IMG/VR virus record: IMGVR_UViG_3300010158_000036
Coordinates: 32,001-96,000 of that record
Length of the DNA stretch: 64,000 bases
Source: a virus
Reading direction: 5' to 3' (one strand)
A program made the translations under genes and the position numbers. The notes below the pieces were generated by a model, which was not told where the DNA came from, made no database searches, and saw nothing but the letters and a program-made list of their open reading frames with translations. Positions 1-64,000 of the stretch are shown here, piece by piece; the stretch's first letter is position 1; each line of letters opens with the position of its first letter.

Positions 1-717
1 ATATGTGTATTTTCTATATGAGCTAGAATTAACTAATTCCGTCCATGAAGATAATCTTGGTATATTTTCTGAAATTCTATTATATAAGAAAAAAGGTGAA
101 CCAACAGAATCAAATAGCTTGGATCTTAACCATTCAGCAGCTCTAAGAGGACTTTGAATGGTGATAATCCCATCAAACATAGTTATTGGAAGTTTTTTTG
201 GTACAAGTAATTTTACATTAAGATCATCTTTAAAGATATTATAGATGTTTGTGAGAACATTGTTTTTTATAGACCGAGATATTTTTGTAAGAGCTGATAG
301 ATAAGCAAAATCCGATATAGCAATAAGAGAATATTTTTGAATATTAGGAGATGATGCTAACTTTTCATAATTAGGATATTCAAGAACTGTTAATTTCAAC
401 TTAATATTTTTTACGGGAGTTGCTGAATTGATTTCTGGATTATTACTAATCTTTTCAATTTCAATATTGATTATTTCTTGTCCATTAATACCAAAATCTT
501 CAAAGAAATTAATCGTATCTTTTATAGTTGCCGATAATGTTATTACTGGGGAAAACAACTCTTCAGTTATAGTGAAAGATTCTACAATTCGACGAATATC
601 TCTAACTTCATTCTTTGAGTTTGTTATATCAAACTTAATAAGATTGAAGGCGGATGGAATATTAGCAATTCCATTCTCAATACCCTTTGGTGTATTCCTT
701 GTAATGATATTAGTCAT
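1..717 (-). CDS. Baseplate hub/tail protein (gp27-like), runs off the window start
   Basis: Not in the ORF track. Manual translation from ATG 717: MTNIITRNTPKG...DIRRIVESFTITEELFSPVITLSATIKD...; open to position 1, directly downstream of gp53. Confidence 0.55.
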   Translation of the reverse strand, partial: MTNIITRNTPKGIENGIANIPSAFNLIKFDITNSKNEVRDIRRIVESFTITEELFSPVITLSATIKDTINFFEDFGINGQEIINIEIEKISNNPEINSATPVKNIKLKLTVLEYPNYEKLASSPNIQKYSLIAISDFAYLSALTKISRSIKNNVLTNIYNIFKDDLNVKLLVPKKLPITMFDGIITIQSPLRAAEWLRSKLFDSVGSPFFLYNRISENIPRLSSWTELVNSSSYRKYTY

Positions 718-718
718 A

Positions 719-1711
719 TTAACTATTCAAAACTGAGAAGTATGCAGATGCAAAATCAGCAATTCTATCGGCTCGGATGATTTTAATTTGAGTTTTGGCA
801 TCATTTGTTATAGTCTCAATATCTTGAAAACTTTTATATATTGGTTCGTTTGTTCCTAACTTAATTAAGTCATATACATTTCTAATATTCCCAAATGTAT
901 CATAATATGTATGAGCTGCATTATAGTATAAAGACCAATTGTATGGATATGATATGACAGTTTTATTATTTATTTCTGATGTAACACTAAGCGGAATATA
1001 CACTGAATGAAATATAACATCATTTATATCAGCCCCAGTTTCTATAATAGTTTTCCAGGCAGACTCTTTTAATCCGTTAGCCACATACATGGATTTCATG
1101 ATAGATAACCATTCAAGTTTTAGAGGAGAATTGACTACATTAGGCTCATGCCAAGAAAGTGAATAATGTGGAGATGATATAAAAGAATCTCTAGAATTAG
1201 AAGATATATCATAGATAATCAATTGTTGCCTAGCCGAATCAAATTTTAGAATTTTAGCACTACTTCCTACATCATTATTTAAACGCAAATATGGAAGATA
1301 CTTTGAATTCAAGGGAGTTAAACTAAAATCCATGAGATCATCTTTATTTTTAATATCAATTAAAGATTCTGGAGTAAATGTAATAACTGAATATGGAGAA
1401 TATTCAGCTTCTATCATACTATTTAAATCATAATAAGACATTGGCCATGCCTCATTGAGACCGTCTTTGAGAAACGAATTTAGAATAAAGAAAGTCCAAT
1501 AATAGTCGGAAGTTCCATATAGATCATATGATACTGTATCTGGTCTATCTCCATCACGAATAGTATAGTAGGTATAAACCGATGCATCATCGGGAAGTTT
1601 TGATGCAGTCACTGAAACCTCTTGTGTAATATTAGTGAGATTTGTAACAGAACCATCACCATAAAGATCATATGGTATTGTAGAGTATTTGGAAAAGAAT
1701 GGGGTTGGCAT
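719..1711 (-). CDS. gp53: Baseplate wedge subunit gp53-like
   Basis: FFSKYSTIPYD N-terminus and LysM-like YTIRDGDRPDTVSYDLYGTSDYYW; T4-like synteny. Confidence 0.85.
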   Translation of the reverse strand: MPTPFFSKYSTIPYDLYGDGSVTNLTNITQEVSVTASKLPDDASVYTYYTIRDGDRPDTVSYDLYGTSDYYWTFFILNSFLKDGLNEAWPMSYYDLNSMIEAEYSPYSVITFTPESLIDIKNKDDLMDFSLTPLNSKYLPYLRLNNDVGSSAKILKFDSARQQLIIYDISSNSRDSFISSPHYSLSWHEPNVVNSPLKLEWLSIMKSMYVANGLKESAWKTIIETGADINDVIFHSVYIPLSVTSEINNKTVISYPYNWSLYYNAAHTYYDTFGNIRNVYDLIKLGTNEPIYKSFQDIETITNDAKTQIKIIRADRIADFASAYFSVLNS

Positions 1712-1722
1712 GATAGATTAAA

Positions 1723-2727
1723 TTAAAGGCCTCCTACCCTTGTACCGGATGCATTACCCCCAAGATATTGAGGAAGAGTTCCTAGAGGACCAGCTTTACC
1801 GACTCCATCATTATTAATAGGAGGAAGCGGACTTATTAAATCAGATGATGATGAATTCGGCGCAGCAACATCTGGAGCAACATCTGGAGTAAATACATTG
1901 ATGCCAGTTCTCTTTGGTTTATCACTATTCAGACTTAGAATATCTTCATATGTAAGTGCTCTTGTTTCTTTAAATGATACAGTTAATTCAGTTGCAAACG
2001 GAGCAGAATCATTTCTCCACATATTATTAGAAGAGTTGAAAGTAGAATCAACACTTTCCAGATAACAATCAAATATCTTTGGAATATGATCGAGTTCTTT
2101 TATTTCATTTCCTCCGCTAAAAGCAACAAACCGAATAGTCCAGGATGGCGGATATAATAATTGAAATCCATTTGAAACTGGATAAACCCCTGATCGGAAA
2201 GCATATACAATACGTCTAATAAGATCAGCTTCAGGAGCACTACTAGGTATTAAATTAAATTTAAAAGTAAATGTCCTTGTACCAACTCCAGAAAATTCTG
2301 TATTTACATAAGGATTGAAAATAGTACCTGCCCCAATAGATGCCGCTGAAGATATATTAGGAGAAACTGATTTCAATCCTTTTAGAACAAGTGAAGCTAT
2401 TTCTTCCTTAGATCCACCTAATTGTTGCTTGGCGTTATCAAATACTCCTTTGATAGCATCCATATTTGCACCACCTTGTAAAGATCCAGCAACTGCATTC
2501 CCAATAACTCCAAGTTCTTTTGCCGTATAAGTTGAACTATCGGCCGTAGAAATTCCAGTAGGAATTGGTAGTGCTATCATTGGAGCTTGTGCTCGCAATC
2601 TAATATTCGATGATGCCACATTCTTATTATTCTGAGTAAATACAACCATTGGCCTATAAGTCGTAGATGCAACCATAATATCCAATGGAAATATTAATGG
2701 AGCTGAAGACTGTGAGTTATTTGCCAT
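1723..2727 (-). CDS. gp48: Baseplate tail-tube cap gp48-like
   Basis: IFNPY..EFSGVGTRTFTFKFNLIPSS..EA..I and ELTVSFKETRAL; start moved to ATG 2727, just downstream of a late promoter. Confidence 0.85.
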   Translation of the reverse strand: MANNSQSSAPLIFPLDIMVASTTYRPMVVFTQNNKNVASSNIRLRAQAPMIALPIPTGISTADSSTYTAKELGVIGNAVAGSLQGGANMDAIKGVFDNAKQQLGGSKEEIASLVLKGLKSVSPNISSAASIGAGTIFNPYVNTEFSGVGTRTFTFKFNLIPSSAPEADLIRRIVYAFRSGVYPVSNGFQLLYPPSWTIRFVAFSGGNEIKELDHIPKIFDCYLESVDSTFNSSNNMWRNDSAPFATELTVSFKETRALTYEDILSLNSDKPKRTGINVFTPDVAPDVAAPNSSSSDLISPLPPINNDGVGKAGPLGTLPQYLGGNASGTRVGGL

Positions 2728-2735
2728 GATAAATA

Positions 2736-2743
2736 TATTTATA
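2736..2743 (-). promoter_or_regulatory. T4-type late promoter TATAAATA (gp48-gp53 operon)
   Basis: Exact consensus on the minus strand, 8 nt before the ATG; gp33 is present in the window. Confidence 0.75.
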
Positions 2744-2744
2744 T

Positions 2745-3224
2745 ATGTCAAAGTACTATTCTGGAAAATTTCGTCCAAAAAACATTTCTAAGTATGAAGG
2801 ACAATATGATAATATACAATATAGATCATTATGGGAACGACAAGTATTTAAATGGTGTGATGAAAATCCTAGTATAATTTCATGGTCTTCAGAAGAAACT
2901 GTAGTTCCATATGTTTGTAGAACTGATAATAAACACCATCGGTATTTCGTTGATCTCAAAATTACCTTCTCTAATGGTAAAACTTTTCTAATTGAAATCA
3001 AGCCAAAAGCTCAAACTATTTTACCTAAAAAACCTGCACGGCAAACTCGAAAGTTTCTTTTGGAAGTTCTTACTTATACAAAAAACCAGTCAAAATGGCA
3101 CGCAGCAGAAGCATATGCACATCAAAGAGGTTGGGAATTTGAGGTTTGGACTGAAGATTCTTTGGCAGATTTAGGAATCAAGCTTATTATTGAACGAGCT
3201 CCTAAACCAAAAAGGAAGATATAA
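2745..3224 (+). CDS. gp4: Head completion protein gp4 (TnsA-like nuclease fold)
   Basis: YSGKFRPKN..KY.G, YRSLWE, WSSEE, HRYFVD, LIEIKP. Confidence 0.9.
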   Translation: MSKYYSGKFRPKNISKYEGQYDNIQYRSLWERQVFKWCDENPSIISWSSEETVVPYVCRTDNKHHRYFVDLKITFSNGKTFLIEIKPKAQTILPKKPARQTRKFLLEVLTYTKNQSKWHAAEAYAHQRGWEFEVWTEDSLADLGIKLIIERAPKPKRKI

Positions 3225-3235
3225 ATAATATCTAT

Positions 3236-3823
3236 ATGATATCTTTTAAAACTTACATCTTATTGGAAAATTCTGATTATCGAGGAAACCATTCAGCCCC
3301 CATGAATACTCCAGATAAGGCGCCTCTTCACAAACTAGATATGATATATCCCGATGATATCTATAGTTTAGATGCCGCAAGACTATACGGTGATATGGGT
3401 GGAGATTTGAATGATAGGATTTCTATAAGCCTTATAAAGGCTTATAGAAATAAGCCCAATGCAAAGGTTACGATTTATCGAGCAGTTCCTAAGATTTTAA
3501 GTAATTCTGAGAAGTTGTCTAAATTGAAAACAATGAAATATAACTTCATGAGCAGAAAGTTAATTCCTAGATCTTACAAAGGGGATAAGAAGCTTTTTTA
3601 TGATTGGGTTACAAAGGAGATAGAGGAAGTTAAAGATAAACCAAACACAGCCAAACTTGTTATTTCTCCTGGAGATTGGGTTACTTTAAATAGACAATAT
3701 GCAGTTAATCATGGATTAGGAGAATTGCGGGGCAATTATAGAATTCTCACTAAGACTGTGTTAGCCAATCAATTATTTACAGATGGTAATTCAATTCATG
3801 AATTTGGATATGATCCCAGTTAA
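3236..3823 (+). CDS. Late protein with ADP-ribosyltransferase-like motifs, putative internal head protein
   Basis: TATAAATA at 3220-3227; N-terminus MISFKTYILLE; motifs IYRAVP, PGDWVTL..YA..HG, HEFGY. Confidence 0.45.
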   Translation: MISFKTYILLENSDYRGNHSAPMNTPDKAPLHKLDMIYPDDIYSLDAARLYGDMGGDLNDRISISLIKAYRNKPNAKVTIYRAVPKILSNSEKLSKLKTMKYNFMSRKLIPRSYKGDKKLFYDWVTKEIEEVKDKPNTAKLVISPGDWVTLNRQYAVNHGLGELRGNYRILTKTVLANQLFTDGNSIHEFGYDPS

Positions 3824-3835
3824 TAAATATTTAAT

Positions 3836-4405
3836 ATGGTGATCTCTAATTCAAATTCTCTTTTTCAAAAACTACATGCTGAAGCTAAATCGGCCGGAAT
3901 CATTCCTAACACGATAGCATCACATAAATGGTTTTTATCAAAGTTATCAGGAATGCGACAGACTATTGCCGAACGCACAATTATTACGGATACTTCATTA
4001 AAGTCTGGTAATAGAGCTAAAATAGGAAAAATGTATGCTTTTCGATATGATCCTAAACATAAATTAACTCTTCCATTGTATGATGCATTTCCCTTAATTT
4101 TAATGGTTGGTCCTGCAAAAGGAGCTAATGGAGAACAGGGATTCTATGGACTCAATCTTCATTATCTTCCTCCACAAGCTCGGGCGGTTTTCTTTGATAG
4201 ACTTATGTCTTTTACCAATAAAAGATATGATGCAAATACACAAATTCGTTTATCATATTCTATGCTTAAATCTGCATCAAGATTGAAAGCATTTGAACCT
4301 TGTTTTCATATGTATTTGCTAAAACACATGAAAGGATTTGCCGTAGAAATTCCTGCAACAGAATGGGAAATTGCTTTGTTCATGCCTTGCGAAAACTTCA
4401 AATAA
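3836..4405 (+). CDS. gp2: DNA end protector protein gp2
   Basis: GKMYAFRYDPKHK..LP.YD.FPL, GFYGLNLHYLPP, EWEIALFMP. Confidence 0.9.
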   Translation: MVISNSNSLFQKLHAEAKSAGIIPNTIASHKWFLSKLSGMRQTIAERTIITDTSLKSGNRAKIGKMYAFRYDPKHKLTLPLYDAFPLILMVGPAKGANGEQGFYGLNLHYLPPQARAVFFDRLMSFTNKRYDANTQIRLSYSMLKSASRLKAFEPCFHMYLLKHMKGFAVEIPATEWEIALFMPCENFK

Positions 4406-4412
4406 ATTTTAT

Positions 4413-5261
4413 ATGGCTATTACAAATCCTATTCCTCCAAAGAACACTTCTAAATCAGATCCAAAAACTCTACTTTCTAGAATTCAAGCTAGACAAGGTC
4501 TGTCCAGGAGTAATAGATTTTATGTGGATTTCAGTGCTGTCGGCACTTTATTCCAAGTTGATAATGTTCAGTTGGATGATCTTAATTATTTTTGTGAAAC
4601 ATCTTCAATTCCTGGAAGAACAATAGAAACAGTTGAATATGGTATATGGCATCGACCAATTAAATTGCCTGCAGGTTATACTAACGATGATGTTACAATG
4701 ACATTCCATATGACCAATGATTTCTTTGTTAAGAAGTTATTGGATTTATGGATGGGAAAGATCATTAATATTGATACATATCTTTTGAATTATGATAATG
4801 AATATAAAACTTCCATCAAGCTTTATCAATTAGATCAAAGTGATAAAATTATATATGGTGTAGAACTTATAGAAGCATATCCATATACAGTAAAAGCGTT
4901 AGAATTGAATAATGGTATTGAAAATGAAATAGTTTCATGTTCGGCTTCATTTACATATAAAGACTTTCGTGTTATTTCTGTTACAAATTCTGATATAACA
5001 TCAAATCCTATTTCTGTTAATAATCAATATAACAATAGTGCTCCTGTTCCTGGCTCGTCATTAACTCCATTACAGCCAGCCAATAATCCATCTTATCAAA
5101 CTATAGCTCCGGCAACACCCGGATTGGCTCCTCAACCAGATAATCAACCTTCAATATTAGACACTTTAAACCCTTCATTCTTAGATCCAAGAGTTGTTCC
5201 GCCTATCACTTCTCCAACAACTCCTGATTATAAACCCATAATTCCACAAACTCCAGTTTAA
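4413..5261 (+). CDS. gp54: Tail-tube initiator gp54 / gp19-family tube protein with Pro-rich C-tail
   Basis: GLSRSNRFYV, CETSSIPGR, L.EAYP..V..LEL; position between gp2 and gp26. Confidence 0.75.
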   Translation: MAITNPIPPKNTSKSDPKTLLSRIQARQGLSRSNRFYVDFSAVGTLFQVDNVQLDDLNYFCETSSIPGRTIETVEYGIWHRPIKLPAGYTNDDVTMTFHMTNDFFVKKLLDLWMGKIINIDTYLLNYDNEYKTSIKLYQLDQSDKIIYGVELIEAYPYTVKALELNNGIENEIVSCSASFTYKDFRVISVTNSDITSNPISVNNQYNNSAPVPGSSLTPLQPANNPSYQTIAPATPGLAPQPDNQPSILDTLNPSFLDPRVVPPITSPTTPDYKPIIPQTPV

Positions 5262-5297
5262 TTTGAAGATATATATTATATAACACAATAATAAATT

Positions 5298-6005
5298 ATG
5301 GCACTTCCTATCATTACATCTCCGAGATATTCGCTTACTGTTCCGTCAACACAAAAAACTATAGAATTTCGTCCATTTTTGGTTAAGGAAGAAAAGATTC
5401 TCCTAATAGCACAAGAATCTTCGGATAATACAGAGATTATTCAAGCAATGAAAAATATTATTTCTGCTTGTACATTCAATAAAGTTGATCCTGAAACTCT
5501 TTCAGTATTAGACCTTGAATATATCTTTCTCAAGCTTCGTTCAAAATCTGTAGGAGAAATTGCAACTATTAATTGTAAGTGTACAAAGTGTAAGAAGTTT
5601 ACTCAAACCTCAATTAATCTTGAAGATATTAAGATTGATAATGATCCTAAAAAGAGCAAAATTATTATGCTTACAGATAAAATTGGACTTAATATGAGAT
5701 ATATTCAAGTTAAAGATATGAATGTTCTCATGAATGATAAGTCGGAAAAAACTGATATGATTACCGATATTGTTATTGCTTCCATTGCTAGTATTTTTGA
5801 TGATGTTGGGGTATATCTTTCAGAACAAACATCAAGAGAAGAAATGGAAACATTTATCAATTCTTTAAATAGAACTCAAATGTCTCTAATTGAAACTTTC
5901 ATTGCAGAAGCTCCAAAATTATCACATGTTGTAAAGTTTGTATGCTCTTCTTGTAAGGAAAAGAATTCTATAACATTGATTGGTGCACAAAGTTTTTTCG
6001 AGTAG
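5298..6005 (+). CDS. gp26: Baseplate hub assembly protein gp26-like
   Basis: MALP...P.Y.L..PST...I.FRPFLVKEEKILL, DLEYIFLKLRSKSVGE, two CxxC pairs, ends GAQSFFE. Confidence 0.9.
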   Translation: MALPIITSPRYSLTVPSTQKTIEFRPFLVKEEKILLIAQESSDNTEIIQAMKNIISACTFNKVDPETLSVLDLEYIFLKLRSKSVGEIATINCKCTKCKKFTQTSINLEDIKIDNDPKKSKIIMLTDKIGLNMRYIQVKDMNVLMNDKSEKTDMITDIVIASIASIFDDVGVYLSEQTSREEMETFINSLNRTQMSLIETFIAEAPKLSHVVKFVCSSCKEKNSITLIGAQSFFE

Positions 6006-6196
6006 CGCTCTCTCACGCAAGTCTTGTGAACTTTTATCAAGAAATGTTTGCTCTTGCGCAATATCACCATTGGAGCCTAAATGAGTTAAATGATCTAATT
6101 CCTTGGGAAAAGGAAATCTATCTATCCTTACTCATAAATCATATTAAGGATGAGGAAGAGAAACAAAAAAGAGAGAGTCATAAATCATATAAATAA
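5999..6196 (+). CDS. gp51: gp51-like hub assembly segment, probably reached by -1 frameshift from gp26 (internal ATG at 6044)
   Basis: Manual translation RVALSHASLVNFYQEMFALAQYHHWSLNELNDLIPWEKEIYLSLL..., stop 6194-6196; not in the ORF track. Confidence 0.75.
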   Translation, partial: RVALSHASLVNFYQEMFALAQYHHWSLNELNDLIPWEKEIYLSLLINHIKDEEEKQKRESHKSYK

Positions 6197-6205
6197 AGAT
6201 GAACT

Positions 6206-8266
6206 ATGGCTAAAAAAATATCAAGAACTTCTTCTAATTCGGTTTCTCTTCAAGGAGGATTTCTTGATATTATTGATGAGATTAAAAAATCAAATCAAAT
6301 CGTCGGATCCATTGCAGAATCTATTAAAGTATTGGATACCGCCAAGTCTTTAGTATTAAAACCTACAGAAGGTCTTCATCATGAAATAGAAATGGGTTTA
6401 CTCAATATAGCAAATGTCGCAGCTATATTAAGAGAAATCAGAGATGATAAAAAATGGGAAGAGATAGTTAAATATACCAGATTAAGTGCAGAGAGAATAT
6501 TAACTCTCACTGAAGCTATTAGTAATATTAAGATAGTAAATCCGGTTACAAGTGCTATTTCTAGTAATAAACCTATGGGAGCTACTAGAGTATTAACGTC
6601 TCCAGGTAAACGAATAACAAAAATATCAAGTTATAGAGGATCTCGCCATCAAATGGTAGATACTTCAATCGAAACTCCTGGTGTAGGAAATCTATTAAAA
6701 GGTTTAATGTTAAGTATCACACCTCAATTTGTTTTTGATGTATATACAAACGGTATTCAGAAATTAGTCAATGTTATAAAATCAATAGATATTTCTTTAA
6801 TTGATGAAAAATTAAAACATCTTTCAGGACTATCAAGAATAGTTAAAGATATTCAAAGTATCAGTTGGATTGGTGTATTGAAAGGCGCATTGACTCTTAA
6901 AAGTCTTTCTCATATATATGCAATGGGTATACGAGCATTAGTAAATGCTTTGAGTACAATAGATATACCTAAAGAACTTGAAGAAAGAATCAGACTTTTT
7001 GCTCATATATTAGATCCTTTGGAAACTCTTCAGAATCTAAAATTCGTAAAGATGTTAGCAGGGTCTTTATTGCTATCAACTATTACCAATAATATAGTTG
7101 CAGGTCTAACACCATTAACATCTATACCTACTACAAAATTAGAAAAGTTAAAAAATGTAGGAATTATGTTACAAGAGGTATTTACTCCTATTGCAAAATT
7201 TCTTAGTTCTGTTGCGGGATCTCTAATGAAAGGAGCTTTAGGTATAACTTTATTGGGAGCTTCAATATTGCCATTTGTATTTTCATTGAAAATGATGGAA
7301 GGTATTAAAGAGGACACCATTGAAAATCTTGCTAAAGGCTTAGTAGTATTAGCTATTGCTGGCGGTGTACTTGGATCTGCATTACCAATGGTTGCGGCTG
7401 GAGCTTTAGGTATAACTTTATTGGGAGCCTCAATATTTCCTTTTATACTTGCACTCGAATCGCTACAAGGAATTGATTGGAAAATTATTGAGACTATTGG
7501 TCCAGCATTATCATCTTTAGCTGAAGGGGCAATACCATTAGTTCTAGCCGGTCCAGGTTTAACTTTAGGTGCTATAGGTCTTGGTTTATTTGCAGGAGGT
7601 CTTAAGTCGTTATCAATGGCAATGAATAATGATTCTGCTAAAACATTAACAACCTTTGTAACCAATTTAACAGATCTCACTAAGAATGTAACATTTACAA
7701 AACTTAAAGATATTGCTTTGGGAGTTGGTGCATTAGCCTTAGGTATTGCCGGACTTGGAGCTGGCACCGCAATTGATGGTATTCTATCATTCTTTGGTAA
7801 AAAACTAGGACTTACAATAGATCCAATTGCACAAATCATAAGTCTAGCTGAACGAGGTGCTGGTATCACTCTTGTTGGCGACGGTCTTAATAATATAGCA
7901 AAAGGCTTAGCGAGTATTGCAGACGCCGCTGATGGACTTAAAGCCTTAACTGATTTAGATATTGATAAACTTGAAAGTGTTGCAAAATTTCAAAAAGCCG
8001 TTTCCGCTGGATATACATCATGGGATGATTATAAAAGTCATGATTATAAAGATCGTAATGCAATTAAAACTATAGAACCTACTACAGGTATTAGTGTGAA
8101 CAGTGATGTCAGTAGATCACTTGGCGGGCAAGGAAGCTCTACTCCAATTATTGTTAACAATATTAACACTGGTGGTAATGTATCATCGAATAGTTCTAAT
8201 ATTATGAATAGTGTGATGATGGCCTCAGTACCCGGAAGCGGAATACCTGCATTATGGGATTATTAA
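6206..8266 (+). CDS. Tape measure / baseplate hub gp29-like
   Basis: 686 aa, Ala/Gly/Leu-rich helical, repeated GALGITLLGASI; follows gp26/gp51; TATAAATA at 6188-6195. Confidence 0.7.
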   Translation: MAKKISRTSSNSVSLQGGFLDIIDEIKKSNQIVGSIAESIKVLDTAKSLVLKPTEGLHHEIEMGLLNIANVAAILREIRDDKKWEEIVKYTRLSAERILTLTEAISNIKIVNPVTSAISSNKPMGATRVLTSPGKRITKISSYRGSRHQMVDTSIETPGVGNLLKGLMLSITPQFVFDVYTNGIQKLVNVIKSIDISLIDEKLKHLSGLSRIVKDIQSISWIGVLKGALTLKSLSHIYAMGIRALVNALSTIDIPKELEERIRLFAHILDPLETLQNLKFVKMLAGSLLLSTITNNIVAGLTPLTSIPTTKLEKLKNVGIMLQEVFTPIAKFLSSVAGSLMKGALGITLLGASILPFVFSLKMMEGIKEDTIENLAKGLVVLAIAGGVLGSALPMVAAGALGITLLGASIFPFILALESLQGIDWKIIETIGPALSSLAEGAIPLVLAGPGLTLGAIGLGLFAGGLKSLSMAMNNDSAKTLTTFVTNLTDLTKNVTFTKLKDIALGVGALALGIAGLGAGTAIDGILSFFGKKLGLTIDPIAQIISLAERGAGITLVGDGLNNIAKGLASIADAADGLKALTDLDIDKLESVAKFQKAVSAGYTSWDDYKSHDYKDRNAIKTIEPTTGISVNSDVSRSLGGQGSSTPIIVNNINTGGNVSSNSSNIMNSVMMASVPGSGIPALWDY

Positions 8267-8535
8267 ATCCTATTCTCATATAAAAAGGTATCAAACTCTT
8301 CTGCTGTATGTATACCTTCAAGAGTAGATAGAATATTTCCATTCATATCATAGAAGATACAGTATGGAATTCCTGTAAGTTTTGAATCTAGAACTATATG
8401 AATATTATCATAATTATCGACATCAATAATCTGTAATTGAGTTGGAGTCCTATTACAATAATCTTGAATAACTATTTGATACTTCTTACAATCTATACAA
8501 GAAAGTAAAGTAAAAACCCTGATTAAAAAGATCAT
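8263..8535 (-). CDS. Thioredoxin/glutaredoxin-like protein
   Basis: CIDC, IIDVD and GIPYCIF motifs; start set downstream of the hairpin at 8548-8588. Confidence 0.6.
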   Translation of the reverse strand: MIFLIRVFTLLSCIDCKKYQIVIQDYCNRTPTQLQIIDVDNYDNIHIVLDSKLTGIPYCIFYDMNGNILSTLEGIHTAEEFDTFLYENRI

Positions 8536-8547
8536 AAAGTATATAAC

Positions 8548-8588
8548 AAAAATCCCGACACTTCTCAAAAAAGAGGTGTCGGGATTTT
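8548..8588 (-). terminator. Intrinsic terminator after gp32
   Basis: aaaatcccgacac...gtgtcgggatttt inverted repeat with T-run. Confidence 0.8.
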
Positions 8589-8604
8589 AAGTTTTATTTA
8601 ATCG

Positions 8605-9528
8605 TTATTGTTTGGCAAGCTTAGCAAAATATGAAAGCGACGAATCATCTTCTTCTCCACTCTCACCCGCATCTTCATAAGTAGAAGCAACTGATTCCTT
8701 AACAAGTTCTGGCAGAGACTTACCAAGTACAGCTGGTGTAGTTGTATTCACACTAGTGTGATTTACCATAGTATTATCAGTTTCTCCCATAACAGCAAGG
8801 AACTTACTTTTAAGTTCATTATATGATTTGAACTTATCAGGAGAAACCAATTCTGTGAGGGAATATAGACCATCATAAAGTTCCTTTTGACGCTCTTCAT
8901 CACCTGCAAAGATTTCTGAAGGTGCATCAAATTCACTCTTATCATAATTACGATAACCTTCAACGTGACGGATTTTGATCTTGAAATTAGCACCAGCCCA
9001 CATATCAAAGACATTAACTGCTACTTCTCCAGGGAAAGTTGGGGAAAGTTTTTCATTGATCATGTCAAAAATCTTCTTACCATAACGGAAGATTTTGATT
9101 TTCCCTTCATTTTCAGGATTTGCTGGATCTGCTATTACTAGTACATTAGAAAAATAATTAAGATGACGTTTGCGAGCACGAACGCCCTCTTTATCTTTTT
9201 CATTGCCACTATTCCATTTTAGGGCGTTATACTCAGATACATAATCTTGTTGACCATTTGTGGTTAATGAATTTTCAATGTACCAACGACCAGTTGTTTC
9301 ACCTTTAAATGAATGCGACCAAAGTCGTACGAATGGTAGATCCTCGCCAGATTTTGCAGGGAGAAATCTAATAACAGCAAAGCCATTACCAGTTTTATCA
9401 GCTACAGGACTCCAGAGACGTTCATCAGGTGTATATGACTTTGATGGATTGGTAATTTGTTCAGAAGCACCAACAAGTTTAGCTAGAGCAGCATCCCGAT
9501 TTTTCTTTAATTGATCGAATGTAGACAT
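8605..9528 (-). CDS. gp32: Single-stranded DNA-binding protein gp32
   Basis: DERLW.P..DK.GNGFAVIRFLP, WYIENSLTT, GANFKIKIR.VEGYRNYDKSEF, acidic tail LSYFAKLA. Confidence 0.95.
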   Translation of the reverse strand: MSTFDQLKKNRDAALAKLVGASEQITNPSKSYTPDERLWSPVADKTGNGFAVIRFLPAKSGEDLPFVRLWSHSFKGETTGRWYIENSLTTNGQQDYVSEYNALKWNSGNEKDKEGVRARKRHLNYFSNVLVIADPANPENEGKIKIFRYGKKIFDMINEKLSPTFPGEVAVNVFDMWAGANFKIKIRHVEGYRNYDKSEFDAPSEIFAGDEERQKELYDGLYSLTELVSPDKFKSYNELKSKFLAVMGETDNTMVNHTSVNTTTPAVLGKSLPELVKESVASTYEDAGESGEEDDSSLSYFAKLAKQ

Positions 9529-9659
9529 ATTATTATTTGTATTGTTGTATTGTTTGTATTTTATTATTGTTTGTTTTGTATTTTTATATAGAGGAAATTA
9601 TTGCTAAGAATATCCTTTATATAATATATATTATATATCATTTTTTCTGATATGTAAAT

Positions 9660-10301
9660 CTAATTCTTAAAAGTCTTTAGAATAATATTCCTAGAATTAT
9701 TAAGATTGATTTCTTCCTTCAGAAAAGGTTGATATTGTAATATTTTATTATTTATATCTCCTATAATTCCTAAAGGATCTGACATTGTATTTTCTATATT
9801 CTTAACAAATCTAATCAGACTTTGAAGTATTACCAATGATTCCAAAGAGATTTTCCCATGGTATAACATTTTATAAATCAAAGGTACTTCGACATTATCT
9901 TTGGATATAAATGCGTCATCAAATGATAACTCTTTTTCGATACAGACTTTATAAAACTCAAATATCTCACACTTAAATGAGTATTCCATCCTTTGAATTT
10001 TTGCAATCCAACTAGAATATATATCTTCATTCATATCACCAATCCATTCTTTACCACCAAGAATATTTGCAAGAAAATATAGAATTATGTCATTTTTTCT
10101 AGGATACTTTTTTGATAATTTCTCCAAAGCCCATTTACTTCTAGATTCATTTCTAGATCCCGGTTTAAGTCTTGGCCCACGAAAGTTAAATTTAAATGCA
10201 TCGAATTTCGAACTCGATTGAAAATGCAACTTTATAGCCATATATATCTGCCATATATCACTGGCATTTATCTTAATGGAATCATGACTAATAACAATCA
10301 T
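9660..10301 (-). CDS. gp59: Helicase loader gp59
   Basis: YMAIKLHF...FDAFKFN, YFLAN, GKISLESL; adjacent to gp32. Confidence 0.85.
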   Translation of the reverse strand: MIVISHDSIKINASDIWQIYMAIKLHFQSSSKFDAFKFNFRGPRLKPGSRNESRSKWALEKLSKKYPRKNDIILYFLANILGGKEWIGDMNEDIYSSWIAKIQRMEYSFKCEIFEFYKVCIEKELSFDDAFISKDNVEVPLIYKMLYHGKISLESLVILQSLIRFVKNIENTMSDPLGIIGDINNKILQYQPFLKEEINLNNSRNIILKTFKN

Positions 10302-10552
10302 AGGAAATCAAATAGATCTCCGCTGGATCGAGGGAGTAAGAAATTCCTTTGTGCTTCAGATTCTAATTTGGCTTTCAACGAGCCTGTAATCAATTTTGCA
10401 ATATCTTCAGGTTCTACTCCTAATTCTTCACAGATATGTACAACAGCTTCCACATATTGCATGCCTTCCTCATGTACAAGAGTTTCAGTACGAGCAATTA
10501 GTTCAGCTTTAGTAAGAATAGGTAAGATTTGAGCAATTTCAGGATTATTCAT
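10298..10552 (-). CDS. gp33: Late transcription coactivator gp33
   Basis: YVEAVVHICEELGVEPEDIAKLI..SLKAKLESEA. Confidence 0.9.
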   Translation of the reverse strand: MNNPEIAQILPILTKAELIARTETLVHEEGMQYVEAVVHICEELGVEPEDIAKLITGSLKAKLESEAQRNFLLPRSSGDLFDFL

Positions 10553-10556
10553 ATTT

Positions 10557-11774
10557 TTAAATTCGAGGTTCGATTACTTTGAGCAAAATACAATCAGAAT
10601 TTACTCGACCAGTTACTGGTTTTCGAGTAGTCTTTACTCCATCGAAAATTTTATCTAACTTCTTTGGCGGAGCGGATAAAATACCGGCAAGAATTTCTTT
10701 AGGTTTGCGTAGTACCATTGCAAAACTTTCATCTGGATTCCAATCAAGTAGAGTTGATCCTTTAACAGAAAATCCTGGAGAACCTTTAGCAAAAAGTACA
10801 CTAAGCAATCTAGTTTTCGTATTGAAGATATAAAGTCTTTGAGATCCAGGAATTCTTGATGGTGCAACTGAATCCAATGAATAATCCGAAGAATTTAATT
10901 GATACTTCAATTTAGATACTTGTTTATCTGCAGACTTAGATTTCTTAATTCGAGGTTTGCGTTCAGCAACCTTAATTTTTGCATGTAATCTAACCTCAGC
11001 CAACATTGTATCAAAACCTTTTACAATATTTTTGAGATTAGCTTTAGATAAAAAGTTATAACTTTCCACCGCTTGAGGACATAATTTTTCCAGGGCATCA
11101 TTATACCCAGCTCTATGATACTCCAACCAATCAATAATTTGTTTACATCCTTGAGTCGGAACCTTATAGGTCTTAAGAAGATCTGTAAGATTAATACTAG
11201 CAATACCATTTTTAGGATTAGCCCATTTATCAATCAACTCTTCCAGAACCATAATGATATCTTTACGAACATTCTCGCGAATGCGCTCAAGGGGAGAAAT
11301 GGCTTTTACTTTCTTTTCTACAATTGAACTAGCAATTTCAGGAATTATTTCAAATTTAATTCTAAGAACTTTTCTAATTTCTTCTTTAACTACATCGTAA
11401 TCGGATTTGGCGATAGGAGGAATATCATGAAATGGAAGATTATTATAGTAATCTTGAGCATTTGGATGTAGTGGTGGCATTCCACGATCCATACATCGCA
11501 CTAGTTTTCCTACCATTGCTGGCAAAGCTCCCGATTCTGAATTCCTAATTGTAGAAATATCAGATGCAGAATACTTCTCTTTCTTCATCCATTTCAGTGT
11601 AAGATCCATCAAATCTTTTTCAGTTAGATAATAACCATAAAATCTGATAGCTTTTGATCGAGTAGAATAGAATTTTTCTAAATCCCAAGATTGCCAATTA
11701 TGCCAAACTTGTTCTCCTCCAGTATGGATAAAATCTGGAGAATTAACTGTTCCATTTTTGCTGTAAGTGCTCAT
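10557..11774 (-). CDS. Conserved T4-like hypothetical protein upstream of gp33
   Basis: 405 aa; C-terminal FNTKTR.L, GFSVKGSTL, LRKP, TGRVN...ILLKV. Confidence 0.6.
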   Translation of the reverse strand: MSTYSKNGTVNSPDFIHTGGEQVWHNWQSWDLEKFYSTRSKAIRFYGYYLTEKDLMDLTLKWMKKEKYSASDISTIRNSESGALPAMVGKLVRCMDRGMPPLHPNAQDYYNNLPFHDIPPIAKSDYDVVKEEIRKVLRIKFEIIPEIASSIVEKKVKAISPLERIRENVRKDIIMVLEELIDKWANPKNGIASINLTDLLKTYKVPTQGCKQIIDWLEYHRAGYNDALEKLCPQAVESYNFLSKANLKNIVKGFDTMLAEVRLHAKIKVAERKPRIKKSKSADKQVSKLKYQLNSSDYSLDSVAPSRIPGSQRLYIFNTKTRLLSVLFAKGSPGFSVKGSTLLDWNPDESFAMVLRKPKEILAGILSAPPKKLDKIFDGVKTTRKPVTGRVNSDCILLKVIEPRI

Positions 11775-11909
11775 TTAATTATGTGGTGTGTTACCAAAGA
11801 AAAAACCATCCAGATTTATTCCGAAGAGTCTTCTTTGTTTTTTCTAAGCGATGTTTACGAATATACAAAGAAGATTTTGCAGTGACTATCTTCTTCGCTA
11901 GTCTAATGG

Positions 11910-12185
11910 TCATAGAGCTGCAAGTTCAACAGAGATAATAGAATCAAATCGGAATGATCGCCATGAATCTTTATCCAAATCATATACGATTACAATACCA
12001 TCTGGATATCCACTTTTTAGTTTAGAATCATCTCCATCAGAATTCTTTGGATACTTATCCTTAGGAATATGTGTACCATCGCGAGTACATTTCATACACC
12101 GATGATCTCCATTCACTTTAATAAAAGTGACTTTGAGTACATTATTTTCCAGTGCAGTTACTAATTCTTCTTGAGTGTAGTTCAT
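11910..12185 (-). CDS. Small SH3/WYL_2-like (DUF2693-type) phage protein
   Basis: VTFIKVNGDHRCMKCT...VYDLDKDSWRSFRFDSI. Confidence 0.7.
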   Translation of the reverse strand: MNYTQEELVTALENNVLKVTFIKVNGDHRCMKCTRDGTHIPKDKYPKNSDGDDSKLKSGYPDGIVIVYDLDKDSWRSFRFDSIISVELAAL

Positions 12186-12444
12186 TAAGGGATGTAGATT
12201 GCAGACGGTTTTACTCCATTAATTTGAGATGCATATTTTTCGCCTTCTCGATGTCCTGCTTCATATGCAGATTCTTCAATATATGAAACTGCATCTTTAA
12301 TAGCTTGGACAGCCTCGATAATAGATACTGTTTCATTTTTTACAGATTGAAACAGCTCATATAACATATCTGCGTTTTTAGCTTTATTGTTTGTTTCCAT
12401 ATGATTATTATAAACTAAATTGATTGTGTTGTAAATATCTATTT

Positions 12445-13026
12445 TCAGAATTCAAACTCTAAAATTTCTCCATTCTTTGGATTAGCCATATTAGCTGTAA
12501 AATGTTCGATTGAGTATTTTTTAAGATACATAATCATCAATCGAATTGCTTCTCCATGAGATATAATAATAATATTGTCCGGAAGAGAATCTTTCTCACA
12601 ATGTAATTTTTGAAAGAATAGTGAGATTCTTTGATATACATTCATGAAGCTTTCACCATTAATAGGTGTATAGAAAAAATTAAAATGTAATTTTCTATCG
12701 AGGTTTGGAGTATCGACAATATAATTTAGTTCACCCCAAGTTCGTTCATGGATTAATGGTTCTTCAATCATATCACCATATACTCCAGCCAGAACGAATT
12801 CTGTATCAATTAATTCTGCTGTATCCTTTGCACGCAGGAAAGGAGAATAGAAAATACAACAGTCTTTATTTGGTCCGAGTTTATTAACTAAAGATTTTCC
12901 ACAAAGTTTTGCTTGGTCAATTCCCTTTGATGTAAGTTCAATCTCTGCATCATTCTTGGAAAAATAGATATTAGAATCTACGTTAGCCTCTGATTCACCA
13001 TGCCTAATAATGTACAATTTCTTCAT
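12445..13026 (-). CDS. Histidine phosphatase (PGM family)
   Basis: RHGES, SPFLRA..TA, GES, ISHG. Confidence 0.9.
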   Translation of the reverse strand: MKKLYIIRHGESEANVDSNIYFSKNDAEIELTSKGIDQAKLCGKSLVNKLGPNKDCCIFYSPFLRAKDTAELIDTEFVLAGVYGDMIEEPLIHERTWGELNYIVDTPNLDRKLHFNFFYTPINGESFMNVYQRISLFFQKLHCEKDSLPDNIIIISHGEAIRLMIMYLKKYSIEHFTANMANPKNGEILEFEF

Positions 13027-13032
13027 ATATGT

Positions 13033-13566
13033 TTAGTTAAATTCAAAGAAGTAAACCATTTGTTCGTCAATATTGACAATTTTATCTTCGTCTTTTGTAT
13101 TCACATCAAAGACGTCCCAGGGAATAATAACAATTGAATATGAATATTTTGTGGGCAATATATAAGCATAACCGTCTAGCATTTGTTCTTCTTCTTTAGA
13201 TTCTGCTTCAAACCAAATAGTCATATAAGAAACAGGAAGCATTGATGGTACACCATCAGAAAATTTATCATCTTCATATTGACATTCAGTTTCAATTTCA
13301 AGACCGCGTGACAAAAATGGATTTTCGACAAAATCATTATCAATATTGCCAGCTGAAGTTATTCCATATTGACATTTAAGATATTTATGATTTTCACTAT
13401 CAAAAGTAATAACAAGTTGCCCCTTGCTATTTTTCTCAAGAGCTAAATTCGTGATAAGAATTGGTGTTTGTGAATATTCCCTAGAGAAAATGCCAAAAGA
13501 TTCAAGTTTGGAATCTGAGAATCGACTTAAATCTTCTGTATATTGTGGAGTAAAATAAAGTTTCAT
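13033..13566 (-). CDS. Hypothetical protein
   Basis: 177-aa ORF in the minus-strand run. Confidence 0.55.
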   Translation of the reverse strand: MKLYFTPQYTEDLSRFSDSKLESFGIFSREYSQTPILITNLALEKNSKGQLVITFDSENHKYLKCQYGITSAGNIDNDFVENPFLSRGLEIETECQYEDDKFSDGVPSMLPVSYMTIWFEAESKEEEQMLDGYAYILPTKYSYSIVIIPWDVFDVNTKDEDKIVNIDEQMVYFFEFN

Positions 13567-13687
13567 AATATAGTTTGTTTGAGATCATTAGGCTTTTTAA
13601 AAGCCCAAACACTATCAACTACAACCTGAGATTCCTCAGATTTGTTGTTAAACTTATCTTTAAACAATTTAATTACATTCATAAAAC

Positions 13688-15664
13688 TCAACCTTCAACC
13701 ATTTTGATAAGGGCGTCTTCATCAATAATCGGAATTCCCCACTTAATAGCATTTTTAATCTTACTTGAAGGTTTATCATCAATATTAGAAACCACGAGAT
13801 AGTCAACATCGGCTTTCAAAGAATCTACAAGTTCATAACCGGTCTTTGCAAGAGGCTCTGCATATTCATGCTTCTTTTTTCCGCTAAGAAGTCGACCCGT
13901 AATGCATACAGTTTTTTTATTCATATTAATTGTATTCGTTTTTTTGTTTGTTATTAGTGTGATATATTTCAGAGTTTGTCGTAAAATACTTTCTTGATCC
14001 TTTAATGCTTTAAGAATTGTTTTCCCTACATTAGGTACCCCAGCTTTTCGTGCAAAGTCTTCATTCAAAAGACTATTATCGAACCAATGCTCAATATTTT
14101 CAAGTTCTGGATTTCCTTCAATCATTAGGGTAGCTTTGCGTACACCCAGCGACCTCGTGCCAAATGCACCAAGAAATTCTGGAAGAGTCATTTCAGTTCC
14201 TTTCTTTGCAATCTCTTCGCAAATATTAGTGGCACGAGTGAGTCCTAACCTTACGCGTCCATCTCCATCCATGAGCATATTCTCAATCATTTTCGGAGTA
14301 AGCTTATATAAATCTGGAACGGTATAAACAAATTCGTTGGACACAAGCGCATTAATGATAGAATCACCAAGCCCTAGAATATTTCGAGAAGATACAAATC
14401 GTTTAATCTTCCCTGAAATTTGCGCGTCACATTTAATATTTTCACAGAATAATACAACCGAATCATTTCCACTTGTATTTTTCCGATGGCTTAGAGGATG
14501 ACCACATACCGGACATACCTTAGGAATTTCTATATGAACCTGAATTGAAGGATCAAATTCAGATACCACGGAGATAATCTGTGGAATAATATCACCAGCT
14601 TTTACAACTTCAACCTTAGCTCCAATAAAGGCTCCAAGAGTTTTAATATTGGCGATATTAGCTAATGACGCTTTTTTTACAGTAGAGCCGCCGATGCGCA
14701 CAGCTTCAATCATTGCAACCGGACAAATTGCGCCAGAACTTCCCACCTGCCATTCCACTGAATTAAGTGTACTGATACACTTCTCAGCGGGAAACTTCCA
14801 AGCTACCTGTCCTTTTGGCTTACGATCATTTCCAATACCAAGCGCTTTCTGTGTTGATATAAAATCGTATTGAATTATCGTTCCATCAATCCAAAACGGA
14901 AGCTTATCAGCATCACGCAATTCCTTCACTTTATTATAGAATACATGAACTTCTTCAAGAGTTAAATTTCCCTGACCCGGAACTGTCGTAAATCCAAGAG
15001 TCCTGAGAAATGACATCTGATCTGAAACTGTATTCAACTCGAATTGATCTTTATCAGATTTGGATAGAAAATCAATGTCGAATGCAAGAGCTGTAATATA
15101 TTGAGACTTCGCAGAATCGTCACGACCTAGAATTCCGTTGGCGACAGCTCGCGGATTACTACTTATAAGAGGATCAGCTTTAGGCCAATCTTCAAGAGTG
15201 GTTACAGCCTCACACCGAATTGCCACATCAATTTCATATGGAAGCCTAAGAGGAACTCCTTGAAAGTTTCCGGCTTGAATTGAAATATCTTCTCCTTCAA
15301 TACCATCTCCTCGTGTAACTCCAGAAACCAGATTACCCTTCTTGTAATATAGGGCGAGTGATCCACCATCAGCCTTATATGATACATGGAAACAATCTGT
15401 ATTACGCCGATTTTTCTTCCAGTTCAAGAGTTCTTCGAATGTATGAACTTTCTCCTGAGACCCCATATGAATCTGATGCTTAGTTTTTACAGAATCAGAT
15501 TTAAAAATTGAAGTACCAACTTGGTTCAGAGCCGGTTCTCCTGGATTAAATTCTCGAATTTCTTCTTCCAACTCATCGAATTGTGGATCCGACATAATTG
15601 GATATCCGGAATAATAAGTATGTTTGGCCTTTAAATACAAGGAGATTTTTTCTTGATAGTTCAT
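13688..15664 (-). CDS. ligA: NAD-dependent DNA ligase
   Basis: MSDPQFD, KADG, VTRGDG..GED, AWKF, KAGDIIPQI, zinc finger CPVC...C...C, C-terminal BRCT. Confidence 0.95.
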   Translation of the reverse strand: MNYQEKISLYLKAKHTYYSGYPIMSDPQFDELEEEIREFNPGEPALNQVGTSIFKSDSVKTKHQIHMGSQEKVHTFEELLNWKKNRRNTDCFHVSYKADGGSLALYYKKGNLVSGVTRGDGIEGEDISIQAGNFQGVPLRLPYEIDVAIRCEAVTTLEDWPKADPLISSNPRAVANGILGRDDSAKSQYITALAFDIDFLSKSDKDQFELNTVSDQMSFLRTLGFTTVPGQGNLTLEEVHVFYNKVKELRDADKLPFWIDGTIIQYDFISTQKALGIGNDRKPKGQVAWKFPAEKCISTLNSVEWQVGSSGAICPVAMIEAVRIGGSTVKKASLANIANIKTLGAFIGAKVEVVKAGDIIPQIISVVSEFDPSIQVHIEIPKVCPVCGHPLSHRKNTSGNDSVVLFCENIKCDAQISGKIKRFVSSRNILGLGDSIINALVSNEFVYTVPDLYKLTPKMIENMLMDGDGRVRLGLTRATNICEEIAKKGTEMTLPEFLGAFGTRSLGVRKATLMIEGNPELENIEHWFDNSLLNEDFARKAGVPNVGKTILKALKDQESILRQTLKYITLITNKKTNTINMNKKTVCITGRLLSGKKKHEYAEPLAKTGYELVDSLKADVDYLVVSNIDDKPSSKIKNAIKWGIPIIDEDALIKMVEG

Positions 15665-16212
15665 ATATTATAGATTAGATAAATTCTTAAATTTAAGCAT
15701 AACCCGTAGAATTAATTACTCGAAATTTCAGCTTTTGTTTATTTTGGGCATGCATATCAAGATGATTCTTTGAAATCAGTTTTGAAATTCTCATGAGAGT
15801 AATAATATCAAAAGATAATAGAAACAGCTTGAATTGATATAGATTCGTATATTGTGGTAAATCATCATCTTGCTGAATATACGCCGAATTTTTAGAACGC
15901 AGCACACGGAATCTACTTCGATAAAAACTAAAATGTACAGTGTCTCCGTGGTTGAAATTCGAGAGAATCATACTCACGAGTGTATCATTACCGCGCAGGA
16001 TTCTTTCCGGCCGTGTTAGATATCAGGTGATCGTAATAGTTTCATCCTTGGGAGGAAGAATAGTTTCAAGCGTCATTTTTGTAATCATAATATTAAATGT
16101 CTGCAATTTTGTTAAGAATAACTCCAAGAATCACGGTAACAATTGCAAGAGCAGAATAAAAGATTACTGCAACTTCGATTTCAATTTGAGATGGACTAAT
16201 CATAATTTGTGG

Positions 16213-16313
16213 TATTCCTTACGAAATCAATATACACTAAAACCTGAAACTTGTAAACGAAAAAGCGCATAAAATGCGAAAATAATTTTAATCCATTGCA
16301 AATCAATTGGTTA
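16213..16313 (-). promoter_or_regulatory. Early promoter cassette with upstream 25-bp palindrome
   Basis: Minus strand TTTTTCGTTTACAAG...GTGTATATTGATTTCGTAAGGAA; palindrome 16289-16313, second copy 16396-16420. Confidence 0.75.
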
Positions 16314-17448
16314 CGGATATTCATTAAAAAACACTCGATTTAATGGTTTTGCCAGAGAATACGAAAAAACCGGAAAATCGTCATTTCCGATTTCATAACT
16401 CATTGCAAATCAATGGGTTATATTCCGAGAAATTCATAAAATCGTGAATTTCTCAATTTACGGGTAAATACCCATAACAAACTCAAATATGCTCTAGATT
16501 TGGGCTTTAATTCTTAGAATGTGCAAATTTAAACTTTTTTCTACCAATCTATCCCAATCGGAACTTTCAATTACTTTTACTGCTTTTATTTTCATATTTA
16601 CTTAAATAATAGTTTTGGAGCATAATTTCTTGAAACAGATCTGCTGCGTCATCAACAGCATTTTGAAGGTTTTCAAGTTGAGTACAAGCTTCATCAAGAA
16701 ATAAACCGATTTCAGTTGGTGTAAACTTTAAGTTATCTTCTAATCCTCGACACCAACTATTATAAGACGTTATTTTTTCAATGAGAGTCATAGAGCCTTA
16801 AGCAGTTCCAGTGTGTTCGCAGCTTGTTCGCTATCTTGTTCAAGAACTTTAGCCCATTCACTATTTTTACGAGTACTCCGGCCAAGATCCCTATCATGAA
16901 TAATAAGACATTCTTTGGTGTGTTCAAGGCAATTAGAAATAGATTGAATCGCCGCATAGATAGTATCTTTTTCAACTGTTATCATTTCTGGAATATAACC
17001 TTGAAATTTGGATGGTTCTACACGCTCGGGATCTTTAACCTTAATGAAAAAACGGTTTGGTTTCATGAGTTAGTTATAATGAAGAATTGCAAGACCTATA
17101 AAAAAGAGCCCGAATGTGATCAGTGTGATCAGAGAGCGGCCAACAACATAATTTTATCATCTTGATCCATATAATTTCTTTTTAGGAATTTGCGTAAGTG
17201 CCGAACCGAGAATAATCAACTTCCCGAAGTTTATAATAAGTTCGTGTTAATGTTTTATCCCCTTTATTTGAAGCGATAATCCACCCATTCGGTTGCCGTG
17301 TTAGCCCCCAGGATGCGCCCAAACGGCGATGTAGAAATTTACCAAGCGCTGATGTAGGACTATCAGCCTCGATGATTATTTCCTGTCCATTTTTATCTAG
17401 TACGATGTATGTGCTATTTTTCATAATGTAGTTTTCTTAAGAATGAAA

Positions 17449-17751
17449 TTAGGCAGGAATTGCAAGAATAAATTCTCCACAGCAATTCAGTACAGAATAT
17501 CCTTGAAATACACCATTATTATATGGTGTAACGTAATTGCCAGACGTACAAATCCAGGCACCCGAAATACCTAAAGTGTAATCAATCATATTGGATCCGG
17601 CGGATGCGGCGGGATGAAATGCACTATTTTCGTTTTCCATCACTGAGTCATACATTCCGTCAAATTTAGACTTAACGTTAATATAGAGATTTGCTCTATT
17701 TTTACGGACAAACGATTTGAGAGTTGCAATAGTTGTCTTTTTAGGATTCAT
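17449..17751 (-). CDS. Hypothetical early protein
   Basis: First ORF after an early promoter cassette. Confidence 0.6.
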   Translation of the reverse strand: MNPKKTTIATLKSFVRKNRANLYINVKSKFDGMYDSVMENENSAFHPAASAGSNMIDYTLGISGAWICTSGNYVTPYNNGVFQGYSVLNCCGEFILAIPA

Positions 17752-17763
17752 GGTGTTGTGCTT

Positions 17764-17867
17764 GAGGTTTCCTTACGGGCTCAATATACACTAAAACCCA
17801 TGACTTGTAAACAAAAAAGGTGTGTAAAACCTGAAAATAATAGAATTCTGTTGCAAATTAAGGGTTA
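17764..17867 (-). promoter_or_regulatory. Early promoter cassette
   Basis: TTTTTTGTTTACAAG...GTGTATATTGAGCCCGTAAGGAAACC; degenerate palindrome 17843-17867. Confidence 0.8.
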
Positions 17868-18197
17868 TGAACGCTTATTTTTTGAATTTCTCTGATTCCA
17901 TGATCATTTTAGCCAAATCCCGAGGATTTTCAATCTTTCTTAGCTTAGATTGATCACTTGATCTGGCTTTTTTGCCATCAATCCCACAAGAATTTTCAAA
18001 AATGAACCAGGAAATCCATCCTTCAATATCGGTCAGATCCAAGAGAATATCGAAGTTTCTCCAGATAGCTTCATATAGTTCTCCATTTATATCCATTGCA
18101 CCAACATCAACTACGGCTTGGCAAGCTTTACTAAGTCTCTGATAAGATTCTATAATATTAGTAATTTTCTTTTCCAACTCTTTAACTTGGGTTTTTT

Positions 18198-18605
18198 TCA
18201 TAATTTCCATTTTTCCTTTATATATTTTTCTCCATCAAAGTACCATAAATTCTTATAGCCGACCCCCGATAATACTCTAGCACAATTTTCACATGGTTTT
18301 GAAATTGCTGCACGATCATTATTATCAATACGAATGTTATAAAATGAAAGATCGGAACAATCACTGAATCCCATTTTAATTAATGATGAAATTTCTGAGT
18401 GTAATGATGCAACATAATTATCTCCATTGGACTTTATATAATCTGTGAACTTATGTCGTCGATGTAGCTTGTTGTAATTATTGGTCGCAAGACACAGCAT
18501 CTTATTTCCTCGATATACAAATGTGCTATGAAACGATTTACCAGTCTGAGCTCCAAGTTTTAAGGCTCGTGCGATTTCCTCAAGTCTTGAAAAGTTAATT
18601 GCCAT
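18198..18605 (-). CDS. Zinc-dependent cytidine/CMP deaminase-fold protein
   Basis: HSE and SKPCENC. Confidence 0.75.
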   Translation of the reverse strand: MAINFSRLEEIARALKLGAQTGKSFHSTFVYRGNKMLCLATNNYNKLHRRHKFTDYIKSNGDNYVASLHSEISSLIKMGFSDCSDLSFYNIRIDNNDRAAISKPCENCARVLSGVGYKNLWYFDGEKYIKEKWKL

Positions 18606-18695
18606 TACAATTTAAGAATTGCATTTGAAAATAATAGAATTACCATAAATGCACAGATTAATGGTAGGAATTCATTATGAGTGATAAAGATAAAA

Positions 18696-19304
18696 CTACA
18701 AAGTTGGAACATATTCTTTAATATACTTAAATAGTTCTAAGGTTTTTTCAACGTCATACATTGCATTATGTGCTTCACTTTCTTCAAATTTGATGCCTGC
18801 AGATTTACACACAGTCTCTAACTTAAAATTAGGCAATGCCCCCCGCACACGTTGAGTAAACCAAGCGGAGGCTTGCATTACACAAATAGTTGGTACCCAA
18901 AACCAAGATCCAAAATAGTTATCACCATTCTTAGCAAAAAATTCACGAATGAAATCAGAATCAAATGAAGCATTATAAGCAACCATTTGCATCTTATCAG
19001 TTTTATCATATTTGTTACAATGACGTGATAGAATCTTAACGAATTCCTGATAAGCTTCGCCTGCACTCATTTCGAGATTCTCTAGTCTTTCACGACTCAT
19101 TCCAGTTTTTTCAGTGGAGCCTGCATCAATATGTTCTAAAGATAATGGTCGAAATGTAAAATCGAATTTTTCCAAAACATTCAAATCAGGATCAGTGATA
19201 ATACCAGACAACTGAAATAAATTGTGCAACTTTCTGTCAACACCTGTTGTCTCTGTGTCAATGAATATGTTTTTATATCCACTATAAGGGGTTTCTTTAC
19301 TCAT
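18696..19304 (-). CDS. DEDDh 3'-5' exonuclease (DnaQ-like)
   Basis: FIDTETTG, AYNASFD, AHNAMYD. Confidence 0.9.
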   Translation of the reverse strand: MSKETPYSGYKNIFIDTETTGVDRKLHNLFQLSGIITDPDLNVLEKFDFTFRPLSLEHIDAGSTEKTGMSRERLENLEMSAGEAYQEFVKILSRHCNKYDKTDKMQMVAYNASFDSDFIREFFAKNGDNYFGSWFWVPTICVMQASAWFTQRVRGALPNFKLETVCKSAGIKFEESEAHNAMYDVEKTLELFKYIKEYVPTL

Positions 19305-20350
19305 GTGTTTTTTCTTTAAGAATTAAAGATGGATCTAAAATCAATGAAGGAATCTGTTTTACAAATTTGCGTTTACATATACAACCCTTGATTTCTGTGA
19401 TTGTTCGAATTTGTGCAATCTCTGCTCGAAGTAATTCATTTTCGGCTTCAAGAGATGAAATGAGTTTTACTTTGGATTGGTTTATTCCATATGTCACATA
19501 CGAATCATCAATGAGATCAGCTACACGGTTATCATGATCTGTGAATAGAACATAATCTCCTTTAGGATCGGAAATCATTGTACCATCAAGGGGCTTGTAT
19601 CTTTTGATGTTATCAATCATAATTATCTGCAATACCAATCCGTTAAAGGTTTCGTCTTATTTTTGTTCGCAATCCCATTACTCTAGCTTTATGAACTAAA
19701 GATTTTTCTTTAAGTTCACCAATCTCTTTTCTAAGTGCTTCATTCTCCACGGCAAATGCTAAATTAGATTCTCTGAGAATTTGAAGATCCATGGGAAGAC
19801 AAACCATATTTTTATGAGCAACCAACCGATCTGCATAATTACTCATTTCCATATAATCGTCATATGAAACAAAACGACCCGTTGATGCTTCATCCATACT
19901 CCACTCATCATTAGGTTCATATCTAGTCACGTTTTGCATAAATTTATTATATTATATTTCCTTTTCAGTTTTTCGTAAAGTTTCTTCTCAGTTTCTGATT
20001 TTTTATCATTAACTTTTTTCACACGTTCAGTGTGAATCTGTTCATACTTGATTCTTTTTTGTATTCATTGTCAGTTTCAAGTCTATCTCCTGTGAGGTTA
20101 ATTTCATCATAACCACCATCCCAAACACAACCACGTGTGATACAAATATCATTGTAACCTTTGGTTGTGTAATATTCCTGCCACTCTGTAAGAGACTTAA
20201 TGACGGAATCTATCGGTCCGTCTAAATCCATAGCATTTAATATTTCTCTAATTTTCTTCTTCATATGATAATGCTTCATTTGCGATTTTTAAAACTTTCA
20301 TCTGATGTGATCTCTTCATTATCTTTTAAAGATATTAAAAATCTTCATGA

Positions 20351-20995
20351 TTATGCCATTCTAAGTGTTTGTACTTTTGTAACCATACCATCTTTAACAA
20401 TAATCAATCCGGCTCTACCTGATAGAACTTGAATAGTGTCCCAACACCATAAAGACTCACCATTTTCCAACTTTAATTTGGAGAATATCTTTTCTTCATA
20501 CGATGGATAATTATAGTGTTCAATTCTAACTAGTTCTGAAAAAGGTTGCGCATTTGGATATTCACTAATTGAAACAGGCGTTTTCAATAGAACGAATCCA
20601 GCATCATCTTTATCATATATGGAAATGACATAAAATCTATCATCCATTCGTTTCCATTCCACATATTTATTATCACTTATTTTAGTGGAACAATATCCAT
20701 TATTACATTTTTGATCTTCATCTGTAGGAGCTACAAGATTTAAATCTGAGCATTCATCACTGAACTGTTGCAACTCAGTGATAATACAATCAAGATCGTA
20801 AGAATGATCTCTACTAATGTGATAACCAAAGCCTCGTTTGGCTTCTGGCGTTAATGTAGCTCGCCACATCAATGCGCCATAAACATCTTCAAATGTAATT
20901 GAGAAGATGTATGGATTTTTGAATTTACCATAGTTGATTAGAGTTTTAATTAATTCGATGTTCATAATTATTTTGTATTTATTGAAAATTGACAT
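20351..20995 (-). CDS. Hypothetical protein
   Basis: 214-aa ORF. Confidence 0.5.
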   Translation of the reverse strand: MSIFNKYKIIMNIELIKTLINYGKFKNPYIFSITFEDVYGALMWRATLTPEAKRGFGYHISRDHSYDLDCIITELQQFSDECSDLNLVAPTDEDQKCNNGYCSTKISDNKYVEWKRMDDRFYVISIYDKDDAGFVLLKTPVSISEYPNAQPFSELVRIEHYNYPSYEEKIFSKLKLENGESLWCWDTIQVLSGRAGLIIVKDGMVTKVQTLRMA

Positions 20996-21332
20996 ATTAA
21001 TTTTTCTTCGCAGATACGCAAATCCAAGTCTTGATCAAAGTTGCATACTTATTATTTTTATGCCGTTCCTTAATCATTTTTAAAGCTGCAGATTTAGTCA
21101 TTGGATTTGTAGTATGTGTTGGTGATAATCCAACTATCCATGCTACATATTTGCAGCCTGGAGCTAACCTCGGATATTCAGTGTATTTCATATTTTATTT
21201 TAAAAATTACTTCGAATATTTTTCCATAAATCAAAAACAGATTTGTAAATATCTAGTTGAGTTTGTGTCCAAGTTTTATCCTTACATGTTTCAAGAGTTA
21301 AGTTTTTAAATCCGCTGTCATAATTTAAGGTA

Positions 21333-21405
21333 AGGTTTCCTTACGGGTAATTCTACACTATTTTCGGTCTCTTGTAAACAAAAAACCACATAAAATCCCA
21401 TTTAT
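21333..21405 (-). promoter_or_regulatory. Early promoter cassette
   Basis: TTTTTTGTTTACAAG...GTGTAGAATTACCCGTAAGGAAACC. Confidence 0.75.
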
Positions 21406-21407
21406 TT

Positions 21408-21884
21408 TTACCGATCTTTTAACCATTCGGGTTTATTCCGCTTTGACCATGAAAACAGATGTGATTTCTCGTGTTCATAGTAAGACCTATAAGATTTCAC
21501 ACAATCATTTGACCGATATTTCTCTGGCATCGCAAGGGCAAATGAAGTTCGATCTTTCTTTGGAAACTCCAATTTATTCATATTTTCCAAAATCCATGGA
21601 AGAACATCTCGTCCGGATTTATGAGTCTTTCCATATCTAAACTGAAATTCATCATGGAGAACAGATGCATATTCATGAACAAACAAAAAATTACTCAAAG
21701 ATAATCTGCAAAATACAGAACAGGGATGATTTTTATGAGTTGCTTTATATGGAGCATTAATCCCTTGCAAATGAAATTGGGTACACATGAGTTGTGTAGC
21801 TTCAAGAATCATTTTTACAACATGTTTATCAACATGATATTGCGCATTCCTAATAGGATCGGAATCGAGAATAAACAAGTTCAT
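21408..21884 (-). CDS. Pyrimidine-dimer DNA glycosylase/endonuclease V-like protein
   Basis: MNLFILD.DP...A..HVDKHVVKMILE..Q, THKNHPC, RYGKTHKS. Confidence 0.8.
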   Translation of the reverse strand: MNLFILDSDPIRNAQYHVDKHVVKMILEATQLMCTQFHLQGINAPYKATHKNHPCSVFCRLSLSNFLFVHEYASVLHDEFQFRYGKTHKSGRDVLPWILENMNKLEFPKKDRTSFALAMPEKYRSNDCVKSYRSYYEHEKSHLFSWSKRNKPEWLKDR

Positions 21885-23462
21885 AGTACAACACCAACTT
21901 CACGCAATGCATAATTAAGTTCACGATCATGAATGACCAATTTTTTAGCTTCTTCAAGATCACGACAATCCCATTCAAGAAGAATCCATGCTAGTTTATC
22001 AGCACGGTCTTTCTTTCTTTTTGCAATCTTATCTATTTTATCCATGATTTATTTGTTATGATATGCTGCATTACTCGTTCAATCTCCTCTGCATATGCTC
22101 GGAAAAAATCAGCATCGGAATGACGACCCATGGTATCTTCTTTATCCGCTTCAGATCGCATAGCTTTAGCCCATCTTATCGCGAATGTCGGATTATTAAT
22201 ACACTCACACATCAATCTCCAATGACGAAATCCCAAATATATACCAAGAATTCGAACTGAGAAATAGAGGTTGATTAGTTTAAAAATCATAATTATACTT
22301 CTTTCACAAATTTTGCTTTGGCATAACTCCCAAATAAGGATGCTTTTTTTGTTGCTTTAACATCAGCTTCTTCTTTACTGTTCGCTCGAAAATCTAGGAT
22401 AAGACCATCGAGAATTGAATTATCACAATTAACAATTTTGTAAATAAACCGAAATTCTGGTACGTTTTCCATGATTAATTCCAGTTCACAAATTTCTTTA
22501 CTTTCACTTGAAGTGCTGGTTCTTCATCATCTGCGTAGATAATCATTTGATGTTTTGTTCCAGCCTTAAGATGACAGGGCACTGCAACAAATAACGGATC
22601 TTCTTGATGATAGTTTGGAGTCATCTCAATAAGATGTGTTGCATTTGGAAATAAAGATTTCATATTAGCATCAATCTCATAAAGAGTTCTCCATGATTTC
22701 CATCCATCAATTACTACAGAATTACCTGTGGATTTCAAGCAGGGGCGAGTCCAAGAACAACCCGTGGATGTTACGAATGTGAGCATATATTTTTAGGAAA
22801 GTTTATACTTAATAGACAACCGATCAATCATGTCTTCAAGCGTTTGTGCTTTAGCTAACCAGAAGAATGTTTCTTTGGATTCATGACAATTATGAACATA
22901 AAATTTCCATGTTTTAAGAGCAGTTTCCTTTTCATATTCAAGGAATTCAAGTACTTCCGATAATTCGATTTTCATAATGGTAGATATACAATAACAAGAT
23001 TTCTGACTCCTAGAATATTCACGGGAAAAATAAATTCATTTTCAAATTTTCCAAATTCCCACGATATAACCTCTTCATCGCAGAGCAGATATAGACGAGC
23101 AATATTTCCGACAAGTAAGCACTGTATATTATTATCATCAAGAATCGTTTTACCAGAATCAAGTACATCTAGCAATGTATCATCATCGATTGCAGGTGCA
23201 AGATAATTAGCACTTGCTTTGATTTGGTTAATTAATAATGGTTTCACTCTTACTTAAAATTGAGTAGGATTCCTGTAATCAGTGGTGGTAAAATTATAAC
23301 AATCGCAAGTGCAATGCTTAATTGATCTGTAGTCATAAATTGAATTATTTGTTTTTGCTGGTGATTAAATCATTCTCTAAAAGAGTTGATGGGTTATTAG
23401 TCAGGCGACCATTTCAAATCAATTGTCGTGGATGTTAAAATTTCCTCAAAATCACAGAATTT

Positions 23463-23870
23463 TCACACCTGAATCAGAGAAATTCCAAAGGTTTTCGCCA
23501 ATTCTGGAGAATTTGAGCCTGGATAATCCTCATGGAAATAGATTTTTTGTACACTGTGAGCGATCAATAATTTCATACAAGCATCACACGGCATCGTCGT
23601 ACAAAAAACTGTCTCTACTTCACCACGCTTAAAAAGACTGCACAGATTTTGTTCAGCATGAATTAAGAACTTTTGGCGTGCATCTCGATCCTCCCAGAAA
23701 TGTTCATCAGGATTGAAACCGGATGGTAATCCATTATAAGATAAACCAATCACTCGATTTTCTTTATTGAAAGCCGCGGCACCAACTTGCCGAAAAGGAT
23801 CTTCACTTCTCAATGCGGCTGTTTTTGCAAGTGCCATACCATAATCAATAATGTTAATTCTATTACTCAT
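23463..23870 (-). CDS. dCMP deaminase
   Basis: RSEDP..QVGA, YNGLP.G, HAEQN, PCDAC. Confidence 0.9.
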   Translation of the reverse strand: MSNRINIIDYGMALAKTAALRSEDPFRQVGAAAFNKENRVIGLSYNGLPSGFNPDEHFWEDRDARQKFLIHAEQNLCSLFKRGEVETVFCTTMPCDACMKLLIAHSVQKIYFHEDYPGSNSPELAKTFGISLIQV

Positions 23871-24198
23871 GTGATTTCATTACTCCATCTTCAATGAGCA
23901 TATTAAATGCAGAATTATACATTCCTTCAGTTATGATATTGGGATCTTTATTGATGCAGGAGCTTAGTCGCAAATCTTCCAATGCTGCATGAATACCGAT
24001 GTGTTTAAAATCAACGAATCCATCATCAGCCAGTTCAAACTTTATATCAAAAAGAAAAAGTTTATCATCACATCTTTTAAAGTGCCGATGTACAAATAGC
24101 ATGTCACTTACTGTATCTTTCATATGCAGATTCCCCTCCAGATTTACGCAAAGCTGAAATCATTTTATCTTGCGACCGTCTAAGCAAATATCCAAGAG

Positions 24199-24886
24199 TT
24201 TGGGTTATAACAGATTTCGCAATATTTAGATTTCATATTCTTATTACTTAATAATTTTTGTAGAAGTAGTCATATGTATATTTATACAGTTTCCCATTTA
24301 TTCATGATTTTTAGAAAAGCTTCGCAACGTTCTGGTGCAGAAGCTCCGATGGCATGTTCAGCATATTCAATTGCAACCCAATAATCCCAATTTTCTGTTC
24401 TTGAACAAACAGTTTCTAATTCCAAGCAATATGTACTCCATAAAGAATTTTCACGGATGTACTTTTCAAATTCATGACAACTATTCAAGTCATGGAGATA
24501 ATCAGGAATTGTTGAGAAATATGGACCGTCGGTTCCTGGGGCATATCCTGCAGGAGTTCTCATTACGGCCGAGAATATAATAGGATCTTGGATGTTACTC
24601 CAGCCCATGATTTGTGCAATCTTAATTCTTTGGTTTATTTCCTTCATAATCAGTCCAAGTGTCGGATTTATAATAGCTTTCATCGAAACTTAACCTTTTA
24701 GTACATCTTCGTTTAGCGAGAAATTTCCAACGAGTTTCGAAAATAGTGTGACAATAATCACCAACATCCCAATCCCAACAATCATTTTGATAATCCCAAA
24801 TTCGATAGGTTTTTGTCTTTGGGTTATAACAGATTTCGTAATATTTAGATTTCATATTCTTATTACTTAATAATTTTCGTAAAAGT
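24199..24886. repeat. ~68-bp direct repeat (24199-24267 and 24818-24886)
   Basis: tttgggttataacagatttcg[c/t]aatatttagatttcatattcttattacttaataatttt occurs twice. Confidence 0.85.
24282..24683 (-). CDS. Hypothetical phage protein
   Basis: INQRIKIAQIMGW...PDYLHDLN..HE.E...A.A.ERCEAFLK. Confidence 0.55.
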   Translation of the reverse strand: MKAIINPTLGLIMKEINQRIKIAQIMGWSNIQDPIIFSAVMRTPAGYAPGTDGPYFSTIPDYLHDLNSCHEFEKYIRENSLWSTYCLELETVCSRTENWDYWVAIEYAEHAIGASAPERCEAFLKIMNKWETV

Positions 24887-25889
24887 CTGTGGCGTCATAT
24901 TCCTTATATTCACATATCATGTTTGGAGCAAATATAATCTCTTCAACAATCCAGTCGGAAGGAATATCTCTATTGTTGTTCTGTTTATATTGAGTTAGAT
25001 GACTTTTTATAAATTGCTTGGCAGACCAAGTCTTACCTTTCTTTGTCCAAAATGGAATTATCCCACCCTTTGAGTACAAATATTCAGAGTTTCGGATTTT
25101 ATAACATTTCATAATTCAATAAATAAATTCAAGTTGATCTTTATTTGCAAACACAAATTCTGAAAATGAATGAATCTTGAAATGTTCACATTCTTGACCG
25201 CAGAGCATCCTTGAGAATTGGGACAATCAGGTTAACCTCAGAAGTGGTCAATTCGTATAGGTCCAGCACAGGCCCACGTTTGACGACTAGGACAATCTCT
25301 CTGGTTGGGTACACCTCCACACAGGCCTCACAATCATCAAGGAATTCGAACATTTGGCTGCCTTCAGGCATTTCACTAATTCGGGTCGGTCGCAGACAAT
25401 GAAAGTTCAGAACCGCAGCCACCTGTTCGGCAGGATTTGAAGGCAAGCATCGCGCGGTACTATCAACTTGGCCGTCGCTCTCGCTCAACATATCTGAAGG
25501 GGTGATTTTCATATTAGATTATCCTTTCTTTTTGAGCTCCTTCAATTCCTTATTCAGAGTAATCAGAAAGCCCGTATAGAGCCTGATAAAGTAGTCATTG
25601 TAAAGACCGCCCTTAGTTGGATCCGCTTTGTATGCAGCCAAACTCTTTTCAGATTCTGCGATGTCCAGTTCCTTTTCAACAATCGGAGTAAATTTCCGAT
25701 AAATGAGAGGATTGACTTTTAGGTCTTCATGTTGAGCAATTGCAGCCGCAACATCTTTGGAATATGTCCGACCTGATTTATCAGGAAGGTCTTGTTCCTT
25801 GCGGGCTTTGCGCTCCGCAGCTCGTTCTTGTTTCTGAGTTGCAACGAGTGCTACGTCTTTAGTCTTAGCAGCCATATTGTAGTGTGATA

Positions 25890-25945
25890 TCCCTTACAAC
25901 AAAATTCTACTCTATTTATGACCTGATGTAAACAAAAAAGTAAAT
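25890..25945 (-). promoter_or_regulatory. Early promoter cassette variant
   Basis: TTTTTTGTTTACATC...AGTAGAATTTTGTTGTAAGGGA. Confidence 0.65.
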
Positions 25946-26178
25946 AAATTTAAATTATTTTTTGTGATTTTCTTCAGGTTCTAAGGGAGGTTCTTGTTGA
26001 GAAAGAAGTTTTGGATCTATCCATTCATATTGAATTTCCGATCCATTCTTAACTGGAACTACAAATCCATGCTGAAAAGCTGAGCTCATTGTAGCATCTT
26101 CACCGGCTATAAATCCCATAACAAAGATACATAGAACTAAAAATGGAATTAATACGAGCCCCAAAATAATATAATATT

Positions 26179-26577
26179 TCATGATTTGTAATGATCTGTG
26201 TTGTAAGCAAAATGGCCAAATAATCGAACCGCGCTATAAATTAAATACCTCCTAATAAAAGACATTCCTTGAGACTTCATAGCCTCAAGAAAAAGAATAT
26301 CAGCTTCTTTTTGTGTATAATTTGCCGGAACCCATTCTCCAACATATTGAATTTCAAGCTGATTCCTATAAGCAGAATCATGAATTACAGAGGCAAACCA
26401 ATCACAACTTGCTGCAGGAAAAATACTCTGAAGACATTAACCATCAGTTGTTCCAGCAATTGGCGCTCGAATTCTTCGATTATTCACCCGAACAAACTCT
26501 AGAGGTTCTAACAGAATATCCTCAAGACCGTTCGAAGTTTTCACATCGAGTGTAATATTTACAAAGCCGGGAGTCAT
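26179..26577 (-). pseudogene. DUF1353-like gene interrupted by an in-frame TAA (26437-26439)
   Basis: Manual translation ...GTTDG*CLQSIFP...ASVIHDSAY...KEADILFLEAM..QG...IYSAVRLFG. Confidence 0.7.
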
Positions 26578-27960
26578 TATTTTCTTTCTATAAGTTTAGA
26601 CAATTTATAAGACCTTTATCATTGATTTTCAGCGTGATAAAGTCAATGATAAAGTTAAGCATATGCTAATGCAACCCAAAATGAGTATTTTTTATTGCTG
26701 GAATTCTATTTTTACCTTTACAACAAGATATCAAATGACCAACCAGAGTCGGGTTGCATTCCTTGCTCAGACCATGCAACTCGCTTAATCCTAGGATCAA
26801 CATTTTCTTGTAGAAAAGTCAAGAGCTTATCATTAACTTCCTTTACAATTCCAGAATCTGTGTAGTGTTGCCAAATAGTTTTAGGCCCGAATAATTGAAG
26901 TCCATATGGTTGATTGCCATCACCTTCTTCATAATCAATCCAGGAGATATCATAATGAGTAACAAGGAATTCGCCTGTGCTATTACCCCCGCCCCCCCAA
27001 TAACTATCACCAGCACCGACAATGCTCACTTCATTTTGTAGTTTCTTATTCATGATTTAATCTAAAAATTTATCTTGACACAATTCTTTTACCATTACAG
27101 TATTCACAAATCTTTTGGGAAGAAGTTGAACTGCACAGACACCAAGACCCAAATCTTTTATTTGAAAATGGTGAATATTTCCCCGAAATTCTACAAATTC
27201 ATTCATCAGTAACCACTCCTTAGCAAGAGCTTTTGCTACTCGCAAGTTTCGACAATTATGTTTAAGAGCTTGCAACGGAATATCGTAATTACTAGTTTCC
27301 ATAATCAAAGTTTCGTAAACATTTCAAAACAACCACCAAATGCGCCAAAAGGAGTTTGATTAAAACTACTATTAATAGCACACCATTGCGTTGCGTAAAA
27401 CGGATTTTCTGCATTTGTATTTGATCCCACTAGAATCCATAAATCAGCATGGGATAGTTTGTGAAGTGTCCAGACTAGTGAACTTCCTGGATATTGAAAC
27501 TGATCCCCTTCTTTTAAGTCTTTTTGTAGTGTTTTCATGATTGTGAGTAATAAGCATCCAACAGATCCCAAATTTCTTCCTCTGTAAGATCATCGTAATC
27601 GAACATTGTATATCCTGTAGAGTTTGTTATATAGTTTAGGAGTTTGCGATTTCTTCCGGAGTAGCAATGTAAGTAAAAATTGAAGTGTCTGGCGCAGGCT
27701 CACCAGAATATTTGGCGGCTTTCTTGACGGATTTCAATTCGGCTTTAGAAACCAAGTTGGAATCGGTTACAGCATACTTACCGGGGCTCAACTTCTTGGA
27801 ATTACCCAAGAATAATTCCTTAACAATGCGACCGGGTACCTTAAATTCCTTAGCAGTCTTACAAATAAAGACTGGAGAAAATCCTAGTTCTGAATCCGGA
27901 AGGGATTTCATGTGGGTGATAAAGGTATTCAATTTCTTTTGCATTGTTGGAGCGGCTTGG

Positions 27961-28073
27961 GGGTTTCCTTACGGGCTCAATATACACCAATTCGACCTTC
28001 CTGTACACAAAAAAGTACTAAAAAATGAAAATAATTTGGATTTCGAAGAATCCTATTGAAAATCAAGAGGTTA
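27961..28073 (-). promoter_or_regulatory. Early promoter cassette
   Basis: TTTTTTGTGTACAG...GTGTATATTGAGCCCGTAAGGAAACC; palindrome 28049-28073. Confidence 0.75.
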
Positions 28074-28492
28074 TGGATAAAAAAGTCCATAATTATTCTT
28101 TGAGTTTGGAAGGAAACCAAGAGGAATTTAAGAGATTCTAAATGATTTTCAAGATTTTTTAAGTCTTAATAATTTCCTATGAAACTCAATTTACATCCTG
28201 CAAGGATGTCCTTCGGAAATTCTTTTGTTTGAATTAAGTATTTTTAAATTCAATTTCTAAGAAGTTGGATTAATTCCTGAAAGGAATTCCCGAAGGGTAA
28301 TCTTAGTTTTTAGTATTGATATTATTTAAAATATTTTTTAATTTATTTTCTATAGTAATTATAACAAACACTAAAACCCTTGTAAAGCAAAAAATGATGA
28401 AATGAGAAAATAATTATAATGAGTTCCAAGATAAAATTGCTGAAACCAGAAAAATACTAATTCCGGCAATTCTATTATATTTTATATTTATC

Positions 28493-29236
28493 TCACTCTA
28501 TTGTACGAAATTTCTTAACTATAAATTTTAGAATTTGTGATCTCACAATATCAGATTCATCAAATTCAAATGTAGTAATTCCATTTTCCAATGATTCAGT
28601 ATCGTTAAAAGTATTAAATACCTTTTCGAATCCACTATTTTTAATATCTGGTTGCATCTTGTCTCCTGCTAAAATTAATTTACTGTTCTCTCCTATGCGA
28701 CTCATTACAGTTAAAATTTCAGTTTTTTCTAGTTGTTGTGATTCATCCACTAATACAAACATATTATCCCACGTATGGCCTCTAGTGTGGTTAAGCGGCA
28801 TTGTATCAATAACTCCCGCTTTTTTTATTTTAAGAATATCACAATCTTCCACAATCTTGTTGATTAACTCAAACATGACTGCATTATATGGGGCCGTTTT
28901 CTCGGCTTCAGATCCTGGCAAAAACCCCATAGATTTAGAAGCACTTTCAACCATAGCTCTTACATATAGTAATTTTTCACAGGTTTTATTTTTAATCATA
29001 GTTAAAGCACAAAAAACACTCGTCCATGATTTTCCCGTACCAGCCGGGCCCTGAATTATAACAACCTTGATATTTGGATCATTAATAATTGCTATTAATT
29101 CTTTTTGTTTTTCTGTTAGTTTAAAACTGCGCTTCTTGAATTTAAAATCTAATTTATTGAAATTTTCAGTTAAGGCTGTTTCAACTTCTTTGAATTCAAC
29201 TCTTCTTGGTTTCTTCTCGCGTTTTACAGTTGCCAT
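28493..29236 (-). CDS. phoH: PhoH-family ATPase
   Basis: GPAGTGKS, GFLPG, RGHT, VDESQ, R.GENSK, GD..Q.D, DIVRS; start set at ATG 29236. Confidence 0.9.
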   Translation of the reverse strand: MATVKREKKPRRVEFKEVETALTENFNKLDFKFKKRSFKLTEKQKELIAIINDPNIKVVIIQGPAGTGKSWTSVFCALTMIKNKTCEKLLYVRAMVESASKSMGFLPGSEAEKTAPYNAVMFELINKIVEDCDILKIKKAGVIDTMPLNHTRGHTWDNMFVLVDESQQLEKTEILTVMSRIGENSKLILAGDKMQPDIKNSGFEKVFNTFNDTESLENGITTFEFDESDIVRSQILKFIVKKFRTIE

Positions 29237-29244
29237 ATATGAAT

Positions 29245-29270
29245 TATTTATAACCCTATAATTATAAATA
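29245..29270. promoter_or_regulatory. Back-to-back late promoters for phoH (-) and the ferritin-like gene (+)
   Basis: tatttata 29245-29252 and tataaata 29263-29270. Confidence 0.7.
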
Positions 29271-29277
29271 GTTTCAT

Positions 29278-29637
29278 ATGAACCTACAATTATCACTATT
29301 CCTTGCCGTTCTTAACCAAATCCGAGTAGATCACTGGCAAACTAAAAGTTTCGCATCTCACATGGCTCTAGGAACTGCATATGATGAGCTTGATGATATC
29401 TTTGACGACTTTATTGAAAAGTTTTATGGGCGTGAAGATGTTTCAACAGAACAAGTACTATATTCTGTGGAAATTGAATCATATAGAGGAGATTCGGTAA
29501 CAAGATATATAAATCTCAAAAATACACTTCTTGAATATCTTTGCACTATTACGATGGATAAACCAGATTTAAAAAATATTCAAGATGAAATTGAAGGGAT
29601 TCTTAATCACTTGATTTATCGGTTGAGACAATCATAA
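29278..29637 (+). CDS. Ferritin/Dps-like protein (DUF5856-type)
   Basis: HWQTKSFASHMAL...YD.L....D.FIE, DL.NI.DEI. Confidence 0.75.
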   Translation: MNLQLSLFLAVLNQIRVDHWQTKSFASHMALGTAYDELDDIFDDFIEKFYGREDVSTEQVLYSVEIESYRGDSVTRYINLKNTLLEYLCTITMDKPDLKNIQDEIEGILNHLIYRLRQS

Positions 29638-29654
29638 ACATAAAGGTATAAAAG

Positions 29655-29694
29655 GAAATCCCTGCCAAGCGAACTATAACTTGGCAGGGATTTC
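29655..29694. terminator. Hairpin terminator between convergent genes
   Basis: 15-bp perfect inverted repeat gaaatccctgccaag/cttggcagggatttc. Confidence 0.75.
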
Positions 29695-29715
29695 GTTGGG
29701 GTTATCAGAATTAAT

Positions 29716-29976
29716 TTATTTACCATTTCCGATTATCAGCGCTTGTCTCCAAGAGAAATCGGAATGAAATACTTGTCCAGTGCCTGTTAGAGTACCTTCT
29801 TTGAATTGATACACAACTCCAGGTTGTAATGTAATCATCGGGGGACTATACAGGGCTGATGCTGTCAATTTTGCGTTGTTTTCTTTTGCCAAGGAGGAGG
29901 ATGCGCAATTCGACATTAGCAGAATCATTTCCGCCAGCACTAATAATTTGAGTACATTTCTGAATTTCATCTTCAA
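29716..29976 (-). CDS. Putative lipoprotein (o-spanin candidate)
   Basis: Hydrophobic stretch ending LLMSNCASS; overlaps the upstream ORF; follows a holin-like gene. Confidence 0.4.
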   Translation of the reverse strand: MKMKFRNVLKLLVLAEMILLMSNCASSSLAKENNAKLTASALYSPPMITLQPGVVYQFKEGTLTGTGQVFHSDFSWRQALIIGNGK

Positions 29977-30073
29977 TTTTATCTAGTTCAGTTTCGAATT
30001 GCCACCTCGTCCATGCAGAATAAGCATTGCAAGCAGAAATGAGTGCCTGGAGAAATACATTCAGTGTATTCAT
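29846..30073 (-). CDS. Small late protein (possible spanin partner)
   Basis: Between the holin-like gene and the lipoprotein. Confidence 0.35.
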   Translation of the reverse strand: MNTLNVFLQALISACNAYSAWTRWQFETELDKIEDEIQKCTQIISAGGNDSANVELRILLLGKRKQRKIDSISPV

Positions 30074-30083
30074 TGTTATTCTG

Positions 30084-30299
30084 TTACTTTGGTGCGCCTG
30101 GGGTTGTTGGAGGCACTCCAGTGTCCTTGGCTTTCAGAATATTAAGTGCAAGAAAATCTAGCACGACATAAACTTTAGACCATGTTGAACCGGGTGCGGG
30201 TGTTGGCGAAATTGATGCCACGGCAGATGCGAGAGCAATAACTGCGGTTACGATGCCAAACCAGTTTTGTGATTGTAGATTTGATAGAATTTCTGTCAT
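30084..30299 (-). CDS. Holin-like small membrane protein
   Basis: WFGIVTAVIALASAVASISPTP...VLDFLALNI.KAK; late promoter at 30339-30346. Confidence 0.5.
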   Translation of the reverse strand: MTEILSNLQSQNWFGIVTAVIALASAVASISPTPAPGSTWSKVYVVLDFLALNILKAKDTGVPPTTPGAPK

Positions 30300-30468
30300 A
30301 TTTTTATTTTGTTATGAGAATTGAATTATCCTCAATTCTATTTATATAAATTACCTAATAGTTTTGACAATATGTGAATAAAAGTGATGCTAATATATAA
30401 ATAAGAATAGATGCTGATCGCGATGTTTGAACCATCCACCAGCTTTTCACTAGCCAATTACAACTACT

Positions 30469-31354
30469 ATGAAACAAGAAAAATATAATACAAAAGTATA
30501 TATACCCGAAGGTTTAACCTGTAAAAGCCCATACGTTTATTGGATTCAACATATTCCATCTATGATATAACATAGATGGAATATCATAGATGGAATATGA
30601 AAAGTCCACATGTGATTCTTCATTACACATGACAGAATCTGGTTATAAAACATCATCGGAATATGTTGAAGAATTAATAGAAAGAGATGGTTTGGCTTCT
30701 TTTAGAGTATTATGTATTCGACATTTTGCAACACCTAAAGAGGTTACTGATTATGAAAAGAAATTTCTTACCAAAGTAGATGCTAAGAATCACCTGAGAT
30801 ATATCAATAAGAATAACGGTTGGGGAGAACCACTCTCAGAATAAACTATAAGGAAAATGAGAGAGACCATCAATAATAAATCAGATGAAGAAAAAGCTAT
30901 CAGTAAACAAAAAGAACTTGATACAAAAAATAATAAATCTCCAGAAGAAAAAGCTATCAGTAAACAAAAAAGACTCGATACAAATAATAATAAATCACCA
31001 GAAGCAAAAGCGGCAAAAAAACAAAAAGAACTTGAAACCAAAAATAATAAAACTCCAGAAGAAAAAGCAGAAACTAGTAAAAAAATGAGGGATGCTAAGA
31101 TTAATAGAAATCCTGAAGAAAAAGCCGCATATGCTAAAAAACAGAGAGAGGCTAGAAAAGATTTGAGATTCTATGACAAACCTGGAGAAAAATATAAGAT
31201 GTTCAAAGAACAACCAGAAGATACATCATGGGTTCTTAGATTAAATATAAAAGAATTAAAGGATCTTGGTTACCCATTATATGATCACCCAGATAAACAG
31301 TCCAAAAGGTTTCAATATCCACCAAAAGATCCAACTTGGATTCTTAGAAAATAA
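30469..31354 (+). pseudogene. Disrupted GIY-YIG/Seg-like homing endonuclease with 19-aa repeats
   Basis: Late promoter 30396-30403; PYVYWIQH then TAA; 14-bp duplication 30571-30598; YKTSS.YV, YE.KFL...DA, YINKNNG; in-frame TAA 30842-30844 in a NUMOD3-like LSE*TIRKM. Confidence 0.7.
30872..31140 (+). repeat. 57-bp (19-aa) tandem repeat, ~5 copies
   Basis: NNKSDEEKAISKQKELDTK / NNKSPEEKAISKQKRLDTN / NNKSPEAKAAKKQKELETK / ... Confidence 0.85.
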
Positions 31355-32077
31355 ATGAATGGTTTTTCAATGTCCTAAACCTAAACACAACGGGCAATTA
31401 CAAGCAATGCTATTAGGACACCTATTCTGCCCACCAATGAATCCGGTACCGCTGCATAAGTCACATGATTTATGTTTGCAGTGCAATTCTACATTATCGC
31501 CGACGATTTCATTAAGTTGCCCTAGATGACGTACCGGAAGATGCGTCAGAAATTCTTTGTTATTTTGATTAGAGTCCATATAATTCTATTTATCATTTGG
31601 ATGCGGCCCATAACAATCCAATGTTCGCCAAACAATAACACAACCATATGAAACTCCATGGATATTTCCCTTGTAGAAAATACGAAATCGCCACGATAAA
31701 ATACATTCCTGCAGAAATACCAACAGCTATTGTATTAATGGTTATCGGTGGTATCATCTCAAACTCCTTACTTAATTCACGATTCATCAAATTACACTTT
31801 GTAAGATAATCATTATCATCACTTCGGCACGAGCATTGAACAACCCGATTCATCTCAAATGAGTAATTACCTTTGGGTTTTCTAGGTCCTGCAATTACTG
31901 GAATTGATTCGATTTCCATTGCGTAGGGCTCAGGTTTCATGATCTTTATTTTGATATATTAATTGGATATGCAAAAGACATAAAGGAATGCAAGTTAGCC
32001 CCCAAATATAGTCTTTATGAATAAAAGATGTAATAGAATTGATTATGAATAATAGTGCAACAAAACCTAAACCGATA

Positions 32078-32875
32078 TTAATGTTTTTCATCGTAAGTAT
32101 TTTCATTTTGATAGCCATCGCCTAAAGAAACTTTTAGTTTAATTTTTTCTCCACGAATAGGAGGTGATTCAATAGTGAAAGTTTCTGGAATTTCTCCCTT
32201 GTTCATTCCCCATGCTTCCAGAGTATATCTAAATGGATTACCTTCAATATTTTGAACACATTTCAACATACCTTGAGCAATTTCGCGAATTTCCTTCTGA
32301 GCATGACCTGAATTTCTCAATGTTAAAAAGTTATGAAAACTTCGCATATTAAAAGAGATATCAGCTTGGATTTGAGAATTGTAACCCTTGAAAAATCTAG
32401 ACGATTCTTTAGCTCGTGCTCTGCCAAGTACTGGTTCTAAATCTTTAAGACATGTATGATAAAGAGAATTACTCATCACGGTAAAGTCTTTAAGAATAGA
32501 TGTCCATGCTTTACCTTTCAATTCTAGTTGTTCAATATCATCTGTCGCAACAATATCACCCCAATCATCCGGAATGAAAAATTTGTCTTCAAGTTCGCGA
32601 TATCTGGCAGACTCTGCATTCATTGAAGATATCCTATGTTTACACAAATGAATATGGGAACTCACGTCTGTGTTCACTAAAAAATGCACCATGCCTTTTT
32701 CCCATGGAGTATGATGACCCGCATTCCACAAGGTTTTAATCATAGTTGGAATTCGTGCTCTTTTATCATCTGTTAAATCTCTAGAAGTACTTGTCCATGC
32801 TGAGCAAGCAATAATTTCGTCTGATCCGTAATGGCCTAATAGCCAAACACTATTTTTATGTTTTTTTGTTTTCAT
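32078..32875 (-). CDS. thyX: Flavin-dependent thymidylate synthase
   Basis: HHTPWE, KHRISSMNAESARY (RHR..S...SxR variant), NMRS..NFL.LR...HAQ.EIR. Confidence 0.9.
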   Translation of the reverse strand: MKTKKHKNSVWLLGHYGSDEIIACSAWTSTSRDLTDDKRARIPTMIKTLWNAGHHTPWEKGMVHFLVNTDVSSHIHLCKHRISSMNAESARYRELEDKFFIPDDWGDIVATDDIEQLELKGKAWTSILKDFTVMSNSLYHTCLKDLEPVLGRARAKESSRFFKGYNSQIQADISFNMRSFHNFLTLRNSGHAQKEIREIAQGMLKCVQNIEGNPFRYTLEAWGMNKGEIPETFTIESPPIRGEKIKLKVSLGDGYQNENTYDEKH

Positions 32876-32910
32876 AGTTTTTATATAAATAGATTATATA
32901 GTTACAATTT

Positions 32911-33657
32911 TTATTGAAAATTTTCAATAAGATTATTTTTAGTATCCGGGACTATGAGCTCCGAACCATCAATCTTAAATAGACCTGTTTCTTTCCAAAA
33001 GAAACCAGAACCCAAATTAAGACCTTTGCCGACAAGACTAAATGGAATCGGTTCAAGATCACATTCATGATTCATAGCGGCGTTAAAGTCGGCATCGCCG
33101 ACCCAGCTGCAGTTGGGACATGAATATATCTTACCTTTCCTATTACCCTTTCGGACCTGAGAACATTGATGGCACCTCTGAGACCGATAAGCACTTTCCT
33201 GTTCTACAACTGGAACCTCCAGTTCTTCACAACGCCATAAAACCTTATCTCTTATCTCAGGATTCGACCAATGAGTCATACTTCTGGAAGTTTTAACACC
33301 TTTATTGAGGTCGATGATCTTTTCTAACCTAACTTCCTGTAGGTTAGAAAAATCCAATTGGTTTATAGACCAATTGACAAAATTCTTGCGGTGTACTTGA
33401 GCTTTTTTAAAACCTCTAGAACCCTTCTTTTTTCTTGATAACCTTTTAATAACTGATTGAAGAGAATGTCCATGACAATCCATATCCGGTGTTGTTTGGT
33501 CATCGGAAAGAGTTGCAACTGTTTTAAGACCTTGATCAATACCAATAATCTTATCTCCTTGTGGTTTTGGACTCTTTTCTACGCACCAACTCAGTTGAAA
33601 ATGATTCTTGAAAATCTTAATTGAGTTACAAATTCTTCTTTTGCTTTGCAATAACAC
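32911..33657 (-). mobile_element. tnpB: N-terminally truncated TnpB/Cas12f-like RuvC nuclease
   Basis: GIDQG, VRLE, SQRCHQC..CPNC, DADFNAAMN; only 248 aa; 20-bp palindrome at its 3' end. Confidence 0.8.
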
Positions 33658-33788
33658 CTCTTACAATCCCACAAGCATGATCATAATTATATAGGAGATT
33701 ACCCGCGCCAGTGATTGCAACATCATGCGGATTTATGAAGATTTTTGCTTCCGTGTGCCATACCCTAAATTTCCGATTTCTATTCATA
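33626..33788 (-). pseudogene. YopX N-terminal fragment abutting the TnpB remnant
   Basis: MNRNRKFRVWH start, then truncated. Confidence 0.5.
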
Positions 33789-33949
33789 CATTTGTTATTC
33801 TCTAATATGTACAAACCATTTATCAACTTCACGTAAACCTTTACTATTATTACTCATATGTTGTTAAATTTTATTTAGAGTGAAGATTGTTCCTGCTGGA
33901 GATGTCATTGGTGCAATTACTTTAATCTCTTTATCCAGCACTCTAAACT

Positions 33950-34411
33950 TTATGTTTTGATTTTGACTTTGGTTAATAATTTGGGATTTTCACAAATATT
34001 TCCAATAACTATAATCTCTTTGTTGGAATATAGTTCGGCAGAAAAACATCTAATATCTTCATCATTTATTTTAAAACAATAATTGCCTTCATCAAAGATA
34101 ACGCATGCAATAAAGTTCTCATTAGAAGATTCTTCTGAACTCACCTTTACAATATCACCTTCATAGATTTCAATATCATTAGAATCATTCAGTCCTGTAT
34201 ATTGAAGAAATCTATAAAAGCTCCCATTAAAGGAGTCAAAGAATTGAACTGTAGCTCCTTCATCATCTCTAGACATCTCTTCTGGTAAAAAACAAACAGG
34301 CGTATTTTTTCCAACTTGTTTTTTCCAATTAGTAATCCATTTTTTTTCAAAACAACCCCAAACCTTAAATTTTAACTGACGAGGAGTCCAAGATAGTTTT
34401 TTATTACTCAT
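33950..34411 (-). CDS. YopX-family protein
   Basis: LKFKVW, QYTGLND.N..EIYEGDIV, VIGNICENPKLL. Confidence 0.85.
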   Translation of the reverse strand: MSNKKLSWTPRQLKFKVWGCFEKKWITNWKKQVGKNTPVCFLPEEMSRDDEGATVQFFDSFNGSFYRFLQYTGLNDSNDIEIYEGDIVKVSSEESSNENFIACVIFDEGNYCFKINDEDIRCFSAELYSNKEIIVIGNICENPKLLTKVKIKT

Positions 34412-34544
34412 AGTTTATTATTCTCTAATTTTTATTCTGTATAGTTTAAACCTGATCTAATTGATTTTCGATTCTCGTATTATTTAAAGATATATGTTTC
34501 TTTGTACACATATCAACAATTGCTTGCTGTGTTGTTTCTTGTCT

Positions 34545-34964
34545 CATTTTAGTAATTCTGGGTTTTCAAAAATATTTCCAACAATAATACAATAGTTTCT
34601 AACTTCGAGTCAATGCCAGCCGTTATCTCCAATAGGATCTTTTTCTACGAAAAACATACCAACCGTTATTTGAGTCATATTTACAAAATATATTTTTATT
34701 TACTGTGTCAGAAGTATTGGATGCTTCATCAAAATTATAATGCACAATATCTCCCTCACAGATTTCTACATTATTATTATCAAAGAGTCCTGTGTATTGT
34801 TGAATGATAAAGTTATCGGTTTCATCTGTTGCGCTATACCATTCATCATATAAATCGCTGAAAACCTTTGTTTCTATTTCTCCACTATGAAGATTTAAGA
34901 AATATTTTTCTAAATTACCTCTAAAACACTCACCATCCCACACTCTAAACTTAATTTTTCTCAT
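34545..34964 (-). pseudogene. YopX-family gene with frameshifted C-terminus
   Basis: MRKIKFRVWD, QYTGLFD.N..EICEGDIV; the IVGNIFENPELL tail lies in another frame near 34550-34590. Confidence 0.7.
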
Positions 34965-35486
34965 CTGTAAATAGATTGTTCGGATTCATATAAAGATTCA
35001 AGAATTTCAATTCTAGTTTGAGCTGCATAACATAATTCGTGAATAGTTGGCTCAGATTCACCCATATTAATTTCTGAGTAATTTTTGTCTGCCAACTTCT
35101 TGATTTTATTATAGAAATCTTTACTATTAAAATATTTAGTAAGAAATGTTGTTGCTGCATATTCCAACTCAGGATCTGATAGAAAATGATTTCTATAATA
35201 TGGTTCACGGTCATCATCCATAATAATCATGGGATTATCTCCAAGAAGAGGACGAAGAATATCTGCTAATGGATATTTATTCATAATTTTTAATTTTATC
35301 GTTTTGAATTTTAGTTTTTGCTTGAATTAATAACATCCATGCATTTTCCAGATAAGATAAAGCTTTATTATGATCTGCTGAGTTTGCCGCATAATCAAGT
35401 TGATGAATTGCAGCATGAATTTCATCATACGCAATTGAGAACTCTCTGCCATCTAACATTGCATTAATTTCTAAATTATTCATATA

Positions 35487-36185
35487 TTATGGTTTATGTT
35501 CGTAAATTTCTTCAATATCAAGTATTCTGCTAGTGCATATTCCGTTGGGTGAAACAGCCCAATCTTTACAATGGAAATGACCTGCATAGTGCCTCTTTGC
35601 TCCACACTGTTCAATCAATTGATTATGAGCAATTCTTTCTGCATAGCGTTCATCCCATAGAGAAATGTCCTTCAATGTCCATGATGCAAGACCTTCTTTA
35701 TCGAAGGGGCCACAATATGCTGGGGCGGAGTGCGTAACAAGTACATCACATTGCACAACTTTATCTGGTTCATACACAAACTTTTCTCCAGCCCACCATG
35801 ATCGTCCAGGAACTCTATACAATCTATCAATAGAAATAGCGCCTCCTACAAATTGAATAAGTTCACTATTAATCACTTCTGTATAATAATCTGATAACAA
35901 CTTGAAATGAGATAATGTAATTTGCTTTGGACCTGAGAAATAATCCGGATCATCGTGATTCCCGCGGATAGACATGAAATGAATATCACGTGCTGCGAAA
36001 AGATCATTCAGTTTAGAGCATGCCCGCCATTCACCAGCTGCGCTATAATTAAAGCCGATGCCAAGATCACCAACACAAATGAGATAACAATTCGATAAAT
36101 CAATACGTTTCACTTGATCTACAAGACGACCAAATGCACCGTGAATATCTCCAATCAAAAGTAAAGGTTTGTTGTAATTAGACAT
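35487..36185 (-). CDS. Calcineurin-like metallophosphoesterase
   Basis: GDIHG, VGDLG, GNHD, THSAP, GHFH. Confidence 0.9.
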   Translation of the reverse strand: MSNYNKPLLLIGDIHGAFGRLVDQVKRIDLSNCYLICVGDLGIGFNYSAAGEWRACSKLNDLFAARDIHFMSIRGNHDDPDYFSGPKQITLSHFKLLSDYYTEVINSELIQFVGGAISIDRLYRVPGRSWWAGEKFVYEPDKVVQCDVLVTHSAPAYCGPFDKEGLASWTLKDISLWDERYAERIAHNQLIEQCGAKRHYAGHFHCKDWAVSPNGICTSRILDIEEIYEHKP

Positions 36186-36939
36186 AAGGTTTTCGGGATT
36201 CTAGGATGATATCTGCAGCAAGTTCTGTATCAAATTTATATGAAATCTTTGAAGTAGATATCACGGTTTCTAATTCATGAAACTTATTATTTACAATTTT
36301 TGTTAATTGTTCACAGGTGAAATTCTCAGGATGATTTTTGATTTCCATTAGAAAATCGTGATAAGCTTCATCAGTATCAGACACCTTTACCATATATTCA
36401 CCAGTCTTAAAAAAGACAATACCTACTTTGCATAGGCGAAGAATTTGAACAAAATTCTTTGGGGAGAATCCATACTTGTTAATAGTATTTTTTCTGAGTG
36501 ATCCAAGCTGACCTGATCGCTCTCCTGTAGCAAGCCGAATTTCAGAATAAACATATCCCTTTAACGAAGATTTTAATAGATTGGTGTCGATTAATTTATA
36601 TCGGTAATAATGAATTGTTTTGAATAAATCTGTCATACATGTAAATGCAGATTCTGGAGCAAATAAAATTTCAAGTACTTGTGTATTTGTTTTTCTCAAT
36701 AATTTTAAGTACCGAGAAAGTTCATAATATGTGGAGTCAATTTCATTTGTTTGAACAATAGACTCAATTGTATCAAATCCAGTAATATATTTCTTATCAG
36801 TTGCAACGAAAAGCCCTCTATAGTCTACGTCGCTGTAACTATTATGCAAATTATACAATGTGCTGCCGCCAATCAGTTGACAAATCAGCTTACCATTACA
36901 ATTAATAAATGCCGGGTGTTTAGTAATGTCAGTTTCCAT
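36178..36939 (-). CDS. Pol-beta superfamily nucleotidyltransferase (NrdC.11-like)
   Basis: GGSTLYNL....SDVDYRGLF, N..VLEILF. Confidence 0.8.
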   Translation of the reverse strand: METDITKHPAFINCNGKLICQLIGGSTLYNLHNSYSDVDYRGLFVATDKKYITGFDTIESIVQTNEIDSTYYELSRYLKLLRKTNTQVLEILFAPESAFTCMTDLFKTIHYYRYKLIDTNLLKSSLKGYVYSEIRLATGERSGQLGSLRKNTINKYGFSPKNFVQILRLCKVGIVFFKTGEYMVKVSDTDEAYHDFLMEIKNHPENFTCEQLTKIVNNKFHELETVISTSKISYKFDTELAADIILESRKPYV

Positions 36940-36977
36940 ATGATTATTATATTAGGATTAGTTAGACTTGCAAATAG

Positions 36978-37463
36978 TTAAATTGGGATTGGCAGCCTTA
37001 CTACAGTTACTTGCAATTCATTCAATTCTTCTCCGACAATTTTCAGAACTGTATTCCAATCACCTCCAGCTCGGTCAGAACCCATACGATACGGAATTCC
37101 GATTTCGGTCACTCTATTTCTCAACAGATACTCTTGAGTTTTTGCAAGACATGTTCTCAATGCTTCATAATCAAGATGTTGTTTTCCTCTACCATAATTT
37201 TGTTGAGCGTGAAGATTAATTACACATTTTTTAAAATTTGGTAAATATGGCCAAGCATAAGAAATAGTACCAAGAACAAGCCCATGCTTTTCTTGGTATT
37301 TTTTATAGTTAGTGTATGCTCCAGGAACATAATTACGAATAGAAAATGCAATTCCAGATCCCATTACTCCTTGACAATTACATATATGAGCGATGGCACA
37401 ATGATTACCTTTGTGAAAATAATCGTGTAACAGATCCCCATCAATTTCAATAATATTATTCAT
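36978..37463 (-). CDS. Macrodomain protein (ADP-ribose hydrolase-like)
   Basis: GDLL, IAHICNCQGVMGSGIA, PYRMGSDRAGGDW. Confidence 0.9.
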   Translation of the reverse strand: MNNIIEIDGDLLHDYFHKGNHCAIAHICNCQGVMGSGIAFSIRNYVPGAYTNYKKYQEKHGLVLGTISYAWPYLPNFKKCVINLHAQQNYGRGKQHLDYEALRTCLAKTQEYLLRNRVTEIGIPYRMGSDRAGGDWNTVLKIVGEELNELQVTVVRLPIPI

Positions 37464-37466
37464 ATT

Positions 37467-37817
37467 TTACCACCAAGAATCATATACAATTTCCAAACCA
37501 GCTTTAAGATAATTTCGGGCATTTACAATGAATTGTAAATCATCATTTCTATGATATTTTATATTATATGATTCAGTACTATTATAGAATGAATCTTGAT
37601 TAATACATAATTCCAAAGCATCAATATCAGCAGAAGTGATATCTACGCAAACACAATTGAATTCTTCTGTGTTTCCTTTGGAGCGCCATAGAGTTTCCAT
37701 CCAATCATGAATTGGATAATGCTTTCTCCAATAATGAAATTCTTTCAAAACAGAAAGAGAATTTGGTAAACGATAGTATGCGTATGAATCAAGTCCCATA
37801 TGATTACTTCTTTTCAA
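37467..37817 (-). CDS. Conserved hypothetical phage protein
   Basis: MGLD.Y, YWRKH..IH.WM, C-terminal YDSWW. Confidence 0.6.
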   Translation of the reverse strand: MKRSNHMGLDSYAYYRLPNSLSVLKEFHYWRKHYPIHDWMETLWRSKGNTEEFNCVCVDITSADIDALELCINQDSFYNSTESYNIKYHRNDDLQFIVNARNYLKAGLEIVYDSWW

Positions 37818-38040
37818 TTACAAGATACGTATTATCAATAATAGACCAGTTATAGGTTGTGCCTAGATATATAGATTTTTCTTTCAAGTCTCCGCAACTA
37901 GTAACCTGTATATTCAGGTTTGGTTCGCCAAGAGCATCGGCAAGACAGACACAAATATAATCAATATGATTTCTTGCATCATAACCACCATTCAAAATGG
38001 CAAGATTAATAACATTTTTAGACTTCAGTTTTTCCTTGGC

Positions 38041-38089
38041 TTTCTCTAGTTTAGCTTCCTCTAGTTTAGCTTCCTCTAGTTTAGCTTCC
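38041..38089. repeat. 15-bp tandem repeat x3 (LEEAK) in ORF 37804-38322
   Basis: tctagtttagcttcc repeated. Confidence 0.8.
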
Positions 38090-38640
38090 AAATACTTCAG
38101 ATTCTTTTTAGTCTCTTTAAGTTCTGCTATAAGTGATTCAATGTTAGAAGCACCTACAGGAATTTCTGCAAAACACTCGGTAGGGTAACAATAGAGATAT
38201 CCTTGATCATTAATAACTTGATATCCATCCGCACTGATACTCTCGACGATATATTCGCGGTTGAGAGTTAGAGCTCCATAAACTTTTCCCAGATCCACAC
38301 ATTTCACCATTTTTTTATTCATATTAATGTATTTTTAGATTTCTAAATCTCATTTTGTGTAATATTCTCGTTCAGCTTCAAAATCTTTCAAGCCCCCCCC
38401 CCCATTCTTTTTCCATTTCATCAGAAATATCCATTAGAGCATCAACTGGGTCCCGATAAGACCAGAAGCCGAAGAATTCATCTTCTTGACCTTCAAGCTT
38501 AGTTCTGGCTTTCTTATCAAAAAACAATCGGTTATCTCGACAATGAGAACACGATCCATGGCACCGACAAGTGTAATCAAACCTGCGCGAATCGTGCTTA
38601 CGAGGATAATCTTGTTTTTTGGAGCGACTCATATTGACTT

Positions 38641-38715
38641 GGTGTTCCTTACGGGCTCAATATACTACAAAAACCAAGCCTTGTAAACAAAAAAGTGCAT
38701 AAAATCCAATTTATT
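38641..38715 (-). promoter_or_regulatory. Early promoter cassette
   Basis: TTTTTTGTTTACAAG...TAGTATATTGAGCCCGTAAGGAACACC. Confidence 0.8.
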
Positions 38716-38777
38716 TTCATTTTTGCGACAAATTAAGAGCGTTATTTGGTTTTATAAATAATTTCACATAGAATTCC

Positions 38778-39590
38778 ATGATTATCAATACATATTTGCA
38801 GAAACCCGGAGGAATGGGGTTAGGAGATTTCCTTAGAGGATCCTTAGCGCTTTATCAAATGAGTCACCGATATAGTGTAAGAGCAGAAATTGACTTCAGC
38901 CATCACCCCATAGGTAAATATCTAGTTCCATCTCATAATGTTGATATGTCAAAATTTGAAATAATAGAAGCATGCAATATTGGTAATTATACGATAGCCG
39001 ATTTAAGAGACCTTATTGCAAGGCGCTACAGATTTTCATATCTTGCTCGTAATGCGAATAATATTTGTGTTTATACAAACGTATTTCCTAAATTTCCGAT
39101 AACAGAAGAAATCAAGCAAAGTATGCAACGAGCCTTGATTCCAACTCCTGAATTACAAGACTTAATTCCTCAATATGAGCAAGCATATGAGGTGATTCAT
39201 ATTAGATCGGGAGATTTAATTGCATTCGGAACGTGTTACGATTATACTGTAAATCTTGATAAAGATTATTTGGTTGCATCCATTATAGGCTCTATAAAAC
39301 AAATCGTAGCAAACAGTTCATGCCCAGTGTTAATAATGTCAGATTCTCTTGAATTGAAAACTACATTAACTGAACTTTGTGGTACGGTTAAAACTGAAAC
39401 AACCCCAGCACATGTAGGAAATGATTTTAATGGAGTTGTAGATACATTGATAGATTATTTCACCCTAACAAAAGCTAGAAAAATACATCAATTTACAACC
39501 CATTTTTGGGGCAGTGGGTTTTCGGATTCAGTCTCGTGGATCTTTGACATACCAATTCAGAAATATCCTCTTATAGAGAATAGATTATAA
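38778..39590 (+). CDS. Fucosyltransferase-like glycosyltransferase (NodZ/GT-B type), late gene
   Basis: GLGDFLRG, IHIRSGD, IMSDS, DYFTL..A, SGFS; TATAAATA at 38753-38760. Confidence 0.65.
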   Translation: MIINTYLQKPGGMGLGDFLRGSLALYQMSHRYSVRAEIDFSHHPIGKYLVPSHNVDMSKFEIIEACNIGNYTIADLRDLIARRYRFSYLARNANNICVYTNVFPKFPITEEIKQSMQRALIPTPELQDLIPQYEQAYEVIHIRSGDLIAFGTCYDYTVNLDKDYLVASIIGSIKQIVANSSCPVLIMSDSLELKTTLTELCGTVKTETTPAHVGNDFNGVVDTLIDYFTLTKARKIHQFTTHFWGSGFSDSVSWIFDIPIQKYPLIENRL

Positions 39591-39591
39591 T

Positions 39592-40131
39592 TTATCCATC
39601 GTATCCCGGCTCAACCAAAAATCCTTGTTTTGAGCTAAAGATAAATGTCCTAATTGCTTCATCTGATATAAGAATTTTCTCCACAGCTTTCACAAATTCA
39701 GATACGGATCCATGTCCAAGATCGGAACAGAAATCACAGAAAGTATCTACGAGGGAATCATTGAATGAATCTTCATCAACGGCTTCTACTACAGTATATG
39801 GGGATATTGTAACATTCCTTTTCAAAGAATACTCATAAGATGTTAATGAAGTTACAACCTTAGCCTGTGTGAATAGTTCGATGATAGTGATAAGCCTATC
39901 AAATAATGTCTGATTTCCAGTCTTTACAGCAAAGAATAATAGTAGAGCACTTTTATCCTGAGGCGTTGCGTTTGAAGCATTGGGGCCAGATTCTAACGCA
40001 ATCTGAATCTCATTATTTTTATTAGGAATAAATGTACAATCAAGAGGATTTTGAGGATTCATCGGACAGATGGAGAACGCAGATGTACTGGAGCTGTTGC
40101 TCTCCCATACGGATTTTCTTATTGTTTTCAT
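39592..40131 (-). CDS. 'E[ST]NSSST'-motif protein A
   Basis: N-terminus MKTIRKSVWESNSSSTSAFSI. Confidence 0.7.
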   Translation of the reverse strand: MKTIRKSVWESNSSSTSAFSICPMNPQNPLDCTFIPNKNNEIQIALESGPNASNATPQDKSALLLFFAVKTGNQTLFDRLITIIELFTQAKVVTSLTSYEYSLKRNVTISPYTVVEAVDEDSFNDSLVDTFCDFCSDLGHGSVSEFVKAVEKILISDEAIRTFIFSSKQGFLVEPGYDG

Positions 40132-40384
40132 ATGTTTATTTTGTGTTTATACTTCTGTGGTTCCAAAGAATACTGTTTTATTTGATAACTTTTTTTGACT
40201 TGGATAATAATATGATCCTTCTGCCGGATCATTTCCGTCCCAATTTACGAACAATAAATCCGTTCTGGTTCTATATTCATTCTTAGTAACAATATCAATA
40301 TTTCTTTCTGGAGTTTTCCAACGAAATCCCGCAATATACAGATTTTCAGTCATCTTATAGAGATTCTGTTCAAGTTGAATTCTA

Positions 40385-40747
40385 CTAATTCCAAGGAATC
40401 ATTACAATACTCTTTCGCATTACTTTTTGTTCATATAAAGCAATCGTATTCATTAGAGTGCTCATACCTTGTTGACGAACGCCCAAAATAATCTTAGTGT
40501 TCTGAACTGCGATATAAGAACACTTTGAACCTAATGAAGAATGATTGTTACTATATTCCTCATAATAAAGAGTTTGATATGAATTCATCTCGAATCCATT
40601 CGCCATAAGAAAGAATTCCTCAAAGGAGATAAGTTCTTTTACATTCGGTATTACAGGTTCTGCTTTAGGAAGCTCTGTTCCTTTTAGAATGCCCATTGAT
40701 GCTGCAGTAACAAGCAAGGAATTAATAACAAATGGTCGACGTTTCAT
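40385..40747 (-). CDS. Hypothetical: twin-Arg-like leader plus terminase-ATPase-like fragment
   Basis: MKRRPFVINSLLVTAA; YQ...IILGVRQQGMSTL. Confidence 0.35.
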   Translation of the reverse strand: MKRRPFVINSLLVTAASMGILKGTELPKAEPVIPNVKELISFEEFFLMANGFEMNSYQTLYYEEYSNNHSSLGSKCSYIAVQNTKIILGVRQQGMSTLMNTIALYEQKVMRKSIVMIPWN

Positions 40748-40753
40748 ATTTAT

Positions 40754-41713
40754 TTATTTTTCTGATAGAATTAAATTACCACAAGTGATTTTACTTTCAT
40801 CTTCTTCTTTACTAGCAATGAATACAATTACATCATAACCAGCATTTTTTAGAGCAGTCTCTGTCGATGAATATGGTGTATATTCAGTCCAATCACCAGA
40901 AGGCATCATGTTCTTATTATTAACTGCTCTAGTTTTATGTAAAGGTGTGAGCTTGCATAAATAATATTCTGGATCAAAATACTTAAGTAAAACATCTGGA
41001 TCAATTTCCCAATCGCCAAGCGCAAAATTAAGAGTAATCTTACGACCTTTGGGAACAAGACCTTTCATGATTTTTGTAATATCTTCAAGACTTGATTGAC
41101 TTTTACCAAACATCTTATTGCGATGAATCTCATTGGTGCTATTAATGGAAAGTTGTAATCCGGCTTCACCATCAAGCAAGTGATTCTTAATATCCATCCA
41201 TTCATGAATAAATGTTTTCAGCCTTGTATTGTCCTTGGGCATCATGGTGGAAACAACAGGATGAATTTTGTGATTTCTATCAATTGCTGATTTCATCCAG
41301 CCTGTAACTTCTAACACTGCGAAATTCCATGACGGCTCTCCCATTCTGGCAAAATGGAGATTGAGACGATTACTATAACTCACTTCTGGGTGTAAAGATA
41401 GTCCAGTTAATATTTGATTTCTCATATCTGAGAATGTTGCATTAACCCCTTTACCAAGTTTTGGAACATCACAGAACGTGCAACGCGAATTACACCCATA
41501 TTGAGTTGAGAGTGTAATTACCCATTTTTCTTCCAATGGTAATAGCTTGGTATGACATACCTGACTCAGTTCTCTATCAAGACCCATAAAGTCAGCTTTG
41601 AGATTAACATCCTTGCCATAATCGCCAATAGATAACATCTCTAATTTACCAACTTCTCCTTGAACAATTAGAATATCTCCTGTAGGAACTTCAATACGCT
41701 TTAGAATGTTCAT
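40754..41713 (-). CDS. RlmN/Cfr-like radical SAM protein
   Basis: STQYGCNSRCTFC, FARMGEP, LQLSINS, C-terminal TCGNL. Confidence 0.8.
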   Translation of the reverse strand: MNILKRIEVPTGDILIVQGEVGKLEMLSIGDYGKDVNLKADFMGLDRELSQVCHTKLLPLEEKWVITLSTQYGCNSRCTFCDVPKLGKGVNATFSDMRNQILTGLSLHPEVSYSNRLNLHFARMGEPSWNFAVLEVTGWMKSAIDRNHKIHPVVSTMMPKDNTRLKTFIHEWMDIKNHLLDGEAGLQLSINSTNEIHRNKMFGKSQSSLEDITKIMKGLVPKGRKITLNFALGDWEIDPDVLLKYFDPEYYLCKLTPLHKTRAVNNKNMMPSGDWTEYTPYSSTETALKNAGYDVIVFIASKEEDESKITCGNLILSEK

Positions 41714-41716
41714 ATA

Positions 41717-42670
41717 TTAAATTTTTACCTTTGCAAACAAATTCCGAATATCTTCAGAACCATCAAATTTAAACCTTACATTCGATGTTGAAGCCCGAGC
41801 AAAATTCTGCTCAACTGCATCGCAATAGCATGTATGATTTCCGTCAAGACCTTGAAAATTTTCAGCCCAAATCTCTTTAGAAACTTGATTCTGTAGATCT
41901 AGTTGATCCAAGCCTAGATTGTCGAAGCTAGCAATAATCCCATCAATCTTAAATAGTTCCTGTATATATTCATTTTTCCATTTATCAAGTTCGAGTTGCA
42001 ACGCAGGATTGTAATAAGAAATACCATTGCCGAACTGTTTGTACCCGAGCAACAAAATCTTCGGTTTGATATTACGAGCTTTACTCCATTCGATAACGGC
42101 TTTGCAATCATTAAGATTATGCACACCAAGAATCAAATGAAACACAACATTTTTATATTCAATATTAGTAGGCAACTGTTTCAGAGAGACAGGACCGCGA
42201 TATGAAATGCCAAGTCCATAAATGAGTTTCTCATCTTGAAATTGTTGAATCATGACTGCATATTCCTTCATGTGCAGTATATTCATTGTCACATTAGATA
42301 TAACACCGTATTCTTTCATAGTCTCCAGAAAGTCTTTAATATCGGGATGTGACAAAGGATTACCACCTCCGATTGCTAATTCAGTTCCGAGCTTTTGAGT
42401 CTTCCAGATTTTCTTTATAGGTTCTAGATTCGCGTGGCGGCCAGATATGTTAGATTGCTCATGACAGTAAACACACACTGAACTTAATGAGCAGTTGTTG
42501 GTAATTTTGATGTCTGCGCTTTCTGGATATTCTACCCACGGATTTTCCTCATCAGGCCATTCGCGAATTTTAGTCCCGTCACTATAAATTTCTACATTTA
42601 CATTGCCATTCTTATAGGAATATAGTAGTTCTGTTGCTTCAATTTTGTTCATAATAATAGTGTGTTTCAA
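41717..42670 (-). CDS. Radical SAM protein (CX5CX2C)
   Basis: YKNGN...DGTKIR, DIKITNNCSLSSVCVYCHE, ELAIGGGNPLSHP, N.T.N. Confidence 0.85.
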   Translation of the reverse strand: MKHTIIMNKIEATELLYSYKNGNVNVEIYSDGTKIREWPDEENPWVEYPESADIKITNNCSLSSVCVYCHEQSNISGRHANLEPIKKIWKTQKLGTELAIGGGNPLSHPDIKDFLETMKEYGVISNVTMNILHMKEYAVMIQQFQDEKLIYGLGISYRGPVSLKQLPTNIEYKNVVFHLILGVHNLNDCKAVIEWSKARNIKPKILLLGYKQFGNGISYYNPALQLELDKWKNEYIQELFKIDGIIASFDNLGLDQLDLQNQVSKEIWAENFQGLDGNHTCYCDAVEQNFARASTSNVRFKFDGSEDIRNLFAKVKI

Positions 42671-42970
42671 TTTGATCTAAAGTTTTTTATTTGTAACCAT
42701 TTACATCGTGTGGATATGCAATCAACTCAGTTTTAAGTTTAGTTTCATTATCTTGAATCCATTGTTTGCCGTCAGGATCGGTTGTAAAACATACAAAATC
42801 TGGCCGATTCATAATTTTATCAATTATATGATCAAGATTTTCTAAATCTCTTAAAATTGGATCTCTTTTAATGACGTCAAATCCTGATTCATTAGAAATC
42901 CAAAATAACAGGAGAGCTGGATATTCCTGTTTACGAATAAAATCTATGATGAATTCTTTCCGATCTTTTT

Positions 42971-43696
42971 TTAGACATTTGTGTTTGTTTCAATTTCATA
43001 ATGTAAAATATGGTTGCTTAGAATGATATATTCCCCAGATTTATAATCATACTTTTCAATTACTGCTTGAATTGTTTCATTATCAATGGTCAGAATTTTC
43101 ACACGACCGTCAGTATAAGCATCTGGTTCCAAATAGTTATATGTAGCAGCACTAGCATATTCATTAATAGTACTTTGTTTCAAATCTCGTAAAGCATATC
43201 GCAGAGTTTTATCTTCGAGTAATGTTAGAAAATATGGAGCTTTCTCAAGTTGATGTTGTGTTAATCGAAAATTTGGAGGGTCATCATCATTATCATTTCC
43301 AAGGAAAATCCAAGAAGATTCTGAAATCATGAAATCCATCAAACCTTCATCAGTATCGAGTTGAGGATTTTCTTTAATCCAAGTAGAGTAATGTTCTGTT
43401 CCATTATCGACATACCAGAATTGATCTGTTCGAGGTTGTAGAAGCTCAAAGTTATATTTTCTGGAAAGCCGTACCATTCTATCAAATAAAGGATGATTCT
43501 GGTTATTATGAACTAAAGCCCAGAAGTAAGATGCTTTGGTTACAAAATCGTTAAACCTGACAAATTCCCAACCAAAAAACTTTCCCTCAATTTCAAGACC
43601 ATCTACAGAAGATTTTCTTGTATAAGAAGTGTCGATTGCTACGGAATGTGTTGACGAAGAATTTGTTTCCCACACGGATTTTCTAATTGTTTTCAT
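42971..43696 (-). CDS. 'E[ST]NSSST'-motif protein B
   Basis: N-terminus MKTIRKSVWETNSSSTHSVAI; FGWE, K.SY, IFLGNDN. Confidence 0.7.
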   Translation of the reverse strand: MKTIRKSVWETNSSSTHSVAIDTSYTRKSSVDGLEIEGKFFGWEFVRFNDFVTKASYFWALVHNNQNHPLFDRMVRLSRKYNFELLQPRTDQFWYVDNGTEHYSTWIKENPQLDTDEGLMDFMISESSWIFLGNDNDDDPPNFRLTQHQLEKAPYFLTLLEDKTLRYALRDLKQSTINEYASAATYNYLEPDAYTDGRVKILTIDNETIQAVIEKYDYKSGEYIILSNHILHYEIETNTNV

Positions 43697-43891
43697 TGAT
43701 CTTCAACGGGGTTTGCAGTAGCCCAAATAATAAATAAAGCGACAGCTTCAAAAAAGCTATTATTAATAGCCATACTTAATGTCAAATCTCCGAGTAATGA
43801 ACATAAAAAATTTCCGACAGTGAGTCCTATTAATAACGAAATTAAATGATTCAAGGTAATTTGCTTTTTCATAAATAGATTCTATTTTGTT

Positions 43892-44461
43892 TCAGCCATC
43901 TTCACACATATAAAATGTGGAAATCATATTAAAATGCTTTTCAATTTCCACGACTGCTTCTTTCATATGGGCAAAACGATGATTACCACCCGCATATATG
44001 AGTTTCATTTGAGAACTAATCATTGCAAAAATGTAATCACCGGGTAGATTTGCGCCGGGTTTGATACCAGAATTAATCATAGTATCAAGAAGAACATCTT
44101 CGCGCATATCGACTAGATATTTGTCATTGATTAGACATTTCCATGCACGGCCGCCTTGCTTACGAACTTCCAAACCAATAATCCGAACACATTTAATGAA
44201 GTCATTTTTACAATCAATCACTTCTATATTAGCAGGAGTTTCATATTGGCGAGTTTCATAATTATATGTTCTACCTCTGGCCCAATTTGTAGCAACTGCA
44301 TGAGACTTGATATTCATTGCGTCAGTTACAAATACGGATTGACACTTAGTTATAAGATTTTTAGGATCTTCATCATTCTGAATATCATCCCATTTGAATT
44401 TAAATTCAGATTCAGGACGTGCAAAGAGTTTGAGATTTTCTGGAATATGACCGATTTTCAT
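43892..44461 (-). CDS. Hypothetical phage protein
   Basis: 189 aa; GGRAWK...YLVDMRED. Confidence 0.5.
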   Translation of the reverse strand: MKIGHIPENLKLFARPESEFKFKWDDIQNDEDPKNLITKCQSVFVTDAMNIKSHAVATNWARGRTYNYETRQYETPANIEVIDCKNDFIKCVRIIGLEVRKQGGRAWKCLINDKYLVDMREDVLLDTMINSGIKPGANLPGDYIFAMISSQMKLIYAGGNHRFAHMKEAVVEIEKHFNMISTFYMCEDG

Positions 44462-44969
44462 AGATTTTGTAGAATAGTATTAATGGCTAGATCAAGAGGA
44501 GTTGCTGTACGAACAAAAATATTTTCAGTCCAAGAATGAGATGTATGAAAGGTTTCTTGATACATCAAAGCTGGTGCAGGTTTTGCCCTCATATCAATAT
44601 AGTGATCTTCTTCACTCCAACCTCCCATGGAAAGTATGTGTTTGATCGTGATCATTTTGATCTCATAAGATGAGATTTCTACTTCGAGATTTTGAGTTGC
44701 GTTAATTTTCATGGCTAATGACAAAATTTCATTTAGTGTTTGCTACAAGAACGGAAAGTAGATGATCGTAATTTAATGACGTACAATCCTTGATTACTGC
44801 ATCAATTTCTTCTTGAGGAGTCCCTTGTTTTCGAGCTGCATTGATAAATGCTCCCATGAGAAAATACGCATTTCCATTAAGACCGACAAGCTTCAGTTTT
44901 ACCTTTTTAGTTACATGTTGCATTGAATTCATATATACAATCTCTATTTTCTTGTAGTTGCAAAGAAGA

Positions 44970-45443
44970 TTATGCGGCAATTTCTTCCGGAATATCCATA
45001 ATATTGCTAGCCTTAACCGTAAAGCAAGCGAGAGGATTTTCGGGATTAAGAATCTGGGATGCAGCAGATGGCGTCAGATATTCACAGAATTTCGTAATAT
45101 CAACTTCGACGGAATTCACAAAATACTTAATGATCGTCTTGTGGCTTGAAGGATACAGCCGGATGTAAGTTTCAGATTTATGAGTGATCAGATACGGGAA
45201 TTGTTCCCATTGTCCCCATGGGAGTTCTTGAACTTCTCCACGAGTACCGTCTTTAATTCCCTCTTGAACTGAAGCAAGATTTGAATAATCAATTCCTGCA
45301 CGAACTACTCCGATAGAAACTTTTTCAAGGATAGTTCCTTTAAACAGGGCTTTTGGTGTAGGATTAGACTTCCAGGAAGCCTTAACAAATTGACCTTTGG
45401 ACTTTAGGATCTTGCTTAGAATTTCTTGAGCAGTAATTTTCAT
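44970..45443 (-). CDS. Conserved hypothetical early protein
   Basis: RAGIDY.NL..V, LPWG.W..FPY.I.HK..Y.RLY; first ORF after an early cassette. Confidence 0.6.
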   Translation of the reverse strand: MKITAQEILSKILKSKGQFVKASWKSNPTPKALFKGTILEKVSIGVVRAGIDYSNLASVQEGIKDGTRGEVQELPWGQWEQFPYLITHKSETYIRLYPSSHKTIIKYFVNSVEVDITKFCEYLTPSAASQILNPENPLACFTVKASNIMDIPEEIAA

Positions 45444-45452
45444 GGTGTGATT

Positions 45453-45556
45453 GAGGTTTCCTTACAGGCTCAATATACACCAAAATCGGTCCCATGTAAA
45501 CAAAAAAGTGGGTAAAGGCCGAAAATAAGTTGGATTTGTTGCAAATCAATGGGTTA
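45453..45556 (-). promoter_or_regulatory. Early promoter cassette
   Basis: TTTTTTGTTTACATG...GTGTATATTGAGCCTGTAAGGAAACC; palindrome 45532-45556. Confidence 0.8.
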
Positions 45557-45559
45557 TAA

Positions 45560-45597
45560 AAAATGGACTAAACCCTTTCAGATTTAACCCATTTTTT
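45560..45597 (-). terminator. Probable terminator after the late 45.6-47.9 kb genes
   Basis: Imperfect inverted repeat aaaatggactaaa/tttaacccatttt with T-run. Confidence 0.5.
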
Positions 45598-45629
45598 CAG
45601 TGCTCTTGCTTTTTAGCCTGTATATTATG

Positions 45630-46589
45630 TTATGCTATTTGTTTCTTAATTTTGCCTAGTGTATCAATAACATCATCGAGTTTATCATAAACACGTTCAA
45701 AGATTTTCTTATCTTCTAGTGTTCCTCCCATTTCATCAATGATTCTCTTTACAAAAATTGTTCTTGTAGAAAGAAGTTTTTGTGTAGCATTGAGATCCTT
45801 AATTATAGAATCTAAAGTAGTCTTCTCTGTCGTAGAGACTAATGATTCCTCGTTTAGGAATTGACGAAATATTCCTTTGATCTCTTTAATAACCTCGGAT
45901 TTCTTAGGGGATGTAGGCTCCCCTTCAATATAATCCATGAAGTCTCCTTCATACCAATCAGCAAATGTTTGGGACATAAGACCTCGTAGAATAGTTTCAG
46001 CAACCTCATCGGAAACCGATTCTGTAAGAGCTGTATCTTCCTTAAGCTTCATTAGTTTAGATAAAACAAGCTCGCTAGAACCTACTTTATATTGACCAAA
46101 TTTTATCTTAGTTAAAGGAGTATCTTTGCTTTTAAAAGTGACGGAATCTGTTCCAATCTCTTTTACAACACCGAAATTGGTTTTATCACCAACCTTTAAT
46201 GTATTAACTTGAGCAGCAATAGTTTTTGCATCAACCGCTTCTCCCATTTCTTCTTCAGTATCATCTTCTTCTTTGAGTTCACCCAAAGCCAAATCAGCTA
46301 AATCCTTGATGGTTCTCTTGCCATTAATAGCATTACCTTTAACTTTAAGATTTGTTTCACTTGAGTACATATCATTACCATCGAAATATACTGGATTAGA
46401 TTTAACTTTCTTACCAAGAAGAAATTCAACTTCTTTTCTAATTAAAGCATTGATTGCAGGTAGTTTATTATATGGAGTAACATCGCCAAGGGATAATCCT
46501 TCATTGATTGTTACTTGTTTACCTTGTAGAATTGCCGCAGCGGCTTCATACATATAGTCCTTGTTGGTGAAATTAATTGGATCGTGCAT
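45630..46589 (-). CDS. Acidic late protein, putative internal head protein
   Basis: Late promoter 46595-46602; MYEAAAAILQG; many (I/L)xE sites. Confidence 0.55.
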   Translation of the reverse strand: MHDPINFTNKDYMYEAAAAILQGKQVTINEGLSLGDVTPYNKLPAINALIRKEVEFLLGKKVKSNPVYFDGNDMYSSETNLKVKGNAINGKRTIKDLADLALGELKEEDDTEEEMGEAVDAKTIAAQVNTLKVGDKTNFGVVKEIGTDSVTFKSKDTPLTKIKFGQYKVGSSELVLSKLMKLKEDTALTESVSDEVAETILRGLMSQTFADWYEGDFMDYIEGEPTSPKKSEVIKEIKGIFRQFLNEESLVSTTEKTTLDSIIKDLNATQKLLSTRTIFVKRIIDEMGGTLEDKKIFERVYDKLDDVIDTLGKIKKQIA

Positions 46590-46602
46590 ATTATTATTTA
46601 TA

Positions 46603-46860
46603 TTATTGGTTGTTTTTTAGATTTTTCTCAAAGAGATTTGCGATTTTACAAATAGACTTTTTGACAATTGCCCAATCTTCATCTTCCTTATCAGTTTCAT
46701 CGACATATTGTTCTAGAGATTTCCAGAAGTCTAATAGTTGTTCACTATCAAGAGAATCAATTGTTTTGATCAATTTCTTTACTGTATTGTTTTCAGTTTC
46801 ATAAGCTTCCTTTGCGGCTTCACTTAGAAAATGTCGCGTGATATTAATAGTGTCTTTCAT
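46603..46860 (-). CDS. Small acidic protein, putative internal head protein
   Basis: N-terminal ITRHFLSEAA; between two similar genes. Confidence 0.45.
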   Translation of the reverse strand: MKDTINITRHFLSEAAKEAYETENNTVKKLIKTIDSLDSEQLLDFWKSLEQYVDETDKEDEDWAIVKKSICKIANLFEKNLKNNQ

Positions 46861-46867
46861 ATTATTT

Positions 46868-47851
46868 TTAGTCTTTGTCCATAATTTCAGATTTTACATT
46901 ATCCCAAATATCTAATGCTTTGTCTATATGATCATGTATTTCAGCAAAATCATCTGTATACCCTTTACCAAACTCCTTTATAATACTCTTTGCCAGATTA
47001 CTGGTAGGAGCAAAAGTATTATATGCATTATTAATAGCTTCATCTGCATTTTTGAATCCTAAAGATGGAATATACTTTTCTGCAATGGCTAGATTAATAC
47101 TCCTCTTGATATTTTTATCAAGTTCTTCTCTAATATTAATAGATTCTCCCAAAATCATTTCAATAGCCTTAATTTTCTTAGAAGCCCCGACTCCTATTGG
47201 TTTTATAATAACAATATCACATCCTTTTTCTCCTGGGAGATAATCTTGAACTTCAGGAGTAATTTCAATATCTTTAAGTTTCTTTATGATAGATTGAACT
47301 TCTTTATCTGATTGATTTACAGAATAACTCTTAGTGATTACAGTTTCTTCAAGAGATTCGTTCTTCTTTCTGAGTTTAGCTAAAACTGCTCCAGCAACTC
47401 GTTCTCCAGCTTCTTTTGAACCATATTCTTTAGCAGCTTTATCAGCAATTTTTTTAAATGTTTTACCGGGCTTTCCAATATCTTTACCAGCGTGAGCTTT
47501 CTTAGCACTATAATCTAGTTTTTCATCAATACCTTCACATGCATCCCACAAAGCTTCCTTTGCTTTCTCTTCTTGTTTATCACTCAATTCTACTTCGTCT
47601 CCATTCTCATCTTTTGCTGATAGGATTTCAATCTCCGCTTCATCATCTGGCTCCATTTGTTGACCATGTGCATCTTTACTACCTTTTATGGATGGGGTAT
47701 ATTCGCCAATCACAGAGATTTCTTTATCACCTTCATCATAGATTGTAGCTTTGATTGTTTTCTTAGTAGCTTCAGTAACCGCACCTTTCAGAATTGCTTC
47801 TGCGGCTTCATACATTTCATCTTTATAGGAATGGTAAAAATTGTTTTTCAT
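46868..47851 (-). CDS. Acidic late protein, putative internal head protein
   Basis: Late promoter 47857-47864 gives start 47851; MYEAAEAILKG; AGKDIGKPGK.F..IA.KAAKEYGSKEAG.RVAGA module. Confidence 0.55.
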   Translation of the reverse strand: MKNNFYHSYKDEMYEAAEAILKGAVTEATKKTIKATIYDEGDKEISVIGEYTPSIKGSKDAHGQQMEPDDEAEIEILSAKDENGDEVELSDKQEEKAKEALWDACEGIDEKLDYSAKKAHAGKDIGKPGKTFKKIADKAAKEYGSKEAGERVAGAVLAKLRKKNESLEETVITKSYSVNQSDKEVQSIIKKLKDIEITPEVQDYLPGEKGCDIVIIKPIGVGASKKIKAIEMILGESINIREELDKNIKRSINLAIAEKYIPSLGFKNADEAINNAYNTFAPTSNLAKSIIKEFGKGYTDDFAEIHDHIDKALDIWDNVKSEIMDKD

Positions 47852-47908
47852 ATATGTATTTATATTTATATGCAAAAAATCATCACATTTTGTTCTCATA
47901 ATATTTGT

Positions 47909-49126
47909 TTAATCACGAAACGGATCTTCAATATCATCTCCCGCCATAGCAACGCCAATCGGAGTTAAGGTATGAAGAATCTTAATAGTTTCTCCTTGAG
48001 CAGACAACACTTCATTCAATCGCTTATAGCAATGCGGAGATTCATCAGTACCAGCACCACGAAGACAAACTCCTGCATTTTTAACCCAATCAGTCATCAT
48101 AGTCTGAGATACAACTCCTTCAGACACCCGAGTCTTCTTACCCTTGATCCATTTGGAGCGACCCGCAGCCTGCGACCTAGAGAGTACGCGACCAGCTCCG
48201 TGAACTGTTGAGTACATTGCAATTTTTGATAGATCAGAATCAACACCTTCAAGAATAACAGAATCTTCTCCCATGGTACCACCAACAAATCCTTTTTGAC
48301 CAGGAAATGCGGGAGTTGCTCCTTTACGATGAACCCATAAATCTTCCCCATCATGATTTTCTAACCATGCAAAGTTATGATGATTATGAACTTCTTCAAA
48401 AATTTCAACACCAAGGATTCGAGCAACTTCAGCACACACCCAGTCTCGTCCAGTGTAGGCATATTCTCCAGCTAATTTCAAGGCTGCAATATATTCACGC
48501 CCTAGATCAGAATTAACATCAAGCAAAGCAGGAGCTACATTGATGCCATCAGTGCCGCCACCAGCTTTGATATAATGAGATGCAATCTTATGTCCAAGTC
48601 CTCGTGAACCAAAGTGAACACCTACCCAGATACGGAGAAATTCATCATGAAAAATATCAACGTAGTGATTCCCCGACCCAACAGTACCTAACTGATTACG
48701 AGCCATATCTTTGAGATCATTGAGTAAAGGAATATCATTCCATACAGGAGAATCAAATATAGCATGTTCATCGGGTTTCTTTTGTCTGACAATATGTTTA
48801 GAATTTGAAACACGTCCAATACCAAATGAGATATTACGAACAATTGTATCCATGATTTTTTCAATATCCTTATGAACATCAAGGAGAGTTGCATTAGTCA
48901 GAACAGCTAAGTTTCCGCATGCACAATCAAATCCGACTGCTGATGGAGAAATCTTATCTTTGTAAGCAATAATTCCGCCAATTGGGATGGAATAACCTAA
49001 GTGGTGATCTCCTGCCAATACAGCTTTATATCCGCCGAAATCCATTGCAAAATCCATCTGGTCAATTGCATTTTGTAATGGTTCCCCAAAGACGGGAATA
49101 TTTTTATTTTTACCTAGGAGTTGCAT
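47909..49126 (-). CDS. rtcB: RtcB RNA ligase
   Basis: DHHLGYS.PIGG, VGFDCACG, GTVGSGNHY, H.GSRGLG, HNHHN, HRKGATPA, HGAGR, DESP..YK. Confidence 0.95.
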   Translation of the reverse strand: MQLLGKNKNIPVFGEPLQNAIDQMDFAMDFGGYKAVLAGDHHLGYSIPIGGIIAYKDKISPSAVGFDCACGNLAVLTNATLLDVHKDIEKIMDTIVRNISFGIGRVSNSKHIVRQKKPDEHAIFDSPVWNDIPLLNDLKDMARNQLGTVGSGNHYVDIFHDEFLRIWVGVHFGSRGLGHKIASHYIKAGGGTDGINVAPALLDVNSDLGREYIAALKLAGEYAYTGRDWVCAEVARILGVEIFEEVHNHHNFAWLENHDGEDLWVHRKGATPAFPGQKGFVGGTMGEDSVILEGVDSDLSKIAMYSTVHGAGRVLSRSQAAGRSKWIKGKKTRVSEGVVSQTMMTDWVKNAGVCLRGAGTDESPHCYKRLNEVLSAQGETIKILHTLTPIGVAMAGDDIEDPFRD

Positions 49127-49132
49127 ATGAGA

Positions 49133-49509
49133 TTATAGATGTTCTCCAAATAGTTTAGTTTCTCCGTCACACATCTCAAATCCGTGTGCATAATAGCCAT
49201 TATGACAATTCCACAATGTTAGAAATAATTCTTCATTATTTACATCAATAAGGCGGAACACAGCAGATCCACCACACTCGTAAATATGATGATTATCAAG
49301 AGTATTATAAAATGTAGTGTCAAATTTATATAGACTAAAATCCAAATGTGGATCAGTTATTAGTTCTTTTACATCAATATCATCCGTAGGACAGTCCTTA
49401 GTTATAACCCAACCATAACATTCACAACAGCAGGGCTATAATCAAATCCTACAAAGACATTATAATCATCCACAAAGTTTACTTTACCGTTTCTTTCAAA
49501 TGTTTTCAT
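49133..49509 (-). pseudogene. Frameshifted hypothetical gene
   Basis: MKTFERNGKVNFVDD...FDYS continues in another frame as CCCECYGW...LWNCHNGYYAH. Confidence 0.55.
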
Positions 49510-51498
49510 ATTATTAGTTATCAGAAATGTTACAATATTCTTGACCATTATCAGAAGGTGGCAATTCCATCCACAGATCAAGAACCCAAATTTTATTATC
49601 ATTAGGAGGAATCTCTGCCTCTTGCCATGAGCCATCTTTAAATGCAACTACAGCAGGTATAAAAGTTTTTCCTGATAATGCCAAAGAACCCTTACATTTT
49701 GCAAGAATATATGTACCATCTTTTGGTGCAGTCTCAATCGGTTTCCAATTTGTGTTCATATCGTTATTTCGTTTGTTGTGATTATTGCGAAACCATGCAG
49801 GGCTTGGATATCGTGGAAAGTCTTTTGCAGGTTGAGATTGTCGAATGATAGTCATGCATTTATCAAGGACTGTTTGTTGGAAACTTCTTTCCGGAAATCC
49901 AAACCATTTATCTCTGGCTGGATCAAGATCATATATAAATTCCATCAGAGTTCCTCCTCTGAGTTCAAAATATTCAATGATCTCAATGAGGCCATGAATT
50001 ACATACTGAATCGGAACATGTTCAACTCGAAGGGCTTTACCATATCCATAAATTCGTTGCATGATTCTGATATTCGGCTTGTTTCGCTTACATTGCCGAA
50101 TCAACATTAGTTGCCGATCTTCAATTTCTGTTTTCATATTAGTCTCCAATTGTGTTAAGAGCATTTTCCGCAGTATCAAACTGACCATAGCAATTTTTAC
50201 AGTCTTGAAACAGTGCCAATGCACTATGAAGAATTTCTCGGTCTTTCCTCAATTCTTCAATCGCAGCATGAAAAGCATAAAATCCTTGAACTAACAATTC
50301 AACGCGTTCTGGAAGTGTGTCTTTGGCAATCAAATATCCTTCAGGAATAAATGCAGTAGCTCGATCAATCTGGTCTTGTAAAAATTTAATTTTTGTTTTC
50401 ATAATTTAGTAATGATTTTTAAGTAGGATCAACAAACGTAATCATACCAGTAGGGCAAAGCATCTCCTCTTCGGTTACATAATAAATGCAACCATAATCA
50501 TGCATAAGATAGATTCTCTTCTTTAAAGAATTTGCTTTAAAGATTGCTGATTCAAGACATTCTATTGCAAACGTTTCATCGAATTCCCAATCATATGATG
50601 TAATTTTTTCAATTTGTACTTTCATGTTAATGCGGGCCTTAATATCTTCTAAACTCTTACTATGTTTATCATATAATTTCTGGAATGTCGAAAGATCCCC
50701 TTACTCATTTCTTTCAATAATTTACGAATGTCTTTGTCTTTTAAAGATTTGATGTCTTCTTTCATAAAGTTATCCTGGTTGAGAACCAATAGCAATAATC
50801 ATCTTGTAAACTTTATCAGAACCTTTTCATTCAAATATGATCCGGAACTAGAAAAAATGCATACTTAGAAACAAGATTACTTTCGTAAATTTTCCGTTTT
50901 AGAAGAAATTCTTCTCCAGAAGGTATATTATCACAAGCAAATTTAAAAATTGCATTTGCTGGAACATCCTTACATTTGAATGGAATTAGTAGAATCCCAT
51001 CACGAACAATATTACCCGGCATTACTACAACAGGTGGGCTGAAATTATAAACACGAACTCCAGTGTTGAAATAAAAAGTTTTCATATATTTTAGTAGTTC
51101 TTGAGATGAATAAACTTTTATTTGTTTTCTTCCATGATTTCAATTAAAGTCTTGGCACAATATTCATACCATTCTTTTTCAGAAATAAACTTCTTTCTAA
51201 ATCTTTTCAGCATCAAATAATATTCTTCTTGGCGGAGAGTTTCGGGGGAATCATTAATAATATTAGCGATTAACGATTGTTGCAAACTTGCGGGTATCGA
51301 CTTTGAAAAATGATACATTACGGTCAGAATTCCAGCCAGACCAGACGAACAGTTTGCCGTCATATCGAAGAACTTTATTGGTCAACTTTTTCACATCATC
51401 CAATCCATTGGGACAATCAACATGAAGAGCAATTCCGTCGTAGAATAGGATCGCAATTTGATCCGTGGCGATTTTGGCAGTCATGGTGTGTTGTGGTT

Positions 51499-51601
51499 GG
51501 TGTTCCTTACGGGATCAATATACCACAAAAACCGGGATCTGTAAACAAAAAAGTGCATAAAAATGTGAAAATAAATTAAGTCATTGATTTGCAACAAGTT
51601 A
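51499..51601 (-). promoter_or_regulatory. Early promoter cassette
   Basis: TTTTTTGTTTACAG...GTGGTATATTGATCCCGTAAGGAACACC; palindrome 51577-51601 with inverted core. Confidence 0.8.
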
Positions 51602-51668
51602 CGGTTTCAATTTTAAACACAAAAAAGCGGAAATCCGTGAAGAAATCCGCTAATTTAAGTAAATTAAC

Positions 51669-52121
51669 CTAAAGTTTTTTCTTTGTCTTTATTGGTTTCA
51701 TCACACAGCGATGAATCTCTTGAGTCAAGTCAGTATTCATTTTAAGCTGTTCACGTAATTCACCCTGTTGTTTCAGAATATTCTCGGCATCCTTAAATGT
51801 TTGCAATGCTCTTCTATCAGAAGCTTTAGCCGAAACTTTTTGCCCAACCATAATTACTGATAGAAGTACCAGTTGTAAAAAAGTTTGTGCTATCCATGAG
51901 ATTATTGTTGATATCCCACCTTCTAATGCTGTAGGAAAACTTATTAAAGCAAGTCCTGCAAATAGATAAGCACACCACATAGTAGATACAGCATTAGTAA
52001 TAGTAACTGCTAGTTTGCCATTAAAGCCGTAAAGATCAGACCAAGTTAAAGGGATTATTGCTTTTGGAATCTTTGGTTTTTTCGCCTTAGCTTTAGAAGG
52101 ATGAAAGAATGGTGTTGCCAT
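51669..52121 (-). CDS. Membrane protein (DUF1003-like)
   Basis: TMWCAYLF..LAL..., WIAQTFLQLVLLSVIMVGQ. Confidence 0.6.
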   Translation of the reverse strand: MATPFFHPSKAKAKKPKIPKAIIPLTWSDLYGFNGKLAVTITNAVSTMWCAYLFAGLALISFPTALEGGISTIISWIAQTFLQLVLLSVIMVGQKVSAKASDRRALQTFKDAENILKQQGELREQLKMNTDLTQEIHRCVMKPIKTKKKL

Positions 52122-52132
52122 AGTTATATTTA

Positions 52133-52206
52133 TCTTTTGCGGTCAGATTTACTGACATCTATGGTTTACTACTCCCGTTGCTCTACACTTTGAGCTACTC
52201 AAAAGA
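52133..52206 (-). ncRNA. Degenerate tRNA-like RNA
   Basis: D-arm gctc-aaagtgta-gagc, T-like arm gtcag-taaat-ctgac, paired ends, no clean anticodon arm. Confidence 0.5.
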
Positions 52207-52210
52207 AAAA

Positions 52211-52311
52211 TGGCGCACGATCTGGTGTTTAAACCTCTCCTTATTTCGGTCCATCACTAAGCTTTTGTGAATCTTCGCCGAATAGGAAGCAATCTTGAGA
52301 TTGCGTCGTGC
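52211..52311 (-). ncRNA. CCA-ended tRNA mimic with extended central arm
   Basis: gcacga/tcgtgc-G-CCA closing stem, hairpin gcaatc-tcaa-gattgc, long interrupted arm. Confidence 0.6.
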
Positions 52312-52325
52312 ATATAAAAAAAGAA

Positions 52326-52487
52326 TTGTTACCCACTACCAGGAAAACCGGAGGAACGATATATGTTGTAATCACTTCAACTTTACGTTCGCGGGCTGGA
52401 TTTTTCTATGGTGCATCAACAATTGATTAGATTATTCTTCTCCATAGAATACTCTATACATATGTAGCGTATAGAGGCAGGCAACAA
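52326..52487 (-). ncRNA. Multi-stem structured RNA candidate
   Basis: Closing stem ttgttgcc/gggtaacaa; stems ctctatac/gtatagag and ttctatgg/ccatagaa. Confidence 0.45.
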
Positions 52488-52489
52488 AA

Positions 52490-53038
52490 TTAAGAGATTA
52501 TTTCTAAGTCTTGATTATTAAACACAACTACTGTATTATAACCACTTTCATTTATCATAATAGCAGAAACAGGAAGATGTTTTTTTATAATAATGTTGGA
52601 TATTATCCAGTTTATTATTTCGCTGGTGGTAAAATAACCATCATCATAATCATTATTATCATATCTAGGTTCAATATGACTATCAATATTTAAATATACT
52701 TCATCTATATAACGATCACCCCCCTTAATATCGGAAAGCACGTCTATAATAAAATCTTTTACTTCATTATAGTCAATATTATCATTTACATCAAAATCCG
52801 TTAAATCTAATACAGGTTGTGATGGAGTGAATAATACTTTTACAAGAGCTCCACCTCGACTGGAATAATAATCAATTATTCCGTTCTTAGGTTCTGTAGC
52901 AAACCACAGTCCATGTTTTATCGGATCTATCTTAGATAATTTACTTAAACTTCCATGATATAATATCATTTCTTTAGTAGATTCCTGTAACACTGTTTCA
53001 TTTAAGATATGACGAGCTACTTCAATTAATGTTTTCAT
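52490..53038 (-). CDS. Late protein with ART-like motifs, putative internal head protein
   Basis: Late promoter 53045-53052; MKTLIEVARHILNE; LYHGS and GLWFAT. Confidence 0.5.
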   Translation of the reverse strand: MKTLIEVARHILNETVLQESTKEMILYHGSLSKLSKIDPIKHGLWFATEPKNGIIDYYSSRGGALVKVLFTPSQPVLDLTDFDVNDNIDYNEVKDFIIDVLSDIKGGDRYIDEVYLNIDSHIEPRYDNNDYDDGYFTTSEIINWIISNIIIKKHLPVSAIMINESGYNTVVVFNNQDLEIIS

Positions 53039-53047
53039 ATATTCTAT

Positions 53048-53782
53048 TTATACTTGAGCTTTAAATATTGTCAAACATTTTACTGACTCAGCACCAGCTT
53101 CTTGTAATGTTTGAAAAATAGATACTAAACTTGAACCGGATGCAATAACATCATCAATGATTAACACTTTCTTACCCTCAAATTTCTTTGCATTGCCAGT
53201 ATACGAAAACACATTCTTGAGAAACTTTCTGTAAGGAGGAAGAACCCATTTCATTTGAAAATACCCAAGTTTTACACCTCTCCGAATAGATGACTCTAAT
53301 TTCTTAATAGTAGAATCTGATAACTTCTTTGATTCAAGATCTAGTGTAATTTTGGAAGGATCTTCAGCTTTTACAAAAGAATCTAGAAGAAACTCAATTC
53401 CTGGATTTCTTTCTTTAATTTTCTGGGCGAAATCTTTAGTTAAAGATGAAGATGATTTCGGAGTAACAATGATATCGACATTTAAATCTCGAATAATTTT
53501 TGTTGCATACACAGCCGATCTATTAAGAAACTGATTATAGGCACTAACATCAATATGCATAGCTTTCAAGCGTTTAAGAATGATTGTTGCATCTGCCCCT
53601 TTTGAAGTATATAAATTAAAAACATCCAATGTAATACCTTCAATATTTTTTGTGTGTGGTTTTAATTCACTTTTACCGAATCTTAGATTGATTAGATCTC
53701 CAGCTTTAGACTCATAATCAATAATAACTTGATTATCGGAATTCAATGTCATTGATTCCACGAATTGCAGAAATGATTTCAT
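53048..53782 (-). CDS. Phosphoribosyltransferase-fold late protein
   Basis: PRPP loop VLIIDDVIASGSS; start MKSFLQFVES at 53782 after late promoter 53787-53794. Confidence 0.8.
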   Translation of the reverse strand: MKSFLQFVESMTLNSDNQVIIDYESKAGDLINLRFGKSELKPHTKNIEGITLDVFNLYTSKGADATIILKRLKAMHIDVSAYNQFLNRSAVYATKIIRDLNVDIIVTPKSSSSLTKDFAQKIKERNPGIEFLLDSFVKAEDPSKITLDLESKKLSDSTIKKLESSIRRGVKLGYFQMKWVLPPYRKFLKNVFSYTGNAKKFEGKKVLIIDDVIASGSSLVSIFQTLQEAGAESVKCLTIFKAQV

Positions 53783-53800
53783 TTTGTATTTATAAGAAAG

Positions 53801-53871
53801 TGGTGGAACTGCCGGGAATCTCACCCGGATCCACAACATTATTCATGTTATGTCGAAATAAATTCAGCCCC
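53801..53871 (-). ncRNA. Minimal tmRNA-like RNA (tRNA-like domain only)
   Basis: GGGGCUG...UUCGAC 5' end, G3.U70 acceptor, 3' CAGUUCCACCA, no D-stem, 8-bp hairpin in place of the coding domain. Confidence 0.75.
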
Positions 53872-53881
53872 TTTTTTAAAA

Positions 53882-53955
53882 TGGCATAGCATGTAGGTAA
53901 CGATCCCACGCCAAGAAGTTTGGAATTTCTGGTTCTACCATTGAACTAATGCTAT
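53882..53955 (-). tRNA. tRNA-Trp(CCA)
   Basis: Cloverleaf, loop UUCCAAA, G73, encoded CCA. Confidence 0.8.
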
Positions 53956-53964
53956 ATTTAAAAA

Positions 53965-54037
53965 TGGTCCGCGCCATGCCAACGCACATGGATAGGCAGA
54001 TTCGCAGTCTGCGACATTACTCTTATGCTACGCTCGG
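53965..54037 (-). tRNA. Atypical tRNA-Arg(GCG)
   Basis: gcaga-CUGCGAA-tctgc; bulged acceptor stem, 8-nt T-loop, CCA. Confidence 0.55.
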
Positions 54038-54045
54038 TTTAAAAT

Positions 54046-54120
54046 TGGTGCCTCTAGTAGGAGTTCAACCTACTTCATCAGTTTCGAAGACTGAGGTCCT
54101 ATTCGGTAGACGATAGAGGC
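54046..54120 (-). tRNA. tRNA-Arg(UCG)
   Basis: tcagt-CUUCGAA-actga, CCA. Confidence 0.9.
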
Positions 54121-54129
54121 ATATGAAAA

Positions 54130-54354
54130 TTACTCATTAGACAAACTATATGAATGCACTGCATTATAACCTGCAATCCAAATTCCAAGAACATGTTCAA
54201 GATTTTCTGGAGTTGTTTCAAGATTTAATTTTTTAAGAACCTTCTTAATAATATTTTTATCTACTTGAGTCAATCCCATGAAATTATGAACTAATCCACC
54301 TCTTTCTGATAAGACAGCTTCAGCGGCTTCTGATATTGATGATCGTTGTAACAT
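54130..54354 (-). CDS. Small late protein inside the tRNA cluster
   Basis: Late promoter 54360-54367; SISEAAEAVLSE. Confidence 0.5.
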   Translation of the reverse strand: MLQRSSISEAAEAVLSERGGLVHNFMGLTQVDKNIIKKVLKKLNLETTPENLEHVLGIWIAGYNAVHSYSLSNE

Positions 54355-54509
54355 AATATTATTTATATATTTTGAGAAACTTTCTATTGCTGGATAGAAC
54401 ATGAAATTAATTCCTATGTCCTGAATCTAACAGATCAAGATAAGGCATACAAGCCACAAGCTACCCGTTCTACATATAGTGTCGGACCTCTTGAATAACA
54501 TAAGAAAAA

Positions 54510-54585
54510 TGGCGGAACCGACCAGTTTTGATCTGGCTGCCTCCTAAGTGACAGTTAGGTGCTCTCCCGATTGAGCTACGGTTCC
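54510..54585 (-). tRNA. tRNA-Asp(GUC)
   Basis: cctaa-CUGUCAC-ttagg, CCA. Confidence 0.9.
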
Positions 54586-54591
54586 GTAAAG

Positions 54592-54666
54592 TGGTCCCGG
54601 TGGAGAATTTTGAAATCTCAACCTATCGCTTATCGAGCAATTACTCTGCCTTTGAGTTACACCGGG
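54592..54666 (-). tRNA. tRNA-Ile(GAU)
   Basis: attgc-UCGAUAA-gcgat (C33), CCA. Confidence 0.8.
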
Positions 54667-54676
54667 AATTAAAAAG

Positions 54677-54750
54677 TGGTACTCCTAACCGGGCACGATC
54701 CGGTCTCTAATCCTTGAAAGGGATTTGTTCTACCGCTAAACTATAGGAGC
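54677..54750 (-). tRNA. tRNA-Glu(UUC)
   Basis: aatcc-CUUUCAA-ggatt, CCA. Confidence 0.9.
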
Positions 54751-54765
54751 ATATTGAAAATTTAA

Positions 54766-54868
54766 TTAGTGTTGAAAGAATCAAACTTTCTCTTCAGTAA
54801 TTGTTTACTAATCCTATCGGACAAGAAACCCTTTGCTAGGGGCGTGCTATCATTACACTAAACACTAA
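54766..54868 (-). ncRNA. tRNA-like RNA with extra arms, no CCA
   Basis: tagtgtt/aacacta acceptor, D-arm, three small hairpins, T-arm gaaag-tttgatt-ctttc. Confidence 0.55.
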
Positions 54869-54870
54869 AT

Positions 54871-54962
54871 TGGCGGAAGAAGTGAGATTTGAACTCACGG
54901 GAGTTTTAAGGCTCCTCTAGTTTTCAAGACTAGCGCAATAAACCAGGCTCTGCCATCCTTCC
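54871..54962 (-). tRNA. tRNA-Ser(UGA)
   Basis: ctagt-CUUGAAA-actag, long variable arm, CCA. Confidence 0.92.
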
Positions 54963-54970
54963 ATTAAAAT

Positions 54971-55044
54971 TGGTGCCCCTAGCAGGAATTAAACCTACGT
55001 TCTCGCTTTAGAAGAGCGGAGTCCTTTCATTAGACGATAAGGGC
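54971..55044 (-). tRNA. tRNA-Arg(UCU)
   Basis: Loop CUUCUAA, CCA. Confidence 0.88.
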
Positions 55045-55057
55045 CATATATTAAAAT

Positions 55058-55132
55058 TGGTACACCCGCCGATAATCGAAATCGGTTAGTCGGATTAAAA
55101 GTCCGGTACATCGCCAGCAATGTTTCGAGTGC
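55058..55132 (-). tRNA. tRNA-Lys(UUU)
   Basis: Loop CUUUUAA, CCA. Confidence 0.88.
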
Positions 55133-55161
55133 ATTTTTGAAAATTAAAAAAGATGATATTG

Positions 55162-55225
55162 TGAGTGCAGATTTGAACTGCTCTTCCCCTTAGGATGTGC
55201 TTCCGAGTTACACCATATTCACTCA
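55162..55225 (-). ncRNA. tRNA-like RNA with truncated anticodon arm
   Basis: tgagtg/cactca, D-like arm, mini hairpin tcc-taag-gg, T-arm gcag-ttcaaat-ctgc. Confidence 0.5.
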
Positions 55226-55492
55226 TCATCAGAGAGTCACTCAAACATTTGTACTTCATGTTTGGCATTGGTAATTACTCAATGCAAAGTGACTCTCGTT
55301 AAAATTAATTCTGTATGTATATGAACTTTTCTACGCCTCTTCGGTTTTAACTACTTTGCAGTTTATTAGGAATTGCGAACCTAATAAGAGTATTCGTTAT
55401 TAATCTAAAGGAACTCATCGCATTGAGTTTCTCCAACGTATTTCATTGTTTGTACCTTATTGCTAAGGTTTTTTGCCATACAGAAAAAGGGA

Positions 55493-55564
55493 CTCCCAAG
55501 GTTGGTAACGCTCCAACTACCTAGTGTTTAACAGACACCCGCTCTGCTAGTGAGCTACTTGGGA
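55493..55564 (-). tRNA. tRNA-Asn(GUU), CCA not encoded
   Basis: Loop CUGUUAA, G73. Confidence 0.85.
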
Positions 55565-55572
55565 TTTAAAAA

Positions 55573-55659
55573 TGGTGGGTACCGGACGTTACGCTCGTCT
55601 CCCCCGTGAAAGGAAGTGTTTTACAGACACTCTTCAGGAACTACCTGATTTCGTTACCC
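55573..55659 (-). tRNA. tRNA-Tyr(GUA), atypical D-arm
   Basis: agtgt-CUGUAAA-acact, variable arm, CCA. Confidence 0.75.
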
Positions 55660-55686
55660 ATGAAAGTTATTTATACAGAAAGAAAG

Positions 55687-55778
55687 TGGCAAGCTGAAGG
55701 TGAGATTCGAACTCACGTGAGGAATTGAATCCTTCCTGATTACAAAACAGGCGCCATCGACCACTAAGCGACTCCAGC
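55687..55778 (-). tRNA. tRNA-Thr(UGU) with long variable arm
   Basis: Acceptor GCUGGAG/CUUCAGC, loop UUUGUAA, extra arm agga-ttcaat-tcct, canonical T-loop. Confidence 0.75.
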
Positions 55779-56477
55779 ATTATTATATAATTCAAAAAAT
55801 TTCTTAAAAATAGGACCATTAAAGGATATACCTATAGTACTAAATGCTTTACTCAAAACCCCATGTTTATCGTACTCTATTTTAAGGGCTTCAAAATTAT
55901 CTTTAACTATATTAGGTTTTGCTAAACATTCACACTTTCTAGAACAAAATCGCCTGGGGTATTTATTGGCAAATCGTTTTGAACAATTATCACATATATA
56001 TTGAAGCTCGAATTCTTTCCACTTATTACGACCTTTCACCCACCCAACAGGTATCGGAATCAATCTATTTACGCAAATATTTTCTTTTAATTCTATATTC
56101 GATATAAAATGATTTCCGAAATTTGGGTTACGGTCTCCTTTATTTGCTATTTTCATTATCTCAGATGTATATTTCGCGCATTCAATCCTAATCCATTCAT
56201 ACAATCTGGCCGATTTTATAAAAGGTTTATCAGGATCATTCGAATTCTTTCTTTGCATATTATGCAGTGCGAATGAATTTTGAGAGCATCTTTGAAATCT
56301 TGCAAGTAACAAATGAGCCATATAATGTTCTCTCGCAGTCAAATTTACTCTATTGTGTTTATCATCAGAACCACCTAAAGATGATGGGATTATATGATGA
56401 TTTTCCTTGTATCCAGAAGTTACTGGATTTTGTTGCCGATTTAATATAAGATCGTTATAGATTTTTTCATAGTTCAT
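55764..56477 (-). CDS. HNH homing endonuclease
   Basis: MNYEKIY..LI, ENHHIIP.SLGGSD...N.V.LTAREH..AH.LL; late promoter 56484-56491. Confidence 0.9.
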   Translation of the reverse strand: MNYEKIYNDLILNRQQNPVTSGYKENHHIIPSSLGGSDDKHNRVNLTAREHYMAHLLLARFQRCSQNSFALHNMQRKNSNDPDKPFIKSARLYEWIRIECAKYTSEIMKIANKGDRNPNFGNHFISNIELKENICVNRLIPIPVGWVKGRNKWKEFELQYICDNCSKRFANKYPRRFCSRKCECLAKPNIVKDNFEALKIEYDKHGVLSKAFSTIGISFNGPIFKKFFELYNNAGVA

Positions 56478-56666
56478 ATAATCTATTTATACTGAACTTA
56501 CACTACCAAATTACAAATATTGCACTGCACTAGCCGGAGTACAAAACCGGTTCATCGCTATCTATGATTTGGAAGCATATAGAAAATGTTCGAGTTGCAG
56601 TTTAATGCTGTAGGGACCCGTCGCTCCTGTAAGGCAATGCACCACACATTGCAGATTATTTGAAAA

Positions 56667-56743
56667 TGGTTGCGGATGCATTCTCTGCCCATGCGATCTT
56701 CGCCTTATGAGGACGACGAGATGACTGGATTCTCCAATCCGCG
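56667..56743 (-). tRNA. tRNA-fMet-like (CAU)
   Basis: C1:A72 mismatch, loop CUCAUAA, CCA; lacks the three consecutive G-C pairs. Confidence 0.75.
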
Positions 56744-56771
56744 ATTATAGTTATTTATATCAAACAAAAAA

Positions 56772-56846
56772 TGGTCCCCCCGGTTGGTGCTGCCCCAACG
56801 ACCTACCGATTATGAGTCGGGTGCTCTCCTGTTGAGCTACAGGGGG
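56772..56846 (-). tRNA. tRNA(CAU), probably Ile2
   Basis: ccga-CUCAUAA-tcgg arm typical of Ile2, CCA. Confidence 0.8.
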
Positions 56847-57032
56847 ATATATATAACCTCTGAGGATTCCTGTACCCCGATTATTTCATACCGACCGAGT
56901 TATGTCGGAATCTTGAATGTTTTCTCTGTGATTGATTCGAACAATCCCATCTTTCATCGTCACTCTATACTGCAAGGACGAGTTGAACGTCACCAATGTG
57001 TCATATTGCTCACCATGAGCTTCAAAGAAAAT

Positions 57033-57120
57033 TGGTACCGATGACGCGATTTGAACACACAAACTATTTAAAACGTGGGTTTTTAAGACCCAAGTGTATT
57101 TCCAGTTCCAACACATCGGT
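57033..57120 (-). tRNA. tRNA-Leu(UAA)
   Basis: tgggt-CUUAAAA-accca, variable arm, CCA. Confidence 0.88.
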
Positions 57121-57135
57121 ATTTATTATAGAAAT

Positions 57136-57840
57136 TGGTGACCTGGATATCTCGTCATTATTACAATCAAGCGACCATCTTCTGGGTTTATTCGCTTTTA
57201 TTTTGTGCAGACGCAGATCATTTATTATAGAAATTGGTTGGCTGGAACACATATTCATTTAACCCAGGTAATCAATGGGCACCATTATTTAATAAGTTGA
57301 GATATGGAAGATTCGAACTTCCTTGGGTAGCTGCGAAAGGCTACATGGTTGAGCTTGTCACCGGGCTTTTTCTAGAATTAAAAATTTATCGGCTAACATT
57401 TTTGAAAAGCCGTATTGTTACAACCCACACTGGGGAGCAAATGGCAAATGTTTTTTTTGCAAATGGGCCGAAAAGCTCCTTCAGAAATTTAAGGGTATGT
57501 CAAAGATCGGGGTTTGTAATCAACCAACTAAATCAGTTTTTGTGAACTTAATTCAATCAGTCGCTTACGGGCTTATTGTAACAGGTTTTTACAAACTTGT
57601 AAACAATAAAATAGAAAGAATTTATACACCAATTCCTTTTGATTATCCGTTGTCCGTTTCCACTAAAGGATTGAGAGGCTGACAATAATCAAATGTGCTA
57701 TTAAAATTAACGGGTGTTACCTTCTGTCATTTAACCAGCATCTCCTGGCACCGTTTTAAATTTATACAAGATCAGATACGGCAGCCTCTTGGAGGACTGG
57801 AGGAGACACTTAGAATCGAATTTCTTCAATTCTTGGTCAC
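57136..57840 (-). ncRNA. Long non-coding structured region at the head of the tRNA operon
   Basis: No credible ORF; two CCA-ended closing stems (57136, 57235); T-loop hairpin ggaag-ttcgaat-cttcc; promoter just upstream. Confidence 0.55.
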
Positions 57841-57844
57841 GGAG

Positions 57845-57895
57845 TTATTATAGCAGAATTTTCAGAGATCGTAAACAAGAAAGTTGAACTATTTT
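57845..57895 (-). promoter_or_regulatory. Sigma70-type early promoter for the RNA cluster
   Basis: CTTGTTTACGAT...TGCTATAAT. Confidence 0.75.
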
Positions 57896-58099
57896 TTACA
57901 GACCATGTTCATGCCTCATTCCGAGGGCATGACATTTTTGATAGGCTGCAAAAGACTTAGCTTCAAGATCGTGTTGACCTTGAGGAGTGACAAACACACT
58001 ACCGAGATAGCGATCTTCTTGTTGAAGAGCGTAATTGTAATCAGTAAGAGCTTTCTTCTGCTCTTTAGTGAGACGTGCTTTTGTAGTTTTCATAGTCGG

Positions 58100-58199
58100 T
58101 TTCGTTATGGGCTTAATATACACCAAAATTCGGTCCGTGTAAACAAAAAAGTACGTAAAAGGAGAAAATAATTTAATTCCCTTGATTTCCAATGGGTTA
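58100..58199 (-). promoter_or_regulatory. Early promoter cassette
   Basis: TTTTTTGTTTACACG...GTGTATATTAAGCCCATAACGAAACC; palindrome 58175-58199. Confidence 0.75.
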
Positions 58200-58212
58200 C
58201 GGCGACGAAAAT

Positions 58213-58965
58213 TCAGTCCTCTGTGGATTCTGAAGTGCTCATAGCAGCATTTCTTTGAGCCATCGTAGAAAATCCTCCAGATTTCCTTTTCATATCTTTG
58301 AGGATTGCTTCGATATTATCACCGCCCTTGGCAGCTTTTATAATATCCCTATCCCGAGAAGACAATTTTGCTCCAGGATTTTCATGAGCAATTGTAATAA
58401 TTTTCTTAATTTCAGCTGCCGTCAATTCCTTTACCTCGTTTCCGTCAAGATCATTTACATCATCTCCATAATGATTATAGAATTTAGAATCAATACCTGC
58501 CCAATAGAAATCCTTGAGTTTTAGATTTGTCTTCAGAGATTCTAGATTCTCTTTTGTAATATCTTTTTCTCTACACCAAAAGACAATCACAGTATGAGAA
58601 ATATTTTTCGTCCAAATACGACCCGACTTAGTTGAAATTTTTGAATTACCATTAGTTATATTATCTATATTCTGTTTATCTATAGCATAGTCTGTATCTT
58701 TATCCGATAATTCTCCAAAACGTTTCAGATCTTTAGTTTTATAATTGGTAATAATATCCTGATATAAATTATTATGAGTTTCAAAGGGTCCAGAATTATA
58801 AACCAAGATCTCATCTGGTCCAATAAACCCAAAGGGACCTAATGATTCATGCCACCTAAAAACTTTACCATCAAAATAAGCTTTATCTGGTGTTGAATTA
58901 TAAGCATTAAATTTCTTACTTGATTCGGATAAAATAGATAAAGCTTTTTTGATAATAGAATTCAT
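58213..58965 (-). CDS. Late protein, putative internal head protein
   Basis: Late promoter 58972-58979; MNSIIKKALSILSES. Confidence 0.5.
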   Translation of the reverse strand: MNSIIKKALSILSESSKKFNAYNSTPDKAYFDGKVFRWHESLGPFGFIGPDEILVYNSGPFETHNNLYQDIITNYKTKDLKRFGELSDKDTDYAIDKQNIDNITNGNSKISTKSGRIWTKNISHTVIVFWCREKDITKENLESLKTNLKLKDFYWAGIDSKFYNHYGDDVNDLDGNEVKELTAAEIKKIITIAHENPGAKLSSRDRDIIKAAKGGDNIEAILKDMKRKSGGFSTMAQRNAAMSTSESTED

Positions 58966-58974
58966 ATAACTTAT

Positions 58975-59658
58975 TTATAAATTTTCAATGATTTCTTTTT
59001 TACTCGACTTCTTAACATCTTTCTCAATCTTAGCTTTTGCAACATTTCTTTTCTTCTCCCGAATCTTATTCCGATTTTCAAGACGTTCCATTACTTGATC
59101 TGTAGTAAACCATAAATCCTTATCATTTGATAACTCTTCTAATTCCTTTTCAGTTAAGAAATCTGTATAAGCATCTCTGAAGATTTTTTCGGTCCAAGCT
59201 TTTTTATTCACAATATCTGAATACATTTCTCCTCCTTTGCCAATAGCTCCGCCAGAGTAATTATGTATGAGAAAGAGAGCAGAATTTGTCAACTCCCATT
59301 CATCAGCTGCAAGAAAGATGAGAGTTGCCGCCGACATACAAGCTCCTTCAACACTTACAATAATATGAGCATTTGTTTCTGATAATACTTGAAGGAATTG
59401 TACCGCTGAAAAAAGTTCGCCTCCTTTAGAATTTATAATGATTCTAATCACATCAGAATCCCTTGCATTCCTCATTTCATGAAACCATTCAATATATTCA
59501 GATGGTTCTCCTATATCATCAACAAGATAGTATGTTTTAACTGTACCATAATCATAACTAAATGATTCTCGTGGCCCAGTTTTGAGCATTTCCATTAAAC
59601 CTTTTTGACCGTTATGGTTTTTAGACACTACTGTACGATATTGTTTTATTGAGGACAT
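58975..59658 (-). CDS. ClpP-like protease
   Basis: IINSKGG, GACMSAATLIFLA, FLIHN, DLWF. Confidence 0.85.
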   Translation of the reverse strand: MSSIKQYRTVVSKNHNGQKGLMEMLKTGPRESFSYDYGTVKTYYLVDDIGEPSEYIEWFHEMRNARDSDVIRIIINSKGGELFSAVQFLQVLSETNAHIIVSVEGACMSAATLIFLAADEWELTNSALFLIHNYSGGAIGKGGEMYSDIVNKKAWTEKIFRDAYTDFLTEKELEELSNDKDLWFTTDQVMERLENRNKIREKKRNVAKAKIEKDVKKSSKKEIIENL

Positions 59659-59717
59659 ATTGTGTATATTATGATTTTAAATAACAGAAAGCTCTAAAAT
59701 AGGATGATTATAGATTT

Positions 59718-60491
59718 TCATAAGAATGGATTCATTTCTAGGAGTGAATTGAATGTAGTTCTATCAAGATCCGACATTGGAAGTCGAATATGCAATTCAG
59801 AATAAAATCCTTCAGCTAGTTTTTGCGGATCAGGTACTATCTGAGTAATTCCAAGTACTCGATTCGTCCATTGTTCCCAGGCATCTTTAAATACAGTGTG
59901 AACCTTTATGCCCGACTCCCGCACAAGTTTTGCAAATAATACCTCATCATTTCCCCATCCAATTGCGATTAATTGTTGATTAATATCTCGGTGTCCATCC
60001 ACATTTAAGCCGAGAGCCCATGTCCATTCAATTAGTTCAGTGAAATCCATCGGCACGGGTGACATAACCTTAGACCATACATCATGATGAGCTATAATCG
60101 ACCCCGTTGCGAGATGTTCTTCACTTCCAAAAGCTGATACTAGTTTATTATCGGGAACATCCTTAATAGCATTAAGGAAGCGTCTACTAGCTGGGAACTG
60201 ATCCATACCAGTTACGGCAACAACCTCACCTGGGAATAAACGCGGTCCATGGATAATTGCCATAGTTGCCTTCCAATTTCTCCCGGGTGGAGGTGTAAAT
60301 GGAACAGTGCTTCTATCTTCAAGAACACGTACATCACCAGTCTTCGGAATCGCAGCTGCATTAGTACCATTTGATACAAATACTAGGCCAGTTTTAATTC
60401 CCAGCTTTGCCCACAGTTTCTCATGCATTTCATAGAATCCTTCATAAAAAGGATTTCCATCCCACACTAACATTACTCTATCAATTTTCAT
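59718..60491 (-). CDS. Hypothetical, possible glycosyltransferase-like protein
   Basis: NPFY.GF, GMDQFP, WGNDE; sits in the sugar-modification cluster; start moved to 60491. Confidence 0.45.
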   Translation of the reverse strand: MKIDRVMLVWDGNPFYEGFYEMHEKLWAKLGIKTGLVFVSNGTNAAAIPKTGDVRVLEDRSTVPFTPPPGRNWKATMAIIHGPRLFPGEVVAVTGMDQFPASRRFLNAIKDVPDNKLVSAFGSEEHLATGSIIAHHDVWSKVMSPVPMDFTELIEWTWALGLNVDGHRDINQQLIAIGWGNDEVLFAKLVRESGIKVHTVFKDAWEQWTNRVLGITQIVPDPQKLAEGFYSELHIRLPMSDLDRTTFNSLLEMNPFL

Positions 60492-60495
60492 TAAG

Positions 60496-61266
60496 TTAAT
60501 ATTTCCAATTATTTGCTTCACGATCAAGATCACTAACAACAGCCCCTGTGGCTGCATACGGATCCATGATACAAAGAGGGTGTTCTGCAAGCTCATGAGT
60601 GATGGTTAGTCCCATATTATTACAGATGAGTTCAAAATACTTCCATGTCAGATTCCGACATACATGTTCAGATGTCCATCCCATACGGGTTGTTAGCCAA
60701 TTTTTCTCAGTCCATTGTCGGAGTTCTGGAAAGCTAGACTTATCACAACGGGTCAAAAACTTAGTTTTGTATAATGCTGTCATAGTTTTAAGCATCGAAA
60801 TGCGGTCATTATGAGAAAGAGTAGCATACTCATTATTGTATTGTTTAATGTCGATATCATAGAATAACATTCCATGCCAGTTGGGAATCCGTAAAACAGT
60901 CTCTGCATTACAGTTTAATGATGTGAATACGTTCTGTGGCTCATCTTCAAATGTATTAAGAGGACCACAATGTTTTAAGCTCTCACATATAAGAGTATCT
61001 ACATGTGAGAATCTGAAATCTTTTAATCTCTCGGCAGTGCAATCAGCTATATCAGTTCCTAAACCTTTCCACATCTCTACTGGATTAAAGCATACCAACT
61101 CAAACGGATTTCCATTCAAACCATTGTAGGCTCTAAAATAGTTCAGAATGGGAACAATACGACAACTTCCTACTATACAGATTGTATAGAAGGATTTAGG
61201 ATTACCAAATGAATATTCATTTCGTTCATAATGTTCTCGAAGTATATTAGTTGTGATTGGAGTCAT
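60496..61266 (-). CDS. Hypothetical protein of the sugar-modification cluster
   Basis: 256 aa; IVGSCR and terminal T.EH reminiscent of SGNH/WcbI-like proteins. Confidence 0.4.
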   Translation of the reverse strand: MTPITTNILREHYERNEYSFGNPKSFYTICIVGSCRIVPILNYFRAYNGLNGNPFELVCFNPVEMWKGLGTDIADCTAERLKDFRFSHVDTLICESLKHCGPLNTFEDEPQNVFTSLNCNAETVLRIPNWHGMLFYDIDIKQYNNEYATLSHNDRISMLKTMTALYKTKFLTRCDKSSFPELRQWTEKNWLTTRMGWTSEHVCRNLTWKYFELICNNMGLTITHELAEHPLCIMDPYAATGAVVSDLDREANNWKY

Positions 61267-61922
61267 TAGCTTACAAGGATATCAAATTGTGGTTCAGTCC
61301 ATTCAAGGTCTTGTGGATATATCTGAAAATTACTATAACCGAGACTTTTGAGACGTTCAACAATATCATCAGCACAACATCCATTGGTTTTTAGAGCTTC
61401 AGAATTGATCTCGATAAACATAATCGGGCGATGTTTTTTAAGGGTCTTCGATATTCCTTGTATTACGTCATATTCCCATCCTTCTGCATCTATCTTAATA
61501 AATCCTGGTGGGGGAAGATCAAGAAAATCTAAAGGAATTGCTGATACTTCAATAGAGCCATCAAATGTAACTCTAGACGCTCCCGCATTATCATATTGAG
61601 CAAGCCGGAGCTTTCCTTCCGCTGCGGAAGCTGCAATATTAAGCAGAGTGGCTTCTGGACAATTATGTGAAAGACACTTGAATGCGAGAGGATTTGGTTC
61701 TACTGCAACAACATTTTTTCCAAGGTCAAGATAGAATCTTGTGTGATCTCCGATAAAAGCTCCGATATCCCATACTACTTCAATATTATCGAGCCACGGA
61801 GTCATGATCTCAAAAAGTGCAGGATCACATTTAATTGTTCCCCATTCACGAGACCATTTTGATATATGAGTATCATTAGCAATGACCCATTGACCGTTCG
61901 GCAATTCTTCGATTTCGTTCAT
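61266..61922 (-). CDS. FkbM-family SAM methyltransferase
   Basis: WDIGAFIGDH, AVEPNP, FIKIDAEGWE, P.MFIE; start moved to 61922. Confidence 0.9.
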   Translation of the reverse strand: MNEIEELPNGQWVIANDTHISKWSREWGTIKCDPALFEIMTPWLDNIEVVWDIGAFIGDHTRFYLDLGKNVVAVEPNPLAFKCLSHNCPEATLLNIAASAAEGKLRLAQYDNAGASRVTFDGSIEVSAIPLDFLDLPPPGFIKIDAEGWEYDVIQGISKTLKKHRPIMFIEINSEALKTNGCCADDIVERLKSLGYSNFQIYPQDLEWTEPQFDILVS

Positions 61923-62974
61923 GGTTGAAAGAATGGGATTTGATGTTCCTTTGAGATAACCAATGTATGCGGACCATAACATGTATAAATACGGGAGTTG
62001 CAAGGATTAGCAGTAATCCAATCTTTTAACGGCTGTCGATATTCATCAAAATTGGCATCATGAAATAGTACATATCGTGATGTATTAGCAAACATATAAA
62101 ACCAGTCCAAACGATCATCGGCCTGATCATCAACAAGTACTACTCCCCATTGTTGTTTTGATAATTCTTCAAGTAATTCCCGGTTCTGTTTCAAGACTTC
62201 ATGAGACGGACCAGAATAATTCATAAATTTCAATCTCCATTCATCATGCATTTCTGTCGTAACAAGATGATGTCCGAGTGCGGAACAGATAGCATGAAGA
62301 CATGGTGTGGAGAAATGACCAGATCCGATCTCAAGTACTGGTCCATTACCAACGGCAACACACGCCATCAATGGTGGTAAATGACTTCCCCAATTTAAAG
62401 TTTCTATAGCAGGATTAGTTTCATTCATTTTATTATTTCTTCTATTTATTTTATTTTTTTTAGATTTGATATTTCTGATTCTAAGAATGTCTTGGGGAAT
62501 AATAGAAGAATCTATTATATCAATTGTGCAATCCGGCCATAGAAGTCGAATAAATGTAGATAATCGAGTTTGATCCTCAGGATTAAAGAGACGTAGATCA
62601 TCAATTAGAATAATATCATCAAAACTACGCGGACTAAAGCTCAAGGCGATAAGTTCGTTAATAAGTGGAAGGTCTGGTTGTAATAGATTGAAGTATCCGA
62701 TTGGATGAGCATCAAGCCAAAAAGTTGCTGGAGCATCTAGTGTAGAAACAATATTGGCAAGAAATAAAGCTGAGTCTCCAAAAGCGAAAACAATGTTTGA
62801 TGATTGTGGTAGAGGTTGATTAACATCCCATTTATTATCCGATTCAAGATCAACAGTCCAGATTCGCTCAAACCCAGCCTCAAGTGCTGCTCGTACACCT
62901 TCCCCAAGATAAGTTCCTGTTTCTACAAATATGGGGTTCAAATGAGCTCTAAGTATATCGGTATTTAATGGCAT
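61919..62974 (-). CDS. Two fused class I methyltransferase-like domains
   Basis: FVETGTYLGEG, FWLDAH, ILIDD; second domain VLEIGSG.FST, VLVD, LFHD. Confidence 0.7.
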   Translation of the reverse strand: MPLNTDILRAHLNPIFVETGTYLGEGVRAALEAGFERIWTVDLESDNKWDVNQPLPQSSNIVFAFGDSALFLANIVSTLDAPATFWLDAHPIGYFNLLQPDLPLINELIALSFSPRSFDDIILIDDLRLFNPEDQTRLSTFIRLLWPDCTIDIIDSSIIPQDILRIRNIKSKKNKINRRNNKMNETNPAIETLNWGSHLPPLMACVAVGNGPVLEIGSGHFSTPCLHAICSALGHHLVTTEMHDEWRLKFMNYSGPSHEVLKQNRELLEELSKQQWGVVLVDDQADDRLDWFYMFANTSRYVLFHDANFDEYRQPLKDWITANPCNSRIYTCYGPHTLVISKEHQIPFFQP

Positions 62975-62975
62975 A

Positions 62976-63701
62976 TCAAATATTTATTGATAGTATTTCT
63001 TCTATTTGTTGTTTAATATCGGGGGTAACCCTACCCCAAGACCAAAATTGTTTGGCATATAGTTCAGGTAAAGGATCTTTAGATGAATCAATAAAATTAA
63101 ATTTTTCAGGCATAAACTTTTCGGCAATAGCTCCAAGAATATTAAATTCGGATAGTTCTCTACCAGATACTTCATTAATAAATTGTGTAAAAGTTCTACC
63201 ACAATTCTTTTCAATATGAGTTCTCGTAAATTCCAATAAGTCTCTATTATATGTTAATGGCATACGTCGCATATATTCAAACTCTACTGGAAATCCTACC
63301 GCATTTTCTGTTATACTTTGCCACGGACACTCAATTGTATTATATGCGGTTTTAACTAGATTTATACAGCCCGACTCAGATATTATTAAATTTGGTGTTG
63401 TATCTCGTATGAAGATTACATCAGAATCAACAAAACAAATTGCATCGGATTTACACCAAGTATCTGCCAACATTTTAGTCCCCTGTTGACCAACATAATC
63501 ATCTGTGTTTAATTTATCACAAATATAAAATTCAGTTCCAAATTCAGAAGCTATTGGCTCAATAACTATTTTTGATGATTCAGGAGTTACTATAATAATA
63601 TTAGAAAAATTCTTACAAAATTTATGTATAGATTTAAGACAATATGGTAACCATTGAGCATCTCCTACATATGTACGAATAAAAATATCTATTGTTTGCA
63701 T
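62976..63701 (-). CDS. GT-A-fold glycosyltransferase-like protein
   Basis: DIFIRTY..D..WL..CLKSI, QQ..K, FVDSD, SEFNILG. Confidence 0.7.
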   Translation of the reverse strand: MQTIDIFIRTYVGDAQWLPYCLKSIHKFCKNFSNIIIVTPESSKIVIEPIASEFGTEFYICDKLNTDDYVGQQGTKMLADTWCKSDAICFVDSDVIFIRDTTPNLIISESGCINLVKTAYNTIECPWQSITENAVGFPVEFEYMRRMPLTYNRDLLEFTRTHIEKNCGRTFTQFINEVSGRELSEFNILGAIAEKFMPEKFNFIDSSKDPLPELYAKQFWSWGRVTPDIKQQIEEILSINI

Positions 63702-63716
63702 TATATTATATTGTTA

Positions 63717-64000
63717 TTATTCATGTAATTTTGGTTCTGTGGAGAATACAGCAGCAGCTAATTCTTTTCCACTAAGTTTACCAGATTTATACGCAACACG
63801 CAATTCATCAATAGTGTCATGCAATTCATGAATTACATCTATAATCTTATCGTGCTTTTTAGTCATAAGTTCAGAATCCAAATTTTCAATTAGATCAAAT
63901 AAATGATCATTAATGGATTTCTTCTTAGGAGATTCCGATAATATTAATTTTCTCTTTGAAGGAATTTCCAGAATGGTTAATGCTGTATCGACAATAGACT
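63717..64000 (-). CDS. Partial ORF, start beyond the window
   Basis: Manual translation SIVDTALTILEIPSKRKLILSES...KLHE*; N-terminal motif like the other late proteins. Confidence 0.55.
   Translation of the reverse strand, partial: SIVDTALTILEIPSKRKLILSESPKKKSINDHLFDLIENLDSELMTKKHDKIIDVIHELHDTIDELRVAYKSGKLSGKELAAAVFSTEPKLHE

Follow-up and report, generated by a model that had tools for sequence, protein, structure and literature searches.

We find that the near-identical peptides with which two proteins begin in a viral genome fragment are not private to that genome, as the same motif heads a phage protein family with thousands of clusters (5890 cluster representatives at 50% identity, with no Pfam model). 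The fragment is the 64,000-nt window analysed here, positions 32,001 to 96,000 of IMG/VR virus record IMGVR_UViG_3300010158_000036. The peptide, which we call the tag, is linked to one family of radical SAM enzymes, represented in the window by rSAM2, and the evidence points to one copy here of a widespread, undescribed two-component phage module of enzyme and partner. We lean towards the reading that radical chemistry by rSAM2 modifies the tag of its clients.

The two tagged proteins are ORF B (42971..43696, minus strand; 241 aa, pI 4.9), a member of the main tagged family that starts MKTIRKSVWETNSSSTHS, and ORF A (39592..40131, minus strand; 179 aa, pI 4.6), which starts MKTIRKSVWESNSSSTSA and belongs to a small lineage-specific tagged family. 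Their tags are encoded at 43643..43696 (residues 1–18 of ORF B) and 40078..40131, both on the minus strand. A preliminary description of this DNA had drawn attention to the near-identical N-termini and to their synonymous codon differences, and both observations hold: 15 of the first 16 residues are shared, and 7 of 13 comparable degenerate codons differ, including two AGY/TCN serine switches, while seven of tag codons 1–10 are common to both genes. By BLASTP the proteins are alike only at residues 1–21 (16/21 identical, E 8e-8 for the pair), and a six-frame scan of the entire 109-kb record finds the motif at just these two starts, so chance is out as the source of the common tag. Recent gene conversion is likewise out, since 7 of the 13 synonymous sites differ and the DNA 5′ of the ATG is unrelated between the two genes. 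The same two observations lead us to regard the tag copies as ancient and maintained by selection at the peptide level, and the purifying selection proposed earlier is supported.

Across the family the tag has the consensus M-K-x-I-R-x-x-V-F-E-T-N-S-S-S-T-H-S. R5, E10, N12, S13–15 and H17 are invariant in 48 homologues and 99–100% conserved in 240 distinct tags, and the distance from the initial Met to E-T-N-S-S-S-T-H-S is always 9–10 residues. ORF B matches in full the pattern that defines membership ([ED]-T-N-S-S-S-x-H preceded by I-R-x-x-V-F). ORF A matches all of it except at S11 (usually T) and S17 (usually H); T11 and H17 are each 99% conserved among the 240 tags, and H17 is kept by all seven relatives of ORF A. 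Tags are 64% alike within a genome versus 50% between genomes, even where the bodies are unrelated (permutation p <= 2e-4).

Beyond the tag, ORF B consists of an N-domain (residues ~1–145) with invariant FGW, DH and GNDN motifs and a C-terminal alpha+beta domain (residues 152–241). Its AF2 monomer model has an overall pLDDT of 90.9, but residues 1–12, the most conserved of the protein, score under 50. ORF A's family has invariants of its own (ATPQDK, GHGS and IFSSxQG). The earlier statement that the two proteins share no similarity after the tag is true by BLAST, while profiles point to a remote relationship: hhalign aligns the bodies with E 7e-4 after removal of the first 22 residues, and ORF A and the N-domain of ORF B are probably distant paralogues. 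In the wider family the tag-trimmed bodies form at least five groups unrelated by BLAST, and many tagged proteins are just 96–130 aa long and are without the FGW, DH and GNDN motifs. Acidity is general, with pI <5.5 in 98% of 291 distinct tagged proteins. Neither ORF A nor ORF B is assigned to any family by Pfam, NCBIfam or PADLOC. The ORF B model has no match in the PDB by Foldseek at E <= 0.001, and a wide VIA-align search gave weak matches (Z <= 5.5) solely to residues 152–241, among them cystatin/NTF2-like folds and AcrIE2, with the N-domain barely covered. A BFVD structure search matched uncharacterised proteins only, and the ESM Atlas held nothing beyond unnamed viral clusters, plus one Tad2-like row at TM 0.50.

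Tagged proteins are found in cyanophages, in gut Lak megaphages and on many jumbo-phage contigs, as well as on contigs binned with Bacillota, Bacteroidota and CPR bacteria. Starting from the tag, an rSAM2 homologue is present at 75 of 79 viral loci and at 39 of 52 genome-assembly loci, so that motif proteins occur mostly together with this enzyme family; starting from the enzyme, a tagged ORF lies within 8 kb at 62 of 67 distinct rSAM2 loci, and a main-family member is found at 56 of these 67 enzyme-anchored loci. Tag gene and rSAM2 homologue share a strand in all 38 of 38 non-redundant groups, and the enzyme gene mostly lies directly downstream of the tag gene, with gaps from −37 to about +1300 bp and frequent overlaps. 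In the window all three genes are on one strand; ORF B precedes rSAM2 by 301 bp, and ORF A follows it at a distance of 1.6 kb. One to eight tagged proteins accompany each enzyme gene at a locus. One natural fusion, P0196, carries a main-family body and rSAM2 in a single chain; the hunt for longer fused forms spanned proteins of 628–2000 aa. No gene other than the tag gene and rSAM2 is conserved across loci, and no protease or exporter is linked. A megablast of the region against phage records gave no match, a scan for sigma-70 promoters and terminators gave sites no more numerous than in shuffled sequence, and our literature search found no description of a module of tag and rSAM2.

The preliminary description had placed a pair of radical SAM enzymes in its candidate protein-modification system, and for one of the two, rSAM1, we do not uphold this. 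rSAM1 (40754..41713, minus strand; 319 aa, CX3CX2C, phrog_24834, unknown function) has homologues at only 3 of the 79 tag loci, and the genome of Bacteroides phage Versailles, which encodes its closest cultured relative (50% identity), has no tag protein; rSAM1 is therefore rejected as a module member. Its supposed likeness to RlmN is weak as well (TIGR00048 27 bits versus a cut-off of 290, with only residues 51–132, around the cluster motif, aligned). Three small ORFs have no homologues at related loci: one of 41 aa between ORF B and rSAM2 (42687..42812, minus strand; gene status uncertain), one of 120 aa between rSAM1 and ORF A (40385..40747, minus strand; no family) and one of 68 aa (40147..40353, minus strand; no family). 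rSAM1 is an unrelated passenger in the run, and in our reading the small ORFs are passengers too.

The partner enzyme itself, rSAM2 (41717..42670, minus strand; 317 aa, phrog_16999), is a compact radical SAM protein starting at TTG 42670 or ATG 42652. It scores 23.8 bits against the radical SAM Pfam model (PF04055), under the cut-off of 29.5; Foldseek matches it to radical SAM structures with probability 1.00, and its model (pLDDT 93.5) has a full barrel and an N-terminal three-stranded sheet. The cluster-binding motif is C60-x5-C66-x2-C69 (42464..42493, minus strand), and the three cysteines are invariant in 36 homologues. The CX5CX2C spacing singled out earlier as unusual is thus present, but it is unusual only by a lineage-specific loop insertion in a family that mostly has CX3CX2C: there are two extra loop residues in the window, L001 and L062, and longer insertions in L007 and L059. 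Among 37 rSAM2-family sequences no cysteines are conserved outside CX(3-12)CX2C, from which we infer that rSAM2 is without SPASM or twitch clusters. A PqqD-like recognition element (winged helix) gave no Pfam or NCBIfam match in rSAM2; the modelled N-terminus is the three-stranded sheet, which is predicted to bind the tag. The nearest solved folds to the rSAM2 model by Foldseek are mainly those of peptide or protein modifiers (CteB, SuiB, SkfB, EpeE and anSME), and GDGT-MAS, BlsE, DesII and MoaA are further near folds. We note that rSAM2 is without the auxiliary clusters of the peptide-modifying enzymes it most resembles, which speaks against a modification reading.

Prediction of an enzyme–peptide complex, a check proposed with the preliminary description, placed the ORF B tag in rSAM2 with a score of 0.86 versus 0.01 for the best control. 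At least 88% of contacts agree between runs, and partner pLDDT is at least 82. Among solved complexes 58 of 80 attain the mark used for this score, and among mismatched pairs 2 of 110 do, counts that are only rough here, with own alignments used and ligands included. In the model, tag residues 2–9 pair with the N-terminal hairpin of rSAM2, the next residues lie among invariant residues of the barrel, and residues 1–27 of ORF B are all within the predicted interface. Invariant residues are enriched at this modelled interface on both sides (rSAM2 17/27, p 2e-5; ORF B 12/16, p 9e-4), and tag residue 3 covaries with rSAM2 residues 36–38, its predicted contacts, by raw covariation that ignores kinship. 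The proposed link of the peptide to the enzyme at 41717–42670 is supported: it is specific and reciprocal across very different phages and, for ORF B, is accompanied by a complex predicted with controls.

The closest parallels are the RiPP maturases CteB/CteA, SuiB/SuiA and SkfB/SkfA, which are among the best structural matches of rSAM2 (Foldseek E 3e-8 to 3e-7, TMq 0.49–0.57). As in these systems, one enzyme is encoded with several clients that carry a conserved N-terminal recognition sequence, and recognition is predicted to proceed by strand addition to a small N-terminal sheet. Unlike the maturases, rSAM2 has no SPASM/twitch cysteine motif and no detected PqqD-type domain; its clients are not short peptides but acidic, folded proteins of some 100–320 aa; a single contiguous N-terminal tag of 18 residues comprises both recognition part and presumed target; and the setting is a phage, with no linked protease or exporter. 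A likeness also exists to anSME/AtsB, where a radical SAM enzyme acts on Ser/Cys of a short invariant motif in a folded protein and makes a catalytic residue, and anSMEcpe is a structural match of rSAM2 (TMq about 0.5–0.55). The anSMEs need two auxiliary clusters, which rSAM2 is without; the sulfatase motif C/S-x-P/A-x-R is not conserved in the tag, and Pfam, sulfatase families included, gives no match to the tagged proteins.

The same module occurs in phages that are cultured or have complete genomes, namely Lak megaphages and Microcystis phage Ma-LMM01 (gp130/gp129/gp128), in whose records it has no assigned function. Ma-LMM01 gp130 has the tag and a GNDN motif, and gp128 (annotated as ‘Fe-S oxidoreductase’) aligns with rSAM2 over 95% of its length at 38% identity. 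This phage differs in having a single tagged protein, a short form of 166 aa ending YKGN, and the canonical CX3CX2C. The genes gp130–gp128 are expressed together as middle-class genes, and the sole promoter predicted among them precedes gp130 (PMC5780444, supplement). In an immunity context, the accessory genes of KpAvs2 encode a radical SAM protein, Avap1, and a DUF6375 protein, Avap2 (PMC11564622). The resemblance lies in the pairing of two proteins without an assigned role, one a radical SAM protein and the other small; unlike that setting there is no STAND ATPase here, and DUF6375 (PF19902) has no match in the 109-kb record at E <= 10 or in 48 family members at E <= 1.

We suggest that the module consists of the compact rSAM2 and one to several acidic clients with a near-invariant E-T-N-S-S-S-T-H-S. 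The x-I-R-x-x-V-F part of the tag would add as a strand to the three-stranded sheet of rSAM2, much as a leader peptide does on a RiPP recognition element, and this addition would thread the invariant serine-rich segment into the barrel beside SAM and the [4Fe-4S] cluster. There the 5′-deoxyadenosyl radical could take a hydrogen from a tag residue, with Ser13–15 as the best candidates, and so install a post-translational modification. ORF B would be the core client and ORF A an accessory, divergent one whose tag may be impaired. The tag with its conservation, the two-way linkage of the genes and the natural fusion are observed, the binding mode is predicted by the complex model, and the chemistry on the tag, its kind and its role in infection are inferred.

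The body's invariant polar residues (D97, H98, N134, D135 and N136 in the main family, several of them at the modelled interface), the P0196 fusion and the overlapping genes are as compatible with a permanent subunit as with a substrate. The tagged proteins could thus be stable, interchangeable subunits of rSAM2, with a tag that plugs the barrel and is itself unmodified; E10, N12, S13–15 and H17 would then supply active-site or substrate-binding residues, and the different bodies would steer the enzyme to external substrates such as a nucleotide, a nucleic acid or a host protein. Translational coupling or overlap of the two genes and the main-family member at 56 of 67 loci also agree with this, as do the roughly nine consecutive invariant residues of the tag, a run of the kind seen more often in active sites than in substrate motifs. 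We nevertheless consider it less likely than modification of the tag, as up to eight tagged proteins per enzyme gene is a many-to-one relation typical of clients, the many tagged proteins of 96–130 aa have none of the main-family motifs, and a barrel filled by peptide would leave little space for another substrate.

Extreme N-terminal motifs are common in alpha/beta enzymes, and the motif could be the first strand and catalytic loop of paralogous enzymes that work in the same pathway as rSAM2 and do not bind it. The probable remote paralogy of ORF A and ORF B and the enzyme-like invariant residues of the main family would suit such an arrangement, but it is improbable given that the motif region is unpacked in the ORF B monomer model, the complex model clears its controls by a wide margin, a fusion of body and rSAM2 exists, several tagged groups have none of the other motifs, and tags are concerted within one genome. 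Least probable of all, in our estimate, is that the common N-terminal peptide is a signal that targets proteins to the capsid or marks them for processing, with a cut at V-F/W-E before T. The internal proteins of T4 carry an N-terminal targeting sequence that the prohead protease cuts after I/L-x-E, and here, too, several unrelated small proteins of one phage have a common extreme N-terminus, with hydrophobic-x-E at residues 8–10. Such a signal leaves unexplained the two-way linkage of the tag with a single radical SAM family, the invariance of N-S-S-S-T-H-S past the putative cut site and the complex prediction, and the Ma-LMM01 homologues belong to the middle rather than the late genes.

Returning to modification of the tag by rSAM2, we tentatively propose, at somewhat less than an even chance for the full picture, a phage-wide and undescribed modification system in which a radical SAM enzyme of minimal form, with no auxiliary clusters, recognises the 18-residue tag of acidic effectors and acts on its invariant Ser-Ser-Ser. 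The product would be a modified residue or a protein-derived cofactor needed in the replication phase, for example against host defences. The tagged family has thousands of clusters, yet it is without a Pfam model, a matching solved fold or a paper that we could find. Should the tag prove to be modified by rSAM2, an unusually small enzyme would be carrying out a new radical SAM reaction, with whole proteins as its substrates, and the 18 residues of the tag would serve as a portable handle by which proteins could be modified enzymatically. Whether the tagged proteins are clients or subunits, rSAM2 provides a testable partner for a large block of genes expressed during infection that have so far been phage ‘dark matter’.

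We find that ORF B (42971–43696, minus strand, 241 aa) and ORF A (39592–40131, minus strand, 179 aa) bound a tight run of minus-strand genes and share an N-terminal peptide, here called the tag, with 15 of their first 16 residues identical. Between them lie a 41-aa ORF, the radical SAM enzyme rSAM2 (41717–42670), a second radical SAM enzyme, rSAM1 (40754–41713, phrog_24834), and two small ORFs of 120 and 68 aa, all likewise on the minus strand; the 41-, 68- and 120-aa ORFs have no relatives in the related loci. The six-frame translation of the source IMG/VR virus record (109 kb, of which the window covers bases 32001–96000; ~34% G+C, CheckV completeness estimate 53%) contains the motif only at the two ORF starts. 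Seven of the 13 degenerate codons for identical tag residues differ between the ORFs, two of them by an AGY/TCN serine switch, and unrelated sequence precedes the ATG; the copies are therefore old, with the peptide as what was preserved. Such synonymous change under a constant peptide bears out the selection proposed in the preliminary description.

The sole sizeable plus-strand gene of the neighbourhood (38778–39590, 270 aa) ends 1 bp before the ORF A stop and belongs to no Pfam or PHROG family, and a 172-aa protein (37804–38322, minus strand) without family assignment carries a short run of EAKLE-type repeats (EAKLEEAKLEEAKLEKAKEKLK). Upstream of the module, three adjoining minus-strand genes (35487–37463) encode a calcineurin-like phosphoesterase (35487–36185), an RlaP-type nucleotidyltransferase of the RNA-repair pathway (36178–36939) and a macro domain protein (36978–37463), and could form a cluster for RNA repair or for reversal of ADP-ribosylation as counter-defence.

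The tag and rSAM2 are found together far beyond this virus. An rSAM2 homologue is present in 75 of 79 viral loci found via the motif and in 39 of 52 genome-assembly loci; conversely, 62 of the 67 distinct viral loci found via rSAM2 have a tagged ORF within 8 kb, with a body of the main, ORF B-like family in 56. The preliminary description named motif proteins occurring mostly without this radical SAM family as grounds for refutation, and the counts do not show this. Tag genes and rSAM2 share a strand in all 38 non-redundant viral groups, in which the tag genes mostly lie directly upstream of rSAM2, often overlapping it or 0–16 bp away, and no further gene is conserved among the viral loci. Of the 13 genome-assembly loci that lack rSAM2, several consist of a short contig end or a long array of tags. 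Two rumen MAG contigs (L124 and L125, ~700–7500) have arrays of eight tagged proteins inside 7 kb and no rSAM2 homologue in the fetched 12-kb loci; it may sit further off. In the 878-aa metagenomic protein P0196 a main-family body is naturally fused to an rSAM2 homologue that is interrupted by an intein. This intein is of the LAGLIDADG type and is placed right before the GGG(E/N)P strand, and the tag of P0196 has A at the otherwise invariant E10.

rSAM1, in contrast, was rejected as a part of the module, homologues being present in only 3 of 79 tag loci. Its closest cultured relative (50% identity) is encoded by Bacteroides phage Versailles (L133, 5001–6008), with genes of replication (ParB-like, Holliday junction resolvase) around it. 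As the complete 58-kb genome of this phage has no tagged protein, rSAM1 belongs to a separate phage radical SAM family, itself uncharacterised. The RlmN likeness noted earlier is weak: the RlmN/Cfr match scores 27 bits, where the cut-off is 290.

The conserved cysteines of the rSAM2 homologues are C60, C66 and C69, with no further one, which rules out a SPASM or twitch cluster. The CX5CX2C spacing, described earlier as unusual, is indeed present in the window but is not a trait of the family, as most homologues have CX3CX2C; it reflects a two-residue loop insertion that is also found in the related loci L001 and L062. In the structure model (pLDDT 93.5) the barrel comes after an N-terminal sheet of three strands, and residues 1–9 are below 50 in the monomer. 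Translation may begin at either of two codons, TTG 42670 or ATG 42652 (residue 7). The top Foldseek matches are CteB, SuiB, GDGT-MAS, SkfB, BlsE, EpeE, anSME and MoaA, at TMq 0.44–0.57 and 10–15% identity.

Tagged proteins are numerous and diverse. A word-indexed search gave 48 ORF B homologues, and a profile search of 1.84 billion cluster representatives gave 5890 at E ≤ 0.001, of which 2902 reach E ≤ 1e-10; in almost all of them the match begins at residue 1. No model in Pfam, NCBIfam or PADLOC matches the family, and in PHROGs it corresponds only to phrog_28997, with no function assigned. Among 240 distinct tags from the fetched loci, E10, N12 and S13–15 are present in 100%, R5, T11 and H17 in 99% and F9 in 95%, and the motif always starts 9–10 residues past the Met. 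Invariant in the 48-sequence ORF B alignment are R5, E10, N12, S13, S14, S15, H17, F41, G42, W43, Y57, D97, G133, N134, D135 and N136. The ORF A tag departs from this pattern with S11 and S17, whereas all ORF A relatives keep H17.

A locus holds one to eight tagged ORFs, and without the tag their bodies form at least five groups lacking BLAST similarity to one another: the main family, marked by the motifs FGW, DH and GNDN, small proteins (96–156 aa) without these motifs, the ORF A type, and two more. The pI is below 5.5 in 98% of the 291 distinct tagged proteins (median 4.6). Short main-family members (~135–170 aa; for example gp130 of Microcystis phage Ma-LMM01, P0036 and P0048) end in a conserved [FY]-[FY]-K-G-N, which in the long form, such as ORF B, is replaced by an extra alpha+beta domain. 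The AF2 model of ORF B has an overall pLDDT of 90.9, with residues 1–12 below 50; its N-domain matches no solved structure, and its C-terminal domain has only weak cystatin/NTF2-like matches. ORF A has seven relatives with invariant motifs of their own. The view that ORF A and ORF B have nothing in common beyond the tag holds for BLASTP, which aligns only residues 1–21 (E 8e-8), but profile comparison suggests otherwise: ORF A matches the main family with 98.8% probability with the tag included, and collinearly with E 7e-4 and 27% probability without the first 22 residues. ORF A is therefore a probable distant paralogue of the N-domain of ORF B, without the FGW and GNDN motifs, which it would have lost.

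Tags also vary in concert within a genome. Over the eight positions that precede the invariant Glu, pairs with BLAST-unrelated bodies are 64% identical within a locus versus 50% between loci, and body-related pairs from different loci 51% (permutation p ≤ 2e-4). Both tags of the window read K-S-V-W, and all three of its nearest relative, L001, read H-N-T-Y. Recent gene conversion is disfavoured by the differing synonymous sites, and a genome-specific partner therefore explains the pattern better. Covariation between tag residue 3 (T or Q) and rSAM2 residues 36–38 is suggestive only, phylogeny being uncontrolled.

We modelled rSAM2 with residues 1–145 of ORF B, each as an alignment, together with SAM and a [4Fe-4S] cluster. 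The models scored 0.88, 0.86 and 0.86 (best control 0.01), with at least 88% of contacts agreeing between runs and a partner pLDDT of at least 82. Of 80 solved complexes 58 reached the score mark, as did 2 of 110 mismatched pairs, counts that are only approximate for this pair, which was modelled from its own alignments and with ligands. Tag residues 2–9 are predicted to pair with rSAM2 residues 31–38, and from residue 9 onward the predicted contacts are invariant barrel residues (E97, T128, G152/G154, H178, K211, F249–L252, Y282, S294). On both sides the modelled interface is enriched in invariant residues, with 17 of 27 in rSAM2 (p 2e-5) and 12 of 16 in ORF B (p 9e-4). The scores express the confidence of a model and are not measurements of binding.

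The module, and direct contact between the tagged and rSAM2 families, are well supported, and we consider it very probable that the two work as a physical pair. Tagged proteins that are neighbours of rSAM2 in a pathway without binding it would fit poorly and are improbable, and a tag serving as a capsid-targeting or cleavage signal fits as badly and is the least credible option. Regarding how the pair works, we lean modestly towards the tag being a substrate of rSAM2, because many tagged proteins correspond to one enzyme, their bodies are unrelated and the tag is unpacked. Alternatively, the tag could be a permanent plug of rSAM2 in a holoenzyme, in line with the natural fusion, the gene overlaps, the invariant polar residues that the bodies contribute to the modelled interface and the absence of auxiliary clusters; we regard this as a real but distinctly weaker candidate than the substrate reading.

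No description of the module was found in the literature searched. The KpAvs2 operon encodes a radical SAM protein, Avap1, and a DUF6375 protein, Avap2 (PMC11564622), a possible bacterial analogue. Neither the 109-kb record nor the 48 tagged-family members searched gave a DUF6375 match. The module is present in Lak megaphages and in the cultured Microcystis phage Ma-LMM01, where gp130 is tagged and gp128 is annotated as "Fe-S oxidoreductase". In the infection transcriptome of the latter, gp128, gp129 and gp130 all follow the middle-class profile B5, and among these genes a middle promoter is listed before gp130 only (PMC5780444, supplementary table). The homologous module is thus expressed as one unit in the replication phase.

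Follow-up and report, generated by a model that had tools for sequence, protein, structure and literature searches.

The window, i.e. the whole stretch of 64,000 nucleotides analysed here, corresponds to bases 32001-96000 of a 109,331-bp IMG/VR record that is ~53% complete by CheckV. The phage is a T4-like myovirus, whose baseplate wedge of the gp6 type shares 31-34% identity with those of Methylophilales phage Melnitz, of two Pelagibacter phages, Mosig and HTVC008M, and of cyanomyophages. The sequencing runs that contain the stretch (Logan contigs) are freshwater or lake metagenomes. A phage tRNA cluster occupies positions 53882..57120 of the minus strand, with 8 tRNAs called by ARAGORN and 3 more by Rfam; the latter (54595-54666, 54974-55044 and 56775-56846, minus strand) score 49-51 bits with Rfam and are not called by ARAGORN. 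Inside the cluster lies a homing endonuclease gene (55764-56477, minus strand), and ~5 kb downstream of the cluster a gene for an RtcB RNA ligase (47909-49126, minus strand, Pfam 211 bits), whose neighbours at 46868-47899 and 45630-46589 matched no family.

The last member of this cluster, on the same strand and 10 nt past tRNA-Trp, is a 71-nt element at 53801..53871. On the basis of its sequence, its fold, a covariance model (R2, described below) and a relative on the metagenome contig L138, we describe it as a tag-less mini-tmRNA gene of the "TLD only" kind; it is a genuine RNA gene for the tRNA-like domain (TLD) of tmRNA only. The minus strand from 53871 to 53801 agrees letter for letter with the RNA written out in a preliminary description of this DNA. 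Between the strands of a 7-bp acceptor stem stand 12 unpaired nt, a helix of 8 bp closed by 5 nt, a spacer of 3 nt and a T arm of 5 bp and 7 nt; ACCA follows. The 5' strand of the acceptor, GGGGCUG (53865..53871), carries the G3 of G3:U70. It is followed by the D-analogue loop AAUUUAUUUCGA (53853..53864), which forms no D stem and where the tmRNA-type UUCGA(C) motif is present and the usual GG is missing. Helix 2, formed by CAUAACAU (53852-53845) and AUGUUGUG (53839-53832), comprises 8 bp including one U:G, and is capped by the loop GAAUA (53844-53840). After the connector GAU (53831-53829) come the T arm CCGGG-UGAGAUU-CCCGG (53828-53812), the 3' strand of the acceptor CAGUUCC (53811-53805, with U70 and U69) and finally ACCA (53804-53801), i.e. 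the discriminator A73 and an encoded CCA.

The features of alanine identity are thus present in the acceptor—G3:U70, A73 and the encoded CCA—together with an additional G4:U69 pair. In the D-stem-less neck, the AAUUUAUUUCGAC loop and the 8-bp helix 2 are accompanied by GGAU before the T arm (GGAC in the relatives L138 and X5). The T arm keeps its 5-bp stem and 7-nt loop, and the canonical T loop U54 U55 C56 R57 A58 is absent: in this element and its relatives only A58 and the next two bases are retained. Helix 2 being closed by its 5-nt loop, there is no mRNA-like domain, resume codon, tag frame or pseudoknot. The GC content of the element is 46%, that of the window 33%.

The minimum free energy fold and the centroid fold are both identical to the proposed TLD structure. 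At -25 kcal/mol this fold makes up 71% of the ensemble (z -2.8) and was equalled by 2 of 200 shuffled sequences. Standard annotation is nevertheless blind to it: ARAGORN called neither a tRNA nor a tmRNA on the element and found no tag peptide, and no Rfam family, the tRNA family RF00005 included, reached its gathering score there. Under a permissive threshold (on 141 nt), Rfam returned a partial match to tmRNA_permuted, 23.8 bits for a gathering score of 47 and over the acceptor piece only, and a partial match to alpha_tmRNA at 14.6 bits. The latter is the best score of the tRNA clan at the element, those of tRNA, standard tmRNA and mt-tmRNA being lower or nil; the family tmRNA_permuted belongs to no Rfam clan. 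The comparison with tmRNA and mt-tmRNA models advocated in the preliminary description gave these two partial matches, but no match at gathering score and no listed match to mt-tmRNA, one further, lower-scoring match of the tRNA clan being left unlisted. Over the whole 109-kb record (~53% complete), no tmRNA family was found at the Rfam gathering score. An ordinary tRNA was also considered and rejected: 12 unpaired nt replace the D arm, and in place of an anticodon arm with its 7-nt loop there is a helix of 8 bp with a loop of 5 nt.

Next to the element, a 244-aa protein gene with a phosphoribosyltransferase domain (53048..53782, minus strand; Pfam PF00156, 43 bits) starts at an ATG at 53782, 18 nt beyond the end of the mini-tmRNA. 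This ATG is in frame with the longer ORF 53839..53048, which begins at the AUG opening the 3' strand of helix 2 and so reaches into the RNA gene by a 19-codon extension. The start at 53839 is a spurious extension, as the preliminary description had proposed: besides the in-frame ATG, the homology with the relative L138 and with the X5 contigs ends shortly past ACCA. No relatives of the phosphoribosyltransferase-domain protein were found in the viral contigs. Between the two genes lies TATAAATA (53787..53794, minus strand), 6 nt past the ACCA end and 4 nt ahead of the ATG at 53782, which we take to be the T4-type late-promoter consensus; it occurs at most 30 nt upstream of 14 of the 89 long ORFs of the 109-kb record. 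The regions upstream of these 89 ORFs are A-rich and strongly depleted in G, with a Shine-Dalgarno-like 4-mer in 10 of them. This composition and the position of TATAAATA hint at a host poor in Shine-Dalgarno motifs (e.g. Bacteroidota) and at late mRNAs with very short or absent leaders. As for expression of the mini-tmRNA, one metatranscriptome contig (X6, 53599-53824) covers only its last 24 nt, an overlap that may reflect read-through or DNA.

Scans of the viral contigs with exact and near-exact patterns of the window variant found nothing. Against cultured phages, megablast of the tRNA region gave short tRNA matches only, and blastn of the 71 nt gave partial, non-significant matches (E >= 0.6), some of them lying under annotated mycobacteriophage tmRNAs. 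The metagenome contig L138, by contrast with these, carries a 71-nt copy identical to that of the window at 64 of 71 positions, with all helices kept and ending a related cluster: tRNA-Arg(UCG), a degenerate tRNA-like spacer, tRNA-Trp, then the mini-tmRNA. Its T arm reads CCGAG-CGGAAUU-CUCGG, where two of the seven differences make a compensatory change from G:C to A:U. The others turn the U:G of helix 2 into U:A, the connector GAU into GAC, and alter three bases of the T loop (UGAGAUU to CGGAAUU). Homology stops 7 nt past ACCA, and half of the 10-nt 5' spacer is altered. A further variant, on the X5 contigs from another aquatic metagenome, has acceptor strands identical to those of the window, again U:A in helix 2 and C in the connector, the T loop UGAAAUU, one more nucleotide in the cap loop, and both flanks different. 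In this small sample of relatives (L138 and X5) all changes keep the helices. As the flanks diverge while the helices are kept, the conserved unit is exactly the RNA, and not the overlapping ORF. Besides, the mini form is also what the nearest relatives carry, and a full-length tmRNA was not seen at this place; nothing thus points to a recent deletion from a full tmRNA, the finding that the preliminary description had named as a refutation.

The same design is widespread in viruses. A short-form pattern scan found 14 viral contigs with elements of 65-84 nt, scans with a looser pattern and with an interior-only pattern returned at least ~120 loci each, and the TLD-only form is present in more than 100 viral contigs. 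A covariance model, R1, built from 11 seed sequences with the window element among them, selects at least 36 distinct viral elements of 62-84 nt; two MAFFT alignments (A1 and A3) whose 5' ends were misregistered were left out of the models. R2, built from those 36 elements without that of the window—its members having been gathered by R1—gives the window element 62.7 bits (E 3.7e-12 over 111.7 kb), as the sole match in the whole 109-kb record. It gives 59.5 bits to the copy of L138 and 56.2 bits to the published TLD-only RNA of phage DS6A, whereas T4 tRNAs reach at most 22.8 bits and none of the 11 tRNAs of the window reaches E<=1. Across the 36 elements, 97.9% of the cells are paired and double-change cells number 171, versus 45 in shuffled and ~20 in slid controls. 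The genomic context varies, since 9 of the 36 adjoin tRNAs. With the fold, the R2 score and the likeness to the DS6A RNA, the reading of the preliminary description—a tag-less tmRNA TLD with a capped helix 2, lacking pseudoknots and tag ORF—is upheld, and the window element is, by these sequence criteria, a divergent member of a published but barely charted class of the DS6A type.

The alanine identity of the class deserves particular attention. The first patterns imposed GGGG and UCCACCA; the interior-only scan (UUCGAC ... GGAC and the T arm) left the acceptor unconstrained, and its matches listed (L270-L381) yielded 87 distinct elements with an acceptor stem that can be closed. Among these matches listed, G1:C72, G3:U70 and A73 are found in 87/87 elements and G2:C71 in 86/87, while the pairs 4:69 to 6:67 covary freely, with G4:U69 in 3/87. 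This invariance of G3:U70, A73 and G1:C72 among the matches listed indicates that the nucleotides read by AlaRS are under selection in the class. The G3:U70 pair is the AlaRS determinant and is described as completely conserved in tmRNA (PMC3985003). The window element carries G1:C72, G2:C71, G3:U70 and A73; its G4:U69 beside G3:U70 may affect the recognition by AlaRS. CCA is encoded in 24 of the 87 elements among the matches listed, so that, judging from the genes, most minis would need the CCA-adding enzyme of the host or a 3' trimming. We also observe that C74 is nearly always present in the 87 minis among the matches listed.

The elbow follows another pattern. In tRNA, the elbow is made of contacts between G18/G19 and U55/C56. 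In the class (alignment A4), the dinucleotide of the D-analogue covaries with positions 1-3 of the T loop, GG going with UUC, AG with UGC or GGC, and GA with UUU, as expected from such contacts. Typical members have GG and UUC; the window lineage combines UA in the D-analogue with a T loop starting UGA or CGG, whose positions 1-4 differ even among close relatives (UGAG, UGAA, CGGA). From these few sequences, this lineage seems to have lost or relaxed the canonical pairs of the elbow. A G at position 2 of the T loop (UGCGAUU) does occur in genuine tmRNAs of Caulobacterales, but C56 is retained there. A tmRNA 3'-end pattern matched at least 120 very diverse bacteria (genome_contigs); among the matches listed none has a UGAG or CGGA T loop, and the scan gave no pointer to the host. 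The altered elbow makes the engagement of SmpB and the ribosome less certain for the window lineage than for typical members of the class.

The closest known counterpart is the RNA of Mycobacterium phage DS6A (NC_023744: 28478-28560; tmRNA Website; PMC4131195, PMC11915505), phage-encoded as is the window element and classed as "TLD only" by Hudson, Lau and Williams 2014 (PMC4131195). The two share G3:U70 and A73 in the acceptor, a ..UCGAC loop that forms no D stem, a helix 2 that is short and capped, a connector of the GGAC type, and a T arm of 5 bp and 7 nt; neither has a tag frame or pseudoknots, and both match R2 (62.7 bits for the window element vs 56.2). The DS6A form is 83 nt long with 69% GC, keeps GG and UUCGAUU, the canonical nucleotides of the elbow, encodes no CCA, and lies between protein genes of a temperate actinophage. 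The window copy differs in being 71 nt long with 46% GC, without GG and UUC, with G4:U69 and an encoded CCA, and in standing last in the tRNA cluster of a freshwater T4-like phage. The preliminary description had held that such a reduction is known mainly from protist mitochondria; this overstated the novelty, as the DS6A form is published together with the idea of a decoy (PMC4131195, PMC11915505) and more than 100 viral contigs carry the form.

The TLD of bacterial tmRNA (SsrA; RF00023, RF01849, RF04321) shows the same GGGGCUG start, UUCGAC, G3:U70/A73/CCA and T arm; there too the D stem is absent and helix 2 is stacked in the place of the anticodon stem (PMC3985003). Unlike it, the window element is devoid of pseudoknots and of an mRNA-like domain with its resume codon and tag ORF, has lost C56, and reaches the Rfam gathering score of no tmRNA family. 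An identical reduction, down to the TLD, is described for the tmRNAs without CDS of jakobid mitochondria and of Mallomonadaceae plastids (~65 bp; PMC11915505). By contrast with the phage mini form, these organellar RNAs co-occur with a nucleus-encoded SmpB according to the same source (PMC11915505); they presumably serve their own ribosomes, and not interference with a host. In T4, the same place is taken by two small stable RNAs, rnaC (species 1) and rnaD (species 2): they end a tRNA cluster that lies on the minus strand and has a homing endonuclease gene inside it, segB (L148:5254-5919), so that the layout mirrors that of the window. The T arm of rnaC is CCGGG-UUCGAAU-CCCGG. However, these RNAs are 139 and 119 nt long, without the G3:U70/ACCA alanine acceptor end and without the UUCGAC neck. 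They were rejected as relatives: R2 gives rnaC 18.7 bits, no better than T4 tRNAs, and the analogy is positional only. Another source might have been the complete two-piece tmRNAs carried by phages of the Melnitz type (PMC9004378). That of Melnitz scores 113 bits with tmRNA_permuted, in another kind of locus; the mini form was not found in Melnitz, and since acceptor, D-analogue and T loop all differ, a derivation from it was rejected as well.

We propose the following mode of action. The mini-tmRNA gene would be co-transcribed with the phage tRNA cluster and its product excised like a tRNA. AlaRS of the host would charge it with alanine via G3:U70 and A73, and SmpB of the host would bind the D-stem-less UUCGAC/GGAU neck and the short helix 2, the deformed D arm of the TLD being the region contacted by SmpB (PMC3985003). 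No SmpB gene was found in the 109-kb record (~53% complete), and it is therefore the host SmpB that would have to serve. Since there is neither a resume codon nor a tag frame, the trans-translation tagging of unfinished proteins would fall during infection. The most likely action, which we would put at about an even chance from the sequence and from the analogy with DS6A, is that of an alanine-chargeable, SmpB-binding mimic competing with the host tmRNA for SmpB; AlaRS, EF-Tu and the A site may be contested too. Competition for SmpB is taken as the likeliest action on account of the published inhibition by DS6A: a DS6A-like molecule, chargeable or not, is reported to inhibit tmRNA strongly, perhaps by SmpB titration (Mao et al. 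2009, in PMC4131195), and the DS6A form to inhibit the endogenous tmRNA in E. coli (PMC11915505, citing Mao et al. 2009). The two functions advanced in the preliminary description, a decoy of SmpB and a rescue without tagging, are the two best hypotheses.

The second of these, to which we grant a rather low probability, supposes that the alanine-charged mini form enters stalled ribosomes with SmpB and EF-Tu and accepts the nascent chain, the peptidyl-RNA being then released by drop-off with Pth or by a factor of the ArfB type. Ribosomes would be recycled during the breakdown of host mRNA, and the phage proteins would escape being marked for proteolysis. As inhibition is reported without need for charging, the strict alanine set, 87/87 among the matches listed, is left unexplained by simple SmpB titration, which favours a role requiring aminoacylation. 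The tmRNAs without CDS of mitochondria and some plastids, conserved together with SmpB, are thought to aid with incomplete mRNAs (PMC11915505), and the gene is part of a tRNA operon in a phage with an RtcB gene as well, i.e. it is found among genes for the maintenance of translation. On the other hand, the 109-kb record (~53% complete) yielded no gene for Pth or for a factor of the RF-1/ArfB type, so that no release mechanism is apparent, the altered elbow may impede the accommodation in the ribosome, and the sole experimental precedent is one of inhibition, not of rescue (PMC4131195, PMC11915505). Extended to the whole class, the idea becomes that phages widely use alanine-charged, tag-less mini-tmRNAs to free stalled ribosomes without SsrA tagging, and not as a passive sponge for SmpB, the window lineage being a further-reduced form with an altered elbow or a different partner. 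Such an active use without tagging would explain the invariant alanine identity set; we mention it tentatively, as possible but hardly probable.

The remaining explanations do not make trans-translation the target, or deny a function to the element by itself. It is unlikely, in our opinion, that the tRNA-like module has another job, as a processing or stabilising signal for RNase P/RNase Z or as an acceptor-end decoy for defence nucleases, RNase R or the CCA enzyme. Its position as last unit of the cluster, 18 nt ahead of the next ATG, would suit such a role, and T4 places rnaD and rnaC, small stable RNAs of unknown function, at the same point; positions 1-4 of the T loop are weakly constrained in the window lineage, and only 9 of the 36 class members adjoin tRNAs. 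Yet a processing signal needs neither G3:U70 nor A73 nor the tmRNA-specific UUCGAC...GGAY neck, which are all conserved, the downstream flank does not share the conservation of the element, and rnaC remains at the level of tRNAs with R2 (18.7 bits). We hold it very improbable that the element is a functionless, decaying relic of a tRNA-Ala or of a tmRNA that lost its middle. Certainly the non-canonical T loop, the missing elbow nucleotides and the second G:U pair could be seen as decay, and there is a degenerate tRNA-like element 97 nt upstream. But in relatives the spacers have diverged, whereas compensatory and wobble changes preserve all three helices; more than 100 viral contigs, unrelated to one another, show the same architecture with strong covariation; and the best tRNA-clan match, apart from the partial match to tmRNA_permuted, is alpha_tmRNA with 14.6 bits. 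Finally, the element might belong to a two-piece (permuted) tmRNA, as its acceptor piece, with the coding piece encoded at another place in the genome. The top partial match in Rfam is precisely the acceptor piece of tmRNA_permuted (23.8 bits), the distant relatives Melnitz and Mosig carry two-piece tmRNAs (PMC9004378), and the record holds only ~53% of the genome. This explanation is nevertheless barely credible: the 71 nt themselves contain GGGGCUG, which closes the acceptor stem, as well as the D-analogue, and helix 2 ends in a loop of its own, so that no strand is free for pairing with a coding piece. Moreover no tmRNA family reaches the gathering score in the 109 kb, and the TLD of Melnitz is unlike that of the window in acceptor, D-analogue and T loop.

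Trans-translation is the main path of ribosome rescue and quality control in bacteria. To our knowledge, its handling by phages has hardly been studied, and the literature holds one TLD-only phage tmRNA, that of DS6A. The window adds a very small, AT-rich and divergent example from an uncultivated freshwater T4-like phage. Taken together, the commonness of the form in viral contigs and its invariant alanine nucleotides point to a widespread phage strategy acting on SmpB, tmRNA or AlaRS. For annotation, it matters that mini-tmRNA genes are overlooked by tRNA and tmRNA finders and by Rfam, and that ORF callers overlay them with spurious protein starts.

Some neighbouring or related elements may be mentioned. 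In the window, a tRNA-like element separate from the mini-tmRNA (53968..54037, minus strand) lies between tRNA-Arg and tRNA-Trp, 97 nt upstream of the mini-tmRNA; with the anticodon GCG it scores 24.5 bits as a tRNA in Rfam, where the gathering score is 29. The anticodon loop reads CUGCGAA (GCG, Arg), the 3' strand of the acceptor is 2 nt short and the T loop has 8 nt; in L138 the element bears a ~23-nt insertion within the anticodon arm and is otherwise conserved. It may be a decayed tRNA, or else one more tRNA mimic without a decoding role. In the class, many members of ~80 nt (alignment A4, L002-L134) share a helix-2 motif, (G/U)UAA(A/G)GCC ... GCA. Two minis of 65 nt, at L005:243-307 and L007:312-376 (both on the plus strand), have 6-nt T loops and a very short helix 2, and may represent a still smaller subclass. 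On L134, two adjacent R1 matches (157-224 and 231-308, minus strand; 59.5 and 34.5 bits) stand 7 nt apart beside tRNAs, and may be a tandem of a mini-tmRNA and a tRNA-like relative.
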